The position numbers were made by a program, and so were the translations under genes. Below the pieces are notes generated by a model. That model had not been told where the DNA came from. It did not search any database and was given only the letters and a program-made list of their open reading frames with translations. DNA of 64,000 nucleotides from Chloroflexota bacterium (lineage in GTDB: Bacteria; Chloroflexota; UBA11872; VXOZ01): NCBI GenBank assembly GCA_964291655.2, contig OZ219801.1, forward strand, positions 736,001-800,000, written 5' to 3'. How positions within the stretch are numbered: the first letter of the stretch is position 1; each line of letters starts with the position of its first letter. Of the stretch, positions 1 through 64,000 are shown piece after piece.

Positions 1-2
1 AT

Positions 3-848
3 GAAGGCGCGGTAATCTTCGAAGAGTTTACGTCTCAAAACGTCTGTGTACGCTCTGGCGGCTCACCGTGCACCTGGCTGGGCATTACGCTCGACAACTA
101 CCTAATCTCTGCTGCTACGATCTCGAGTACCATCTCAAACCGCGGTCGCATTACGGGGAACTTCACCCTGGAAGAAGCGCGTGATATTGTCATCAAACTG
201 AAATACGGCGCCCTGCCGGTACCGTTGGAAATAGCACAGAACCGAACCGTTGGCCCTACGTTGGGCCAAGACTCGGTTGACCGCAGCCTCCGGGCCGGAA
301 TTATCGGCTTGGTGCTTGTTGCCACCTTCATGTTGATCTACTATCGTATGCCCGGCTTGGTAGCAGTCGTCGCCCTGCTGATCTACGCGCTCTTAGTGCT
401 TGGTATCTTCCGGCTGTGGCCGGTCGTGCTCACGCTCGCAGGTATCGCCGGATTCATCCTCTCCGTTGGTATGGCTGTGGATGCCAATATCCTGATTTTC
501 GAGCGTCTGAAGGAAGAGCTGCGCCGGGGCAGATCCTTGCGCTCCGCCCTTGACGTCGGCTTCGATCGTGCTTGGACGTCGATCCGAGACTCCAATATTT
601 CCACGTTGATTACGTGCGCCGTGCTCTTTTATTTTGGTACGGGCATCGTGCGGGGTTTCGCCGTCACGCTTGCGATTGGCGTAATCATAAGCATGTTTAC
701 GGCGATTACGATAACGCGCACGTTTCTTTACGTCGTGGTACGCCTCCCGCAACTGCGCGACCATCCGTGGCTCTATGGCGTTGGTCAGGAAGAAGAGCCA
801 TCTCCCGAGCCTCGCCAAACACCGCCGCAGCAAGCAACGGAACCATAA
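3..848 (+). CDS. secD: Protein translocase subunit SecD (5' partial, runs off window)
   Basis: Frame open from nt 3 (…ITGNFTLEEARDIVIKLKYGALPVPL…). SecD motifs VGPTLG, LTLAGIAGFILSVGMAVDANILIFERLKEE, DSNISTLI. Confidence 0.97.
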   Translation, partial: EGAVIFEEFTSQNVCVRSGGSPCTWLGITLDNYLISAATISSTISNRGRITGNFTLEEARDIVIKLKYGALPVPLEIAQNRTVGPTLGQDSVDRSLRAGIIGLVLVATFMLIYYRMPGLVAVVALLIYALLVLGIFRLWPVVLTLAGIAGFILSVGMAVDANILIFERLKEELRRGRSLRSALDVGFDRAWTSIRDSNISTLITCAVLFYFGTGIVRGFAVTLAIGVIISMFTAITITRTFLYVVVRLPQLRDHPWLYGVGQEEEPSPEPRQTPPQQATEP

Positions 849-862
849 GTAGTGAATCCTCG

Positions 863-2350
863 ATGTCGCTAGAATCTCGCCCCATAGACTCTGTTCGTGG
901 GATGCTGGACCTCGACTCCCAGCAGACCCACGTGCAAGCTCAACTGCGGCAGTCTCTGCTCGATGCCTTCCAACTCGCTAGCTATGTCCCCATTGAAGTG
1001 CCGCTGGTGGAGCAGGCTGATCTCTACTTGCGCAAGTCCGGCGCCGAGACAATTTCCAAGATGTACACCTTTGAAGACTTCGGCGGGCGTCGCTTGGCGT
1101 TGCGCCCGGAACTCACCGCCTCCATCGTTCGCTACTACCTGGGAAACGATCAAAACTCCACTTTCCCGCTGCGATATGCCTACTCTGGGCCGGTGTTCCG
1201 CTACGAAAAACCGCAACGCGGGCGTTTTCGCCAGTTCTCCATGGCGGGCGTAGAGTTACTTGGCAGTGACGGGCCGTCCGCCGATGCCGAAGTGATCGCG
1301 TTAGCGTGTTGGACGCTCAAACGACTTGGCATCACGCAATACCGGCTCGTTATCGGTCACGTTGGCATCCTCTTGGAATTACTTGGCAGCTTGGGACTCT
1401 CGACCCGCTTGCGGCACTTTCTCCTCGATAGCATGGAAGACGTGGGGAGGCCCGGGCGGGGCCTGGGCTACGTGCGCAAACGCTTAGAAGAGATCCACCC
1501 TAACCGGCGGGCCGCAGCAACGACACAAGAGTCCTTTACCGGCTCCGAGGAGCAGGCACAAGCCACGCTGCGCGTATCGTTGCAGGAGATGGGAATCGAG
1601 CTCGACGGCAGCCGACCGGCAGAGGCGATACTCGGTCGGATGTTTCGCAAACAACGCGCTTCCGATGAAGATGAGCGCCTGGAACGCGCGTTTGAGTTTA
1701 TCCAAGGCTTGCACAACCTTTCGGGGGCACCAGGGGAAGTGCTGGAACGCGCGCGAAAGTTTCTGGAGTCGTTTGGCTTAGGCGACCAGCCCCTTAGCCG
1801 CCTTACTGATGTGGTTGCGGCGCTCCATGCCTATGGCATCGAGGATTCTCACGTGCAAGTGCAACTCGCTCTCGGGCGCGGCCTCCATTACTACACCGAT
1901 GTGGTGTTCGAGCTGTACGACTCCACAGGCCAGAGCCAGTTGTGTGGCGGCGGACGCTACAACGAACTTGTGCAATCCCTTGGCGGTCGCAAGTCCGTTC
2001 CGGCGGTGGGATTCGCGTTTGGCCTGGAGCGCCTCCGGCTGGCTTTGGACGAGCAAGGCGCTGCGCCGCCGGCTCCGCCGCCAACGCAGGTGCTTGTGGC
2101 TGCAGCCAGCACAGGCGCCACACACGCCAGCATGCAAACAGCGCAGCGGCTCCGGGAACACGGCATCAGCGCGGAACACGACCTGCGGCAGCGCACCGAA
2201 CGTGCGCGCATTGGTTACGCAAATCGGAGGGGAATTCCCTTTATCCTCTTAGTAGAGGACCAAAAAGACTCCGCAATCCTACGTAATCTATCCGAAGCCA
2301 CCGAACAAGCGCTTTCATTAGGTGAAGTGGTGCAGGTGCTGAATGGCTGA
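863..2350 (+). CDS. HisS-like protein (histidyl-tRNA synthetase or HisZ regulatory subunit)
   Basis: LRPELTAS, YSGPVFRYEKPQRGRFRQF, RGLHYYT, GGGRY and a C-terminal anticodon-binding-like domain. Overlaps the hisG start. ATG 863 preferred over the ORF-track start at 572. Confidence 0.85.
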   Translation: MSLESRPIDSVRGMLDLDSQQTHVQAQLRQSLLDAFQLASYVPIEVPLVEQADLYLRKSGAETISKMYTFEDFGGRRLALRPELTASIVRYYLGNDQNSTFPLRYAYSGPVFRYEKPQRGRFRQFSMAGVELLGSDGPSADAEVIALACWTLKRLGITQYRLVIGHVGILLELLGSLGLSTRLRHFLLDSMEDVGRPGRGLGYVRKRLEEIHPNRRAAATTQESFTGSEEQAQATLRVSLQEMGIELDGSRPAEAILGRMFRKQRASDEDERLERAFEFIQGLHNLSGAPGEVLERARKFLESFGLGDQPLSRLTDVVAALHAYGIEDSHVQVQLALGRGLHYYTDVVFELYDSTGQSQLCGGGRYNELVQSLGGRKSVPAVGFAFGLERLRLALDEQGAAPPAPPPTQVLVAAASTGATHASMQTAQRLREHGISAEHDLRQRTERARIGYANRRGIPFILLVEDQKDSAILRNLSEATEQALSLGEVVQVLNG

Positions 2351-3359
2351 AGCGCTGCGTCTGCTCGTGCCAAGCAAGGGCCGCATTGGGGAGCAAACAC
2401 TGGATTTCTTCGCCAAGTGCGGCCTTGACATCGTGCGTCCGAATTCGCGCGCATATGAAGCGACGTTCCCGACAGTTCCCAACGTGGCGATCCTCTTTCA
2501 GCGCGCGTGGCAAATGGTTGAGCAAATACGCAACGGTGACGCCGACGCCGGCATTACCGGCTATGACATTCTTTCTGAAATGCGGCAAGAAGGCGACAAT
2601 CTCGTGGTCGTCGCGGAAGACCTGGGGTACTCCCAGGGGAGACTCGCCATTGCGGTACCGGAGGAATGGATAGACGTTCGTACCTTGACCGACCTTGCCG
2701 AAGTGGCGCTAGAGTTTCGCGAAAGAGGCCGGGTGCTGCGCATTGCCACGACCTTTCCTGCCCAGACTCGCCAGTTTCTCTTCCAGCAGGGCATCACATA
2801 CTTCCAGGTGGTGCAGGCCGAGGGCGGTCTGGAGGCGGCGCCGACTCTCGGCTATGCCGATATCATCGTTGACTTAGTTTCCACGGGCGCAACGCTCAAA
2901 GACAACCGGCTCAAGATGATCGAACATGGGGTCATTTTGGAAACGCAGGCATGTCTGGTCGGAAATCGAGAACGACTGCGCGCGAGCGCTGCCAAGCGGG
3001 AGGCGCTGCGGCAGATCCTGGAACTCATAGAAGCTTCGCAAAGCGCCGAACCCTACTCGACGCTTACCGCAAACATGCAAGGAGACTCTGCAGAGGCAAT
3101 CGCGGCCAAGCTGGCGGCATTTCCGGAAGTCGGCGGTCTGCTCGGCCCGACAATTGCTCGAGTATTTGCCAGAGATGGGCAGGATGATTCGTGGTTCGCG
3201 GTAACCGTCCAGGTAAAATCCAGGAACTTGCTTTCTGCTGTGGCAAGCTTGCGGCAAGCGGATTGTATGAGCGTCTCCGTTACCTCTCCGCACTACATCT
3301 TTGCTCGGGAGAGCTCCCTTTACCGTTGCCTTCTCCAGACATTGAAATTGGAAGAATGA
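2343..3359 (+). CDS. hisG: ATP phosphoribosyltransferase, long form
   Basis: PSKGR, DAGITGYD, EAAPTLGYADIIVDLVSTGATLKDN, C-terminal regulatory domain with GLLGPTI. Confidence 0.95.
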   Translation: MAEALRLLVPSKGRIGEQTLDFFAKCGLDIVRPNSRAYEATFPTVPNVAILFQRAWQMVEQIRNGDADAGITGYDILSEMRQEGDNLVVVAEDLGYSQGRLAIAVPEEWIDVRTLTDLAEVALEFRERGRVLRIATTFPAQTRQFLFQQGITYFQVVQAEGGLEAAPTLGYADIIVDLVSTGATLKDNRLKMIEHGVILETQACLVGNRERLRASAAKREALRQILELIEASQSAEPYSTLTANMQGDSAEAIAAKLAAFPEVGGLLGPTIARVFARDGQDDSWFAVTVQVKSRNLLSAVASLRQADCMSVSVTSPHYIFARESSLYRCLLQTLKLEE

Positions 3360-3503
3360 GCAGCAGCGCTATCGCTGCGGGAAACGTCCGTGAGCATAAG
3401 GCCGAATTGAACAAGAGCCGAGGCTGTGAAACAAGCAGTAATCAAGCGTCGCAGATTTGGGATATAGTGTACGGTATTGCTATAAAGTTGCGCGAAACGC
3501 AAT

Positions 3504-3533
3504 CCGTCATTCCCGCTTGCGCGGGAACCCATC
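3504..3533. repeat. REP-like hairpin (GTCATTCCCGC-N-GCGGGAACCCA type)
   Basis: ccgtcattcccgcttgcgcgggaacccatc. Related degenerate copies near 55864 and 55967. Confidence 0.65.
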
Positions 3534-3665
3534 GTGTCTCTTTGCTAGACACCAATCCCGCTGGAGCGATGGCGACAAACCAATCAACCGCTCTGGCCGT
3601 CGCAATCCGGCCGGCGCGGGACAGACCTAAAACCACGCACATGAAAGACAGGGTAGCTGCATCAA

Positions 3666-4559
3666 ATGTTTGACATTGTCGGCCGCAGGAAGTGGGCTTA
3701 CGTTGTATCAGCGATAATAATCATTCCGAGTATTCTCTCGCTCATCATTTTCCGCTTGCAACCAGGTATCGACTTTTCCGGCGGTACTATCTATGAACTA
3801 CGCTTCGACGCCACACCAACTACCGAGGAAATCAAGCGCGTCTACTTGAGCCTCAATCTTGGCGAGCCACTCGTGCAGGCGACAGGTGAGGGCACGGTCA
3901 TTATCCGTTCAAAGGAACTGGGGCTAGAGGATAAGCAAGCCGTGCGCGGCGCTCTGGAGGAGGTGAACGGCCAAGCTGAGGAGCTGCGCTTCGAAGCTGT
4001 GGGGCCCGTGATCGCCCGGGAACTCACCCAGAGAGCCATTCTCGCGGTGCTGGTAGCATCAGTGGGAATTCTTGTGTACATCACATGGGCGTTTCGCCAT
4101 GTACCCCAACCTTTCCGCTATGGCGTCTGCGCGATCTGCGCGCTTGTCCACGATGTATTGATCGTGTTGGGCGTATTCTCCGTGCTGGGTTTCCTGGTGA
4201 ATAAAGAGATCGACTCTATGTTTATTACGGCCATTCTCACCGCCATCGGCTATTCGGTGCACGATACGATCGTGGTCTTCGACCGTGTGCGTGAGAATCG
4301 CTCCAAGTATGCCTACGCGCCCCTTCCCACCGTCGTGAACTTCAGTGTCAATCAAACAATCGACCGCTCGTTGAACACGTCCATCACGTTGCTCATTACA
4401 CTCTTTGCGCTTTACCTCTTTGGGGGTCTGGCCATCAAGGACTTCGTCCTGGCGCTCCTGATCGGCACGGCAACAGGAACTTATTCCTCGATCTTCATTG
4501 CCGCAAGCCTGCTGGTTGAATGGGACGTGTACTCTCAACGACGAGTTGAGGCGACGTAG
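3666..4559 (+). CDS. secF: Protein translocase subunit SecF
   Basis: GIDFSGG, ALVHDV, IGYSVHDTIVVFDRVREN, RSLNTS, GTYSSIFIA. Confidence 0.97.
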   Translation: MFDIVGRRKWAYVVSAIIIIPSILSLIIFRLQPGIDFSGGTIYELRFDATPTTEEIKRVYLSLNLGEPLVQATGEGTVIIRSKELGLEDKQAVRGALEEVNGQAEELRFEAVGPVIARELTQRAILAVLVASVGILVYITWAFRHVPQPFRYGVCAICALVHDVLIVLGVFSVLGFLVNKEIDSMFITAILTAIGYSVHDTIVVFDRVRENRSKYAYAPLPTVVNFSVNQTIDRSLNTSITLLITLFALYLFGGLAIKDFVLALLIGTATGTYSSIFIAASLLVEWDVYSQRRVEAT

Positions 4560-4829
4560 TCGATCGCTTTCTTTCCCACGTCGACGGACAGCCTTCGCGG
4601 TTGTTGGCAATGCCCACGAGAGTTCAGGAAGACGGCGACTCACGCCCCCGGTAGCGCAGGTTCGCAACCTACGCTTGTGCACGGTCAACCAACCGCCGCC
4701 GGCAGCCTCATGGAAATTTGCCGGAGAACGTGCCCGGTCTTCCTGTGCTGGCGGGGGACAGGCCCCGCACTACGGATAGGTAGTGAGGATCGAGCGAGTG
4801 GGGAGAGAACATCAACCGATTCCGAGCAG

Positions 4830-5978
4830 CTAGGGTACCGCGATGCGCGGCAGAGCGGGACTGATGCGGCTTACGATCTCGTAATTGATCGTCCCAACGT
4901 GTGTGGCGATGTGTTCTGCCGGAATCTCCGGTCCCAGCAGCGTCACCTCATCGCCGCTCGCGACGCCTGGGACATCGGTAACGTCAATGAGAGTCATATT
5001 CATCATCACGCGACCGACGACGTTTGCCAGCCTGCCGCGAACGGCGACTTCCCCTACATTCGACAATTTGCGATCATAGCCCTCAGAATATCCCACCGGG
5101 ATCACCGCGATTGCGGAATCACGCCGCGTGCGATGGGTGCGCCCATACCCCACTGTCTCGCCGCGGGCAACGTGCTGTATGTGCACGATGCGGGTCTTCC
5201 ACTGCATTACCGGACGGAGCGAAAGCGGTCGCTTCGAGCGCTCTGTCATGGCGATCTTTGTGTCCAGGGACGGCCACAACCCGTAGAGGCCGATGCCGAA
5301 TCGCACTAGACTGCCGTGTGCCGCCGGTTCCACCATCGCCGCTGCCGACGCGGCCATGTGTTGAAACGGCACACGCATTCCTTCATCGGCCAATGCCGCC
5401 TGCACGTCCGCAAAGCGCCTACGCTGCAACTGCAAATACGAGTCGTCAGCCGTATCTTCCGCCGTTGCAAAATGGGTGTAAATGCCTTCCACTTCAAGAT
5501 TAGGCAGCGACTGCAAGTGACGAAGGAATGCAACTGCCTCGCGGACTTCGACGCCAAGCCGGTACGTACCGGTCTCAATCTTGACGTGTACGGCGGCGGT
5601 CACGTTCTGCGCCGCCGCACGTTGAGCCAGGCACTCGGCGGAGGCCTGATCAAAGACTACCTGACGAAATCCATGCCGCACCACCTCGTCGGCTCGGTTG
5701 TGGGGTGTGTAGCCCATAATCAGGACCGGCAGCGACGCAGCGCCTTGGCGCGCAGCAGTCCCGTCCCCCAGCAGGTCCAGCGCTTCATCGAGCGAATTGA
5801 CCCCAAACCAGTCAACATGATTGGCAATGCTCTGGGCAACGACCTGCATCCCATGGCCGTAGGCGTTTGCCTTGATGACAGCCAACAGCGAAGTCCCCGG
5901 AGATAGCCGCTGCCTGAGCGTTGCAACATTGTGTTGCAGCGCTCCGCGACTGATTTCAAGCCAAGACAAGGAATCCAT
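4830..5978 (-). CDS. alr: Alanine racemase
   Basis: AVIKANAYGHG PLP-lysine motif, HVKIETG, VGYG, VGRVMM, GTINYE. Confidence 0.96.
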   Translation of the reverse strand: MDSLSWLEISRGALQHNVATLRQRLSPGTSLLAVIKANAYGHGMQVVAQSIANHVDWFGVNSLDEALDLLGDGTAARQGAASLPVLIMGYTPHNRADEVVRHGFRQVVFDQASAECLAQRAAAQNVTAAVHVKIETGTYRLGVEVREAVAFLRHLQSLPNLEVEGIYTHFATAEDTADDSYLQLQRRRFADVQAALADEGMRVPFQHMAASAAAMVEPAAHGSLVRFGIGLYGLWPSLDTKIAMTERSKRPLSLRPVMQWKTRIVHIQHVARGETVGYGRTHRTRRDSAIAVIPVGYSEGYDRKLSNVGEVAVRGRLANVVGRVMMNMTLIDVTDVPGVASGDEVTLLGPEIPAEHIATHVGTINYEIVSRISPALPRIAVP

Positions 5979-6144
5979 GTAGTAGGAGAGGCGCTTGGCA
6001 CAGGACGGAAGTCCGTGCCGCTTAGAATCCCTATCGGGATATCGCCCCTGTCCAATGCTCCTTCAGTTCCCCTCCTCAAAAAGAGGGCTTGAGTAAATGC
6101 GGATAGCTGAGTGCCCCAACTATCTTAGGGTTCTCTCTCCTTGG

Positions 6145-6656
6145 GAGACTATTGCGTAACTAGATCCTGAGGAACGTGTGTTACTCCCTCTCCCTGGGAG
6201 GCAGTCTCATAATCGCATCGCTCCGTGTAGGCTTGCCCTTCGACCCTTCGACAGGCCCAGGTCAGGCAGGCTCAGAGCCTGCCCCGTACTCGATACAGCC
6301 TATCGACACGATACGGGGGCGAACGTAACAGGCAATAATCCGTTCGTGCAGAGGGCTGCGCGAAGCCTGCCGCGCGAAGCCTGCTATGCGAAGCCTGCTG
6401 CGCGAAGCCTGCTGCGCGAAGCCCTTGTCGAAGTACGATTTAGCTTATCGAGTCGACCCATGAGACAGCCTCCTGGGGAGAGGGCCGGGATGAGGGGATT
6501 TCTGCTTAGCCCGTCATCTCTTCCAGCAAGACCGACACGCAAAAGTGCAATTACGGGAAAGGAGCTCCCAGATTGCGCAAATCTCCCCCTCACCCTAACC
6601 CTCTCCCGGCGGGAGAGGGGACTTTCCCGACCCGGCAAGAGTAATGCGAAAGTCTC
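6145..6656. mobile_element. Outer MITE (GAGAC-type TIR) inserted in a CTCTCC/GAGGG hairpin; contains a nested element
   Basis: Left TIR GAGACTATTGCGTAACT (6145-6161), right AGTAATGCGAAAGTCTC (6640-6656). 5-bp direct repeat CTTGG at 6140-6144 and 6657-6661. Confidence 0.75.
6198..6472. mobile_element. IS1182-type MITE nested in the outer MITE
   Basis: TIR GAGGCAGTCTCAT (6198-6210) / ATGAGACAGCCTC (6460-6472), matching the ends of the full IS1182 at 25244-26887. 4-bp TSD CTGG. Splits CCCTCTCC|GGAGAGGG. Confidence 0.8.
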
Positions 6657-6699
6657 CTTGGGTAGAGGGCGAGAGCCTGCCCCGTACTTGATACGGGAG

Positions 6700-7436
6700 G
6701 TGAGGGGACTCTCCTCACGTCAAGATTGTCGCGCCACTACGATCCAGATTAGTCCCACTCTTGCTCCCTCCGATTCCCTCTCCTCGGGGAGAGGGCTAGG
6801 GTGAGGGGACTCTCCTCACATCGGATTTTTCGCACCGCTCACTTCCAACTCAGCCTCATTATTGCTCCCTCCGATTCCCTCTCCTCGGGGAGGGGGCTAG
6901 GGTGAGGGGACTCTCCTAACGTCAAGAATGTCGCACCACTAGCGTCCAGCTCAGTCCCACTCTTGCTCCCTCCGATTCCCTCTCCTTGGGGATGTACAGA
7001 CTGGGCTGATAGGTAACAGGTGTTCGGGTTGATAGGTTACACATTGTACTGATTGACACCTTCGGGCGCTTTAGGTTGGGCAGAGAAATAGACGTTCCAG
7101 GCACCACGACATACTCATGTTCAGTTCGTGAGCTGGTGCCAGGGGAAAAACCGTATCCATAAGGGTATTGAGTTGGTCTAACTTCCATGGCATGGACACT
7201 GCATACAACGAAAACTCCCATATTCGATGGTGTAACCTATCAACCCGAACATGTGTTACCCATCAACCCGGTCTATACAGGGGAGAGGGCTAGGGTGAGG
7301 GGACTCTCCTCACGTCAAGAATGTCGCACCACTAGCGTCCAGCTCAGTCCCACTCTCGCTCCCTCCGATTCCCTCTCCTCGGGGAGAGGGCTAGGGTGAG
7401 GGGACTCTCTTCACGTCAGGACTGTCGCGCCACTAC
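6700..7436. repeat. 101-bp tandem repeat (4 units + partial), each with a CCCTCTCC-GGAGAGGG-GGGTGAGGGG REP-like hairpin
   Basis: Units start GTGAGGGGACTCTC at 6700, 6801, 6902, 7295 and 7396. The third unit is lengthened by exactly 292 bp (287-bp MITE + 5-bp TSD). Confidence 0.9.
6993..7279. mobile_element. IS481-like MITE, copy A (287 bp)
   Basis: TGTACAGACTGGG…CCGGTCTATACA ends with bipartite ~50-bp TIR. 5-bp TSD GGGGA. No transposase. Confidence 0.85.
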
Positions 7437-8221
7437 GCTCTCACGCCACTGAGGACGATCTCGTGTCGAGTCAAGAGAAGGTCTTCACCAACGCGCTGTG
7501 GCGAAAGACCAGCCAGGTCACCTTCCAGCCCGTCCCAGAGCATTTTCCTCGCAATTTCGCGGTTCTCATCAGTGGTGTTAGCGGTCTCGAACCATTCACT
7601 GGCCAGCATTTCCCGCTTCAGCAGGCGCGCGTCTCGCACCGGGCAGCCAACGTCCGCCATCATCCGGCTCAATTGACTCTCGCTGAACGCCTGTACGTGC
7701 GAGTGCCCACGCAAGCGTTCCATGCGGTTGAAGTACGCCGCTTTCTGCGGGTCTTCCGGCATGCCGAACTCGCCGATAACCAGCCGGCCTCCCGGCGCGA
7801 GCACACGCGCCATTTCTTGCATAGCCGGTATGGCGTGCGTAAAGTGATGAACGCTAAAGCGGCATGTCACAACGCTGAACATCCCATCGGCAAACGGTAA
7901 GCGCGTTGCATCAGCCGCCGCAAAAGACATTTGCCCGTCACATGCCACGGCGCCGTCCGTATCTTGTTGCTCCGCGGCGCGGGCAAGCATGGCGGCCGTG
8001 AAGTCCACGCCAATGACTGAGCCGCTTCCCGTGATTTCCGCGGCAAGCGCAAACGCGACCAAGCCAGTGCCGGTTGCCACGTCAAGCGCGGTCGTGTCGG
8101 CTCCGGGCGTGGCCAAGGCGACCATCACCTCCACCGTGTCGCCCTGCCCGCCCGTATAGGATGCCGCGCGCTCCGTAAAGTGCTGTCGTACGTCCTGATC
8201 CGATGGTGCCTGTTCGCTCAT
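7433..8221 (-). CDS. Class I SAM-dependent methyltransferase (UbiE/Methyltransf_11-like)
   Basis: ALDVATGTG, GVDFT, DATRLPF, EMARVLAPGG. Confidence 0.9.
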   Translation of the reverse strand: MSEQAPSDQDVRQHFTERAASYTGGQGDTVEVMVALATPGADTTALDVATGTGLVAFALAAEITGSGSVIGVDFTAAMLARAAEQQDTDGAVACDGQMSFAAADATRLPFADGMFSVVTCRFSVHHFTHAIPAMQEMARVLAPGGRLVIGEFGMPEDPQKAAYFNRMERLRGHSHVQAFSESQLSRMMADVGCPVRDARLLKREMLASEWFETANTTDENREIARKMLWDGLEGDLAGLSPQRVGEDLLLTRHEIVLSGVRA

Positions 8222-8443
8222 GTGCGATCTCCCAGATTCTATCGTTATGTCAACGGCAGTGGCGCGGCAATTTGCTTCGGTTCACTTACCTCGCAACAAC
8301 TGCCACCCCACCACATGAGTGCCGAAATCTTGCCGGAGACTTCCACTGCTGGCTCTAGCCTATCACGGCTCCACAGTCACGTCAGCCGACCCATTTTATT
8401 CCCAACAAACCACTATGCAGCGCACGACGCAGGAACGGATTGG

Positions 8444-9322
8444 TTACGGCGCCTCAACGAGTTCTCTCTGCTCATCGGCAAGAAACGGCGGTTCGGCTGC
8501 GCGCACGTTGGCCTCAAGTTCCTCCGTGTTCATCACGCCGGTGATGCACGCCCCCACGTGCGGATAGGAGAGCACGAACTTGATCGCGGCTGCGTGCAGG
8601 GACTCAACCGGCGGCTTGACGAGCGCCGCCGTCAGGCGTTCCACAGTTGCCGCGTCTTGAAAGAGCCGCCCGGAGGCGAAAGGCGACCGCGCCAACACGC
8701 CAACCCCTTTCTCCGCGCAGAGCGGAAAGAGCTCTGCCGCCGCCTCTTGCAGCGCCACGCTATACGAAACCTCAACCACGTCTGCGCAGCCCTGCCGCAC
8801 AGCCTCTAGGCAGGCCGCTACGGAAGACGAAAGCCCAATGCTGCGCACCTTGCCGGCCTGTTTCAGTTCGCGCAGTGTCTCCCAGGGTTCTTCGCGTTTG
8901 ACAACGTCCACCGGCGGATCGTGCAGGAGGTACGCGTCGATGTAGTCGGTCTGCAAGCGGCGCAGGCTCAGTTCACATTCGTGGCGAATGTACCACGGCT
9001 CATAGCATTGCGGCTGGGGCACGCCCCGCTGTTGAAAGAGCGTCTGCGCCCCATCTATGCCCACCAGGTAGCCCGCCTTCGTGATGAGCACCGTGTCTGC
9101 GCGCCGCCCGCGCAATGCTTCGCCCAGAATTACCTCCGAGCGACCGTTGCCGTAAGCGTCAGAGGCGTCATAGGTGGTGACACCGAGATCCAAGGCGCGA
9201 TGCAGGATTTCGACGCTATCTTCGGCATCTATCGGTCCCCACCACAGCCCACCGAGTTCCCAGGTTCCCAGCGCGAAGGCTGAGACATCGATTCCGGTTG
9301 TGCCTAGTTTGCGCGTTTCCAT
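8444..9322 (-). CDS. Aldo/keto reductase
   Basis: RKLGTTG, YDASDAYGNGRSE, SLRRLQTDYID, GKVRSIGLS. Confidence 0.92.
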   Translation of the reverse strand: METRKLGTTGIDVSAFALGTWELGGLWWGPIDAEDSVEILHRALDLGVTTYDASDAYGNGRSEVILGEALRGRRADTVLITKAGYLVGIDGAQTLFQQRGVPQPQCYEPWYIRHECELSLRRLQTDYIDAYLLHDPPVDVVKREEPWETLRELKQAGKVRSIGLSSSVAACLEAVRQGCADVVEVSYSVALQEAAAELFPLCAEKGVGVLARSPFASGRLFQDAATVERLTAALVKPPVESLHAAAIKFVLSYPHVGACITGVMNTEELEANVRAAEPPFLADEQRELVEAP

Positions 9323-9520
9323 TGGCGCTCTCCTCTATTCCATTGGGAGCCAACCTACGACTAGCCATTGCCACCTCACTGCGAGTAGTATACGCGAGAC
9401 CGACAACAAGAGTGTCCAAACCCAAACTCACCGCTTCTTAAATTCCTTTGAGTAGACTAGGGCCTGGAATGTAGAGCTATGAGTGTCAACCGTGCAAGGC
9501 TATTCCCGGCATGTCATTCT

Positions 9521-9761
9521 TGTAAATGTCAGGTAATTCGTTGACAGATTTGGCACAAGAAACATGGGAGCAGAACTCTGTGCTCACCTACACACATGTC
9601 ATTCCGAACGGAGCGTAGCGGAGTGAGGAATCTAGAGTGCTGAGGCCGTGAAAGTGTGTTGAGCAGGGACCCTAGATTCCTCGCTACGCTCGGAATGACA
9701 AGGCCTTGTAGCGCTTTCTACGGGAAAGCAAATTCTGTCAACGAATTACTCAACACTTACA
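9521..9761. mobile_element. TGT…ACA MITE (241 bp) carrying a REP pair, inserted in a REP of the same family
   Basis: TIR TGTAAATGTCAGGTAATTCGTTGACAGA vs reverse complement TGTAAGTGTTGAGTAATTCGTTGACAGA. 5-bp TSD ATTCT (9516-9520, 9762-9766). Removal restores TGTCATTCTGAGGAGCGCAGCGACGAAGAATCT. Confidence 0.85.
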
Positions 9762-10045
9762 ATTCTGAGGAGCGCAGCGACGAAGAATCTCGAGTGCGGG
9801 GATGCTTAGATTCCACGAACCCAGTTTGACGCTGCGTTTGGAATGACTAGAGTTGCGGCCCAGCGGGGATATCAATTCCTAATCTACTCATTCCGACCGC
9901 AGAGACCATTTCTTAGTTCTATGGATTCTGTTACACTTGCACCACTTGTGGTACAAGACGGGACTGATAGATCGGTTTTACGCCCGATAGTTAAGGCAAG
10001 ACACCAGCCTCAATCTAAGCGCACAATCTGCAAAGGAACGCTCGC

Positions 10046-11662
10046 GTGGCGCAATCGCATGACGTTGCAGATGTCCTAATCATCGGAGCCGGCGCGTCCG
10101 GCGCGGCGGCAGCGTGGTCGTTGGCGTCGGGTGGACTTGACGTGGTCTGCCTGGAGCAAGGCGACTGGGTCGATCCTGCGGACTACCCTCATAGCAGTGT
10201 CGATTGGGAATTGCACCGGCAGACTGACTTCGCCAAAGATCCCAACGCGCGGCAGCGTCCGGAGGATTACCCCCTCAACAACGATGACACCCCCATCACC
10301 CCGCTCATGTTCAATGCCGTCGGCGGCAGCACCATCCATTGGAGCGGTCACTTTCCGCGCTTCCGGCCCTCCGATTTCCGCGTAAAGACGCTGGACGGCG
10401 TTGCCGACGACTGGCCTGTGACGTATGGGGACCTCGCGCCGTATTACGAGCAGAACGATGCCAACATCGGCGTTTCGGGTCTGAATGGCGACCCCGCCAA
10501 TCCGGAGCGCACGCCCCGCCAAACGCCGCCACTCGGTCTTGATGCCGCTACCAAAGCTTATGTTCGCGGCTTGGAAAAGCTGGGCTGGCACTGGTGGCCA
10601 ACGGACAACGCCCTCATTACTGCGCCCTTTGGCGAAGGGCGGCAGGAGTGCAATTACTGCGGGCCGTGCGACATGGGGTGTCCGCGCGGCGCCATGTCCA
10701 GCGCTCACGTGACGTACTGGCCGATGGCTCTGGCGAAGGGAGTGCGCCTCATCACCCGCGCACGGGTGCGGGAGATCACCGTGGACCGGCGTGGCCGTGC
10801 CAGCGGCGCCGTGTACTACACGGCAGATGGCGGCATAGCTCAACAACGCGCGCGGGTCGTCATCGTCGCGTGCAACGGGGTGGGCACGCCGCGGCTGCTG
10901 CTCAACTCAGTGTCCAGTCTCTTCCCACACGGCCTCGCCAACTCAAGCGGTCTCGTCGGCACGCACCTCATGTTCCATCCCGTGACATTTGTGACTGGCG
11001 TCTTTGCCGAACCGATGAACGGTTACGTGGGCCCACTCGGCATGGTTATTCACTGTCAGGAATTCTATGAGACTGATACAAGCAGAGGCTATGTGCGTGG
11101 ATTTCAACTCCAGATGGGTCGCGAGAGCGGCCCTCTCTCCACTGCTCTTGGCAACTTTCCCGGTGAAAAGGTCCCGTGGGGCTCGGAACACCATCGCGTA
11201 CAACGCGAGCGCAGCGCTCACACGCTTACGATCGGCGTCATGATCGAAGACCTGCCCGAGGCGCACAATCGTGTTGAAATTGATGCCACCCTGACGGACA
11301 GCAATGGCATTCCGGCACCGAGGATTGTGTACAAAGTGAGTGAGAATAGCAGAAGGAGTCTGGATTACGCCATTGCGCGGGCGCGGGACCTTGTGGAAGC
11401 CGCGGGCGCCACACAGGTATTGAACCAACCGCTTACGCGGGAAACGGGGTGGCACTTGATGGGCACCGCGCGCATGGGCAATGATCCCGCCAATTCGGTG
11501 GTAGACCGATACGGACGCGCCCACGACGTGCCCAATCTCTTCATCGTGGACGGGAGTCTCTTTGTCACGTCCGCTGCGGTCAACCCGACCAGTACTATCC
11601 AGGCCCTAGCGCTCCACGTCTCCGACTGGTTGAAGCATAACTTCCGGGAAGTGGCATCATGA
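10046..11662 (+). CDS. GMC family oxidoreductase (flavoprotein), paralog 1
   Basis: GAGASG FAD motif, AVGGSTIHW, CNYCGPC…CP, HLMGTARMG, NPTSTIQAL. Confidence 0.93.
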   Translation: MAQSHDVADVLIIGAGASGAAAAWSLASGGLDVVCLEQGDWVDPADYPHSSVDWELHRQTDFAKDPNARQRPEDYPLNNDDTPITPLMFNAVGGSTIHWSGHFPRFRPSDFRVKTLDGVADDWPVTYGDLAPYYEQNDANIGVSGLNGDPANPERTPRQTPPLGLDAATKAYVRGLEKLGWHWWPTDNALITAPFGEGRQECNYCGPCDMGCPRGAMSSAHVTYWPMALAKGVRLITRARVREITVDRRGRASGAVYYTADGGIAQQRARVVIVACNGVGTPRLLLNSVSSLFPHGLANSSGLVGTHLMFHPVTFVTGVFAEPMNGYVGPLGMVIHCQEFYETDTSRGYVRGFQLQMGRESGPLSTALGNFPGEKVPWGSEHHRVQRERSAHTLTIGVMIEDLPEAHNRVEIDATLTDSNGIPAPRIVYKVSENSRRSLDYAIARARDLVEAAGATQVLNQPLTRETGWHLMGTARMGNDPANSVVDRYGRAHDVPNLFIVDGSLFVTSAAVNPTSTIQALALHVSDWLKHNFREVAS

Positions 11663-11910
11663 GTAGTCCGGATGAATACGGTGTCACCGGAGTTCATGCA
11701 AGATGACTCGCTGACTGTGTTGGCGCAAGTGTGTGTGGCGCGGATCGACAGAGCATCCCCTGAGTTTACCTGCCTTAGTGGGTGTTATTTAGTGGGTTTA
11801 GACACGCCGATTGGGCCCTTGTTTTGGTTTCTACCGGAAACGAGGTCATGTGAAGAAGGTGGTCTTGACCAATTCAATGCTAATCGCAGCGCCTGCTGAG
11901 GAGCGCACCC

Positions 11911-13524
11911 TTGGCACCCGTACGTGACGTGGCAGATGTCTTGATCATCGGCACCGGCGCCTCCGGGGCGGCGGCAGCCTGGTCGCTGGCGGCTGACGGT
12001 CTTGACGTGGTCTATTTGGAGCAGGGCGACTGGATCGACCCCACCGACTACCCTCATCACAGCCCGGACTGGGAATTGCATCGGCAGACCGATTTCGCCA
12101 AAGACCCTAACGTGCGGCAACGGCCGGAAGACTATCCCCTCAATAACGAAGACACGCCCATCACGCCCCTCATGTTCAATGCCGTCGGCGGCAGCACAGT
12201 CCATTGGAGCGGGCACTTTCCGCGCTTCCGACCGTCAGATTTCCGGGCAAAGTCCCTGGATGGAGTTGCCGACGACTGGCCCATGACGTATTGGGACCTG
12301 GAGCCGTACTACGAGCAAAACGATGCCAACATTGGAGTATCAGGAGTGAACGGCGATCCCAGCGGTCCTCCACGTTCGCCCCGGCAAACACCTCCACTTG
12401 GCCTCGACGCTGCCGCGAGAGCGTACATTCGCGGCCTGGATAAGCTGGGCTGGCATTGGTGGCCGACCGACAATGCCCTCATCACCGCCCCCTTTGGGGA
12501 AGGGCGGCAGGAGTGCAACTACTGTGGGCCCTGCGACATGGGGTGTCCGCGCGGCGCCATGTCAAGCGCCCACGTGACCTACTGGCCTGCCGCACTCGCG
12601 AATGGGGCGCGTCTCATCACGCGTGCCCGCGTGCGGGAGATCACCGTGGACCGGCGCGGCCGCGCCTGCGGCGCCGTCTACTATACACAAGACGGCGGCA
12701 TCGCCCAGCAGAGCGCGCGGGTCGTCATAGTCGCCTGCAACGGTATCGGCACACCCCGCCTACTGCTCAACTCAGAATCCAGTCTCTTTCCGCACGGCCT
12801 CGCCAATTCGAATGGCCTGGTTGGGACGCACCTTATGCTTCATCCAATTGCCTTTGCAAGCGGGGTCTTTCCCGATCGGGTCGACGGGCATGCGGGCCCC
12901 GTCGGTCTGCTCTTCCAATGTCAGGAATTCTACGAGACCGATCTGAGCCGAGGTTTCGTGCGCGGTCTCAAGATCCAGCTCTGCCGGGATAGCGGTCCAC
13001 TTTCCACCGCAATTGGCAACTTTTCAGGTGAAGCGGTGCCCTGGGGCGCCGCACACCATCGCATGCAGCGCGAGCGCAGCGCCCATATGCTGGCCATCTC
13101 CATAATGGTGGAAGACTTGCCTGAGCCACACAATCGGATTACGCTCGATCCCACATTGGCGGACGACAACGGCATTCCGGCGCCCAAGATCTCTTACACC
13201 GTCAGCGAAAACAGCCGCAAGGCACTTGATTTCGGCATCGCGCGGGCACAAGACCTACTGGACGCCGCAGGCGCCACAGAAATAAAGTACCAAGCACTTT
13301 CCCGCGATACAGGTTGGCATCTGATGGGCACAGCGCGTATGGGCGACAATCCTGACATGTCGGTCGTAGACCGCTACGGCCGGGCACACGACGTCCCAAA
13401 CCTCTTCATCATTGATGGCAGCCTCTTTGTCACCTCGGCCGCGGCGAACCCCACAAGCACCATTCAGGCTCTTGCCCTTTACGTCTCCGATTGGCTGAAG
13501 CATAATTTCCGTGAGGTAGCATGA
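11911..13524 (+). CDS. GMC family oxidoreductase, paralog 2
   Basis: Same motifs as paralog 1 and collinear with it. Confidence 0.93.
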   Translation: MAPVRDVADVLIIGTGASGAAAAWSLAADGLDVVYLEQGDWIDPTDYPHHSPDWELHRQTDFAKDPNVRQRPEDYPLNNEDTPITPLMFNAVGGSTVHWSGHFPRFRPSDFRAKSLDGVADDWPMTYWDLEPYYEQNDANIGVSGVNGDPSGPPRSPRQTPPLGLDAAARAYIRGLDKLGWHWWPTDNALITAPFGEGRQECNYCGPCDMGCPRGAMSSAHVTYWPAALANGARLITRARVREITVDRRGRACGAVYYTQDGGIAQQSARVVIVACNGIGTPRLLLNSESSLFPHGLANSNGLVGTHLMLHPIAFASGVFPDRVDGHAGPVGLLFQCQEFYETDLSRGFVRGLKIQLCRDSGPLSTAIGNFSGEAVPWGAAHHRMQRERSAHMLAISIMVEDLPEPHNRITLDPTLADDNGIPAPKISYTVSENSRKALDFGIARAQDLLDAAGATEIKYQALSRDTGWHLMGTARMGDNPDMSVVDRYGRAHDVPNLFIIDGSLFVTSAAANPTSTIQALALYVSDWLKHNFREVA

Positions 13525-14027
13525 TGAGCAAACAACACGTTGATGGTGAGATTCTCACTGAGGAACAGCTAGCGCTCCTGGCAGCGATTCAAAACCGGTT
13601 GATTCCCGCGCAGGATGAAATGCCGGGCGCCGGCGACGCCGGATGCGCCAGCATGCTCGATCGCTTTCTCAGCGAGCGCGCTGCACTGCGCCGTCCCATA
13701 CTTACCGCGCTGAACGCCATCGAGGCGGCAGCCGGCGAGCGACGGCAGGCATCCGCTGAAGACGATGCCGCATCCACGTATGTGGCATTCCTAGCGCTTT
13801 CCGATACTGAACGTGACGATGTGCTCCGTGCCGTTGAATTGGCGCACGAGGACCTCTTTTCTACCTTATTGAATCAGACGTACACCGCCTACTACACAAA
13901 TCCCGCCGTGCTGCTCATTCTCGGCTGGAATCCACCGCAGCCGGAAGGGTTTCCCACCCCACCGCCCTTTGACGAAGCGCTCCTGGCCAACGTGAAGCAC
14001 CGCGGCAAGATTTGGCGGGACGCGTGA
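13521..14027 (+). CDS. Gluconate 2-dehydrogenase subunit 3-like small subunit
   Basis: RLIP…MPGAGDAG, FLALS, AYYTNP. Overlaps the GMC stop. Confidence 0.8.
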   Translation: MMSKQHVDGEILTEEQLALLAAIQNRLIPAQDEMPGAGDAGCASMLDRFLSERAALRRPILTALNAIEAAAGERRQASAEDDAASTYVAFLALSDTERDDVLRAVELAHEDLFSTLLNQTYTAYYTNPAVLLILGWNPPQPEGFPTPPPFDEALLANVKHRGKIWRDA

Positions 14028-14156
14028 CGGCACATCTGGTTGGGAAGACCGCGGACCATGCCGTCAACACGGCTGCACTTGGGCAGTATTCGGCGACCAA
14101 ACGTAGTCCACTCGTGCTGGCGCCGCGACCCTCGAATGGGATAAGCCTCAATAGAT

Positions 14157-14220
14157 TCGGCCACAGGCCTTAGGAGTATCGGCTACAGGCTTTAGGAGAG
14201 TCGGCCACAGGCTTCAGGTC
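14157..14220. repeat. 22-bp tandem repeat x3
   Basis: tcggccacaggccttaggagta / tcggctacaggctttaggagag / tcggccacaggcttcagg. Confidence 0.75.
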
Positions 14221-14239
14221 TACCCCCTCTCCTGGGGGG

Positions 14240-14527
14240 TGTACAGACCGGGGACATAGGTAACAGTTGTTCGGGGACATGGGTAACACATTTTACTGAT
14301 TGACACCTACGAGAGCATTGGGTTGGTCCGGGTTTGATAAGAGACTGGCGACACAGTGCACTCACTTTCCGCCTGTCAGCTTGTGCCAGAGAAACAAACA
14401 GTGTGCATAAGGATATTGAGTGGATCTAACTTTCAAGGCAAGGACATCGCATACTACGAAAACCCCCTCGTTCTATGGTGTTACCTATGAGCCCGAACAA
14501 CTGTTACCCATGTCCCCGGTCTATACA
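14240..14527. mobile_element. IS481-like MITE, copy B (288 bp)
   Basis: TGTACAGACCGGGGACATAGGTAACA…TGTTACCCATGTCCCCGGTCTATACA. 5-bp TSD GGGGG. Inserted in a CCCTCTCC/AGAGGG hairpin. Homologous to 6993-7279. Confidence 0.87.
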
Positions 14528-14694
14528 GGGGGAGAGGGTCGGGGTGAGGGGTTCCCGGCCTTTCCAGTTTCCATGCCTGGCACAGGATACGTAAGTCCTC
14601 CCATATGGCTGTTCATGTGGAGAGAGCCCCAAGAAGTGGTTGGCTTCTGCCCGCTCTGCATGGCACCCGCCAACTGTCTTCGCCGCCACCAACT

Positions 14695-16401
14695 CTAAGG
14701 GCCTTCCCAATGCCGGTAGAAGGCGGAGCGACGCTCACCGACAAGCTGCTCCAGTTCCTCTCCGTGAATCTCGAACTTTTGAAAGACGTGCTGGATCACT
14801 TCAACGCCAGCCTCGAACTCCGGCTGCACTACGTCTGAAGCTCCGGCTTCGCGCAGTCTCTGGATTGCCTCCCGGCTGCTCGCCCGGGCAATAATGTCGA
14901 GCCCCGGGTTCAGAATGCGCGCGTGGCGCACGGCAACTTCCGCCGCCACGTCATCGTGAACGAGCACTGCCAAGAGTGACGCGTCTTCAAGCTTGGCGTG
15001 CGCAAGGACCGCAGGACTGCCCACGTCGCCGTACACCACCGGCACGCCCTTGTCGCGGAGTTCGCTTACCGTCAGCGGATTGTATTCCACAATTACGTAG
15101 TGGATGTTCTGCAAGTCGAGCGCCTCGGCGAGCTCTCGCCCGACCCGTCCGAAACCGAATATTACCGCATGGCCGCGGAACAGGTCCTCCCAATAGGGCG
15201 CGATATCCGGTTCCGCAAACCTCCCGCCAATGACCGGCAAAGCCCGCAGCAAACGAAGAAGCGGCGGTTCGAGCAGCAAGAGAAACGGCGTCAAGAATAT
15301 GCTAATGAGCGCCGTGCTGATGACAAGGTTGAAGATGCCGCTGGGCAACGCTCCCGCTCCAACACTGATCTGTGCCAACACAAAGGAAAACTCGCCAACC
15401 TGTCCCAAGCTCAGCGCGGCGCAAACGGCAGCATGCGCCGGTACGCGCAGCAGAAGGAGCAGAATCATCAATATAACCACTTTACCCAGAACGGCACCGG
15501 CAACCGTAAGACCGACCGCTCCCAAATTGCCGATGAGCCACACAGGGTCAAACAGCATCCCAATCGATACAAAGAAGAGCGATGCGAATAGATCCCGCAG
15601 CGGTACAATCTCAGCCACTACTTGGGTGCGAAATTCTGATTCCGCGACGACAAGCCCGGCCAAGAAAGCGCCGAATGCCAGCGAAAGACCGACGAACTGC
15701 GCCAAAAATGCCGTGCCAAGCGCGATCGCCACAACGGAGAGGATGAGGAGCTCACGCGACTCGCCGTGGGCAATGTGGGTGAGCAGCCAATGTGCCACGC
15801 GCGCGCCGATGAAGTACGCCCCAATGCAGACTGCGGCCGCCTTGCCGGCAAGTAAGAGCAAGTCAAAGACCAAGTCCTCACCACCCGCTGCAAAAGCCGG
15901 GAGAATTACGACCATTGGTACAACCGCAATGTCTTGAAGAATGAGAATGCCAAGCGCAATGCGGCCGTGAAGCGACTGCAATTCCCCGCGGGTCATGAGA
16001 ACCTTGATGACTACCACGGTGCTGGAGAGGGCGACAAGGGCGCCCAGCAGAATACCTTGCGCAAGAGTGAGACCAAGAAAGCTTCCGACAAAGGGTCCAA
16101 TGGCCATCGTCAGAGCAATCTGCCCAATGCCCCCAAGCACAACAATGCGTCCCAGGTGGCGCAGCTCACGCAGCGAGAACTCCGCTCCGACAGCAAAGAG
16201 GAGGAACATCACGCCAATCTCTGCCAGCACCTGGACATCGTGCTGATCGGCATGCAGCACAGGGTTAAACGGCCCAATGGCGATCCCCGCAACCAAGTAC
16301 CCCAAGATTACGGGCAACCCCATACGCTGCGCGACGAGACCCAGCAAGAAGGCCGCGAGCACGGCGACGGAAAGACTCAATACTAATGAAACGTCAGGCA
16401 C
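14695..16401 (-). CDS. CPA2 cation:proton antiporter with TrkA-N domain (YbaL/KefB-like)
   Basis: LAEIGVMFLLFAVG, LSST, ILILQDI, LRDLF, GFGRVG, VVYGD. Confidence 0.92.
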   Translation of the reverse strand: MPDVSLVLSLSVAVLAAFLLGLVAQRMGLPVILGYLVAGIAIGPFNPVLHADQHDVQVLAEIGVMFLLFAVGAEFSLRELRHLGRIVVLGGIGQIALTMAIGPFVGSFLGLTLAQGILLGALVALSSTVVVIKVLMTRGELQSLHGRIALGILILQDIAVVPMVVILPAFAAGGEDLVFDLLLLAGKAAAVCIGAYFIGARVAHWLLTHIAHGESRELLILSVVAIALGTAFLAQFVGLSLAFGAFLAGLVVAESEFRTQVVAEIVPLRDLFASLFFVSIGMLFDPVWLIGNLGAVGLTVAGAVLGKVVILMILLLLLRVPAHAAVCAALSLGQVGEFSFVLAQISVGAGALPSGIFNLVISTALISIFLTPFLLLLEPPLLRLLRALPVIGGRFAEPDIAPYWEDLFRGHAVIFGFGRVGRELAEALDLQNIHYVIVEYNPLTVSELRDKGVPVVYGDVGSPAVLAHAKLEDASLLAVLVHDDVAAEVAVRHARILNPGLDIIARASSREAIQRLREAGASDVVQPEFEAGVEVIQHVFQKFEIHGEELEQLVGERRSAFYRHWEGP

Positions 16402-16716
16402 GGCAGTGCTCCTGCACTACTCAAAGACTGTGCTCGCTCTCAGCGCAATTCAGAGCCGTCGCTTAGGGAGAATTGCGGCAGAGCACACGATGCGGTTCCT
16501 CGTCATCATGGTACCAGACGGTCCCTCCCACCAATGGTTCGCGGCGCGTCACTCGCAGATACTCTTCGGTCTCCACCGATTGCCGCATTGGGGGATGGTC
16601 AGTGCTTAATTGTTGATCGGTAATCCAGCATTGCCAACCCAGTGAGAAGCTGCTATACTCTCTTGCGGAAGTTGAAGTCTGGGGCTAGGCATTCTCAGCA
16701 AAGATTGGAGTGAGCG

Positions 16717-16941
16717 ATGGGCTTCCTGGATGCATTGTTTGGCAAGAAGAAGTCTGGTGGCGGGGTCCGCACAACAATCAAAGTCGGCCCGGGGGAAACC
16801 CTTCAAGACATCGCACAACGCGAGTACGGCGATGCCGCCAAGTGGGACGTGATTTTCCAAAAGAATAAGTGGCGCTTCGATGGCGAAGACCCAAAGACTA
16901 TCTATCCCGGCATGGACCTAGACATTCCCGAGGTTGACTAG
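16717..16941 (+). CDS. Small LysM-domain protein
   Basis: VGPGETLQDIAQREYGDAAKWDVIFQKN…IYPGMDLDIP. RBS GGAG upstream. Confidence 0.85.
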   Translation: MGFLDALFGKKKSGGGVRTTIKVGPGETLQDIAQREYGDAAKWDVIFQKNKWRFDGEDPKTIYPGMDLDIPEVD

Positions 16942-16980
16942 GATCAGCCGCTCACAAATCGTATAAACTTAGCTTTAGGA

Positions 16981-17016
16981 AGGGCATTGGCGCAACGCCA
17001 ATGCCCTTCCTTTTTT
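16981..17016. terminator. Probable intrinsic terminator between convergent genes
   Basis: agggcattggcg-caa-cgccaatgccct hairpin followed by a T-run. Confidence 0.7.
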
Positions 17017-17863
17017 ACGCGCTCGCCGCCGTCAGCATCTCCCGCAACGCCTTGGCAGATTCTATTGCCGCTGCTTCCGGCGGCCCGCCTGCCACTTGAT
17101 AGTGCATCTCCAACGTGTAGACGCCGTCGTAGCCGTCCTTTGCCAGCGCGCGGAACTGGCCTTCGTAGTCGGTCTCGCCCTTGCCCACCCGGCACGCCTC
17201 TATCTCGCCATTTACCCAACGAGCATCCTTCACGTGCATGTGTGCCAGATGGGGCTGTATTGCCGCGTAATGCTTGGGATACGGGTCTTCCTCCGCCCAA
17301 AGGCAGTTTCCAGGATCCCAGATTGCCTTCAAATGAGGCGAACCGACTGCCTCGATTAGCCGCTGCGACTCTTCGCCCACACCCGCGTAGCACGTCGGCT
17401 CATTCTCCATGCACAGGTCGAACCCATGCTTGGCGGCCATGTCGAGCGCCGGTCCAAACCGCTCCACAACCTTGGGGAATACTTCCTCCGGGTCCTCGTC
17501 TCGCCAGAAAGAGAAGCAGCGTACCACACGCGTACCGAAACGCTCCGCCAGCGCAAAGCAGTGCGGCAAGAGCGCCAAATGCTCTTCATACGTCATTTCC
17601 TGCGCGCCGAAGGTATCGCCTTCAATCTTGCGCTCCCGGCCCTCCAACGGGCACTTGAATATCGGTGTACCGAGTGCGCTGACCTGGATGCCATTCTGCT
17701 TCAGGAGGCGTTGCACGTCATCCAGTCCATCCGGTGAAAGGTCCATCAGGTTCGTGCCGTTGATCGTGCGCAGTTCCGCATACATGATGCCGTGCTCGCG
17801 CATCACGCCCAGCCCAGTGGCAAAGTCCGGATGCACCTCGTCAGTGAATATCCCAATTTTCAT
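17015..17863 (-). CDS. Sugar phosphate isomerase/epimerase (xylose-isomerase-like TIM barrel)
   Basis: FTDE, MENE, WDPGN, HMHVKD, TLEMH. Confidence 0.88.
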   Translation of the reverse strand: MKIGIFTDEVHPDFATGLGVMREHGIMYAELRTINGTNLMDLSPDGLDDVQRLLKQNGIQVSALGTPIFKCPLEGRERKIEGDTFGAQEMTYEEHLALLPHCFALAERFGTRVVRCFSFWRDEDPEEVFPKVVERFGPALDMAAKHGFDLCMENEPTCYAGVGEESQRLIEAVGSPHLKAIWDPGNCLWAEEDPYPKHYAAIQPHLAHMHVKDARWVNGEIEACRVGKGETDYEGQFRALAKDGYDGVYTLEMHYQVAGGPPEAAAIESAKALREMLTAASA

Positions 17864-18020
17864 CGTCGTACCCTTCTCTAATCTGTCGAATTATCCCTGC
17901 GTATTATACAAGAAGCTATTGTCCCACGGCGCGGACGGTCCAGGAGGATGCCCTTGCACATATGTGCCGCACTCATTGCTACAGGGAATCTTGCCCGCGA
18001 GCTCGGTCGGACTTCCGCCG

Positions 18021-19319
18021 CTACGCGCCTTCCGCATCAGGTGTCACTACCGTCTTGGCGTGCTCCTGGAGAGGCCGGGCGAACCGACGAAGCGCAGCTA
18101 TTGCGAGGATGATTGAAGCAAGCGCAACCACCCCGGCCACGCCAAATAAGGCCTCGAAGGACACGAGATCAGCGAGAAGTCCTCCCACCGGAGTGAGGAA
18201 CAACAGGATGCCGACCAGGGTATTCGTGAAACCCAAGTAGATGATGCGATCTTCTACAGGGGAAACCTCTATAGCCAAAACGGAGAATGTGACTTCCTGC
18301 CCACCTGTTGTAGTGCCGAGGAAGACAAAGAGGACAAGAAAGAGCCAACCTATCAGAGTAGTCGTGACATGAGCATCGGAAAGCAATTGTGCGACAATTG
18401 CCAGTACCGGCGGCAAAACACTCACCAATGTCGTCGCAACCAGGAGCAGCCAACCGCCGCCGCGCGCACCCAACCAGCCCCACATGACATTGCCGCCAAT
18501 CACGCCGCCGATGAGGGCCACTGCAGAAGACGCCACCACCGCCGCAGGCAGTTGCAGTACCCTTACGCCATACACCACATAGAAAGGCATCGCGACAGAG
18601 GCAAGCATGGCCAAAGTGCGGATGATGAGATACATGCGAAACGGTGGGTCGCGCATGACAATCTCCTTGATGCGGCGTAAGTCCTGACGCATAGTACGTT
18701 TCGGCAGCATGGGCGGGACCTCCGGCTCCTTGACGGCACTGAACGACAAGAACCCGGCACTTGTGAACACCCACGTCAGCAAGAAGAGTAGCCAAACGTA
18801 TTCGAGACTTCCTTCCGAACGTTCGAGTACCTGGCGCACGACGAGACCGGCGGCCAGAGAGCCAAGGCCGCCAAAGAAATTTCGCAGCGAAAAGAACGTC
18901 GAGAGCTGTCGCCGCTGCACAATACGCCCGACCAGATCGAAAAACGCCAGGCCGGTAAGGCCACCGGAAAGCGACGCGACGGCCATCAGGCCGATGAGAG
19001 CCGGCAGCACGATCTCCGGGCGTTCCGGCGCTACGAGCACTGTAGCCGCAAGCAGCGCCCAACAAGTGCTGCGCACGAGCGAGCTGCGCCGATAGTATTT
19101 GAGCCTCTGCCGCCGGTGTTGCAAGAAGTTGATCAGCAGCATCTGGGGCAACGCCCATCCCCCAAGCTGGATAGCAGGCAAAATGCCGATGAGCACGTTC
19201 GACTCCGTTAGCTGACTCACGTACCACGGCAGCACAACGGTCGCACTCGTAAAGGCCATTCCGGTGGTATAGAACACACCGTTCATCACGCCAAGGATGA
19301 AGTTTCTGCGGCTGGACAA
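18021..19319 (-). CDS. MFS transporter
   Basis: About 12 hydrophobic segments with an MFS-like topology. Confidence 0.85.
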   Translation of the reverse strand: MSSRRNFILGVMNGVFYTTGMAFTSATVVLPWYVSQLTESNVLIGILPAIQLGGWALPQMLLINFLQHRRQRLKYYRRSSLVRSTCWALLAATVLVAPERPEIVLPALIGLMAVASLSGGLTGLAFFDLVGRIVQRRQLSTFFSLRNFFGGLGSLAAGLVVRQVLERSEGSLEYVWLLFLLTWVFTSAGFLSFSAVKEPEVPPMLPKRTMRQDLRRIKEIVMRDPPFRMYLIIRTLAMLASVAMPFYVVYGVRVLQLPAAVVASSAVALIGGVIGGNVMWGWLGARGGGWLLLVATTLVSVLPPVLAIVAQLLSDAHVTTTLIGWLFLVLFVFLGTTTGGQEVTFSVLAIEVSPVEDRIIYLGFTNTLVGILLFLTPVGGLLADLVSFEALFGVAGVVALASIILAIAALRRFARPLQEHAKTVVTPDAEGA

Positions 19320-19398
19320 GGGGTGGCTTACTTTCGAGCGCTAGGAAGGATTGGCAACACCGAACATGATTCTTGTTATGTAGACTGTGATCCGGCGG

Positions 19399-20298
19399 TC
19401 ATGCATCGCGCACGATTGCATCTGTCATGCGGCACACGCGCACCATGGGACCAACGTCATGGACGCGTACCAGATCTGCGCCCTGTGCTATTGCCAGCGC
19501 CACCGTAGCGGCGGTGCCTTCCAGCCGCTCTTCGACGGGGAGATCAAGCGTCAGCCCAATAAAGGACTTTCGTGAAGTGCCAACCAACACCGGCTGCCCC
19601 AGACGCTGGAATGCGCTAAGGTCGCGCATGAGTTCGATATTCTGTTGCGGTGTCTTGCCGAAGCCGATCCCAGGATCGATGATGATGTTCTCGGCCGCGA
19701 TACCGTAGGAAGTGGCACGGGCAACCGCTTCCCCAAGTTCTCTCGCTACGTCTTGCGCGACGTCTCCATATGAGACCTTCTCGTAGAACCCTCCGAGGGC
19801 TGATCGCTGCGACTCCGATCGTCGATTATGCATGAGCACTACCGGCACGTTCAATGCCGCAACGGTTGCCCCCATCGCAGGATCACCGCCAAGTCCCCAA
19901 ACATCGTTGACCATTGACGCTCCCGCGCGCACGGCTTCCCGGGCTACGGCGGCCTTGTATGTGTCAATCGAGAGGGGTGTCTCTAGCTCCCGCCGTATCG
20001 CCTCGATCGCTGGCAGAACGCGGTCGAGTTCTTCCTGGAGCGATACGGTGCCTGCACCCGGCCTTGTCGATTCGCCGCCAATATCGAGGATGTCCGCACC
20101 TTCCGCAACGAATTGAACCGCCTGGGAAACGGCGCGCCGCACGTCGCCACTAATTCCATCACCGGAGAAGGAATCCGGTGTCACATTTAGTATGCCGACC
20201 ACATAGGTTTGGGAGCCCCACTGCAGCATGCGATTACCGCAGCGTGTTTCTCGAGGCTTGGAAACATGAGCCGGCGGTGAAGAACTCATGCTTCTCAC
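19399..20298 (-). CDS. folP: Dihydropteroate synthase
   Basis: GILNVTPDSFSGDG, DIGGESTRPGA, DPGIGFGK, SRKSF, RVHDV. Confidence 0.97.
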   Translation of the reverse strand: MRSMSSSPPAHVSKPRETRCGNRMLQWGSQTYVVGILNVTPDSFSGDGISGDVRRAVSQAVQFVAEGADILDIGGESTRPGAGTVSLQEELDRVLPAIEAIRRELETPLSIDTYKAAVAREAVRAGASMVNDVWGLGGDPAMGATVAALNVPVVLMHNRRSESQRSALGGFYEKVSYGDVAQDVARELGEAVARATSYGIAAENIIIDPGIGFGKTPQQNIELMRDLSAFQRLGQPVLVGTSRKSFIGLTLDLPVEERLEGTAATVALAIAQGADLVRVHDVGPMVRVCRMTDAIVRDA

Positions 20299-21869
20299 TC
20301 CGGTGCGGGGCGCACGGAAGCATACTGGTACCCATGAATGAGCACGTCCCCCGGCTTGACGTTCACCACGTAGAGACTCACCTCGGGCCCCAAGCCAATT
20401 TCGACAATATGATCAGTCCGGTCACTGGCGTTTCGCACCAAGTCCGGCAAGATAACCTGCGAAATTCCTTCCGGAATCGTGAACTCCTGGCGTGTTTCCC
20501 AATACTGGGGATCAGCCGGGTTGAACAGTAGGCGGAAAGAATAGTCCTGTAGATAAAAGTTGAGCTGGCGGGAACGGTCAAACGCTACGATCAATGTCTC
20601 ATTGGGAGAGTGATTCAAGGTAATGTACCGAACCTGCTTGGTAAGAATCTCATCGATACTTCTGATTTCCTGATATCGTCCCTGACCGGCAGCGAAGAGA
20701 AATAAACTGGCGTTAGAGATGGCGATGACAGCGACTAGCGCCGCTGCGATTCCGAGGGAAACGCGGTGCGGCGTGAGCGCGGTTGTGACCATGCCGCGAT
20801 GTGTCATGAAAAAACGGTATGCCTGCTCACAATCGCGGGAGAAACCACGCACGGCTAACGCGGCATAGATGAGCAAGCCGGGGAGAAGCGAAAGAATATA
20901 GCCGGGATTACCCATGAATACCAGCATGTAAAACACCAGTGGTACGGCTACCCACAGCAGAATGAGGCGCGTGCGCGCATCTCTCACGATCTGCTGCGGA
21001 GAGAAGTAACGGCCCAAGTAGTAGAGAATCGGTAGCAGAGCGATGCCAATGCCGTTATAGAGAACACCCGCAAGGGTGCGCGTATTCTCCAGAACGGCTC
21101 TGAAGTACCCAATGAGGCCGGAAGACTGCCCGGCCCAAAAGCCATATTGCTCGGTCGATGCCTTTACGTACGCATCCCAGCCGCCGGTAAGTTGCACCAT
21201 AGGGATTCCCCAAGACAAGACCACCAGCAGCATCACGACAATCCCGCCCACCAAGCTTCGAAAGCTTCTCCCCCACCACGCGTAGACCCATACAGGTAAG
21301 AGAAAGAGCAGTAAGTCCGGACGGAAACCGGCGCCCAAACCCAGCACGAAAGCAGCCGGAATAATCAGATTGCGCGACCCAACCTTTGTTTCGGTCAAGA
21401 GCAGCAGCACGAGCGTGCTGAATAAGGCGAGGAAGGCATAGGGGTAGGCTACCTCGCCGTGTGACCAAAAGTTGCTGCTCGTGGCGAGCAACAAGGCGCT
21501 GACAATCGCGGCCTGCATTCCGTAGAGCCGCCAGCCGAGTAAGAATATGCACAAGACTGCCAGACTGCTTGCCACAAGCGAAAGAATCACATAGCTCATG
21601 TTGGCGTCAATGCCAAGATTGTAGATGAGCCTCGCGCTGGCTACATAGAGCGGGTAGCCTGGTGGATGCGGCTGATGAAAGGCAACGTTGAATTTCTCCA
21701 GAGCAAACGCATAGTTCGCCGAATCCCACGCAAAGAGGGTCTCGCTGCGAAAGGGGACCCGGCTAAGCAGTGTAACCAGAAAAAAGCCAGCGCCAATTAG
21801 CCATGCCAGTCGAGTCCACGCCGTAAGTCCTTGGCGCGATCCCCCGGCTATGCGTGCTGTCTGTTCCAT
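20295..21869 (-). CDS. Polytopic membrane glycosyltransferase-like protein (GT-C / DUF2723-like)
   Basis: WDSANY…HQPHPPGYPLY first loop and many TM segments. Confidence 0.7.
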   Translation of the reverse strand: MEQTARIAGGSRQGLTAWTRLAWLIGAGFFLVTLLSRVPFRSETLFAWDSANYAFALEKFNVAFHQPHPPGYPLYVASARLIYNLGIDANMSYVILSLVASSLAVLCIFLLGWRLYGMQAAIVSALLLATSSNFWSHGEVAYPYAFLALFSTLVLLLLTETKVGSRNLIIPAAFVLGLGAGFRPDLLLFLLPVWVYAWWGRSFRSLVGGIVVMLLVVLSWGIPMVQLTGGWDAYVKASTEQYGFWAGQSSGLIGYFRAVLENTRTLAGVLYNGIGIALLPILYYLGRYFSPQQIVRDARTRLILLWVAVPLVFYMLVFMGNPGYILSLLPGLLIYAALAVRGFSRDCEQAYRFFMTHRGMVTTALTPHRVSLGIAAALVAVIAISNASLFLFAAGQGRYQEIRSIDEILTKQVRYITLNHSPNETLIVAFDRSRQLNFYLQDYSFRLLFNPADPQYWETRQEFTIPEGISQVILPDLVRNASDRTDHIVEIGLGPEVSLYVVNVKPGDVLIHGYQYASVRPAPE

Positions 21870-22107
21870 AGGTGTTGCCAGATGAAGGTACTGTCAGTTA
21901 CGGGGGAATTGCGTTTATGCGGTCTCATAGGCACCGACTTCCCATTCTAGCGGTGCCATATTCCGCCGTGCAAACAAATGCTCTCAAAAGCCCTGGACTG
22001 CAATTGCTGCCATGCCTTCCTTTAATGCACCCAGGCTTGCATGTCCTCTACGGACTATGCTTTGCTATAGGCAAAGTTGAACGTCAAAGCACCCAAGGTA
22101 ATGCGGA

Positions 22108-23556
22108 ATGAATGTCGTTGTCATCTGCCTTGATACTATGCGCACCGACATGGTGCACACACTTGGCGCTGATTTCATACGTACGCCGGTTCTCGACAAC
22201 TTGGCGGCAGAGAGCGTGGTATTCACTGAAGCGTACGGCTGTGCCTATCCTACCATTCCCGCGCGCCGGGCACTCTTTACCGGCATGAACAGTTTTCCTT
22301 GGCAATTCGGCTTTGACACGCTAGGCTCTAGCCCTTCGCCGCGGGGCTGGCACAAGATTCCACCGGAACACACACCGGTCGCTGAGCGCCTCGTTGAGGC
22401 AGGCGTCAACACCGGCTTCATCGCCGATACATATCACATGTTCAAGGCAACCATGAACTTTACGCGGGGCTTTTGCTCCTGGGACTTCGTGCGGGGCCAA
22501 GAGTTCGACCACTGGAAGACCTTGCCGCCTGGCGCGGTCGACCCAACCAAGTATACTGACGCAGAGCCGGATTCGCCCCGCATGACCGGCATGCTGCAAT
22601 ACTTGTGGAACCAAGGCGAGCGCCCGTGCGATGATGACTTTCAGGCAGCGCGCGTCTTCTTGAGCGCCATGGATTGGGTAGAAAACAACGCACCATACGG
22701 ACCGTTCTATCTCTACATCGACTCCTTCGATCCTCACGAACCGTGGGACCCGCCGCTCCATTATGCGGATGCGTATTACAAAGACGACTCGGTAAAAGAC
22801 TACATCTGGCCGGTGGGCACCGAGGTGGATGGCGAGGCGGCCATCGAACGCACAAAAGCCCTCTACTACGGTGAAGTGACGTTCGTTGATACGTGGATCG
22901 GACACTTCTTGAACAAGCTGGAGGCGCTCCATCTTCTGGAAGATACCGTAATCATCTTCACTTCCGACCACGGCACCGAGCTCCTCGACCGCAACCGCTT
23001 TGGCAAGTCCGAAGACCACCTCCAGTGGTTCAATACGCGCATCAACATGTTCATCCGCCATCCCGACAAGCAACACGCGGGCAAACGCCTCGATGCGTTC
23101 GTGCAGCACCAGGACGTGCCGCCCACCGTGCTCGATCTCTTAGGCGTCACACACCAAGGTCTCGACGGTATTTCCATGTGGGCTCTCGTTACCGGTGAAC
23201 GCGCAAAGAACCGCGACTTCATTGTTGCCGGCTGGGGACAGCACGCCACAGTGCGGGATCACGATCACAACTATGTGATCGACTTTGAACAAGGGCCGCG
23301 CAAGACCGACAGCGGCGGCTTCACGGTCACGCAGGAGACCGCTGCCCAGCACGTCCAAGAAGAGCTCTACAGCTTGAAAGACGATCCGCTTGAAACGACG
23401 AACGTGCTCGAAAGTGAGCCCGACGCGGCAGAAAAGCAACGGGCTCGCCTAGAAGGCTTTCTGGGGCAGGAATTGCCGGCGCATCTGGATGATCGGGTTG
23501 ATACCTATGAATACCCGCGCCGTGTACACGCCAAGACTAACCCGTATGTTAAGTAG
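22108..23556 (+). CDS. Sulfatase-like hydrolase (alkaline phosphatase superfamily)
   Basis: LDTMRTD, TIPARRALFTG, FDPHEPW, FTSDHG. Confidence 0.88.
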   Translation: MNVVVICLDTMRTDMVHTLGADFIRTPVLDNLAAESVVFTEAYGCAYPTIPARRALFTGMNSFPWQFGFDTLGSSPSPRGWHKIPPEHTPVAERLVEAGVNTGFIADTYHMFKATMNFTRGFCSWDFVRGQEFDHWKTLPPGAVDPTKYTDAEPDSPRMTGMLQYLWNQGERPCDDDFQAARVFLSAMDWVENNAPYGPFYLYIDSFDPHEPWDPPLHYADAYYKDDSVKDYIWPVGTEVDGEAAIERTKALYYGEVTFVDTWIGHFLNKLEALHLLEDTVIIFTSDHGTELLDRNRFGKSEDHLQWFNTRINMFIRHPDKQHAGKRLDAFVQHQDVPPTVLDLLGVTHQGLDGISMWALVTGERAKNRDFIVAGWGQHATVRDHDHNYVIDFEQGPRKTDSGGFTVTQETAAQHVQEELYSLKDDPLETTNVLESEPDAAEKQRARLEGFLGQELPAHLDDRVDTYEYPRRVHAKTNPYVK

Positions 23557-23839
23557 ATTGTCTCCGCTTGGGTCCACCGGCGCAATTTCATCGTACATTC
23601 TGCCAATTACCCTCCCCAGTTTCGCTCCATTCCTGCCCCGAACAACTACGAGACGCAAAGTCGAATACAGCTTCTTGTCGGCAGGAAGTTTTCAAGGAGA
23701 CCTCTTGAGGTGCCTGCGGACGCCTCAGCCAAATGAGCACGCGGGCACGTTCTGATTTGACATCCAGACAAGTCAACTGTCCTCGCGGCAAGCTGACTCA
23801 GTGGTCGGCAATGCAATAGGCCTCAGAGAGGCAAAGCCA

Positions 23840-24658
23840 ATGGCGGACAGCCTCGAATCAGATTAGAAATCGGCGCCGCTAACCTTTGTCATCCCAGTCT
23901 TCAACGAAGAGCCCGGGCTCTCCGAATCACTCGAGCAGGCGCTGGCAAGCTTAGACGCCAGCGGGCTCACCGGCGAAGTCTTCATCGTTGCCGCCAATCA
24001 CGTTAGGGTAGACCTTCCTGCCGTGGAGGGCTTCCCCTCGGTGCAGCTCATCTCGGCTGAGGACGATTCCGGTTGGTGTGAAGCCGCCTTGGCTGCCAGC
24101 GCACAGGCTCGGCACGATCTCATTTGCACAATTGACGTGCCTACTCTCTACGCCACAGCCGAAATCCCAAGGCTCGTCCGTGCGATGAACGAGTACGACG
24201 CCACGATGGTGATCGGGGCACGCATCGGCATAGAGAAGCCTATTTCCGCGCGGCGTCGGATCCTGCCGTGGTTCATCGATATGCTCGCTTCCGATGCCTT
24301 GGGGAGGCCGCTGCTCGACGTAAACTCCGGATTGCGCGTTGTGCGCCGCTCAGCCTTGGGCGAATTCGCCGACCTCCTCTCGACAAAATCCGCGCCACCC
24401 GCCAAGCTGACACTCTGGATGCTGGCCAATGGCGCTTCCGTCTTATTCGTGCCTCTTGACGGCGAGCCAGCGGCACACAAGAAACTCCATGGCAGTGCAG
24501 GAGAGGCCATCCAACTCGTTCGTCTCATCATCGCCGTCGGACTGGCCTATTCACCGCGACGGACCGTGATTCTCATTGCACGCATGGCACTCATGGTGCT
24601 GATGATGGCCGCCATGATGCTCATGATGATGTGGATGCTGGGCGTGATGCCGGGGTAA
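23840..24658 (+). pseudogene. Degenerate GT2 family glycosyltransferase with an in-frame TAG at codon 9
   Basis: ATG 23840, TAG 23864-23866, then LTFVIPVFNEE in the same frame as ORF 24023-24658. DxD and DDGS motifs are degenerate. Confidence 0.6.
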
Positions 24659-24806
24659 TGAGGAGGAATGCTTTCAACAACAGGCAATCGAGGCAAATGT
24701 GCCGAAAGTTCGCAATGGGTTCTTCATGAGTGATCACGATTTTGGCGCCGCAGCTCGGGGGCTAGTTCTCAATGCTGTCGCTTAGAACTGATGAGCACGG
24801 TACTAT

Positions 24807-24923
24807 CCGTTCGTACTGAGCGTGCCTGCCCTGAGCATGTCGAGGGGTCGAAGTATGAACGGAAAGTATAGTGCGCCACAACCAACCCGCCGTTCACCTT
24901 TCGACAGGCTCAAGGCGAACGGC
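24807..24923. repeat. REP pair (CCGTTCG…GAGC..GTCGAAG / CTTCGACAGGCTCA..GCGAACGG) with a nested internal copy
   Basis: Same family as the repeats at 6236-6433, 28905-28939, 36890-37095, 59080-59125 and 62750-62930. Confidence 0.7.
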
Positions 24924-25069
24924 TGTGCGCTCACTCATCCATCTCTCAAGACTTGGAGGGACAGCGGCATGCATTACAGTTTAGTGCGACAACATTGGGG
25001 CTTGTCCCCCGACTCATTGGCCAAGTCAACAAGCAGAACTCGCACCGGTCCTCCCCTAGAAGTGAATAC

Positions 25070-25094
25070 TGTAGCGCGGGGGCTTGTCCCCCGC
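25070..25094. repeat. GTAG-type REP GTAGCGCGGGGGCTTGTCCCCCGC
   Basis: Copies or variants also near 4750, 24995, 30742, 36709 and 55920. Confidence 0.75.
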
Positions 25095-25103
25095 CTCTTT
25101 GGC

Positions 25104-26795
25104 TCAGTCAACAAGCGGAACTCGCAGCGGTCCTCCCCCAGATTGGCAGCGTTTTCGAACCAGCCTGCCAGAGTGCGTTTCACGTCTTACCGGAGACCTT
25201 TGTATAACCCCCACATTCAAGCAGGGGCACTCCCTCTCCTGGGGAGGCTGTCTCAATATTTTGGTGCGGGGCACGGTGAATGGGGTGAGAAGGACAGACA
25301 GATGGCGGGTGGTATGAACAAGACGGTGCCAGTGAGAGACTCGTCCCCGGGGCGACGCTGGACTACACCCAGACCGCCACAGGGCGTGGAGGCTCTTGAG
25401 ATTGAACGCGGTGGCCAGCAGGTGCCATTCGGACGTCACGTGGCTGCGGCCTCTGAGCAGGAAGCGCCTGGCACTGTGCCACTCCTTGAGCAGGCCAAAG
25501 ACCGGCTCGACGATGGTACTCCGGCGGCGGTACACCTGCTTGGCAGGCGCGGTGGCCATCAACTGCCTGTGCCGTTGCAGTATTGGCTCGTAGGCGCTGA
25601 TCTTTATGGAGCGGCCCCTCTGGGAGGAGGTGCAGACGCCGAAGGCCGGACAGGTTCTGCAGTCCCGGCCGTTGGCTTGGTACCGCTTGACCCGGTAGCC
25701 GTTGCTGTGGGTCAAGCGGTGCGTGTAGGTGAGCACCTTTTGCTGGGGACACAGGTAGGTGTCGGTCTCTGGACGGTAGGTGAAGTGGTCTTTATGGTAG
25801 GGGTTGCGGCGTCTGCGCTCGTGGGTCGTGGGCATCAATACCGTGTGGCCGCCGGCGTGGCACGTGGCGAGGTTGGCCCCCGAATGGTAGCCGGCGTCCG
25901 CAACGGTCACCACGTCCCGCGCGGCGTCGATGTTCTCCTGCGCCGCCTCGATCAGCGGCGCCAGGTGGGGATGGTCGTCGGCACTGGCGCTCACGTCCAC
26001 GGCTGTGATCAACCTCCCCCCTGCGCCCTCGTCCGGGGACGCAAGAGGGGAGACCAGCGCCTGGGCGTTGTAGCCGGTGATGAAGCCACCCATGCCAGTC
26101 TTGAGCAGGGCCGCGTCCGCATCAGTCAGGTTCGTGTAGCGCGGCCCGTCCTCAGCCGCGACGCGGGCGAGCGCGTCGTCCACCCGCCGCCGCAGGGCCT
26201 GGGCATCGGCAAGTTCCTGCGGCAAAGTCGCTGGCGGCGCGTCGCCCCCCGTGGCGTTCTGCGCCTCCAGGTCCGCGATCGCTTGCTCGGTGCGGGACAA
26301 CAGCCGCTGCAGCCCCTGCGCGTCGTGGGTATGCCGCGTCCCGGCGTTGGCCGCGATCCTGGTGCCGTCCACCGCCTGGATTGCCAACTCCACCAGGCCG
26401 GCTCGCACCGCCGTGCGCACCGTGCGCTTGAGCAGCGTCCGCATCCGGTCGCGGTGCGCCTTGTAGAAGCGCCACAGCGTGTTGTGGTCCGGCTGCTGCA
26501 TCCCCACCAGCCACAGGTACGGTACCTGATCCCGGCAGGCTGCCTCCAGCTTGCGGCTCGAGCGCACGCCGGTCATGAAGCCGTAGACCCATACGCCCAG
26601 CAGCGCGCGCGGATGGTAGGCCCCGGCGCCACGCGGATCGCCTTGCAGGTCAATCTCCATCGCCTCCCAGGCCGCAGCATCGAGGCTGTCCACGAACGCT
26701 GCCGCAAACCTGACAGGATGGTCGTCCGGGATCAGTTCGTCCAGCGTCGGCGGCAACAGCCAGGCCTGTTCACGACTAAACGGTCTCAACGGCAT
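25104..26795 (-). CDS. IS1182-family DDE transposase
   Basis: LLPPTLDELIPDDHPVR, YHPRALL, RSSRKLE, PDHNTLWRF, AVDGTRI, TDADA, GYNAQ, ADAGY, VEPVFG. Confidence 0.95.
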   Translation of the reverse strand: MPLRPFSREQAWLLPPTLDELIPDDHPVRFAAAFVDSLDAAAWEAMEIDLQGDPRGAGAYHPRALLGVWVYGFMTGVRSSRKLEAACRDQVPYLWLVGMQQPDHNTLWRFYKAHRDRMRTLLKRTVRTAVRAGLVELAIQAVDGTRIAANAGTRHTHDAQGLQRLLSRTEQAIADLEAQNATGGDAPPATLPQELADAQALRRRVDDALARVAAEDGPRYTNLTDADAALLKTGMGGFITGYNAQALVSPLASPDEGAGGRLITAVDVSASADDHPHLAPLIEAAQENIDAARDVVTVADAGYHSGANLATCHAGGHTVLMPTTHERRRRNPYHKDHFTYRPETDTYLCPQQKVLTYTHRLTHSNGYRVKRYQANGRDCRTCPAFGVCTSSQRGRSIKISAYEPILQRHRQLMATAPAKQVYRRRSTIVEPVFGLLKEWHSARRFLLRGRSHVTSEWHLLATAFNLKSLHALWRSGCSPASPRGRVSHWHRLVHTTRHLSVLLTPFTVPRTKILRQPPQERECPCLNVGVIQRSPVRRETHSGRLVRKRCQSGGGPLRVPLVD

Positions 26796-27076
26796 CGTCA
26801 CTACCTCTCTACAAACTATCCCACCACCTCACCTTGCTTCTCTTCACACCAGTATATATCCAGTAGATCTATTTTTGAGACACCCTCTGGGGGAGAGGGT
26901 TGGGGTGAGGGCGTCTTCTTGCTACGATGGCCCTTTACGCTGGGCAGTGTCAATACGTATCAGGGCAGAATCGGTGTGCATATGGAGAGATTTCAGAAGA
27001 TCCACACTCACCCTAGCCCTCTCCCGTCGAGGGAGAGGGAACTATTTCGCTACCGCTTGAGTTGAGCAAAGGTCTC
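25193..27076. mobile_element. GAGAC-type MITE enlarged by IS1182 insertion
   Basis: TIR GAGACCTTTGTATAAC (25193-25208) / GTTGAGCAAAGGTCTC (27061-27076). 6-bp TSD TTACCG at 25187-25192 and 27077-27082. Confidence 0.8.
25244..26887 (-). mobile_element. IS1182-family insertion sequence
   Basis: TIR GAGGCTGTCTCAATATT / ATTTTTGAGACACCCTC. 4-bp TSD TGGG. Inserted in the loop of CCCTCTCC-TGGG-GGAGAGGG. Confidence 0.92.
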
Positions 27077-28873
27077 TTACCGGAAGTGCACGACCACGTC
27101 ATGGCTGCCAGTGTCAATGTCGCTTACGGCGAGCGCTCGCGCCACTCCCGCCACACTCCGGCGCGTAAGTTCCATTGGCTCGCCGTCGAGCAAGACCTCA
27201 GCAATCTCCAGGCCGGCGTAGCGAACAGGCACCAAAAGCGTCGCGCCGGGCATTGCGCTCTGAGCCTCAACAGTCAGGCGCAACACACCGTTGGATGCCT
27301 CCCAATTCTGTTGCGCCAACACCACCGTCCGCCGTTGCTCGTTGAACGTACACCACGCATCTGTGCTCGGCATGGGTAGTTTCTGCTGCGCCGCGTATTT
27401 CAAGACTGCCTCGAACCAGCCCGCCGTGCGAATAAACTGCCCGGTGTTCACCTGTACGCCGGTGGCGTAGATCGGGTGAAAGTATAGGTGCACCACGGTG
27501 TGGTAACGTTCGATGGCGGCATCAATATACTCTTGCGAAACCGTGATTGCTTGCTCCTCGCTCAGCGGCGGCAGGAAGCTCTTGTCCACGAGCACGTAGT
27601 CGTCGCAGAAAAGGGTCTCCTGCTCGAAGATCTCGATGAACTCCCCGTCCTCGTCGATGAATCGCATCGGTAGGCCGCTGCCAGTCAGGTAGCCGTACTG
27701 CTGGTGGTCGCCGGCGCGGTAGTTTGTATCCATGCGGAAACCGGCGTCGGCCAGCGCTTGTGCCGTCTCCACCCAGCCCGGCCAGATGACGCAGTGGTGG
27801 CGTGTGGTCTTAGGCGGATAGCCGTAGCGCTCCTCGAAGAGTGTGACCTCTTCTTGAATGCGTGTACGCATCTGTTCCACGGTCGGCTTGAGGGAATGCC
27901 AGATGTGGGGCCCCGCCGAGTGGCCCCGCCGCCGGTAGTCACGCTCCATCTCCGGCGTAAGGTGTCGCAGGTGCTCCTCCATGAGATAGACCGTGTACTC
28001 GCCGCCATGAGCTTCCACCATGTTGGTGTACCACTCCATCTGCGGACGGGTCATGCCGTCGCTATCGCCGTTCACGAGCACGATGGCGGGAGCGGCGTCG
28101 GGATAGTACCACAGGCGCGCTAGGGGAGCATGGGGCTCACCCGCCCACTCAAGAATCCGCACGAGCAGTTGCTGCTGCAGGTCGGCTTGCGGCAGATCGA
28201 GCAGCGTGCGGTCGCGGTAGCCGATGAAGAGGTCGCTAGGACTGTAGAGGCCATCGCCGTCGGCATCGGGATTGGGGCCGGTGCTCGCCTGTTCGCGGCG
28301 GCCTTGGTGGAAGAGGACGGTTGACGTTGCCAGGTCGTACGTGAAGACGGCGAAGCGCCCCGCGCCGTAAACGCCGGTCACAATTGCCGGAAAGGGCAAC
28401 GCCCAATCGCGGCCGGCGATCCAGGCCAGCACGCGCTCACGGCCGCCACATTCACCGTACATGTCCGCCGTGCCGTGGAATTGCAGAAAGTCACCCAGCG
28501 CCGCAAACCACAGCGGATGGTCGCGCTCCGGCGCGATGTAGGCTTCGTTAGCCGTCCGCCGCTGCTTGTTTGTAATGCCAAGCTCCGCGGCGGTTTCGGC
28601 AGATGGCCGCAAGAAAACTACCGGCGTGCCCTCCCGCAGCGCCTCCAACGCCGCCGCATCCGCACCCGTATCCTCACCGCACGGCGCGACAATCACCGCC
28701 TGCCGACCTTTGAGCGCACACGCCGTCAGCGGCGCCTCCCGCACGTTTCGCTCCTCCGCGCCGGTCAGCCCCTCGGCATAGAGCATCTCCAGCACATAGC
28801 GCCCAAACGGCGCAACGTCGGGATCGTAGCAGCACAAGGGCGGGAGAAGAGTTGTAGCATTCTCAGTATTCAT
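27077..28873 (-). CDS. Hypothetical protein with a probable polysaccharide-deacetylase-like (NodB/GH57-like) central domain
   Basis: NGDSDG, GPHIWH, TRHH…W.GW, MDTNY, YFHP motifs. Confidence 0.55.
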   Translation of the reverse strand: MNTENATTLLPPLCCYDPDVAPFGRYVLEMLYAEGLTGAEERNVREAPLTACALKGRQAVIVAPCGEDTGADAAALEALREGTPVVFLRPSAETAAELGITNKQRRTANEAYIAPERDHPLWFAALGDFLQFHGTADMYGECGGRERVLAWIAGRDWALPFPAIVTGVYGAGRFAVFTYDLATSTVLFHQGRREQASTGPNPDADGDGLYSPSDLFIGYRDRTLLDLPQADLQQQLLVRILEWAGEPHAPLARLWYYPDAAPAIVLVNGDSDGMTRPQMEWYTNMVEAHGGEYTVYLMEEHLRHLTPEMERDYRRRGHSAGPHIWHSLKPTVEQMRTRIQEEVTLFEERYGYPPKTTRHHCVIWPGWVETAQALADAGFRMDTNYRAGDHQQYGYLTGSGLPMRFIDEDGEFIEIFEQETLFCDDYVLVDKSFLPPLSEEQAITVSQEYIDAAIERYHTVVHLYFHPIYATGVQVNTGQFIRTAGWFEAVLKYAAQQKLPMPSTDAWCTFNEQRRTVVLAQQNWEASNGVLRLTVEAQSAMPGATLLVPVRYAGLEIAEVLLDGEPMELTRRSVAGVARALAVSDIDTGSHDVVVHFR

Positions 28874-29098
28874 GCATTCTGTCTCACTTTATGAATTCGC
28901 GGTTCCGTTCACCCTTCGACGCCGCTCAGGGCGAACGGAACCGCTTCTCTTGCATTTCGGGGGACGCTCCTAACCGGAGCGAACCCACTCCGGCAATACT
29001 AAAAGGCGTCCTCAATCGACGACGTGAGCCAACGCTAAAGATCATGCGACCGTTTAGCCATAGTCTATAGAGAATAAAGACACAAACACTCAACGACA

Positions 29099-29263
29099 GT
29101 ACCGCAATCACTCAAGAGCGATACAGGAGTCACTCAAGTACGTCACCGTAGTCACGCAAGCACGCTATCGCAATCACTCAAGCACGCTACCGTAATCACT
29201 CTAGGATCTTACGGTATTCACTCAAGGACAACTCCACGTCCCCAGGACGATTCCACGTCCCCA
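29099..29263. repeat. Degenerate ~22-bp tandem repeat (x6) between REP halves
   Basis: taccgcaatcactcaagagcga / tacaggagtcactcaagtacg / caccgtagtcacgcaagcacgc / tatcgcaatcactcaagcacgc / taccgtaatcactctagg / tacggtattcactcaagg. Confidence 0.75.
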
Positions 29264-29344
29264 CTTTACCGTTCGCACTGAGCTTGTCGAAGTGTGAATG
29301 GTAGGCGAGCAATGCCAGTCGGCTAAGGATTGTACCCGCTGCGT

Positions 29345-30691
29345 TCAGTTCGCCACCGCCGCTGAACGCAATTCCGCCGCGTTTTGCTTCACCTTCACGA
29401 AGGCGTCGGCGATGTCGTCCATGTCCTCTTTCGTGCCCAGGAAGGCCGCCTGGCCGATCCAGAGGCTTTCCTCACGGCAGAGGCGTTCGGCCTCAGGGCA
29501 CTCAACCTGGCGGTAGTCCATCTCGCGGCCGTAGTAGTGGCTGGTGAGCGGGAAACCGCTGCGCAGCGCGCCGTGCAGCGCATCCTGGAAGAGCGGGTGC
29601 TTATGTAAAGGCCGCACGTAGCCGATGCTACACGGGATGCCTTCCGCGGCCACCGCCTTGGCGACGAGTTCGCGCGGCGCGCCTGCGAATTCTTCGGCGT
29701 TCATGAATTTGAAGAGAAAGATGTGAAGCGCGTTGCGCTTCACAAACGAATCGACCCGTACGTTCGCCAAACCCTCGATCTCGGCCAGACGCGAGGCGAG
29801 GTAGGTGGAATTCTCGTGTCGACGCGCCGCCCACCCATCTAAGTGACCAAGCTGAGAATGCAGGATCGCTCCCATGATCTCCGTCATGCGGTAATTCCAC
29901 GAGAGCACCGGAAACTGCGTGTCAATGGGATCGTTCAATTCGTCATCCTCAAGGTCCACGTGCGAACGCCAGAAGTCATGGGCGTAGACCGCGCGCTTGT
30001 AGATGTCCTCGTTGTTCGTCGTCACACAGCCACCTTCGCCGCTGGTGAGATTCTTGCCGGCTTGAAAGCTCCAACCGGCCGCGTCGCCCAGCGAGCCGAG
30101 CTTGCCCTGGGCATGCATGCCGCCGTGGGCGTGGGCGCAGTCCTCCAGCACCAGCAGACCGTGCTTGCGCGCGATGGCGTTGATGGCGTCCATATCGGCG
30201 GCCATTCCGCCAAAGTGCACCGCGAAGATGGCGCGGGTCTTCTCCGTGATGTGGTCTTCAATCAGAGCGGGATTCAGGTTGTAGGTCTCCGGATCGATGT
30301 CCACGAAGACCGGCACGGCGCCCACCTGCAGCGGCGCGCTGGCCGTCGCCATGAACGAGTACGGCGGCACAATAACCTCATCGCCAATCTCGACCCCGGC
30401 GGCACGCACTGCAACCTCGAGCGCTGCCGTGCCGCTGCTCACGCAGAGCCCGTATTCACAGTCGTGGTAGCGCGCAAACTGCTGCTCGAATTCTCCCGTA
30501 CGCGTGCCGCCGCGCCGCCGGTTCCAGCGAGCGCTGCGCAGTACGTCCGTCACCGCGTCAACCGTTGCATCGTCTACCAGCGGCCAACTGCCGAACGGTG
30601 TTTGGCGCAGCTTTTCGCCGCCATTTATCGCTAGCTTTGCCACGGGCTCTACTCCTCGCTCACTGCGTATTGAAGGGCCTTTAGTCGTCAT
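29345..30691 (-). CDS. DegT/DnrJ/EryC1/StrS PLP aminotransferase (true start probably GTG ~30643)
   Basis: SSGTAALE, EDCAHAHG, SFQAGKNLTSGEGG, NYRMTE. Confidence 0.93.
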   Translation of the reverse strand: MTTKGPSIRSERGVEPVAKLAINGGEKLRQTPFGSWPLVDDATVDAVTDVLRSARWNRRRGGTRTGEFEQQFARYHDCEYGLCVSSGTAALEVAVRAAGVEIGDEVIVPPYSFMATASAPLQVGAVPVFVDIDPETYNLNPALIEDHITEKTRAIFAVHFGGMAADMDAINAIARKHGLLVLEDCAHAHGGMHAQGKLGSLGDAAGWSFQAGKNLTSGEGGCVTTNNEDIYKRAVYAHDFWRSHVDLEDDELNDPIDTQFPVLSWNYRMTEIMGAILHSQLGHLDGWAARRHENSTYLASRLAEIEGLANVRVDSFVKRNALHIFLFKFMNAEEFAGAPRELVAKAVAAEGIPCSIGYVRPLHKHPLFQDALHGALRSGFPLTSHYYGREMDYRQVECPEAERLCREESLWIGQAAFLGTKEDMDDIADAFVKVKQNAAELRSAAVAN

Positions 30692-30917
30692 CAGTGTGGA
30701 CTATAATAGCATGGGTGGCACCAAGGCGAACCTGTCTTTAAAGCGCGGGGGCTAGTCCCCCGCCTCTTGGCTTGCAGCGCCAAGACTCTAAGGAAGGCCG
30801 CTCTACTCGTCCCTACGGCGCTACCAACTGTGCGGCAAACAACCTCCCGAGGCGCACGGGAGTGTAATCCGCAGTCTTGCAGCATAATCGTACCCGTCAA
30901 CGCAAAGGAACGAAGTA

Positions 30918-32057
30918 ATGAAAATCGTCGACATGCACGTCCGCACGTTTACCTACGTCTCCCGCATCGTGCGGGATGCCGAGGGTCACACCCATCCGGG
31001 GCCCGAGCACGAGGCCACCCAATCGCTCCTCACCGTGGTCACGGACGACGGCGCTACTGGCTACTGCTTTGGCGCGCCTAGTCCTGCCGTGTTGGAAAGC
31101 GTCATCAAGCCCGCCATCATTGGCGAAGACCCCATGTACCGCGAGCGCATCTGGAAGACCCTGCACCACTGGCAGCGCATGTCCCGCGACCTGACCGATC
31201 GCGCGCTCGGCGCGGTGGACTTGGCAATCTGGGACCTGGTGGGCCGCGCCTTGGGCCAGCCGGTTTACAAGCTGCTCGGCGCGACCCGCGACATGGTGCC
31301 CGCCTACGCCAGCACCATGTGCGGGGACGAGATCCCCGGCGGCCTCAGCACGCCGGAGGAGTACGGGGCGTTCGCGTTGCGGTGCAAGGAACGCGGCTAT
31401 CCGGCGTTCAAGCTGCATACCTGGATGCCGCCCATCGCCTGGGCGCCGGACCCGAAGATGGATGTAGCCGCCTGCGCCGCCGTGCGTGAGGCCGTGGGCG
31501 CTGACATGGACCTCATGCTCGATTGCTACCACTTCTACAGCCGCGCGGACGCGCTCTACATCGGCAGAGCGCTGGAAGAGCTCGGCTACTACTGGTTCGA
31601 GGAGCCCATGGATGAATTCAGCACCTCATCGTACATCTGGCTGGCCGACCAGCTCGACATTCCCGTGGTCGGCCCGGAGACCGCCGACGGCAAGCTGTAC
31701 ACCCGCGCCGAGTGGATCGCCCGCGGCGCGGCTGACATCAGCCGGGGCGGCGTGAGCGACGTGGGCGGCATTACGCCTCTCATGAAGGTCGTCCACCTCT
31801 GCGAGGCCTTCAGCGTGCAGATGGAGGTGCACGGCGGCGGGCCCGGCAATCTGCACGCCCTCTGCGCCATGAACTTCCCCGGCAAGTACTACGAGCGCGG
31901 CCTGCTGCATCCCCACATCGACTATGAGGAAGTTGAGCCCTGGCTAAACAGCAAGACCGACCCTATTGACGACACAGGCAACGTCCACGTCTCCCCAGCA
32001 CCCGGCCTCGGCTGGGATATCAATTGGGACTACATCGACGCGCACACGGTGGCGTAA
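30918..32057 (+). CDS. Mandelate racemase/muconate-lactonizing enzyme family (enolase superfamily)
   Basis: AVDLAIWDL…PVYKLLG, FKLH, WFEEP, EVHG, PGLG. Confidence 0.92.
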   Translation: MKIVDMHVRTFTYVSRIVRDAEGHTHPGPEHEATQSLLTVVTDDGATGYCFGAPSPAVLESVIKPAIIGEDPMYRERIWKTLHHWQRMSRDLTDRALGAVDLAIWDLVGRALGQPVYKLLGATRDMVPAYASTMCGDEIPGGLSTPEEYGAFALRCKERGYPAFKLHTWMPPIAWAPDPKMDVAACAAVREAVGADMDLMLDCYHFYSRADALYIGRALEELGYYWFEEPMDEFSTSSYIWLADQLDIPVVGPETADGKLYTRAEWIARGAADISRGGVSDVGGITPLMKVVHLCEAFSVQMEVHGGGPGNLHALCAMNFPGKYYERGLLHPHIDYEEVEPWLNSKTDPIDDTGNVHVSPAPGLGWDINWDYIDAHTVA

Positions 32058-32243
32058 CTGCACGGAATTCCAAGGCTCTCACTGATGAGGATAGAATTAC
32101 TTGCTTGTTCCTGCGAAGCTTCCGTTAGAGATTCTTACAACACCCTAGAGCGCGTGTCCGAGCGATAGGCTCCAAAACTCTTGACCATAGGCAAACCACG
32201 ACACGCCTATGGTGAACAATCGACTGAGAGAGCGCCCATTAGG

Positions 32244-35200
32244 TTAACCATCGCCCGGATCTGGCGTGGGTGTCGGCGTCGGTGTTGGTGTAGGGGTTGG
32301 TGTTGGGGTTGGGGTCGGTGTAGGTGTAGGCGTAGGTGTAGGCGTAGGCGTAGGCGTAGGTGTAGGCGTAGGTGTAGGCGTGGGCGTCGGTGTAGGCGTA
32401 GGCGTCGGTGTAGGCGTAGGCGTCGGTGTAGGCGTAGGCGTCGGTGTAGGCGTAGGCGTCGGTGTAGGCGTAGGCGTCGGTGTAGGCGTAGGCGTCGGTG
32501 TAGGCGTAGGCGTCGGTGTAGGCGTAGGCGTCGGTGTAGGCGTAGGCGTCGGTGTAGGCGTAGGCGTCGGTGTAGGCGTAGGCGTCGGGGCACTCGGACA
32601 CGTAAAGTTGTATGTGTTTGAACTGCCCCATTCCGACCATGCCGCCCGGTACGTTTCGCCATCGCCGTACGCTTTCATTCTTGCAAATGCAAGCAAGGTG
32701 TTGCCGGCTTTGCTCGGCCAACAAATCATGTGGAACGTAGCTGGCACCCTTCCCCCCGCCAGGTTGGTGAAGCCACCGCCACCGGTGGTATTTAACTCAG
32801 CTTTGGTGATCCCGCTCGGCAGTTGGTATGACCAACTGAGCTTGACTACGGGTTGCGTCGGCCAGTAGTCAAACAACGCATGCACGATGGAGTGACTAAG
32901 CCCTTGCACAACTGGCGCCGGGGGCAGTGGCAGTTCTTCTCCTGATGGCGTTGGCGTAGGCGTTGGTGTGAGCGTAGACGTCGGTGTAGGCGTTGTCCCC
33001 GGTACTAACGTGGGTGTGGGTGTTAGAGATGGAGTTGAGGTCGGCGTGGCGCGGACAGGGCAAGTTACGGAAATGGACCGCGTAGTTCCCGGGCCAAATT
33101 CAGGAAGATAAACTTCGGCATCGCCCTTTGCCGAAGCCGTGACCGTGTAGCTAAAACTCTGACCACTTTGGCTGGGTGAACAAACAGGCACACTATGGTT
33201 CGACGCTTTACTGCCCGTGCTCGATTGCCTTGACCAGGCTTCAGACAGGAGGTTGCCGCTAAACTTTATAGACTTGACCCCGTTAACATAAGTCAAAGAT
33301 GCAACGACAGTGATACCGTAGTCATCGTGACTCACATCCCTTGAGGAGCTTGACAGGGAGAGCGAAGGCGCTGGTGGGGCAGTCAAGAGCGGCTGCGATG
33401 GATCTCGCGGGCACAGAACGGTGACCCTGGCAGTTGGGCTCCACCCAGTCCATACGGACTGGTACTTTTCTCCATCACCAAGCGCATCAACACTTATGCC
33501 GAATTTCCTGATTTTGCCAGCTTCGCTGGGCAAGCACACCTCGATGCTCGTGGTAGGCGATTGTCCCGCTCTCCAGTAGATTACCCCACCGATGCCAGTA
33601 GTCTTTATTTGGGAGATTCCTGCCGGCCACGAATAGCTCCAACTGACCCTCACTGTAGGAAGGGTCGACCACGCCTCGTGGTTCGCTGCGATCACACTGT
33701 AGCCAATTGACGCCACAACATCCGGTGGGTTAGGCAATGCGCCAGGCACCGGGGTCGGTGTCGGCGTGGGTGTAGGTGTCGGCGTTCGAATCGGTGCATT
33801 CGGACAGGTGAATTGCGCAGAGGCACTTGGACCCCATGTAGACCATTCCGCCCGGTAATTTACTCCATCGCCGAATGTCTGCAATTGAATATTGGGTGTT
33901 CTCGACTGGCCGGCATGCCCCGGCTCGCAGAATCCAATTACATAGCTCGGCGTTTGTCCCGCAGACCAACTCGAGACATGATGTCCCCGAGACCTAACCT
34001 GGCTGACTCCGCTCGGCCACGAAAATGCGTACGTGACCAACATGGTTGGCCGCCCATCCCACGCGTTGTAGGCTTCTTCAATGAGTTGACTGCTCACGGA
34101 CCCTGAAATAACTGGCGGCAGCGTCAGATTCGGATTTGGCGTGGGCGTTAGTGTGGGTGTCCCTCCCGGAACCAACGTGGGTGTGGGTCTCGGCGTGACA
34201 TCCGGACGGCTCGGACATACTACTGCCAAAGTTTGATTCGAACTCCAGGCACCATAGTCGGACCGGTAGGTCACACCGTCGCCAAGTGCGCTCGCAACCA
34301 ATCGGAATGACTTCGTGGTACCGGCTTCGCTAGGAAGGCACACTACAAGGCTATCTGTGAAATCTCTTTCCGCTGTCGACTCGGACCATGCCCCGCTTTT
34401 GCCCTCGATGAAAAGGTACTTTATTTTGGTGACCGAATCCGGCCACAAGACACTCGCCTTAATCGAATAGACTCCAAGATTCGACCAAGACTGATAGTTC
34501 GCATCAATTATGCGAGCGCTAAGGGACAGCCACGGAGCAGGTGGGTAGGGCAGGATCGGAGTTGGCTCGGGCTCGAGAATAGGTAATGGCGGGAGGTTAC
34601 TTGTACACACCACAGCCTTGCCGGCACTCGAACTCCAGGGACCATAGTCGGCCCGGTAGGTCACACCATCGCTAAATGCCCGCGCAACCAATTGGAATGA
34701 CTTCGTGGTACCGCCTTCGCTCGGGAGACACACTGCAGTGCTCTTAGTAAACGAACGTCCCGCTGCCGAGGTAAATCTCCCCCCGCCCCCTTCGAAAATA
34801 TACTCTATCTTTGTTACAGAATCTGGCCAAACAACATTCGCATCAATTGACCAGTAAGGCCGATTCGAACTTGCATATAGATACTCATCAATTATCCAAG
34901 TGGTGATGGAAACCCACGGAGCCGGAGGCAACGGCAAGACATCCACCTTCGGGATTATCGGTGATGGCAAGGGCGCAATTGGAGGTGTGGAGGAAGCATT
35001 ACTGGGGCCGGGTACAGCGACTGGCTGAGGCGATGCTGTCCTATCACCTTCGGACGCAACGTAGTCCGCTTCCCAGGAAAACCGCTCTGTGTTTAGGCGC
35101 TGCTGCAGGCCGTTCGGGCCGTTGACCCACGTACGGTGCCCGTCGGTAAAGGCGGTAAAGTTGTCGGCTTTGCGCCAGACCAGAAGACCGCCGGTTGTAA

Positions 35201-35435
35201 GTTGCGTGCTGTCACCGTGTTCGCTGTAACTCTCGTTTACTAAACACTCACCCACGGCATCATGGCCGATGAGATCACGTAAGGTCTTGAACCCAAGTAC
35301 AATCTCGCAATCGCTAGCCGCAACCGACGAGAGAGTCAGGGTAGTAACGGCCAACCCTAACAAGAGTCCTAAAGTAGCGCGCCACACTCGTTCCCGCACC
35401 ACCCCAACCTCTCTTGCACACTCTTCCGGCTTCAA
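32244..35435 (-). CDS. Large secreted/surface protein: signal peptide, N-terminal domain, six two-Cys beta-repeat domains, (PT)n tail
   Basis: Hydrophobic leader ending VAA, six repeats of C.P…G.T..F…A.GDG..Y…W.W…C, and about 110 aa of PT at the C-terminus. Confidence 0.85.
32266..32590. repeat. Coding minisatellite (18-bp unit gcgtaggcgtcggtgtag) encoding poly(PT)
   Basis: About eleven near-perfect 18-bp units plus 6-bp variants. Confidence 0.95.
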
Positions 35436-35590
35436 TTAGCCCGAACGGTACAGATTCACTAGAGAGCTCTGTTGGTACATTCATATCATTCAATGGTGCG
35501 ATGCTAACACATACATTAAATGGAGTAAAGTTCAATCACGATATGTTGCTACCAATACGTTCTAAACATCCGCGATTAGGCCCTGGCTGG

Positions 35591-36604
35591 CTACCAGGAC
35601 GTGAGGTCGGCGTAGAGTTCTGACGGGATATGCACCACCTCGCCGGTGCGGGAGGACTCTTCGCACGCCAATGCTACGGCCACGATGTAGCGTCCCCAGA
35701 GGCCGTCGACAGGTGGGGGTGTATCGGTCTCGATGGAGTGAATGAGTCCGGCCAGCTCTAGCTCAAAAGAGTCTTTGCCGGAGACCGGCTGCTCGACGTA
35801 CCGTGTGCCCTCGCTGAGCCAGAGGCGGTCGTCGCGGGTGGCGACGCGCATGCGTGCCTGCGTGCCGATGATCTCCACCTCGTTGCGCTCCGGGCCCTCT
35901 TGCGGATAGCCGGTGTGGTGCAAGGTGGCGTGGGTGCCATTGGCGAAGTCCAGCCATGCGAGGCCGGTATCGTCGGTATTCTGACCGACCATGGGATTGC
36001 TCACCCACGCCCGCACGGCCATAATCGGGCTGCCGATGAGCCACGTGAGGCGATCGAGCATATGGACTCCGTTCATGTACCACATGCCGCCCCCGCCCTC
36101 GGCGCGGTTGAGAAACCACGGCGGGCGGAATGCCAGGTCAAACGTGCGGTACCAGGTATCGGTGGCAAAGACCACAGTGCCTAATCTTCCGTCTTCGATG
36201 AGTTGCCTCGCTGCCAGGCCGGCCGGCACGAAGTGTTCCGTATGCGCCACGAGCAGCTTGACACCGGCATTCTCGGCGGCGGCACTAATCGCGTCGCAGT
36301 CCGCCACCGTCATCGCCATGGGTTTTTCCAAAAAGACGTGCTTGCCGGCTTCACATGCCGCTACGGCGACCTCTGTATGCAGGTAGTGGGGCAGTCCGAT
36401 CATAACGATGTCAACGCGCGGGTCCGCGAGTAGCTCGGCATGACTGGCGTAAGCCGTACACGGCTTGTTGTGCGCGAACTGCTCGCGACGTTGTGCATCC
36501 GGCTCTGCAATCGCAACAAGCTGCGTCTCCGGCACTGCCGCAACTGCTGCCGCATGGCCGCCGCTCACTCGGCTTGCACCTATGATTCCTACTCCGTACG
36601 TCAT
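35591..36604 (-). CDS. Gfo/Idh/MocA family oxidoreductase
   Basis: VGIIGA, GKHVFLEKPMA, GGGMWYMNGVHMLD. Confidence 0.93.
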   Translation of the reverse strand: MTYGVGIIGASRVSGGHAAAVAAVPETQLVAIAEPDAQRREQFAHNKPCTAYASHAELLADPRVDIVMIGLPHYLHTEVAVAACEAGKHVFLEKPMAMTVADCDAISAAAENAGVKLLVAHTEHFVPAGLAARQLIEDGRLGTVVFATDTWYRTFDLAFRPPWFLNRAEGGGGMWYMNGVHMLDRLTWLIGSPIMAVRAWVSNPMVGQNTDDTGLAWLDFANGTHATLHHTGYPQEGPERNEVEIIGTQARMRVATRDDRLWLSEGTRYVEQPVSGKDSFELELAGLIHSIETDTPPPVDGLWGRYIVAVALACEESSRTGEVVHIPSELYADLTSW

Positions 36605-36864
36605 GAATACTGCTCCCAAATGACTAACAATTTTGCCTCAGTCCCTGTGATCACGTCCCATTCGCAATGCGCCTTGCTTGAGACGGTGTGCGCGTTACGT
36701 GCCAGGTGGCGGGGGACAAGCCCCCGCGCTACGGCTTGCCAGCAGGAATGAACCTAACACGCGGCAAGAAGAACAGTAGCCGAGCACAGGCCTGAGCCAC
36801 GCGCACCGCTTCAGAATAGCAAAAGAGGCCGGTTCCCGTTCTCAGGATCCGACCTCAAGTCTCA

Positions 36865-37299
36865 AGGGTTGATTGCAGAGTCCGTAAAGAACCGTTCGTG
36901 GTGAGCCTGTCGAACCGTTCGTGGTGAGCTTGTCGAACCGCTCGTGGTGAGCTTGTCGAACCGCTCGTGGTGAGCTTGTCGAACCATGAATGGTGAGCTT
37001 GTCGAACCGCTCGTGGTGAGCTTGTCGAACCATGAATGGTTTGCAAGACAGATCCGCAATACCTTTTACCCTTCGACAAGCTCAGGGCGAACGGAAGGAA
37101 CCTAATGGCGAACGGATTGAACCTCACGGCGAACTGATGAGACCTCACAGCGTATGGATGGAATCTCGCGGCGAACGGATGGGACCTAATGGCGAACGGA
37201 TTGAACCCCAGGGTGAACGGATGGAATACCAGAATGGACGAATGGGAACTCACGGCGAGCGGATGATACGGATTACAGCCCTCCGCCTGCAAACTCCCT
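36865..37299. mobile_element. Putative MITE with expanded REP-derived tandem arrays
   Basis: Imperfect TIR AGGGTTGATTGCAG / CTGCAAACTCCCT, TSD CTCA. Internal 23-bp x6 (gaaccgctcgtggtgagcttgtc) and 21-bp x~9 (ggcgaacggattgaacctcac) arrays. Confidence 0.6.
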
Positions 37300-37310
37300 C
37301 TCAGAATAGC

Positions 37311-37349
37311 AAAAGAGGCCGGTTCCCGAGCCCAGGAACCGGCCTCTTT
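37311..37349 (-). terminator. Intrinsic terminator downstream of tusA
   Basis: aaagaggccggttcc-N-ggaaccggcctcttt hairpin with a T-run on the minus strand. Confidence 0.8.
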
Positions 37350-37368
37350 ACGAACACCAATTGCGTGC

Positions 37369-37656
37369 CTACTCCGTTACGTTCAGCGCCGCGAGCTGCT
37401 CCTGCAGGTTGGCAAGAAGCTCCTGTGGCTTGGCTTCCTTTTCGGACTTCTTCAAGGTCAGCCGCCATTCCGAATCGGCGGCTCCCTCGATGCTCGTCTC
37501 ATAGCCGTTCTTCGCCGCTTCCCAGGGGATAGTGCCGAGCGCAGGCGCGTGGTCGGTGAGCACCTCCAGGGTCTCGTCACCGTCCAGCTTCTTCAACGCC
37601 TCAGCGGTCTTCATCATCGGATACGGGCAAATCTCGCCGCGCACGTCAATCTTCAT
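37369..37656 (-). CDS. TusA/SirA/YeeD family sulfurtransferase
   Basis: IDVRGEICPYP (CPxP) motif, LEVLTDH. Confidence 0.92.
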   Translation of the reverse strand: MKIDVRGEICPYPMMKTAEALKKLDGDETLEVLTDHAPALGTIPWEAAKNGYETSIEGAADSEWRLTLKKSEKEAKPQELLANLQEQLAALNVTE

Positions 37657-37876
37657 GGTTAACCGCTCCTGTCAAATGCGTTCATCTTCCTTAAGCCTTG
37701 TTCAAGCATTATCGTATCACACCGGCGAAACAGCACCCGGGAACCAGCGGGTGAATTGGGCTGCAATTTCCCTTTACCCCGCCCTCTCCCCATGGAGAGG
37801 GAGTTTACTATTCGATCAAGCCGCTGTGAATCTCAATCAAGCCGCTGTGCATCCCACGCTTCTTACCTGGGCCGCA

Positions 37877-39133
37877 CTACGGAATGCGCTTGATCACCTG
37901 CACGCCGAGGTACGCGCCCGGCAGCAACGAGAGACCGAATACCCAGCCGTTGAGCCCGAGAGACGGGATTGCCGAAAAGAACGCGCCGATGGTGCACCCA
38001 ATCGCGATACCGGCGCCATACCCCATGAAGGTGCCGCCGATAACTGACTGCACGTAGCGCCGCTTCACCGGCGGCACCCGCACCTTGAATTCATTGGCGA
38101 GGAGGGCTGCGACCAGCGCCCCGATAATGAGGCCGCCGTCCAGGAACAAGCCTTCACTCGTCCACCAAGAGCCCGTACCCAGAGTCAAGTTGCAGCCCGC
38201 GAGACCGTCCACACCGAGCAGCGCCGGCGCTTGAATGCGTAAGAGGCCGCTGGCTATGCGGTCCGACCAGGCGGAGAGCTCACCGGTCACGCCCAAGGGA
38301 CGGGAGTAGATGTAAATGAAGACGTTTACGACGGCCAGGGCGATAGCGCCAACCGCAATCGGCCAACCCTTGACGAACACCACGTCGTATACTTGCCGCA
38401 GCTTTGCTCCGAGACTCATTGGGGGCATTTCACTCTTGCCGCCGAGCGCGAAGTTCGGCATGGGGCCGGAACGGTACTCCCACCAGTAGCTCAGCAGCAC
38501 GATGCCGGCAAGCGCCAAGAGAGTCAGCGCCACCGCGCCGCCGTAGCCCAGCCACTTGGGCAAGAAGACCACCGGCATGTCGCTAATATGGTTCGTCCAC
38601 CACCAGTTCCAGGTGAGCGTAGAGAGATATAAGCCAGCCAGAATTCCCGCCAGCGATGCCCATGACGCCACGTAGCCCTCGCCGATGCGGTACATCGTGC
38701 CCGACACGCAGCCGCCGGCAATCACCATGCCGAAGCCAAAAGCCACGCCACCCACCACGAGGTGCAGTCCAATGGGAATAACGTGCGCGGCGGCGGGTAA
38801 GGCGCCAAATGACGGCTCCGGCACCATCATCTGCATGACCAGCCAGAACCCAATCGTGGCGACGCCAATCGCCACTGCCAGAGCTCGCATGGTGCTGGCG
38901 TCGCGCATGAGAAAGATGTCGCGGAAGCCGGAAGCAAAGCAAAGGCGACTGCGCTGGAGAATCGCCCCAAACGCCAGTCCAAACAGCCACATAACAGCTA
39001 AGGTGGAGTTCACTACGGCAAGGTACGCCAGGAAAATCACAACTGCCGCCACCACGGCGACGCGCGTAACGACACGACCTGAAAGGAGTTGCCCCTGTGC
39101 GCTCGTCTCTTGGGCTTCAACATTTGTGCTCAT
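37877..39133 (-). CDS. YeeE/YedE family sulfur (thiosulfate) transporter
   Basis: QRSRLCF, AGGCVSG and IGCTIG conserved Cys motifs. Confidence 0.92.
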   Translation of the reverse strand: MSTNVEAQETSAQGQLLSGRVVTRVAVVAAVVIFLAYLAVVNSTLAVMWLFGLAFGAILQRSRLCFASGFRDIFLMRDASTMRALAVAIGVATIGFWLVMQMMVPEPSFGALPAAAHVIPIGLHLVVGGVAFGFGMVIAGGCVSGTMYRIGEGYVASWASLAGILAGLYLSTLTWNWWWTNHISDMPVVFLPKWLGYGGAVALTLLALAGIVLLSYWWEYRSGPMPNFALGGKSEMPPMSLGAKLRQVYDVVFVKGWPIAVGAIALAVVNVFIYIYSRPLGVTGELSAWSDRIASGLLRIQAPALLGVDGLAGCNLTLGTGSWWTSEGLFLDGGLIIGALVAALLANEFKVRVPPVKRRYVQSVIGGTFMGYGAGIAIGCTIGAFFSAIPSLGLNGWVFGLSLLPGAYLGVQVIKRIP

Positions 39134-39521
39134 GGGTGTCTCTCACAGCCTAAAGGATTGCTGAAATTCCGTTTTCATCAATGCGCCTGCTGCACATGGT
39201 AGCACACGCACGCGGTTGTACATGTATGCGAAACTACATTACAAGACTATGATGACTTAGTTGGTTCGATTTATCAAGTATATAGTGTTCACTGTACTCC
39301 CATTGCTTGCCCTGCATGCATTTACGACCTTGTTATGTGAGGCAAGCTTGGACCCATGAAGCGAGACGGTGGTTGCTCCGCTGAAGCAGCTTAGGTGCAC
39401 CATTGCATCCGCTCCGGTTGACATAGTCTGACTGTTCCCGCTAGCGTGAATACGTCCCTCACAGCCAAAGCGGCGCGACCCGCAAGGCGCACGTAATGCC
39501 ACAAACCATGCTGAACACTGA

Positions 39522-40220
39522 ATGGCTAATTCGGCAAGTGCCAGTTTTCATCTCGACATGAACCGTTGGTCTAGAATCCCACAGGCACTCTGTCTCGTGC
39601 TCTTCCCGCTCAGCTTCTTGCTGCTGAGCAACACGACCCTGCATCCGGGGTTTGCCGGGACGCCGGCGGAGCAGATTCGGGGCTTGGCTGCAGATGCCGC
39701 GAGATGGCAATTGGTGCACGCCGGTCTGGCCGGAGGAAGCCTGCTGGGCTTAGGGGCCATCCTCACCCTCCGATCCCTGCTGCCTCGCCCGCGCATTGCC
39801 GCAAACGTCATCACGGCAATCGGCATAGTAGCGACCACATTGCTGACTGGAGTATTCATGCAAGAGGCAATGGTCGTGCCGGAGCTTGCGAAGGCGTGCG
39901 TGGATTCCGGCGAGGCCTGCCTCTCTCTTGCCAACCAAGCGTTTGTAGACCGTTTCACCGATCTTGCCCTGAACCGTGTGCCGCTCCTGTTCCAAGGCGG
40001 GGCAACTTTAATGGCGTCGATTTTCGCACTTGGCCTGGTGGGGCAGCGCGCGCGGGCGTTGGTCTTGAGGGAGTCGCTGCCGCTCATGGTGGGAGCGACG
40101 ATCGTTTTTCTCTATGGCCCAGGATTGCACGGCGTACCGCTGGGACTGCCCTTCATCGGGTTCCTCATCCTGCTGGCCGGATTTGGTTTGCTGTCGATCC
40201 GGCTCTTGCGAACACCATAG
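39522..40220 (+). CDS. Hypothetical membrane protein
   Basis: 232-aa ORF with about 6 TM segments; no family recognised. Confidence 0.6.
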   Translation: MANSASASFHLDMNRWSRIPQALCLVLFPLSFLLLSNTTLHPGFAGTPAEQIRGLAADAARWQLVHAGLAGGSLLGLGAILTLRSLLPRPRIAANVITAIGIVATTLLTGVFMQEAMVVPELAKACVDSGEACLSLANQAFVDRFTDLALNRVPLLFQGGATLMASIFALGLVGQRARALVLRESLPLMVGATIVFLYGPGLHGVPLGLPFIGFLILLAGFGLLSIRLLRTP

Positions 40221-40407
40221 AGAGAAATCTGTCTTGGAGTTCTCGTAGATTGAGTCTTTGAGCGAGGCACACTCCGCTGGTACAATAGGGAGACAGCAGA
40301 GTCCTCCAAGAGTTGCCCGTTCCGTGTGGCGGGTAAGTCCTATGGAAAAATGCCGCCCTTGCCTAACGATTGCTCGTTGGGATAGGGGCAATAGTTTGGG
40401 TCGATAG

Positions 40408-40484
40408 CGGGGTGTGGCGCAGCCTGGTAGCGCGCTTGAATGGGGTTCAAGAGGCCCCCGGTTCAAATCCGGGCACCCCGACCA
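40408..40484 (+). tRNA. tRNA-Pro (GGG)
   Basis: CGGGGTG acceptor / CACCCCG-ACCA, D-loop GCAGCCTGGTAGC, anticodon stem CTTGA-ATGGGGT-TCAAG, T-loop GGTTCAAATCC. Confidence 0.97.
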
Positions 40485-40522
40485 CATATAATTACTCTTC
40501 CCCTCTACGCATAGCCCTAGGC

Positions 40523-40915
40523 CTATGCCAGTGGCGCGACGGAAGCCCCTTCGCCTAGGCGCGCCAGAACCAGAGCCTGCAGGGCCGGCACATCCGGCGT
40601 CTCATTCAACTCGTCGGCAGAGACGAGAAGAGTGATTTCTTCTCCTGCTTCCACGTAGACGGCAGGCAGCTTCTCAGCCAAGAGAGGTGCGTGTCTTCCC
40701 GTTAGTTCATTGCGGTGAAGAAAGACTGCCGTCAGCGGCAGTTCCTGCACGAATCGCCGCCAAGCAGGCTTCATGCCAAGATTGCCGAACGTGATCTGGC
40801 ACAGACTACAGGGGTAGGTCTGGGGCGACACTATTTTGTGCACGTAGTCCTTGAGCTGCGCAATCACTCCGGAATCGGCGTTGTAAACGAAGAGTATCCG
40901 GCCGTCTCTTGCCAT
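40523..40915 (-). CDS. Conserved hypothetical protein (FVYNADSG…YPCSLC motif, thioredoxin-like)
   Basis: Recognisable conserved motif with CxxC. Confidence 0.75.
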   Translation of the reverse strand: MARDGRILFVYNADSGVIAQLKDYVHKIVSPQTYPCSLCQITFGNLGMKPAWRRFVQELPLTAVFLHRNELTGRHAPLLAEKLPAVYVEAGEEITLLVSADELNETPDVPALQALVLARLGEGASVAPLA

Positions 40916-41069
40916 CGGGCAACGCCTTCCTCTCAGCACGCACCTTACTCAGTGGCCGCCATTTCCACTTGTTTCCGCCGGGGCGCACTGTGCCTCAACG
41001 GGTGCACTGAAGCACCAAGCGGTCTCTTCTCAAAATCAAGCACATACCTGACAACCGTAATCCAGCTTG

Positions 41070-41915
41070 TCAGACAGTTTGCAGCGGCACAATGGAGTGG
41101 GAAGCGAGCGTCTCGTTGAGGGAACCCGAGCGGTAGCCCTGCATGTCAAGAGCCACGTACTTGAATCCGACCTCCTTGAGGGCCGCGACGATCTGTGTAT
41201 GAACGTCATTCTCAAAGAGCCGCAGCAGGTCTTCCGCCGGCGCCTCAATCCGCGCTATGTCGCCATGGTGGCGCACGCGCACCAGACGAAAGCCGAGCTT
41301 GTGTAAGTAGAGTTCTGCTTGGTCAACTTCGTGCAGCCTTTCCAGCGTGACGCGCATGCCGTAGGGAATGCGCGAGGCCAGACATGCACCGGCAGGCTTA
41401 TCCCACGTCGGTAGCCCAAGCTCCTTTGAGAGCTGCCGGACTTCATGTTTCTGGAGTTCGGCTTCCACCAACGGCGCGCGGGCATTGAGCAGCTTAGCCG
41501 CCTCCATGCCCGGGCGATGATCGCCAAGATCGTCCATGATGCCGCCGTAAATGATCGTGTCAAAGCCCTCTTCTTGGGCGATAACTTGCATTTCCGTGAA
41601 GAGTTCCTTCTTGCAGTGGAAACAGCGGTCGGGATTGTTGACGGCGTACTCTTCTCTTTCAAGCTCGTGGGTCTCGATGAGGCGATGCTCAATGCCGATC
41701 TCGGCCGCATAGACTTTCGCCTCTTCCAATTCAGTCGCCGGGTAGGTCGGCGAAAGCGCCGTAACGGCAACAGCGTCACGATCCAGCACGGCATAGGCAA
41801 CTTTCGCTAGAAAGGTGCTATCAACCCCTCCTGAGAAAGCGATGAGCGTCCGCCCCATACCTCTTATGAGTTGCGCGAGATTCTCATACTTTTCGTTGAG
41901 TGCTACCGTAGCCAT
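41070..41915 (-). CDS. larE: LarE-family ATP-dependent sulfur transferase (PP-loop)
   Basis: AFSGGVDS PP-loop, DRCFHCK, DHRPG, WDKPAGACLASRIPYG, GYRSGSLN. Confidence 0.92.
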   Translation of the reverse strand: MATVALNEKYENLAQLIRGMGRTLIAFSGGVDSTFLAKVAYAVLDRDAVAVTALSPTYPATELEEAKVYAAEIGIEHRLIETHELEREEYAVNNPDRCFHCKKELFTEMQVIAQEEGFDTIIYGGIMDDLGDHRPGMEAAKLLNARAPLVEAELQKHEVRQLSKELGLPTWDKPAGACLASRIPYGMRVTLERLHEVDQAELYLHKLGFRLVRVRHHGDIARIEAPAEDLLRLFENDVHTQIVAALKEVGFKYVALDMQGYRSGSLNETLASHSIVPLQTV

Positions 41916-42116
41916 CCATCAACCTCCCAGGGTCTTTCGTTTTGAATCCATCACCTTGCCGGAGCGACGGCCGGCGATTACGTAGGCTGCGCCTGCAAAT
42001 CGGTTCTGCACTATCATTCTACGTGAAACGAACCATTACCGCGCAGCGCACTAAAGGGGAGAGGCCTGGCAACGCACAGGATAACACACGTTAGAAGGTG
42101 CACTGTGGGATGCGCG

Positions 42117-42668
42117 CTAGAATATCTCATCCGGGTCGAGGGTAAAACCGTGCAGCGTGGGCGAAGTCAGATTTTGCCCGGGGCCGTAGATGCCCGTGAG
42201 GGCAAAGCCGCGTTCTGATAGCAGCAGCACCGTTACGGTCTTGGCATCGGGGTCCACCAGCCAGTACTCTTTTACGCCGTGTGCAGCGTAGAGATCTCGT
42301 TTGAACGTCCCGTCGCGCGCGGCGGTGGCGGGAGAGAGGATTTCGACCACTACGTCTGGCGCGCCGCGGACGTTGTCACCGTTGCGGAGCATGTGCTCTC
42401 GTTCCCTGGCAACAAAGAGCAAGTCAGGCTGGACGACGTCTGTGTTCGACAGCACTACGTCGCACGGCGCGGCAAAGACCTGTCCCAGACCTCTCTCCTG
42501 CACGAATACGTGGAAGAGCGCTCCGAGTTGCATAGCAACCCTTTGGTGGGATAGGCGTGGCGCCGGCGCCATCACTAACTCTCCGTCCAACAGTTCGTAA
42601 CGCTCATCGTCTGGGGTATTTCGGTAGTCGTCGTATGTCAATTTGATGGCGGGCGTAGAACTAGCCAT
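42117..42668 (-). CDS. Uma2 family (PD-(D/E)xK) endonuclease
   Basis: RYELLDGEL, VVQPDL, APDVVVEILSP, GVKEYWLVDP. Confidence 0.92.
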   Translation of the reverse strand: MASSTPAIKLTYDDYRNTPDDERYELLDGELVMAPAPRLSHQRVAMQLGALFHVFVQERGLGQVFAAPCDVVLSNTDVVQPDLLFVAREREHMLRNGDNVRGAPDVVVEILSPATAARDGTFKRDLYAAHGVKEYWLVDPDAKTVTVLLLSERGFALTGIYGPGQNLTSPTLHGFTLDPDEIF

Positions 42669-42860
42669 GTCTGCCCTCCTATCTGCGAAATCAACCGCGT
42701 ACGAATAGCGCTTTTAGCGACCGTGGACACAACCTTACTGCCATTCTATGCGAAACGAAGCCTTGCGGTCATGCGCGGCAAAGCGAGAATCTGCGCATAC
42801 CAAGGGCGGCACGGCAACGCCAGAGGACTCCGGCATATACGCTTGCCTTGCGCGGCTTCT

Positions 42861-43307
42861 TCACACCGTATCCGGCACAACCTGCAATGGTACGGCACCA
42901 ATCTCGCGTTGCCGTATCGTGTAGCCGCGCACGTCCGGTTCTGCCGGGTTCGCCAGCGAAATGACAACGTGCACTGCCCCCGGATACCGTTCGGCCAATT
43001 CGCCGTCGCCCATGTCGAACTCCGCTTCGGCTACGTCTGTCGCCGATGGATACGCCGGAGAGGCAATATGGGAATGGAATATTCCCACGATTTGCCAGTC
43101 TCGCTCGTATTCCACCGTACGTATGATGTGCAGCAGGTCCTCCGGATGTATAGTGAAGCGAATTGGGCTCGCCGCGGCATTCCGCGCCGGAAAAACCGCC
43201 AACACACTGCCGTCCGTACCGCCCAGCATACCGCAGCCTTCATTGGGCGCCTCGGCGCGCACGTGGGCGATCATCTCATCGATTTGCGTGGCCGTAATTC
43301 GTAGCAC
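42861..43307 (-). CDS. JAB/Mov34 (M67, Mec-like) metallopeptidase
   Basis: PNEGCG, FHSH…PSATD JAMM motif. Confidence 0.92.
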   Translation of the reverse strand: MLRITATQIDEMIAHVRAEAPNEGCGMLGGTDGSVLAVFPARNAAASPIRFTIHPEDLLHIIRTVEYERDWQIVGIFHSHIASPAYPSATDVAEAEFDMGDGELAERYPGAVHVVISLANPAEPDVRGYTIRQREIGAVPLQVVPDTV

Positions 43308-43385
43308 GGTCTACCAGCGTCTTACTTTTCTCATGTTTGTCGATGAGTTGCAGGATCTTCACCCGGACTTCTTGTGCCCCGCTGA

Positions 43386-44249
43386 CTACGAAACCGTACC
43401 GGAAGTCACGTCTAACGTTTGCTCCACGGCCGGCATGCCGCAAAATGCCTCGTAGTCGATCAACTCGGTAACTGTCGGGTTGTCGCCGCAAACTGGGCAC
43501 GCGGGATCGCGCCGCAGCTTGACCTCATGGAAAGAGAGCGCCAGCGCATCGAAGAGCAAGAGCCGGTTAGTCAACGTATCGCCAATCCCCAGCAGCAGCT
43601 TTGCGGTCTCTACGGCCTGGATGGAACCCACAATGCCGGGCAAGACTCCCAACACGCCAGCCTCAGAGCAAGAAGGCGCCATTTCCGGGGGCGGCGGTTC
43701 GGGATAGAGGCACCGATAGCAGCCTTTGCCGGGCTCGAACACCGTCGCCTGGCCCTCAAACCGGAAAATGCTGCCGTGCACGACCGGCTTACTCAAGAAG
43801 AGAGCCGCGTCGTTGACGAGGTACCGCGTGGGAAAGTTATCCGTGCCGTCTACAATCACGTCGTAGTCGGCAAAGACGTCCATCACGTTATCGGAATTAA
43901 GGTGATCGGTATGCGCGACCACGTTCACGTCGGGGTTAACTTCACGCAAGCGGTCCTGGGCGGAGGCTACTTTCAGCCTGCCCACATCGGAGTGTCCGTG
44001 GAGGATCTGTCGTTGTAAGTTGCTCAGGTCAACTTCGTCGAAGTCAACAATTCCCAGCGTGCCGACACCGGCCGCCGCCAAATAGAGCGCCGCAGGCGAG
44101 CCCAGGCCGCCTGCGCCAAGCAGCAGGACCTTGGCATTCATTAGCTTGCGCTGGCCGATCGGGCCAACCTCTGTCAATATAATGTGCCTGCTGTAGCGCT
44201 GTACCTGTTCCGGCGTAAAGAGACTACGCCGATTAGCAACCTTACTCAT
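43386..44249 (-). CDS. moeB: MoeB/ThiF family adenylyltransferase (E1-like), no rhodanese domain
   Basis: RYSRHI, GAGGLG, SNLQRQ, GTDNF, CYRC, CPVC. RBS AGGAGG before ATG 44249. Confidence 0.9.
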   Translation of the reverse strand: MSKVANRRSLFTPEQVQRYSRHIILTEVGPIGQRKLMNAKVLLLGAGGLGSPAALYLAAAGVGTLGIVDFDEVDLSNLQRQILHGHSDVGRLKVASAQDRLREVNPDVNVVAHTDHLNSDNVMDVFADYDVIVDGTDNFPTRYLVNDAALFLSKPVVHGSIFRFEGQATVFEPGKGCYRCLYPEPPPPEMAPSCSEAGVLGVLPGIVGSIQAVETAKLLLGIGDTLTNRLLLFDALALSFHEVKLRRDPACPVCGDNPTVTELIDYEAFCGMPAVEQTLDVTSGTVS

Positions 44250-44283
44250 GTGCTCCTCCTTCGTTCTCCTGCGTTGACTGGCA

Positions 44284-44721
44284 TTAGATATAGTATACGA
44301 TGCGCTCGCGCCGTTCTTTCTCACGAGCGACCAGATCGGCAATAGTGTGACGGCTCAAGATCGACTCCACCGCTGACTGCACTTCCTGCCACACTTCGCG
44401 TTGCCCGCATCCTGGCACCAACGAGCAGAAGGGTATGTTCTCCAGGCATTCAACCGGCGTAAACGGACCTTCCAGGGTAGAGACCACGAGTTCCATAGTG
44501 ATCTGATCCGGCGACCGCGCCAGTTCGTGCCCGCCCTGTGGGCCGCGAATGCTGCGCACAATGCCGGCCTTGCGCAGCGCGGTCAGCAGTTGGTCCAGAT
44601 ACGCTTCGGGTATGAACTGCCGCTGCGCGATCGCCGCGCTCTGCACAAGCCCTTGCCCGTAACGATGTCCCAAATCTACCACTGCGCGGACTGCATAGTC
44701 CGCTTTCATAGAAATTCGCAT
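44284..44721 (-). CDS. Rrf2 family transcriptional regulator (three-Cys, IscR/CymR-like)
   Basis: YAVRA, YLDQLL..L…GIVRSIRGPQGG, C-x6-C-x5-C. Confidence 0.93.
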   Translation of the reverse strand: MRISMKADYAVRAVVDLGHRYGQGLVQSAAIAQRQFIPEAYLDQLLTALRKAGIVRSIRGPQGGHELARSPDQITMELVVSTLEGPFTPVECLENIPFCSLVPGCGQREVWQEVQSAVESILSRHTIADLVAREKERRERIVYYI

Positions 44722-44752
44722 GACGGTCTTGCCCAATTAAATGCGTAACTAT

Positions 44753-44777
44753 TGTTAACTAATTCACTTAGTTAACA
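44753..44777. promoter_or_regulatory. Perfect palindrome, probable Rrf2 operator
   Basis: TGTTAACTAA-TTCAC-TTAGTTAACA about 30 bp upstream of the rrf2 start. Confidence 0.7.
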
Positions 44778-44979
44778 TGATACTCGCGGTGGTGCCAGCT
44801 TCGCAAGAGACAGGTGTTGAACTTCGCGCTGCGGCAGCCTAAGCCCGGCGGTTCGGAGGGAAACGAATGGCGCGCAAGACCTCGAGCCGTGGATAGGCCG
44901 GGTCCAAAATTCACGTATCTCATTTCGACATGAGACCGCAATGCGCGCCAGACTTAAGCGCCTGATGTGCGGCGTTGAC

Positions 44980-46887
44980 TTATTCCGAACTGGTTCCCGC
45001 CGCAGCGGCAGCGGCTTGCTCAGCGGGAGAGGCGTCCGCAGTCGCCGGACTCACCGCAACGCCATCTGAATCCTCCGCTGGATCTCCATCGACCGAGGGC
45101 GTAGGTGATTCTGCGGGCTTCTGTGGCCCTCTGACCCGATCGACCAGACGGCGCAGTTGTTGGTCGTCCGGAGCCACTGCAACACCCGCTTCCCCTACCG
45201 CCAAGGCTTCAGCCTCATTGTCAGTCTCTAAGTGCGTCCATACGAGCATTCGGTAGAGAAACGCCTGCGCATGCGAATCGTCTGCCCGCTTTGCAATTTC
45301 CAGCCCCTGCGAAAACTGTTCAAGAGCGTCCACGAACTTGCCCCGCTCGTAGCAAATGCGGCCGAGCACGGCGACAGGCGCGTAGTTATCGGGGTTATCC
45401 AGCACAAGCTGTTCCGCCATCATGGCTGCGCGCGTGTGCTCGCCTGCCACGGCGAGTTGCTGAGCAAAGGCGAGCGCAGCGTCCAGGTTGTCCGGCTCTT
45501 GTTGGGTCGCCTGCTCCAAAGCGGCCAAGGACTCTTGGTGCTCGCCCTTAAGCATGTGTTGCAGCGCAGTTGCCATTCCCGTGGTTGCCGATGAAGTTGC
45601 CACCGCAGGTTTTGCAGGTTCCTTTTCCTTTTCCTGAGCCTCCACATTTGCGGGCGGCTCAGGCTGGGGTCGTTTCCGCCCACCGCTTTCACGAACTGGT
45701 GTGTCTGACGCACCCCGCGAAGTTGCTTTTGCCGTGCCCGTGTCAGAGCGTGGCTGGCGGGCCGGCGGCGACGCCTGTCGCGGTCGCGTCCCCCGTCCCC
45801 GCTGGCGTGCGGCGTCGTCGCCGCGAGTAGATTGGCCGTTGCTGCTCTTGGCGGCGCGCTCCAGCTCTTGCTTCCGAGATTGAACATCCTTATAGCGGCT
45901 GTCCAAATTGCCGCAGCGGGTATAGGCTTCGAGTGCCTTATCCGGTGCGCCCAGTTTTTCGTACACTTGGCCGAGGTCGTAGTAGATCTCCGCATCGTCA
46001 TCCTGCTGACGCACCACGTCTTCGAGTTCATTCGCAGCATCAGAATTCCGCCCCAAGGCGGAAAGGGTAAGCGCCAGCCGATGCCGGTAGCGCGCCTGAC
46101 GCGGCATCAATCGCACTGCCTGCGAGAAGTGGTTCAGCGCTCGCGACAATTCGCTGCGATCGAAGGAATTGCGACCGAGGCTATACAGCCGGGCAGCCAG
46201 CATATTGCGATCAACGTGCGTATCCAGGGTTTCACCGAGCGGCAATTCCGGCTGATCGAATTGCGCCTGTTCCGTGCGGCGCTTCTCATTCTCGATCACC
46301 AGCGAGAGCAGCAGCCCCAGGTCGATGTATCCGTCTGCGACAAGCTTCAAGCCGGGATCGCTACCCACGCCAAAGTTGCCTACCATTACTTGGACGCCGC
46401 GGTCACGGAGCCGGGAAAACACCGGAATGAAGTCCCCGTCTCCGGTCAGCGCGAACGCCTTGTCATAGAAACCTACAAAGTCGAGCATGTCCAGCGACAT
46501 CTCGATGTCCAGATTGCCTTTGTAGCCCCCTCCCGGCAGCTCTTTAGACCGCTTATGGACCACACGAAAGCCGTGGGTTACCAGATAGTCAAGCTGCTGG
46601 CGAAAGCCCTCTACCCGCAAGTCCGTGCCCGTATAGTAATAAGCTCCCAGGAGCGTATCGTCTCCTCGGAGCTGGTCTCGAATTAGGTGCCACGGCACGC
46701 GCATGATGCCGATGTCTCGGGCTTGGCGTTCGATGTTGGCCGCATCGATGAAAATCATCAGGCGATGCGGCTTTGTAGACTGAAGGGGTGTACCGATTGC
46801 GGATTTTAGCGATTCTAGCGGGTGCCCGCAGGCAATACAGATGAGGCTACTGCCTCTGTTCAAACTCCCACACGTAGGACAATTCAT
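44980..46887 (-). CDS. Zn-ribbon + NYN (LabA/DUF88) domain + TPR repeat protein
   Basis: CPTC…CIAC, FIDAANI, KGNLDIEMSLD, TGDGDF, two TPR clusters separated by a low-complexity linker. Confidence 0.85.
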   Translation of the reverse strand: MNCPTCGSLNRGSSLICIACGHPLESLKSAIGTPLQSTKPHRLMIFIDAANIERQARDIGIMRVPWHLIRDQLRGDDTLLGAYYYTGTDLRVEGFRQQLDYLVTHGFRVVHKRSKELPGGGYKGNLDIEMSLDMLDFVGFYDKAFALTGDGDFIPVFSRLRDRGVQVMVGNFGVGSDPGLKLVADGYIDLGLLLSLVIENEKRRTEQAQFDQPELPLGETLDTHVDRNMLAARLYSLGRNSFDRSELSRALNHFSQAVRLMPRQARYRHRLALTLSALGRNSDAANELEDVVRQQDDDAEIYYDLGQVYEKLGAPDKALEAYTRCGNLDSRYKDVQSRKQELERAAKSSNGQSTRGDDAARQRGRGTRPRQASPPARQPRSDTGTAKATSRGASDTPVRESGGRKRPQPEPPANVEAQEKEKEPAKPAVATSSATTGMATALQHMLKGEHQESLAALEQATQQEPDNLDAALAFAQQLAVAGEHTRAAMMAEQLVLDNPDNYAPVAVLGRICYERGKFVDALEQFSQGLEIAKRADDSHAQAFLYRMLVWTHLETDNEAEALAVGEAGVAVAPDDQQLRRLVDRVRGPQKPAESPTPSVDGDPAEDSDGVAVSPATADASPAEQAAAAAAGTSSE

Positions 46888-47517
46888 TACAATACGTCGT
46901 GCCTCACTCTTCCAAATTCCCTTGAATAATAGGGGTCACGTGTCCGGCGTGCCCTTAGCAGGTATGATACCACAGTTCAATCCATGTAGTGCCGCGGCGG
47001 GCGCAGCGGCTATGCCCTTCGATCAATGCAACGGTAAACACGTCGTACTATTCGGTGGAACGATTGACTTGCCTAAAACCCCGATTGCTTTCCGTTGACC
47101 GACAGGACTCGAGGCGGTAGCATTGAGGCGCGCTTTACCATCTGGCGATCGGTAGGGACGCTAAGGCCTATGAAAACGCGTCAATTGGCTTGCTAGCCAC
47201 ATTGAATTCTCGAGTGAGATTAGGCTAGTCCCGATTCAAGGCGCCTGGCCGACTGTACGAGCGAGTTCAAGTCTCTCTTAATTCCGCTTACTTGAAGTTG
47301 GTGGTTGCCATGTCGAATAGTCCGTCTAAGGCGTTCTCTTCTCATTTGGAAACACATCTATTACACATCAAGTCAGGAATCTCCAGACGATGCTTGCGCA
47401 ATAACTGTTGACTTCAAGGCCTTCAAAGAGGATCCGGAGGAACTCCGGCTTGGGCCAACGCTTCTAACTTGAGGAAACACAAATCTGAGAATCATAAACT
47501 GAAGACCAGAGGAAATC

Positions 47518-48687
47518 TTGGACACTAGAAACCAGAGCTGGACTAGTCTGCTGAAACAAGAAGGGCCCGACTTCCTAGCATGGTTAAGGACCCAGCGAAC
47601 CCTATCAAGAAAGTTCGACGTATTGTCGAAAGCTCTATCGACACTCTTGCAGAACTGTATTCGCACACCAGAGCAAGCCGCGGATGTTTGGAAGGCCGTG
47701 CCAGCGGTGATTGAACGCTGTAACGAAAGGGAAACCTATGAAATGCCCGGAGCCGCGTGCGCTTACGCGTGGCTTCACTTGCTTGACCGATACGTCCGAA
47801 CGTGGTTTGCCTTGGAACTGCTCGTAGAGAAACATTGTCTTCCGATGGGGAAGAAAGGAGTACGTGCATTGGATGTAGGCACCGGGCCTGGTCCATCCGC
47901 ATTCGCTATTCACGACTTCTATGCCTCAATGGTCGAGTTTTCTCAGACGCTTTCTCAGACGCGGGATGATTCCAAGTGGCGACAACCATCGCATGTAACC
48001 TGTGTCGAATTTGATGGGAGTACCAACCACTTTAGACATCTCCTCGCTGAGGTGATTTTCGAGCAGGCCCAACGCGAATCCGAAGGGGTCCTTGCGATGT
48101 GTGGCAACTTGGCGGACTTCGGAGAGGTAGAGCCTACGCGAGAGCGTATGGAGCATTTTCAGGCTCTAAGTAACGCCGAGGAAACGTATTTTGATGAAGT
48201 AAGAGGCGAATGGACTTCGGACCTGTTGTACTTGCCGTACGAAGCCAACTACATCGCTCAATCTCAGCACCGATACCGCCTAATCACGTTCAGCAACTTC
48301 CTTACTACTGTGAAGACCGCGAAGTGCTTTAAACCAAACTTAGTTGATATATTTTGCGATGCAGCGCCAGGAACCGTGTTGCTAGTACTCGGAGGGACAG
48401 GAGGCCCCTATCCCGAGGTATACCAATACACAGACCAGTTAGCCGAGCCAGCGGGTTTTGAACTGGGAATTCATGACGAAACTGTATCTTGTGCAGGTAG
48501 CGAGTTTGCATGCCGAGTTTATGAAGAGGGACGTCAGTTCTACGAGTTCCTCCAAGGACTTTCGCCAAACAAGGATGCCGCGACAAAGTGTGTTCGTGAC
48601 GAATTCGAAGGGCGAAAGGCAGTTCATTTCTCTTGCAGTGGGGTACGAGTATATCGGAAACATTGGTACGCAAAGGGTAAGAATTGA
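47518..48687 (+). CDS. Orphan hypothetical protein with a class I SAM-binding motif; atypical composition
   Basis: ALDVGTGPG, LITFSNFL…APGTVLLVLGG. Start uncertain (TTG). Confidence 0.65.
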   Translation: MDTRNQSWTSLLKQEGPDFLAWLRTQRTLSRKFDVLSKALSTLLQNCIRTPEQAADVWKAVPAVIERCNERETYEMPGAACAYAWLHLLDRYVRTWFALELLVEKHCLPMGKKGVRALDVGTGPGPSAFAIHDFYASMVEFSQTLSQTRDDSKWRQPSHVTCVEFDGSTNHFRHLLAEVIFEQAQRESEGVLAMCGNLADFGEVEPTRERMEHFQALSNAEETYFDEVRGEWTSDLLYLPYEANYIAQSQHRYRLITFSNFLTTVKTAKCFKPNLVDIFCDAAPGTVLLVLGGTGGPYPEVYQYTDQLAEPAGFELGIHDETVSCAGSEFACRVYEEGRQFYEFLQGLSPNKDAATKCVRDEFEGRKAVHFSCSGVRVYRKHWYAKGKN

Positions 48688-48899
48688 GCAAATCGCGTCA
48701 ACAGGACTTGAGGGCGACCATTCTTTCGCGACCTCTCAAGGCTTCCTGCACAACAGCCCAGCACACTTGGTGACTTTAGTCCAAACTTACATGCTAGTCA
48801 TTTAGTGTAGCAATACCATCCACTAGAGAGTTCGAATTCCCGTCCCACTAGGCCCCTGGAGTCTCGCAACCTACGAGATTTCCAACTAAAGGAGTTTCG

Positions 48900-49769
48900 A
48901 TGATGTCCGCGCAGAAACTCTACAAAGTTGGCGTCACCGGCTATCCCCTTTCACATACGCTCTCCCCTGCCTTTCAACAGCCGGCGTTCGACCACTACGG
49001 TATACCGGCTACGTACCGCACGTACCCTGTGACAGCGGCAGAATTGCCGTCATTGACCGCCGCGATGCGCAGCGCGGAGTGGCTGGGGCTCAACGTGACC
49101 ATTCCGCATAAAGAAGCCGTGGCTGCCCTGGTTGACCGTTGCACTCCTACTGCTGAAAACATAGGCGCCGTCAATACGCTCTTCAAAGACAGCGGGAGCC
49201 TCATCGGCGACAACACCGATGCTTACGGCTTCTTGACTGCGTTGCGGACGGACGGTGCTACCGACCCCGCAGGCGCAAAGGTGGTCGTGTTGGGCGCAGG
49301 CGGAGCGGGACGCGCCGTGCTCGTGGCGCTTGCGCAGGGCGGCGCTGCGCAAATCACACTTGCCAACCGGCACCGCGAGCGTGCCGAAGGTCTCTTGAGC
49401 GCCCTTGAAGAATCGCTGAGCGCCCAGGACTGCAATGTGGTGGACTGGGCCAGCACGGCGCTGCACCAAGCTGCGGCAGCGGCAGACATCATCGTAAACT
49501 CCACCGCCGTGGGCATGTCCAAGGGGCCCGCGCCGGAGCTGTCACCTCTGCCCTCGCACGTGTTCCAAGGAAACCAGTTCGTATTCGACCTCGTCTACAC
49601 TCCCAGCCACACGCCCCTGCTACGCCATGCCCAAGAGGGAGGGGCACGCACCCTGGACGGCCTCCCAATGCTCGTCTATCAAGGCGCCGCGGCCTTCGAA
49701 CGCTGGACAGCAAAGCCCGCGCCCCTTAAACTGATGAAGGCCAAGGCACTGGCCGCGCTTAGTGCGTGA
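48900..49769 (+). CDS. aroE: Shikimate dehydrogenase
   Basis: GYPLSHTLSP, GLNVTIPHK, GAVNT, GDNTD, GAGGAG, DLVY. Confidence 0.96.
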   Translation: MMSAQKLYKVGVTGYPLSHTLSPAFQQPAFDHYGIPATYRTYPVTAAELPSLTAAMRSAEWLGLNVTIPHKEAVAALVDRCTPTAENIGAVNTLFKDSGSLIGDNTDAYGFLTALRTDGATDPAGAKVVVLGAGGAGRAVLVALAQGGAAQITLANRHRERAEGLLSALEESLSAQDCNVVDWASTALHQAAAAADIIVNSTAVGMSKGPAPELSPLPSHVFQGNQFVFDLVYTPSHTPLLRHAQEGGARTLDGLPMLVYQGAAAFERWTAKPAPLKLMKAKALAALSA

Positions 49770-49854
49770 TGCTCGGTATTTGACTGCCCATGAGCACTGG
49801 AAGAAAGAACTGAGTTTGCCTGCTTTGGGTAACTAAAACAGATAAGTCAATCTC

Positions 49855-50487
49855 ATGCCAATTGACCATGGATCAGTGGACCCGGTTGCAAAGCTCGTCG
49901 ACTCAATTGACGGTTCATTTGGTACGATACTTGCTGACCCTCCCTGGAGATTCAATAACCGCACAGGCAGAGTAGCTCCAGAATATCGCCGCCTCCCTCG
50001 CTATTCGTCAATGTCCATCCATGAGATTTTGACTCTTCCCGTACGTGAGTTTGCACTTGAAAACTGCCATCTATATCTGTGGGTTCCAAATGCTCTAATA
50101 CAACAGGGCTTGTCTGTCATGGAACAATGGGGTTTCCAATACAAAACAAACATCGTCTGGTATAAGACTCGTAAAGATGGCGGGCCAGACGGACGCGGAG
50201 TTGGCTTCTATTTTAGAAATGTCACTGAATTGGTTCTCTTTGGAGTTCGTGGGAACATACGTACACTGGAGCCAGGCAGGAGACAGGTCAACATCGTAAT
50301 GAGTCAAAAACGTGAACACTCCCGAAAGCCAGACGAACTATACGACATAATTGAGCAGTGCAGTCCCGGCCCTTACCTAGAATTGTTCGCACGACACGCT
50401 CGGCCAGGATGGGTTCAATGGGGAAACGAGGTTAGCCACAGGTTAGCGACACTAGACAAGAGTGCCAACTCATCGAATAGCACCTAA
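49855..50487 (+). CDS. MT-A70 family N6-adenine methyltransferase
   Basis: ILADPPW, HLYLW, WGF.YKT..VW.K, REHSRKP, YLELFAR…GW..WGNE. Confidence 0.93.
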   Translation: MPIDHGSVDPVAKLVDSIDGSFGTILADPPWRFNNRTGRVAPEYRRLPRYSSMSIHEILTLPVREFALENCHLYLWVPNALIQQGLSVMEQWGFQYKTNIVWYKTRKDGGPDGRGVGFYFRNVTELVLFGVRGNIRTLEPGRRQVNIVMSQKREHSRKPDELYDIIEQCSPGPYLELFARHARPGWVQWGNEVSHRLATLDKSANSSNST

Positions 50488-50529
50488 GCTGTCAATTATG
50501 CTGATGCGAATACCTTAGACTTTCGTCGT

Positions 50530-52839
50530 ATGCGCTCCCGGCAGGTCATCATGGAAAGAGTTAACAAGCGAGGAGAGGTCACTGGTTTCGTCTCCGGAAC
50601 CGACCTTGAACGAGAGCGGAGGCAACGCCGCAAGGCTGCCCACGAGAAGACCGTACCATTGGGTCAAGTTTCGAATTATGCTGATGATGGTTGGGAGATT
50701 GTCCGGCGCAACAAGAGAACCGCTCGAGTCCAAAAGGCAAAGCCCGAAGACCAAAGACTTGAAGACGATGTTTGGACTTTGCTTGCAGACATGGGATTTT
50801 GCGAGATCAGCCAAGGACGTCATTTCAAAATTCCTGTTAGCGGTTCGACTTTAGGAGTTCCTCCCAAGCAAATCGATGTGCTTGCAGTTGATAGTGACAC
50901 TGCAATGGTGGTGGAGTGTAAGGCCTCGGATACAATTAGGTCGCGCTCTCTCCAAAAGGACCTAAATGAAACTCGAGGGTTGCAGGATGGGATTCGTTCT
51001 ACCATTCACCGCCATTTCGAAGCACATCTAAGAGTGTGTTTTGTTTACGTTACAAGGAACATTCGTTGGAGTAGCCAAGATTTAGGACGAGCCAAAGACC
51101 ATCAAATTGCCGTGATTCGAGATAGGCAAATCGACTACTACCGAAGGCTGACAGACATTATTCAGACAGCTGCAAGGCACCAGTTTCAGGCAGACCTTCT
51201 TGAGGGATCTTCCGTTCGAGGTTTGAGCGCTACAGTACCAGCCCTTCGTGGCAAGTTTGGAAAGAATGTCTTCTATCAGTTTGCGATTGAGCCCGATAAA
51301 TTGCTGAAACTTGCTTATGTTAGCCACCGATCTAAGGTTGACAGCAAGGTTATAGGTACGTACCAACGGCTTCTAAGGAAAAAGCGGCTCAAGGATATCT
51401 CCAACTACATCAATGAAACAGGTGGTATTTTTCCCACTAACATCGTTATCAACATTAGAGATTCTAGACGACTGAGATTCGACGCTGCAGGGCCATCTAG
51501 CGACGCGCCTACTGTACTCGGTACGCTATACCTGCCAAACACCTACAAGTGTGCATGGGTCATTGACGGACAACATCGGCTGTACGGATTTTCTCAGAGT
51601 GAATGGAGTAGCCGAGGTAGAATACCTGTACTTGCCTTCGAGAACTTGGACCCATTGGATGAGATGAAGATGTTTGTAGACATCAATAGCAAGCAAGTAA
51701 GAGTTCCTCGTAGCTTGCTGGTCGAACTAGGTCCGGAGCTACCTGCGTCAAATGTTGGTCCAGAGCAGGAACTCAAAAACTTGCACGCGCAACTTGCAAT
51801 AGATATTTCAGAGAGTGACAATTCGCCTTTGTGGGATCGTGTCCGGACAGAGTGGGACACAGACACTGAGAACAAGCCAATTACGCTCCCGCAACTGGAG
51901 AGCGCGATAAAAGGCAGTAGGTTGATCGGCTCAATCCGAAGCGGCGCGCTTTACCCTGAATTCCTCTATCGGAGCGACACGGAAACTACTCGTGAAAGAG
52001 CCAAACTGACCATAGAGGGATTCCTTTCTTTGTTTGCAGAGGGTGCAGAAGAACACTGGAATCTAAAGCCATCTGCTGGAGGATTCCTGTGTACCAACCT
52101 TGGGATTGCTGCATTGTTGAGGTTGTTCTATGCAGCACTGGAAGACAAGAAGAAACAGGAAGATCATATCGAATTTGAAAAGCTCTCTCCCGATGCGTTG
52201 GTTGGGACCGTAACAGACTTGGTCACTCCTGTTATTGGCTGGTTCAGTAACCCAGAAGCGAATACCGATAGGTTTAGAGGACACTATGGAAGTGGCGCTG
52301 CGCCCGCATACGCATTTGCACTGATGGAAATTGTCAATAGTAGATACGCTGATTTCAATCCCCCTGGTCTGCAAGATTATGTTCAGGAACACAGTACCGA
52401 GACAATAGGGCGTGCAAGGGAATTGATAACGTTTATCGAGGATAGTATCAGAGACGTGACGTTTGAGGTTCTAAAGTCTAAGTATGGGGATGACGACAAC
52501 AGTTGGTGGCGCGAAGGTGTTCCCCAGAGTGTCCGAGGAACTGCCGCGCAGAGAGCAGAGATGAGTGAAGAAGTGGGAGAAAGACATCAATTCCTAGACC
52601 TTTTGGATTACAAGAAGATAGCGGAACAATCGAAGAACTGGCGCGATTTTGAATCAAAGTGGACCATTGATGGGGATGCCCGCACTAAGAACGACAAGCT
52701 CGCTTGGATGGATCGACTAAATAGAATACGCAATCGCTTGTTCCATTCAGGTAGGCGACATATCACAAACGAAGAGGTCGTGTTTCTTGAAAACGTCTGG
52801 GTTCATGTGGAAGAGCAGTTGGAAGCTCTGCAAAAATAG
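50530..52839 (+). CDS. DGQHR (DndB-like) protein with an N-terminal PD-(D/E)xK-like nuclease and a C-terminal Swt1-like HEPN domain
   Basis: QIDVLAVDSDTAMVVECK (~50869-50922), YQRL…IFPTNI…IDGQHRLYG (51565-51579), IEDSIR…WW..GVP…RNRLFH (52729-52746). Confidence 0.85.
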   Translation: MRSRQVIMERVNKRGEVTGFVSGTDLERERRQRRKAAHEKTVPLGQVSNYADDGWEIVRRNKRTARVQKAKPEDQRLEDDVWTLLADMGFCEISQGRHFKIPVSGSTLGVPPKQIDVLAVDSDTAMVVECKASDTIRSRSLQKDLNETRGLQDGIRSTIHRHFEAHLRVCFVYVTRNIRWSSQDLGRAKDHQIAVIRDRQIDYYRRLTDIIQTAARHQFQADLLEGSSVRGLSATVPALRGKFGKNVFYQFAIEPDKLLKLAYVSHRSKVDSKVIGTYQRLLRKKRLKDISNYINETGGIFPTNIVINIRDSRRLRFDAAGPSSDAPTVLGTLYLPNTYKCAWVIDGQHRLYGFSQSEWSSRGRIPVLAFENLDPLDEMKMFVDINSKQVRVPRSLLVELGPELPASNVGPEQELKNLHAQLAIDISESDNSPLWDRVRTEWDTDTENKPITLPQLESAIKGSRLIGSIRSGALYPEFLYRSDTETTRERAKLTIEGFLSLFAEGAEEHWNLKPSAGGFLCTNLGIAALLRLFYAALEDKKKQEDHIEFEKLSPDALVGTVTDLVTPVIGWFSNPEANTDRFRGHYGSGAAPAYAFALMEIVNSRYADFNPPGLQDYVQEHSTETIGRARELITFIEDSIRDVTFEVLKSKYGDDDNSWWREGVPQSVRGTAAQRAEMSEEVGERHQFLDLLDYKKIAEQSKNWRDFESKWTIDGDARTKNDKLAWMDRLNRIRNRLFHSGRRHITNEEVVFLENVWVHVEEQLEALQK

Positions 52840-53072
52840 CTTGCTCCCTTGTACTTTATTTCAGCATCTATTGCGAGAGTAAGAAAACAGAGATAAGGCA
52901 ATACTCGGTTGACTTTGCAAAGTCAGATTTACAGCAGTTATCTCCTGGAGTCACTTGGCGGCTATGCGCGTACTTCCCTGTGTTTTCGTGGCCAACGTGC
53001 CTAGGGGTAAGAGGCTAGTTCCTTTGGGCTTGCCAGACGACTCATACGCGCACTAAAGAGGTATAGGCTACC

Positions 53073-54248
53073 GTGCTACGCGTACTGAAGATCCTCACCG
53101 CCGGTGAATCGCATGGGCAGGCGCTCCTGACCATCGTGGAAGGCATGCCGTCCGGACTACCCATCTCGTCGGAGGAGATTGGCCGCCACATGACCCGCCG
53201 CCAGCAAGGGCACGGGCGCGGCCGCCGCCAGCAAATTGAAAAAGACGCCGCGGAGATTCTTTCCGGCGTGCGCCACGGCAAGAGTATCGGCAGTCCCATT
53301 GCCATGTTGGTCAACAACAAGGACTGGGACAATTGGCAGGAGATCATGGCGGTTGAGCCGGTGGAGACGCCGGTCAAGAAGGTCACACACCTGCGGCCCG
53401 GTCATGCCGATCTCGTCGGCGTATTCAAGTATGGCTTCGATGACATTCGTCCCATTCTCGAACGGTCGAGCGCCCGCGAAACTGCAGCCCGACTCGCCGC
53501 CTCCGGCGTGTGTCGCGCCCTCCTAAGTCATTTTGGCATCAAGATCGCGAGTTACGTCTCGGTGCTTGGACCGATTGAAATCGACGGCGCCTATGAGGTG
53601 ACGCAGCATCCCGATTCCGTAGACTGGGACGCGTTGGAAGAAGACCCGCTGCGCTGCCCGGATCCCGAGGCAAGCCGCCAGATGGTGACGCTCATTGACC
53701 AAATGAAGGAGGCAGGCGACAGCCTGGGCGGCGTCTACAACGTCGTTGCCTGGGGTCTGCCGGTCGGATTGGGCAGCCACGTCTTTTGGGACCGCCGTCT
53801 GGACTCGCGACTGGCGGCGGCAATTCTGTCTATCAACGCCACCAAAGGGGTTGAATTCGGTGCAGCGTTTGAAAACGCGCGCAAGCAGGGCTCCGAGGTG
53901 CAAGACCAAATTCGCTTCGAAAAGGGCCGGGGCTTTTCCCGCTTGAGCAATCGCGCGGGCGGTCTGGAAGCAGGCATCAGCAACGGGGAGCCGCTCCTCG
54001 TGCGCGGGGCGCTGAAACCAATTTCCACTATCAGGAGCCCGTTGCCTTCCGTGGACTTAACAACTCTGGAGCCGGCTCAGGCCCATTACGAACGCGCTGA
54101 CACCACCGCCGTGCCTGCCGCCGGGGTCATTGGCGAGGCGATGGTGGCAATTGTCTTGGCCGATGCGTTTCTGGAGAAATTCGGCGGCGACAGCCTGGCG
54201 GAGATCGAACACAACTATCACGGATACATGGAAGGGCTGCCACAATAG
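53073..54248 (+). CDS. aroC: Chorismate synthase
   Basis: TAGESHG, RPGHAD, ERSSARETA, GDSLGG, N.AGG.E.GISNG, KPIST. Confidence 0.97.
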   Translation: MLRVLKILTAGESHGQALLTIVEGMPSGLPISSEEIGRHMTRRQQGHGRGRRQQIEKDAAEILSGVRHGKSIGSPIAMLVNNKDWDNWQEIMAVEPVETPVKKVTHLRPGHADLVGVFKYGFDDIRPILERSSARETAARLAASGVCRALLSHFGIKIASYVSVLGPIEIDGAYEVTQHPDSVDWDALEEDPLRCPDPEASRQMVTLIDQMKEAGDSLGGVYNVVAWGLPVGLGSHVFWDRRLDSRLAAAILSINATKGVEFGAAFENARKQGSEVQDQIRFEKGRGFSRLSNRAGGLEAGISNGEPLLVRGALKPISTIRSPLPSVDLTTLEPAQAHYERADTTAVPAAGVIGEAMVAIVLADAFLEKFGGDSLAEIEHNYHGYMEGLPQ

Positions 54249-54766
54249 AGAGCGTAGTACTCATCGGCCTCTCGGGCACGGGCAAATCTTCCGTAGGCAG
54301 AATCCTGGCACGCAGGCTGGGGTGGCGGTTCGTTGACACCGACAACGAGATCGAGCGGCAGGAAAAGCAGCGGATTACCCAGATCTTTCAGGACAAGGGC
54401 GAAGTTCACTTCCGCTCGGTCGAGCAGCGCATCGTGCGGGAAATCTGCGCCCAGCGGAACCAGGTCGTCAGCACCGGCGGCGGGGCTGTACTCGATCCGG
54501 ATAACCGTGCCGCGATGCGGCAGCAAAACCTCGTAATCTGGCTCCGCGCGACACCGGAAACCATCTTCAACCGCCTGAAGTGGAGCGTGCACACGCGCCC
54601 CTTGCTCAAAGCCCCCGACCCACTTGCCAAGATTCGCGCAATGGCAGAAGAGAGACACCAGCAGTACAGCGATGCGTGCCACGTGTCGGTACACACGGAT
54701 GATAAGAGCCATGAGGCGGCGGCGGACCTTCTCTGGCAACAGGTGGAACCATGGAAGAAGCGCTGA
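54245..54766 (+). CDS. aroK: Shikimate kinase (apparent ATA start)
   Basis: VLIGLSGTGKSSVG P-loop, FVDTD, GEVHFR, VSTGGG, RPLL. All in frame with ORF 54434-54766. Confidence 0.9.
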   Translation: MESVVLIGLSGTGKSSVGRILARRLGWRFVDTDNEIERQEKQRITQIFQDKGEVHFRSVEQRIVREICAQRNQVVSTGGGAVLDPDNRAAMRQQNLVIWLRATPETIFNRLKWSVHTRPLLKAPDPLAKIRAMAEERHQQYSDACHVSVHTDDKSHEAAADLLWQQVEPWKKR

Positions 54767-55800
54767 TCGGCCGCGACATCTTGCCGGAGCTGTCAGATGC
54801 CTTGGCACGCCACGGCATTGACGGCAGACTTTTCATTGTTGCCGACGAGCGCGTAGCTGAGCGAACGCACAACCGGCTGGCAGAGACGCTCGCGAACAAC
54901 GACCATACAGTCTCCTCCTACCTCGTGCCCTCCGGCGAGGAGAGCAAGAGTCTGCGCCATGCTGAGCGCATCTACCATTGGCTTGCGGAACACCGGGCGG
55001 AACGCAAGGAAGTCATCCTGGCCTTCGGGGGCGGTGTCGTCGGCGACCTGGCCGGCTTCGTGGCCGCCACCTACCTGCGAGGTATGCCCTATGTACAGGT
55101 CCCAACGACTCTTGTAGCGCAAATCGACAGCAGCATCGGCGGCAAGGTGGCCGTCGACTTGCCGGAAGGCAAGAACCTCGTTGGCGCTTTCTACCCCTCG
55201 TTGATTACGTGCATTGACATTCGCTTCTTGGAAACGCTCTCCCAACGCGATCTGCTGGCCGGCTGGGCGGAAGTCCTCAAGACGGCGCTGCTCTTCGACC
55301 CGCCGCTTTTTGCCGAGATCGCCAGCCGCGGTCCCGCCGATCTCACGCCTGAATTCCTCCTCGAGGTCGTGCCGCGCTGCGTGCGGTGGAAGCAAAAGGT
55401 AGTAGCAGAAGACCCCAAAGAACAGGGCATCCGCGCCCTTCTCAACTACGGACACACCATCGGTCACGCTCTGGAAGCCGCTACCGGCTACCAGACGTAT
55501 CTTCACGGTCAAGCTGTCGCCATCGGCATGCACGGCGCGGCACGCATCGCCCGTCACCTGGGCGTGCTCGGAGAAGAGGCGTTTGCACAGCAGCAGGCCG
55601 TCATCGCGCAATACAACCTGCCACTCCAATACGCCGACACAGACCCCGCCGCTATCCACGACGCGATCGCCCTCGATAAGAAGAACCGCCAGGGCAAGGT
55701 GCGCTGGATCCTCTTGGAAGACATCGGCACGCCGCGTATTGAGAGCGACGTACCGCAGACGCTGGTACGTCAAGTCATACACGAACTACAGGCAAGCTAA
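54751..55800 (+). CDS. aroB: 3-dehydroquinate synthase
   Basis: GEESKS, GGGVVGDLAGF, PTTLVAQIDSSIGGK, LNYGHTIGHALE, HGQAV. Confidence 0.97.
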   Translation: MEEALIGRDILPELSDALARHGIDGRLFIVADERVAERTHNRLAETLANNDHTVSSYLVPSGEESKSLRHAERIYHWLAEHRAERKEVILAFGGGVVGDLAGFVAATYLRGMPYVQVPTTLVAQIDSSIGGKVAVDLPEGKNLVGAFYPSLITCIDIRFLETLSQRDLLAGWAEVLKTALLFDPPLFAEIASRGPADLTPEFLLEVVPRCVRWKQKVVAEDPKEQGIRALLNYGHTIGHALEAATGYQTYLHGQAVAIGMHGAARIARHLGVLGEEAFAQQQAVIAQYNLPLQYADTDPAAIHDAIALDKKNRQGKVRWILLEDIGTPRIESDVPQTLVRQVIHELQAS

Positions 55801-56185
55801 TGCACTTTGTCGAGTAGCTCGGCTGTAATAGTCCAAGCCGAGCGGTGAAGTCGGTAATTTCATCCGTCATCCCCGCGCACCCGGGTATCCATCCGCCTCT
55901 TCACGCTGCAACTCTCTTGTGGGCGGAGGACAAGCCCCCGCGCTACAAGGAACGGAGCAAGTCAAACCGTAATTCCCGGGCACGTGGTAACCCATTCTTC
56001 CCGGCCAATTGAGTTCTCCGCAGGCGGCGGAAAATCCCCGCGACACACTCCAGACAACACCGGCGCGGCTGGTTTGCCTTCAAAGGGCCGCTTCGCTCAC
56101 AGACCAGTCGAAGCACAATGTCTGCCTCTAGCTGCTAACATGTATAGAGTGATTCTCGTTCAATCTTTGTACCCAGAGGAAATCA

Positions 56186-56521
56186 ATGGCACAATTCATC
56201 TTCTTCTATCGCGCGACGCCGGAAGCAATGCAGCGGATGGGGAGCGCGACGCCTGAACAGCAGCAAGCGCACATGGGTAAGTGGCAGGCGTGGACGGAAA
56301 GCAATGCGGAGTCGCTGCTGAATGCAGGAACACCGTTCAGCGGCGGGCAGGTCCTGACCGGCAGTGGGAGTTCTGACGTAGACGGGACCATGATGGGCTA
56401 CGCGATCTTGCAGGCAGAGGACATGGAGGCCGCCCAGGCTATTCTCAATACCGATCCCTTCCTCGACCAAGGCGAGGGATGCTCCATTGAGGTCTACGAG
56501 TGTATGTCCATGCCGGGGTAA
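56186..56521 (+). CDS. YciI-related dimeric alpha/beta barrel protein
   Basis: W.AW…L.NAG.P…GYAILQAEDMEAA…P…IEV. RBS GAGG. Confidence 0.75.
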   Translation: MAQFIFFYRATPEAMQRMGSATPEQQQAHMGKWQAWTESNAESLLNAGTPFSGGQVLTGSGSSDVDGTMMGYAILQAEDMEAAQAILNTDPFLDQGEGCSIEVYECMSMPG

Positions 56522-56587
56522 GATGTACGGCTGCGTTGCCTTGGCCGATTGCCATCGTATCGTAGCCGCAGGAGAAGAGAGAGCTCT

Positions 56588-57568
56588 ATGGAGTACCGCC
56601 AGCTTGGCACTACCGGCGTGCGGGTATCCGCAATCGCCTACGGCACGTTCCCGCTCGGCACCTATACCGATACGGCTGCGGGAGTGCGGATGATCCACAC
56701 CGCCATGGACCGCGGTATGAACTTCATCGATACAGCCAACGTCTATTTTAAGGGCCGCTCGGAAGAAATCGTCGGTGAGGCGTTGAAAGGACGGCGCCAT
56801 GAGGTCGTCCTCGCCAGCAAGTTTGGCCACCCGATGGGAGAGGGCCCCAACGAACGCGGCGCCTCACGATACCACATCAATCGCGAGATTGATGGTTCGC
56901 TGCGACGCCTACAGACCGACTGCATCGACGTCTATTACATCCACATCCCGGACCCCACCACGCCACTGGAAGAGACTCTCCGCGCAATGGACGACCTGGT
57001 GCGTCAAGGTAAAGTGCGCTATCTCGGCACCTCTCACTTTGCCGCCTGGCAGATTGTGGACGGCCTCCGGCTCGCGGATTGCAACCGACTGACACCCTGG
57101 GTGGTGGAACAGCCGCGGTACTGTTTGATTGACCGAGCTATCGAACAAGAAGTGGTGCCGATGGCGCAGGACTTGGGCATCGGCATCGTGGCGCACAGCC
57201 CGCTCGGCGGCGGCTTCCTCACCGGCAAATACAAGCCTGGCGAACCCCCACCGCCGGACTCCCGCTTTGCCTCCCATCCCGGCGGCATAACTTCCCTGCC
57301 GCAACACTACGATCTGATGATGACCGAGCCGAATGTGGCCGTGGTAGACACCGTGCGCGCCCTTGCGCGTGAGCACGACACAACGCCCAGCGCCATTGCC
57401 TTGGCGTGGGTGGTGGCGCAGCCGTTCGTCTCATCAGCCATCATCGGCCCCAAGAATCCTTTCCAGCTCGCGGATAATCTCGCAGCCGCAGACGTCACAC
57501 TCACGCCGGAAGACTTGGCGCGCCTCGACGCGGTCTCTGCATTCGCCCGCGGTCTCATACGCACCTGA
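56588..57568 (+). CDS. Aldo/keto reductase
   Basis: MEYRQLGTTG, IDTANVY, SLRRLQTD, GKVRYLG, SPLGGG. Confidence 0.93.
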   Translation: MEYRQLGTTGVRVSAIAYGTFPLGTYTDTAAGVRMIHTAMDRGMNFIDTANVYFKGRSEEIVGEALKGRRHEVVLASKFGHPMGEGPNERGASRYHINREIDGSLRRLQTDCIDVYYIHIPDPTTPLEETLRAMDDLVRQGKVRYLGTSHFAAWQIVDGLRLADCNRLTPWVVEQPRYCLIDRAIEQEVVPMAQDLGIGIVAHSPLGGGFLTGKYKPGEPPPPDSRFASHPGGITSLPQHYDLMMTEPNVAVVDTVRALAREHDTTPSAIALAWVVAQPFVSSAIIGPKNPFQLADNLAAADVTLTPEDLARLDAVSAFARGLIRT

Positions 57569-57777
57569 GTGCCGGCCGACCCTCACGTACGGACGCCGCC
57601 CTCCCCTTCCACTCTTGCTTCGGCACATTGCGCGATGCGTTCCCTCTCCGCCTGCACCAGTGCCTCTTGCTCGGCGCCGACACAGAATCCCCAGCCGCGA
57701 CTCGCTTCTCATGCAACCGCCGCCCTTGCCAATTCACGCCGGGGGGAATACTAAGCAGGGCCCGCATGTTTGTCGGT

Positions 57778-58704
57778 TCACGGGCGGCCAAAGGCGTCGG
57801 CAAAGAACGCGGCGACGCGCTCAGCGTATGGTTCGCGCAGTCCTTCGTGGGCACGGCCGTGATTTGCTTCCGGGATAATCCAGATCTCCTTCGGTCCTTC
57901 AGCAGCGAGATAGAGTTGGTACGCATCCTGCACGTACACGACGTCATCTTCCGTACCGTGGATGATCAATAGGGGACACGGCGCACACCGCTTGATGTAG
58001 TCTAATGGCCGCACCATGCCAAGCACGTGATCGAGCTTTTCACCCACAAACCGGCTCGAGAACCAGATCGTAGGCGTGCGGAAAATAGAGGGAGGCAGAT
58101 TGGCGATCCTCCTGAAACCGTGGTCGATTGCTCCTCTGAGCGTCGCGAACGCGCTATCGGTCACGATGGCGCGGACACCCAACCCGTCCTCTATCGTGAG
58201 CAGCGCCGTCGCGCCGCCCATTGACACACCGTACACGCCGATGCGGTTTGGGTCCACGTCGCTGCGCGAGCGGAGATAGTTTAGCGCTCCTAGGACATCC
58301 TGACGTTCTCGCAGCCCTAGGGTCGTCACATCGCCCTCACTCGACCCATGGCCGCGAAAGTCGAACAACAGGCACTGGAGGTTGCGGGCGTAAAGATCGT
58401 AGGCGAGATGCACCAGGCCGAAGTGGTTCACGCCGAAGCCATGCAGCAACATCACGGTGCCAACCGGTTGCGGATGGCGCAAGAACCAGCCGGCCAGCCG
58501 CGTGCCGTCAGTGGCGGGAAATGCCAATGGCTCCAGCGCGGGCTCCGGTGGGGGAAGTTCTACTGGCCGCCAACTTCGGTCTGGGTGAACAAGGGTATAC
58601 CCCGTGCGCACGGAAATCACCAGCACCACGCCAACCGCGCCAATTAAAGCCAAGCCGGCGAGCACGATGATCTGCACATACAGACCGGATAGCGCTTGAA
58701 CCAC
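57778..58704 (-). CDS. Alpha/beta hydrolase with an N-terminal TM anchor
   Basis: LLHG, DFRGHG, GVSMGG nucleophile elbow, IHGTED, ANH. Confidence 0.9.
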   Translation of the reverse strand: MVQALSGLYVQIIVLAGLALIGAVGVVLVISVRTGYTLVHPDRSWRPVELPPPEPALEPLAFPATDGTRLAGWFLRHPQPVGTVMLLHGFGVNHFGLVHLAYDLYARNLQCLLFDFRGHGSSEGDVTTLGLRERQDVLGALNYLRSRSDVDPNRIGVYGVSMGGATALLTIEDGLGVRAIVTDSAFATLRGAIDHGFRRIANLPPSIFRTPTIWFSSRFVGEKLDHVLGMVRPLDYIKRCAPCPLLIIHGTEDDVVYVQDAYQLYLAAEGPKEIWIIPEANHGRAHEGLREPYAERVAAFFADAFGRP

Positions 58705-59331
58705 GCTCTTCCACCTTCTCCATGACCACGCCTTTCGTTAATCGTAGCAGTGTCACTGCGCTGCCGCAGAAGTCGGCTGCATCGCCTCGCTGCGCCTGTA
58801 GACACACAAAGGGCGGAACGGGGTGCTAATGCGGTTCCTCATAGGCGGCACGTCCGCGGTCTAACCGGCCGTAAAAGCAGTACAAGCGCGCTAAGATGAG
58901 AAAGCATCAACTCGCGGCAATCATCATCGGACTGCCCTCTTTAACCCCAAAAGAGTGTGCGAAGCTCTCGATCAAACTCTCCGTTCATGGTTCGTCAAGG
59001 GCTTTGCGAAGCCCACTCACCACGAATGGATAGTTGCTTTTCCGACGAATTTGGATACTACCCGGTTCGTCCTGAGCCTGTCGAAGGATGAACGAGTCGT
59101 CCTAAGCCCGTCGAAGCATGAACGAACACCCTATTCACACACCTTCTAAGCAAACACTGCGGCGCACCCAGATGTCAGCCGGCTAAGTCAGCAAGTCCCG
59201 AATCGCACCGCAGCGAGGGTCAATCGTTGCCATGTGATGACCCAATGCGCTCCGCAGGTCGCCGCCTGAAGTTTTCTCATATCCTTTCCGGTGGAGCTGC
59301 GTCCGAGAGGTCTGTTAACTTTCTCCTTACT

Positions 59332-59509
59332 AGAACTTGCCTCATAGATACATTGCTCTGCTAAACTTGCCCTTCGACAGGCTCAGAGCTTGCCCCGTAC
59401 TTGATACGGGGGCAAACGGAAGAGACAAGAGTCCGTTCGTGCTTCGACAAGGACTTCGCGCAGCACTCAGCACGAATCGGCTATTGAACCGATTCATGAG
59501 ATAGCTTCT
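59332..59509. mobile_element. Degenerate IS1182-type MITE carrying a REP pair
   Basis: Imperfect TIR AGAACTTGCCTCAT / ATGAGATAGCTTCT. Interior (cttgcccttcgacaggctcagagcttgccccgtacttgatacggggg) matches the interior of 6198-6472. Confidence 0.5.
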
Positions 59510-59620
59510 CGTGCGAACGCGAGCGCTATTCTAGCACCGAATGCTCAGCTTGAGTCACAATAGCAGCGAGCTATTCGTCCCTCAGGCCAGCAGGCATTGC
59601 ATGAAATGGATTGATCTGGC

Positions 59621-61813
59621 GTGACGCGCATTCTGGGGCCGGCATTCCTTGTCGGTATCGTGCTGGGAACTGTCTTGCCGCCACTTCCGCTGGTGGTGCT
59701 TGCCCTTTTGCTGGTGAGTTGCCTAGGCTTGGCGGCCATGGGCATGCGTCCCGTGGCTTTGGGCGCGCTACTCCTTCTTGCCACCGTGCTGGGGATGGTC
59801 CGCACCCACACCACGGAAACCGCCTCAGCCGCCAAGCCTCTGGACCCCTACCTTGCGCAGTCGGTCACGCTGCGGGGCTGGGTAGCGTCTGAGCCGGTCC
59901 GCTCCGAGCGCAGCACGCGGGTCAGATTCAACACGGAGTCTCTATGGGTAGACGACACCTGGCAGCCGATCTCCGGTCAGGTGTGGGTAACACTGCCGCC
60001 CAGGCTTTCGGCACGGTACGGCATGGTATGGGAACTAAGCGGACGCCTGGAAGCGCTTGAGAGCCTGAATAGTCCGTCGTACCAACGCTACCTTGAGCGG
60101 CGGGGCGCACAGGCGCTGCTGGCCTTTCCACAGGTTGAGTTTCTATCAGGCGAACGCGGCCAGCCGATCTTGCGCGCACTCTACGGGGTGAAGGAACGGC
60201 TGCTTGGCGTTATGGAAGAAATCCTGCCACGGCCTCATGCCCCGTTACTCCAAGGGATTCTGCTCGGAGCGCGGGCCGGGATTCCCGCTACGCTGCGGCA
60301 GGCATTCGATCTCTCCGGCACCACACACCTCATCGCCATCTCCGGCTTCAACATGACCATCGTCGCCATCATGCTGGAGAGTGTCACGCGGCGTTTCTTT
60401 GGCAGGCGGTCACTGTGGATCAGCATGGCCGGAGTCGCGCTCTACACAATCCTGGTTGGTGCGAACCCGGCTGTGGTGCGGGCGGCAGTCATGGCAATTC
60501 TGCTGCTGTTCGCCGCAACCCTGGGACGGGACCGCGATCCCTGGTCGGCGCTTGCTTTAGCAGCGGTGGCCATGACCGCCTGGGAACCAACCATCTTGTG
60601 GGACGTAGGATTCCAGCTTTCTGTGGCCGCCACGGCCGGACTGCTCGTGCTCTCGAATCCCTTGCATGACCGGCTCCGCTGGCTGCCGTATCCCTTGCCC
60701 GCAGTTGTCGCGCCCACACTCGCCGCGCAGCTCTTCGTCTTGCCGCTACTGATATTCGTGTTTGGTCGCGTATCGCCGTTCTTTCTCATCAGCAACGTCC
60801 TGGCTTTGCCGCTCATACCCTGGATCATGCTCAGCGGAGCGGTAGCAACCGCAGTGGGCCTCATCCATACGGCCACCGGTCAGGTCTTGGCATGGAGCGC
60901 CTATCTACCCATGGAGGCGTTCATCCGCATTGCCACGGAGGTGAGCCGTTGGCCGTCGTTTACGGTTTCCCCAGGCGCTCTGCTACCAGCCGCGCTTGCG
61001 GTGATCTTAATAGCGATCGTTGTAGCTTGGACGCGTCGCAGAGTGCCTGAAGCAGGTGCAGGCCGCAGCATGGAGAGCACGCCGCTCTCCTGGACGACGA
61101 TCTTCAGCCTCGGCACGGTTGGGAGCATCCTCTTTGTGCTGTGGGGGAGCGTTGCGGCTGACTTCAATCGTCAACCCAGCGTCACGCTGATCGAACGATC
61201 CCTCGGCAGCACCGTCATGATTCAGACGGCCAACCGCCGCCCGCTGCTCATCGGCTTTCGCGAGCCACCCAGCGGCTATGACCTGGACCGCTTGCTGCCT
61301 ATCTGGCAACGCAATAACACCCTTTGGATCGGTGGCAGTGAGACCTTGCAGCCTCGGGACAACGTTGGCGCCATCATCCAGAGCGATGGCGAGAACTGGC
61401 AATTGCAGGCCCAAGAGGCGAATGAGCTCCTGGCCAGCGGGGAGCAGTATCGAATTGCACTCGGAGCCTCAGATGCCCTTCACATTCACGCCGAGCGTAC
61501 GCCGGAGTTCATGCTCGCCAAGTTTGGCAGCCAGCAACTTGCTATCATACAGTCAAGCGCAAGCGTAGATCGTGTACCGCCGGTGGAGGTGCTCATCGTG
61601 CAAGGGGCAGTTACACCGGCCCGGCTGGCACACTTTATCGAAACTCTGCAGCCACACTTGGTCTTGTTGGACGAGCCGTGGCCGGATGTGAACGACGTCC
61701 AATGGAGGGAGCAAGGAATCAAGGTCGTGCGGCCGCCACCTCGGGGCTACGTGACACTCCGTTGGGATGGTCTGGTGTGGCAGATAGTGCAATCTGAAAG
61801 GGAAGAAATATGA
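59621..61813 (+). CDS. comEC: ComEC/Rec2 competence protein
   Basis: OB-like DUF4131 region, G..HLIAISGFN, PAVVRA, GFQLS, SNVLALP. Confidence 0.9.
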   Translation: MTRILGPAFLVGIVLGTVLPPLPLVVLALLLVSCLGLAAMGMRPVALGALLLLATVLGMVRTHTTETASAAKPLDPYLAQSVTLRGWVASEPVRSERSTRVRFNTESLWVDDTWQPISGQVWVTLPPRLSARYGMVWELSGRLEALESLNSPSYQRYLERRGAQALLAFPQVEFLSGERGQPILRALYGVKERLLGVMEEILPRPHAPLLQGILLGARAGIPATLRQAFDLSGTTHLIAISGFNMTIVAIMLESVTRRFFGRRSLWISMAGVALYTILVGANPAVVRAAVMAILLLFAATLGRDRDPWSALALAAVAMTAWEPTILWDVGFQLSVAATAGLLVLSNPLHDRLRWLPYPLPAVVAPTLAAQLFVLPLLIFVFGRVSPFFLISNVLALPLIPWIMLSGAVATAVGLIHTATGQVLAWSAYLPMEAFIRIATEVSRWPSFTVSPGALLPAALAVILIAIVVAWTRRRVPEAGAGRSMESTPLSWTTIFSLGTVGSILFVLWGSVAADFNRQPSVTLIERSLGSTVMIQTANRRPLLIGFREPPSGYDLDRLLPIWQRNNTLWIGGSETLQPRDNVGAIIQSDGENWQLQAQEANELLASGEQYRIALGASDALHIHAERTPEFMLAKFGSQQLAIIQSSASVDRVPPVEVLIVQGAVTPARLAHFIETLQPHLVLLDEPWPDVNDVQWREQGIKVVRPPPRGYVTLRWDGLVWQIVQSEREEI

Positions 61814-62634
61814 TCCGCAAGCTGGCAGTCGTTGGGGGCGGCGCGATGGGCGAGGCCCTTCTCGCCGCTGCAATTGCGCAAGAAGTGTGCAGCCCTAAAG
61901 CCATCACGGTCGGTGAACCGGTGGCAAGCCGCCGCGAACATCTCCAGCAGACTCATGGCATTGCCGTGGATTTAAATAACGTCAGCGTAGTCGCGGGAGC
62001 CGATGTCGTCATCCTCGCCGTCAAACCCCAGCACGCCCAGGCGGCGCTGCCGCCGCTTCAGGAGGCGTTGAGCCAGGACTCGCTCATAGTTTCCATCATG
62101 GCCGGCGTCCCATTGAGCACGATTGGTTCGCTCCTCGATCACCGGCGCCTTGTGCGCGCTATGCCCAGTATCCTGGCAACTATTGGGGAAGCCGCAACGG
62201 TGTGGACGGCTACCGCCGAAACGACGGCGGACCAACGATCTCAAGCTCAAGCCTTGTTCCAAGCCGCGGGACTGGAACTCTTCGTGCCGGATGAACACTA
62301 CCTGGACATGGCAACCGCCGTAAACGGCAGCGGCCCAGGATTCGTATTCCTCCTGCTGGAAGCTCTTATCGACGGCGCCGTTCGCGTAGGATTGCCGCGA
62401 GATACGGCGACTGCGCTCATCGTACAGACGGTCAAAGGGTCTGCCCTTCTCGCGCAGAACGATAAGCGGCACCTCGCAGAACTCCGCAATCTTGTCACGT
62501 CGCCGGGCGGCACCACGGCTGAAGGGCTGCAGGCGCTGGAACAGGGCGGCGTCCGCGCAGCCTTGCAGGATGCCGTCATGGCCGCGTATAGCCGCTCGCA
62601 AGCTCTTGCAGCACCTGATTCGAACAACCGCTAA
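61810..62634 (+). CDS. proC: Pyrroline-5-carboxylate reductase
   Basis: GGGAMG, LAVKPQ, SIMAG, GSGPG, VTSPGGTT. Confidence 0.96.
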   Translation: MIRKLAVVGGGAMGEALLAAAIAQEVCSPKAITVGEPVASRREHLQQTHGIAVDLNNVSVVAGADVVILAVKPQHAQAALPPLQEALSQDSLIVSIMAGVPLSTIGSLLDHRRLVRAMPSILATIGEAATVWTATAETTADQRSQAQALFQAAGLELFVPDEHYLDMATAVNGSGPGFVFLLLEALIDGAVRVGLPRDTATALIVQTVKGSALLAQNDKRHLAELRNLVTSPGGTTAEGLQALEQGGVRAALQDAVMAAYSRSQALAAPDSNNR

Positions 62635-62749
62635 CCGCGACTGGACTCGCTGGGCACTCTAGAACGGAAAAGATCCCAAGGCCGCACCTATAGGAGACAG
62701 CGGCGCGGACCTTGTACGTAACTGGCCGCAGCGGCGTTTGAGGACAACC

Positions 62750-62930
62750 TGAATTGACCGTTCGTGCCGAGCATATTGACCGTTCGTGCCGAGCCCATTA
62801 ACTGTTCGTATTGAGCCTGTTGACCGTTCGTGCTGAGCCTGCTGACCGTTCGTGCTGAGCCTGTTGACCGTTCGTACTGAGCCTGCTGACCGTTCGTACT
62901 GAGCCTGTCGAAGTATGAACGGTCAATTCA
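62750..62930. repeat. 22-bp tandem array (x7) derived from a REP arm, closed by an inverted arm
   Basis: tgaccgttcgtgctgagcctg(t/c) units ending …gtcgaagtatgaacggtcaattca, the inverse of the leading tgaattgaccgttc. Confidence 0.85.
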
Positions 62931-63010
62931 AAGCGCGTTGCGTAACGAGGAGCGTCGAGAGTAGCTCGTTTGCACGATTCACTTCTGTCCCGCTACTGAC
63001 TTGGAACACT

Positions 63011-64000
63011 CTACAGCCAGCGCCGGAGCCAGTCCACTGCCACCGTCCCGTGCCACTGGTGTTCGCCCTCAAAGACATCGAGCGCTAAACGCTCCGGCGC
63101 CTCGAGCATTGCGTAGACATCCGCCAGCTTGTCATACGCATCGTGCACGCCCGGCAGCGGGAAGATCGGGTCCTCCGTGCCTGCCTCAATCAGCAGCGGT
63201 CGGGGCGCGATCAGGGCGCCGACGTCAGCCATTTCCGCGTGTCCCAGTATGCCGGGGATGTAGTTGTCCTCGCAGTGACGCATCGCCATGATCGACCATT
63301 GCCACGTGCAGAAATAGCCGCTGATTACGGCTGCCGTAATGCGTGGGTCCATGGCCGCAGCAAACGTTGTCACCGTACCCCCGCCGGAGAGGCCGACGCA
63401 CGCTAGAGAACCGGATCTTGCGAGACCTGCTTGGTTGGCGTACTCTTCCGCGTAGTCGATCACGCGCATGACGTCCCACACGCGCATGCCGATCATCGTG
63501 CGTCCCAGCATGAGGGCATTCATGCTGGCCTGGCGGCAGGAGGACTGGCCCGGCGACTGCGCAACGTCCTCCATCTCGCGGCGCTCGCCGAACGCGCGTT
63601 GCTCCGGCGCAAACACCAGAAAGCCCTGTCGCGCAAGCTGGCGTCCGTAGTCATGGTTGCAGCGCCGCATGTGTTCCGCCACCTGCTCGTCCTGGGGCTC
63701 GCCGATGACTTCCTGCACTCCGGAGCCGTGACCGTGCAGCGCAATCACAGTGGGATAGGAACTTTGCCCGGTACCGGGCTTCAGGACGTATAGGGGCAGG
63801 CGCACACCCGCTTCGCTCGTAATCTCAACCTTCTGCTGGATGTAGCCGTCCTTCTGCACCGTCGCGAGCACCTTCGGCGCGTGGTCTTCACGCGGCCAAC
63901 TAAAGCCACCTAGCAAGCTCGCTACCTTCGCCCGCAACTCGGCTTGCCATTGCGGGAAACCGGCGTGTCCAATCCCACCGTAGTCATGCTTGGGAAGAGT
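63011..64000 (-). CDS. Dienelactone hydrolase / acetyl-xylan-esterase-like alpha/beta hydrolase (5' partial)
   Basis: LHGHG, GLSGGG, APRPLLIEAG.ED.IFP, GEH. Frame open to the window end. Confidence 0.88.
   Translation of the reverse strand, partial: TLPKHDYGGIGHAGFPQWQAELRAKVASLLGGFSWPREDHAPKVLATVQKDGYIQQKVEITSEAGVRLPLYVLKPGTGQSSYPTVIALHGHGSGVQEVIGEPQDEQVAEHMRRCNHDYGRQLARQGFLVFAPEQRAFGERREMEDVAQSPGQSSCRQASMNALMLGRTMIGMRVWDVMRVIDYAEEYANQAGLARSGSLACVGLSGGGTVTTFAAAMDPRITAAVISGYFCTWQWSIMAMRHCEDNYIPGILGHAEMADVGALIAPRPLLIEAGTEDPIFPLPGVHDAYDKLADVYAMLEAPERLALDVFEGEHQWHGTVAVDWLRRWL

Follow-up and report, generated by a model that had tools for sequence, protein, structure and literature searches.

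We propose, with moderate confidence, that a pair of co-oriented genes lying within the aro operon of a Chloroflexota bacterium is a restriction-modification-like defence cassette of two genes, gained by horizontal transfer, with an NTP-gated nuclease as its restriction subunit. The genes are part of the 64,000-nucleotide stretch analysed here, which we call the window. The first encodes an MT-A70 family DNA methyltransferase of 210 aa, the predicted self-marking enzyme (49855..50487, + strand; Pfam PF05063, PADLOC MTase_II), and 42 bp downstream the second encodes a 769-aa effector (50530..52839, + strand). In the proposed scheme, the MT-A70 enzyme would methylate host DNA at a short site, and the effector, which fills the slot held by a BglII/BstYI-type endonuclease beside close relatives of this methylase, would be the restriction subunit. 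The DGQHR domain of the effector has a ParB fold and may bind DNA and NTP, acting as a switch or sensor of modification state like DUF262 in SspE, GmrSD and BrxU, while the N-terminal PD-(D/E)xK domain would cleave DNA that does not carry the mark. The C-terminal HEPN domain, with its Rx4H motif, might act on RNA as a second output or else serve as a scaffold for dimerisation; an RNA output could be a growth-arrest back-up if DNA restriction fails. Along with the original prediction, we infer that the effector is nucleotide-gated, that it has DNase and abortive RNase outputs, and that the mark is m6A.

The two genes occupy a low-GC insert (49778..53056, unstranded) that fills the gap between aroE and aroC and takes the place of the short intergenic spacer found in relatives. 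On the left is aroE (shikimate dehydrogenase; 48900..49769, + strand; Pfam Shikimate_dh_N, 3.4e-23) and on the right is aroC (chorismate synthase; 53073..54248, + strand; Pfam Chorismate_synt, 1.1e-115), and Pfam identifies the flanking genes as aroE, aroC, aroK and aroB. The GC content is 0.45-0.52 over 49750-52999, versus 0.63-0.66 in aroE and 0.60-0.62 from aroC on, so the open reading frames, base composition and flanking genes bear out the earlier description of a closely spaced, AT-richer pair between these two genes. The insert stretch had no match in any of the 16 same-genus genomes searched, and none of the 16 has a full-length homologue of the effector. Both aroE and aroC were matched in 15 of them, where they lie 90-449 bp apart without the insert. 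The nearest relative (G008) has flanks that are 96-98% identical and an aroE-aroC gap of about 187 bp, and at the boundaries a spacer of this type has simply been swapped out for the insert; they show neither a target-site duplication nor a terminal inverted repeat, an integrase or a tRNA. Promoter and terminator scans of the locus gave matches that did not exceed the shuffled expectation. Because the homologue is found in 0 of 16 same-genus genomes and the aroE-aroC gap is empty in 15 of 16, the sequence comparison indicates that the insert is about 3.3 kb of foreign DNA whose horizontal acquisition was recent and strain-specific. A 389-aa ORF in a neighbouring island was considered as a third component, and it was treated as separate after tblastn found no counterpart in 80 loci of the family.

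The methyltransferase covers the full Pfam MT-A70 profile (PF05063, E 1.1e-32), matches PADLOC MTase_II at 1.3e-90, and has the DPPW motif at residues 28-31 (49936-49947), so its original identification as a DPPW-bearing MT-A70 enzyme stands. It is the sole MT-A70 gene in the genome, and it is 65-77% identical to the methylases found upstream of the effector in loci L002-L008. MT-A70 relatives with 62-70% identity adjoin a BglII/BstYI-family type II endonuclease in 5 of the 8 plasmid records examined (Comamonas, Roseomonas, Roseovarius, Rhizobium and Xanthomonas), in keeping with the earlier remark that this subfamily usually sits beside such an enzyme. That no BglII/BstYI-family endonuclease was found here, as had also been noted, now extends to the whole genome, which was searched with a procedure that was positive on two of two control plasmids. 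The BglII and BstYI sites, AGATCT and RGATCY, both contain GATC. A GATC core shared by Dam-type and MT-A70 partners was considered and set aside, as PMC2890505 gives the known BglII and BamHI methylases, and possibly that of BstYI, as producing N4-methylcytosine. For the same reason, the base methylated by the window enzyme, which is most likely N6 of adenine going by the family and the DPPW motif, is not securely assigned. Across the genome, the observed/expected ratios are 0.86 for GATC, 0.80 for AGATCT and 0.82 for GGATCC, compared with 0.59 for CTAG and 0.32 for CAGCTG; the first three show no standout avoidance among the palindromes of this genome, a result that carries no information, as a recent insertion would predict.

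The effector may be slightly shorter than the full reading frame, since an alternative in-frame ATG at 50551 gives a form of 762 aa that equals the protein-database length (P0001) and fits the N-termini of relatives. Full-length relatives are 35-78% identical to it, and its AlphaFold2 model has a mean pLDDT of 85.2 and a pTM of 0.69. Foldseek returned no match at E<=0.001 for the model of the whole effector or of its HEPN domain, and a sequence search of solved structures with the effector or the family profile gave chance-level matches only. The three modules originally read in the 769-aa protein are supported by profiles, conserved motifs and the AlphaFold model, and chance falls far short of explaining the domain E-values or the conservation seen in hundreds of relatives.

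The PD-(D/E)xK nuclease domain spans residues 73-205 (50746..51144, + strand), with an N-terminal extension that begins at about residue 15, and is identified by VIA-align and by its conserved residues. Its motif is Q114-I-D116-V ... V-E129-C-K131, with D116 at 50875-50877 and E129-C-K131 at 50914-50922. By VIA-align it is closest to AF1548 (1y88; Z 12.2, rmsd 2.2, 114 residues), followed by the nuclease halves of VC1899, Can2 and Card1 (Z 9.1-9.5) and by NucS, BstEII and FokI (Z 7.2-8.5); Pfam adds weak matches to Card1_endonuc (0.047) and Hjc (0.091). D116 and E129 are kept in all 77 relatives. K131 is kept in 48 of the 77, with threonine in the other 29, and it is present in all 40 rows that have a methylase partner under the first labelling of partners.

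The central DGQHR domain (residues 238-534; 51241..52131, + strand) is made up of a ParB/Srx fold and a DndB/DpdB-type helical part. It matches NCBIfam TIGR03187 at 1.9e-46 with 159.1 bits versus a cut-off of 58.85, its motif D346-GQH-R350 (51565-51579) is intact in 77 of 77 relatives, and Pfam DndB matches all 28 aligned relatives of the effector. Its VIA-align neighbours are PadC (Z 7.8), pNOB8 ParB-N (Z 6.7), KorB (Z 6.6) and sulfiredoxin (Z 6.4).

The C-terminal domain (residues 620-769; 52387..52836, + strand) is HEPN-like, of the Swt1/Abi2 type, as judged from HEPN_Swt1, PDC-M34B and the motif R734-NRLF-H739 (Rx4H; 52729-52746). On the window effector itself, Pfam HEPN_Swt1 scores E 0.033 and 14.9 bits, which is below the gathering score of 27.5, but 9 of 28 relatives match it at E<=0.01, the best at 3.7e-6, and PADLOC PDC-M34B matches residues 622-748 at 5e-9. 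R734 and H739 are conserved in 75 of 77 relatives, and a C-terminal alignment has them in 20 of 20 sequences. The domain-only model has a pLDDT of 92.8 and aligns by VIA-align with AbiF (Z 9.1, 133 residues), the AF0298 HEPN (7.8), Swt1 (7.1), Csm6 (6.9) and the sacsin HEPN (6.5), interleaved with unrelated helical bundles; with Z values of 7-9 among such bundles, the modelled fold alone is not decisive for the HEPN assignment. One of the 8 MT-A70-linked effectors, that of L008, has lost the Rx4H motif, so an HEPN RNase output would not be indispensable; with threonine in place of the ExK lysine in 29 of 77 relatives as well, neither of the two predicted nuclease outputs holds for every member. 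A prediction of the complex between methylase and effector (979 residues, each with its own alignment) scored 0.00 and speaks neither for nor against binding.

The link of the effector to DNA modification was examined in its relatives. At E<=1e-30 a profile search returned 1,050 cluster representatives; the relatives span many bacterial phyla and extend to archaea, and we surveyed the partners of the best 80 of 548 confirmed relatives. A DNA-modification module is present within the locus in 78 of these 80: a Dam-type D12 methylase in 34 (32 from clustering of ORFs and two more by tblastn, namely L080 and, in L058, a fragment at the contig end), another D12-like methylase in 2, an MT-A70 enzyme in 7, all in one Chloroflexota clade that includes the window, and a radical SAM and/or GHKL ATPase module in 35 (34 plus L049). 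In the surveyed loci, methylase partners are always directly adjacent to the effector and co-oriented with it. L070 has no partner in the surveyed locus, and D12 methylase genes are found elsewhere in its genome. From this survey, we conclude that the linkage of the effector to modification genes is near-universal and swappable. The original prediction centred on the MT-A70 linkage, and this does recur, in the 7 surveyed loci and in 3 further genomes of the same class, one of which has a distant effector lineage, but MT-A70 is one of at least three interchangeable partners, and the Dam-type and radical-SAM/GHKL modules are far commoner. In L084, an MT-A70 enzyme 65% identical to that of the window stands head-to-head with an effector that shares only 33% identity with that of the window and is closest to the Dam-linked ones. 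The MT-A70-linked effectors of the tree form one clade (8 rows, SH-aLRT 100), and partner type changes at least 11 times on the effector tree versus a shuffled mean of 35.5; by this measure, partner type follows the effector tree, yet has switched several times. Four of the 80 loci combine an intact partner with an effector broken into two ORFs. This is the decay expected if loss of the nuclease is tolerated and loss of the mark is not, and it is weak evidence, since assembly errors could mimic it.

Set against the restriction reading, no domain for reading sequence or methyl marks can be recognised in the effector, its closest characterised analogues work in the opposite way (SspE needs the host mark, and GmrSD and BrxU attack modified DNA), and the DGQHR proteins of known function act on the modification side, DndB as a regulator and DpdB as an ATPase helper. 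It is possible, though doubtful, that the effector senses modification as SspE and DndI do, with the host mark loading or activating a ParB-fold NTPase that then nicks or degrades the invader; without its methylase, such an effector would be inert rather than toxic. Its combination of predicted ParB-fold NTPase, helical middle and nuclease does parallel SspE and GmrSD as presented in PMC12065111 and PMC12707154, and sensing a licensing signal would be easier across three chemically different partner modules than reading three kinds of unmodified site. But the partner methylases are unremarkable enzymes of type II character (PADLOC MTase_II 1e-90 and 4e-90) whose close relatives serve classical endonucleases, and the nuclease domains are unlike the DUF1524 of SspE: a Pfam scan of the effector at E<=0.1 gave only DndB, HEPN_Swt1, Card1_endonuc and Hjc, with no match to DUF262 (PF03235) or DUF1524. 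A broader and equally speculative idea, to which we also give low credence, is that the effector is a general reader-executioner that plugs into any self-marking chemistry, whether Dam m6A, MT-A70 or a novel modification that a radical-SAM enzyme would make together with a GHKL ATPase and a small helper of the DGQHR type; the ParB-fold domain of the effector, as an NTP-driven clamp, would scan for the mark and fire the DNase at the invader along with a cell-arresting HEPN RNase.

We think it unlikely that the pair is chiefly a selfish addiction module maintained by post-segregational killing with little real phage protection. A minimal 3.3-kb cassette that has no recombinase and sits within a housekeeping operon would suit such a module, and effector relatives also occur on plasmids beside toxin-antitoxin genes. 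However, addiction overlaps the restriction reading rather than excluding it, as classical restriction-modification systems do both, and the broad chromosomal spread in bacteria and archaea fits a defence benefit. The chance is smaller still that the effector assists or regulates modification in the manner of DndB as the dnd repressor or DpdB as the ATPase helper of DpdA, with nuclease-like domains used for DNA handling. Its best named matches are indeed DpdB (PADLOC 3.8e-27; NCBIfam 9.6e-26) and DGQHR_dnd_1, and the radical-SAM loci have a second, short DGQHR protein inside the modification module, so DGQHR proteins do serve modification; yet those loci keep the long effector as well, a small methylase of the type II kind works without a helper, 75-77 of 77 relatives retain the catalytic residues of the two nuclease domains, and the scores fall far under the NCBIfam equivalog cut-offs (DpdB 90.5 versus 300 bits, DndB 27.4 versus 328, DGQHR_dnd_1 80.9 versus 450). 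Very improbable is a type IV-like enzyme directed at foreign modified DNA, with an adjacent methylase that is functionally unrelated or only regulatory: the ParB-fold nucleases studied best, GmrSD and BrxU, do depend on modification (PMC12707154), but type IV enzymes typically stand alone, and a 78/80 modification linkage with co-evolution of effector clade and partner would be unexpected.

The original prediction called this system undescribed, and within the sources searched that holds at the level of the system. As an earlier check had called for, we searched the PADLOC 2.0 defence models, and no system model among them matches the effector, which gave partial-domain matches only (DpdB, DndB, PDC-M34B and a weak CARF_PDDEXK). 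The literature yielded no experimental or system-level description, the supplementary gene lists of PMC3710099, PMC3632139 and PMC10853773 being outside the scope of this search. The ParB-HEPN fusion and the link to modification were, however, catalogued in general terms in 2013. Table 1 of Anantharaman et al. 2013 (PMC3710099) gives a 'ParB (Saro_3948)' fusion under Swt1-like HEPN as 'mostly active', and the same paper proposes that HEPN domains, when joined to components of restriction systems, form a second line of defence; PMC3632139 reports that ParB-like proteins of the DGQHR/COG1479 kind with nuclease fusions are linked to modification systems. Saro_3948 probably belongs to the family of the window effector, and the sole full-length effector relative in the plasmids of Novosphingobium aromaticivorans is on pNL1. 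The table entry in PMC3710099 differs from the present description in that it records a domain fusion, with no N-terminal nuclease, partner modules or system.

If the restriction reading is true, these proteins would form a class of restriction enzyme, widespread but so far without a name, in which a ParB-type nucleotide switch, a DNA nuclease and an RNA nuclease in a single protein link classical restriction with abortive infection. The interchangeable partner would offer a natural system for how a restriction component reads different self-marks, and the members linked to Dam or MT-A70 form compact systems of two genes that are tractable in E. coli. In about two fifths of the surveyed loci the partner is the uncharacterised radical-SAM/GHKL module, possibly the source of a new DNA modification; were the reader-executioner idea true, the family would represent both a new restriction-enzyme class and a new enzymatic DNA modification.

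Several known systems share parts of this arrangement. The CARF effectors Can2, Card1 and Cdn1 have an N-terminal CARF sensor that the window effector does not, and residues 10-230 of its model align only to their C-terminal nuclease half (VC1899 147-383, Card1 149-373). PrrC is an HEPN anticodon nuclease held by the restriction enzyme EcoprrI. The window effector would resemble the type I PrrC/EcoprrI system in coupling an HEPN RNase to DNA restriction, proposed in PMC3710099 as a second line of defence, but here the HEPN domain is in the same polypeptide as the DNA nuclease, with no helicase or type I subunits. DndB and DpdB have a related central domain (PADLOC DpdB profile 3.8e-27, effector residues 235-545), whereas the window effector has about 400 extra residues with two nuclease-type domains. 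The genome, which is 97.55% complete, has no match to DndC (TIGR03183) or DpdA (NF041059), extending the earlier remark that dnd and dpd genes are absent from the window. SspE, DndI, GmrSD and BrxU, as described in PMC12065111, PMC12707154 and PMC4619093, have a nucleotide-binding domain of ParB fold that bears a DGQxR motif, then a helical domain, and a fused nuclease, and they are placed in modification-related defence, as is predicted for the window pair. They carry DUF262 and a DUF1524 His-Me nuclease, whereas the window effector has DGQHR (TIGR03187/PF14072), PD-(D/E)xK and HEPN domains; its partner is a simple methylase rather than a phosphorothioation complex (Ssp/Dnd), and it is not a stand-alone type IV enzyme. 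As in classical type II restriction-modification, a methyltransferase with an intact motif adjoins a gene with a predicted PD-(D/E)xK core. The MT-A70 and BglII/BstYI type II pairs have a methylase that is 62-70% identical and likewise form a tight two-gene cassette moving between replicons; in the window, the 769-aa nuclease-DGQHR-HEPN protein replaces the endonuclease.

The stretch between aroE and aroC holds two co-oriented forward-strand genes, Gene 1 (49855-50487, 210 aa) and, 42 bp after it, Gene 2 (50530-52839, 769 aa), and the flanking genes were identified with Pfam as aroE, aroC, aroK, and aroB. Open reading frames, base composition, and matches in Pfam, PADLOC, and NCBIfam bear out the original prediction's observation of a low-GC, two-gene insert encoding an MT-A70 methyltransferase and a three-domain protein; the GC fraction is 0.45-0.52 over the pair, as compared with 0.63-0.66 in the preceding gene and 0.60-0.62 in the following one. 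The start of Gene 2 is ambiguous, with an ATG at 50530 giving the 769-aa protein and a second in-frame ATG at 50551 giving a 762-aa form, and no obvious ribosome-binding site was found at either position. The 762-aa form is the entry in a public protein database and agrees with the N-termini of relatives.

A search of the remaining 16 genomes of the genus with 9.8 kb around the pair left window positions 49778-53056 unmatched in every one of them. In 15 of the 16, aroE and aroC lie only 90-449 bp apart, and the sixteenth, which is 69% complete, matches neither gene, as its contig stops short. A full-length Gene 2 homologue is absent from all 16. The flanks are 96-98% identical in the nearest relative, whose aroE-aroC spacer of about 187 bp has no similarity to the sequence remaining around the insert; the insert therefore took the place of the spacer and did not interrupt it. 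At the insert ends there is no repeat, integrase, or tRNA. We conclude that the insert is foreign and recent. Among the matches listed, the closest relatives of Gene 2 come from Chloroflexota and Dehalococcoidia assemblies.

Another low-GC island (47135-48908) is found across aroE from the insert; it is missing from 15 of the 16 same-genus genomes and is present at 77% identity in the remaining one, G014. It contains a 389-aa open reading frame (47518-48687, forward strand) that has no family match in Pfam, NCBIfam, or PADLOC and no counterpart across the 80 related loci surveyed below; in the ESM Atlas it falls near unnamed and SAM-dependent methyltransferase-like clusters, which we treat as a lead only. 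Upstream of this island, a reverse-strand gene (44980-46887) encodes a protein of 635 aa that combines a zinc ribbon at its N-terminus with an NYN ribonuclease domain (1.5e-19) and numerous TPR repeats; this gene is conserved in the genus and thus lies outside the inserts.

The original prediction divided Gene 2 into nuclease, DGQHR, and HEPN domains, and we compared these with an AlphaFold2 model based on 28 relatives (mean pLDDT 85.2, pTM 0.69). Residues 73-205 superpose on PD-(D/E)xK nucleases, among them AF1548 (114 residues at rmsd 2.2, Z 12.2). VC1899, Can2, and Card1 are matched in their nuclease halves (Z 9.1-9.5), and NucS, BstEII, and FokI score Z 7.2-8.5; the motif consists of D116 and E129-C-K131, and no CARF domain is found in the model. 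The NCBIfam DGQHR domain is found at residues 238-534 (1.9e-46), which match DpdB and DndB more weakly, far under the equivalog cut-offs of both families, and this part of the model superposes on ParB-fold proteins (PadC at Z 7.8, also KorB, pNOB8 ParB, and sulfiredoxin). Residues 620-769 match Pfam HEPN_Swt1 weakly (0.033) and PADLOC PDC-M34B at 5e-9, and 9 of the 28 relatives match HEPN_Swt1 at E<=0.01 (best 3.7e-6). When the C-terminal domain was modeled separately (pLDDT 92.8), its closest structure was AbiF (Z 9.1, 133 residues), followed by the HEPN proteins AF0298, Swt1, Csm6, sacsin, and HEPN toxins at Z 6.2-7.8. Because unrelated helical bundles score alongside these and Foldseek returned no significant match with this model, the fold by itself is not decisive. 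The predicted HEPN domain is assigned by profile matches and the conserved R734-x4-H739 motif (Rx4H).

Gene 1 is the sole MT-A70 gene of the genome, matching the whole Pfam MT-A70 profile (1.1e-32) and the PADLOC type II methylase model (1.3e-90). Its DPPW motif (residues 28-31) suggests N6-adenine as the methylated base, an assignment that is not secure because the BglII and BamHI methylases are reported, in the available part of PMC2890505, to produce N4-methylcytosine. A tblastn search of plasmids with Gene 1 matched 195 records, 17 of them at 60-80% identity, and we inspected the neighborhoods of 8 of the top-scoring ones. An endonuclease annotated as BglII/BstYI-family type II abuts the methylase in five (Comamonas, Roseomonas, Roseovarius, Rhizobium, and Xanthomonas), in keeping with the expectation that this subfamily usually adjoins such an enzyme. 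As was also noted, this endonuclease is lacking here, since the Pfam BglII model has no match anywhere in the genome and the same model finds the enzyme in both of two control plasmids. In the other three records, the actinobacterial plasmids L097, L103, and L105 (Arthrobacter, Mycobacteroides, and Kocuria), the methylase is 64-67% identical to Gene 1 and is abutted by an AAA ATPase gene (~550-610 aa), which may be one more alternative to the endonuclease as restriction partner. A 437-aa hypothetical gene lies directly 3′ of the ATPase in L097, and a different hypothetical gene flanks it in L105.

The large protein belongs to a widespread family of putative effectors. A word-based protein search scored 8,000 candidates and recognised 1,349 of them as relatives, with the 120 listed being 35-78% identical and mostly full-length, and a profile search of 1.84 billion representatives gave 1,050 matches at E<=1e-30, the best 150 being almost all ~760 aa long. 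Scanning one genome per species gave at least 598 pattern matches and at least 548 confirmed effector loci, and the best 80 of these, which span numerous phyla of bacteria and several orders of archaea, were surveyed for partners with a simple greedy ORF caller, clustering three genes per side by blastp and naming clusters by Pfam from ten representatives. This ORF clustering placed an adjacent, co-oriented Dam-type D12 methylase in 32 of the 80 loci, a second, different D12-like type in 2, a radical-SAM protein (~540 aa) and/or a GHKL ATPase (~515 aa) in 34, and MT-A70 directly upstream in 7, all from Chloroflexota or Dehalococcoidia. The five loci that initially appeared partnerless were rechecked by tblastn: one has a Dam gene that the ORF caller missed (L080), one has a radical-SAM gene 4.9 kb downstream (L049), one has a Dam fragment at the contig end (L058), one is a contig containing the effector gene alone (L071), and one has no partner within the locus and D12 genes elsewhere in the same genome (L070). 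After correction, 78 of 80 loci carry a modification module, and 35 are radical-SAM/GHKL-linked (L015-L050 and others). The predicted recurrence of the MT-A70 linkage therefore stands, with the pair occurring also in three further genomes of the same class, but MT-A70 is not the defining partner: the system is an effector family with an interchangeable modification module.

The radical-SAM protein bears a weak likeness to B12-binding radical-SAM methylases, its companion is a GHKL/HSP90-like ATPase, and a short DGQHR-only protein (320-490 aa) is often found in the same module. These proteins have generic RefSeq names only, and the module may be a DNA-modification system of novel chemistry; such a possible pointer to a new DNA modification raises the interest of the effector family. 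Loci of this type occur on two alphaproteobacterial plasmids, pNL1 (L099, 9332-13472) and L100 (9479-13702), where genes for an ATP-binding protein and a PIN-like domain-containing protein adjoin them (13823-16277 and 3314-6636, respectively), possibly as an additional defence pair tied to these loci.

Partner labels cluster strongly on a tree of 77 effectors computed by a quick maximum-likelihood method, with at least 11 changes as compared with 35.5 on shuffling, and the MT-A70-linked effectors, including the window's, form one clade (SH-aLRT 100) whose sister is a Dam-linked protein. In one of the three further same-class genomes (locus L084), an effector (1414-3681, reverse strand) stands head-to-head with an MT-A70 gene (3764-4405, forward strand); this effector has only 33% identity to the one in the window and lies nearest to archaeal effectors that are Dam-linked, and the methylase is 65% identical to Gene 1, so the effector family has gained a partner from this MT-A70 subfamily on at least two occasions. 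The neighbours of the pair are not the same in most of the eight MT-A70 loci, and thus the two-gene pair is the moving unit.

Motifs were counted in 77 full-length proteins (the window's and those of 76 loci, four split genes being excluded). D116, E129, and every DGQHR residue are invariant, and R734 and H739 are present in 75. Residue 131 (window 50920-50922) is a lysine in 48 proteins; the other 29 have threonine, and 27 of these are radical-SAM-linked. Because ExT replaces ExK in 27 of 32 radical-SAM-linked effectors and one MT-A70-linked effector lacks Rx4H, both outputs would seem not to be strictly required across the family. In the ExT clade, the nuclease may rely on a lysine at another position or act differently.

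PADLOC 2.0 has no system model matching the effector, and members of the family have no NCBI name other than "DGQHR domain-containing protein." The domain fusion is already in 2013 catalogues, as seen in the available parts of two papers: Makarova et al. (PMC3632139) describe in general terms COG1479/DGQHR ParB-like domains as fused to HNH, PD-(D/E)xK, and HEPN and as associated with modification systems, and Table 1 of Anantharaman et al. (PMC3710099) includes "ParB (Saro_3948), mostly active" among Swt1-like HEPN fusions, an entry that is probably this family's member on pNL1. The three-domain protein, its partner sets, and experiments on them are not described in the available portions of PMC10853773, 10.1101/2025.10.10.680097, PMC4619093, PMC12707154, and PMC12065111. 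The original prediction of a candidate undescribed defence pair thus holds as far as computation reaches, except that MT-A70 does not define the system and the fusion was known.

The analysis shows the linkage, partner swapping, conserved catalytic residues, and predicted folds, which are most simply read as a restriction-modification-like system with the large protein in the endonuclease's place; we class the window's pair as a probable defence of this kind with a putatively ParB-gated nuclease. From what is known of its family, the methylase would mark self DNA. The ParB-fold domain would bind NTP and DNA and gate the nucleases, following the precedent of DUF262, which in SspE, GmrSD, and BrxU is described, in the available parts of PMC12065111 and PMC12707154, as combining NTP/DNA binding with nuclease gating. 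The HEPN domain might supply a back-up directed at RNA, a role put forward for HEPN fusions to restriction components in the available part of PMC3710099. We prefer the classical polarity, in which the mark would protect, because the partners are ordinary type II-like methylases whose close relatives serve classical endonucleases, and also because the effector is split into two ORFs beside a whole partner in 4 of the 80 loci (L017, L053, L059, and L060), which could be real decay or an assembly error that mimics it. This preferred polarity is opposite to that of the best-studied analogues, SspE, which needs the host's mark, and GmrSD, which attacks modified DNA.
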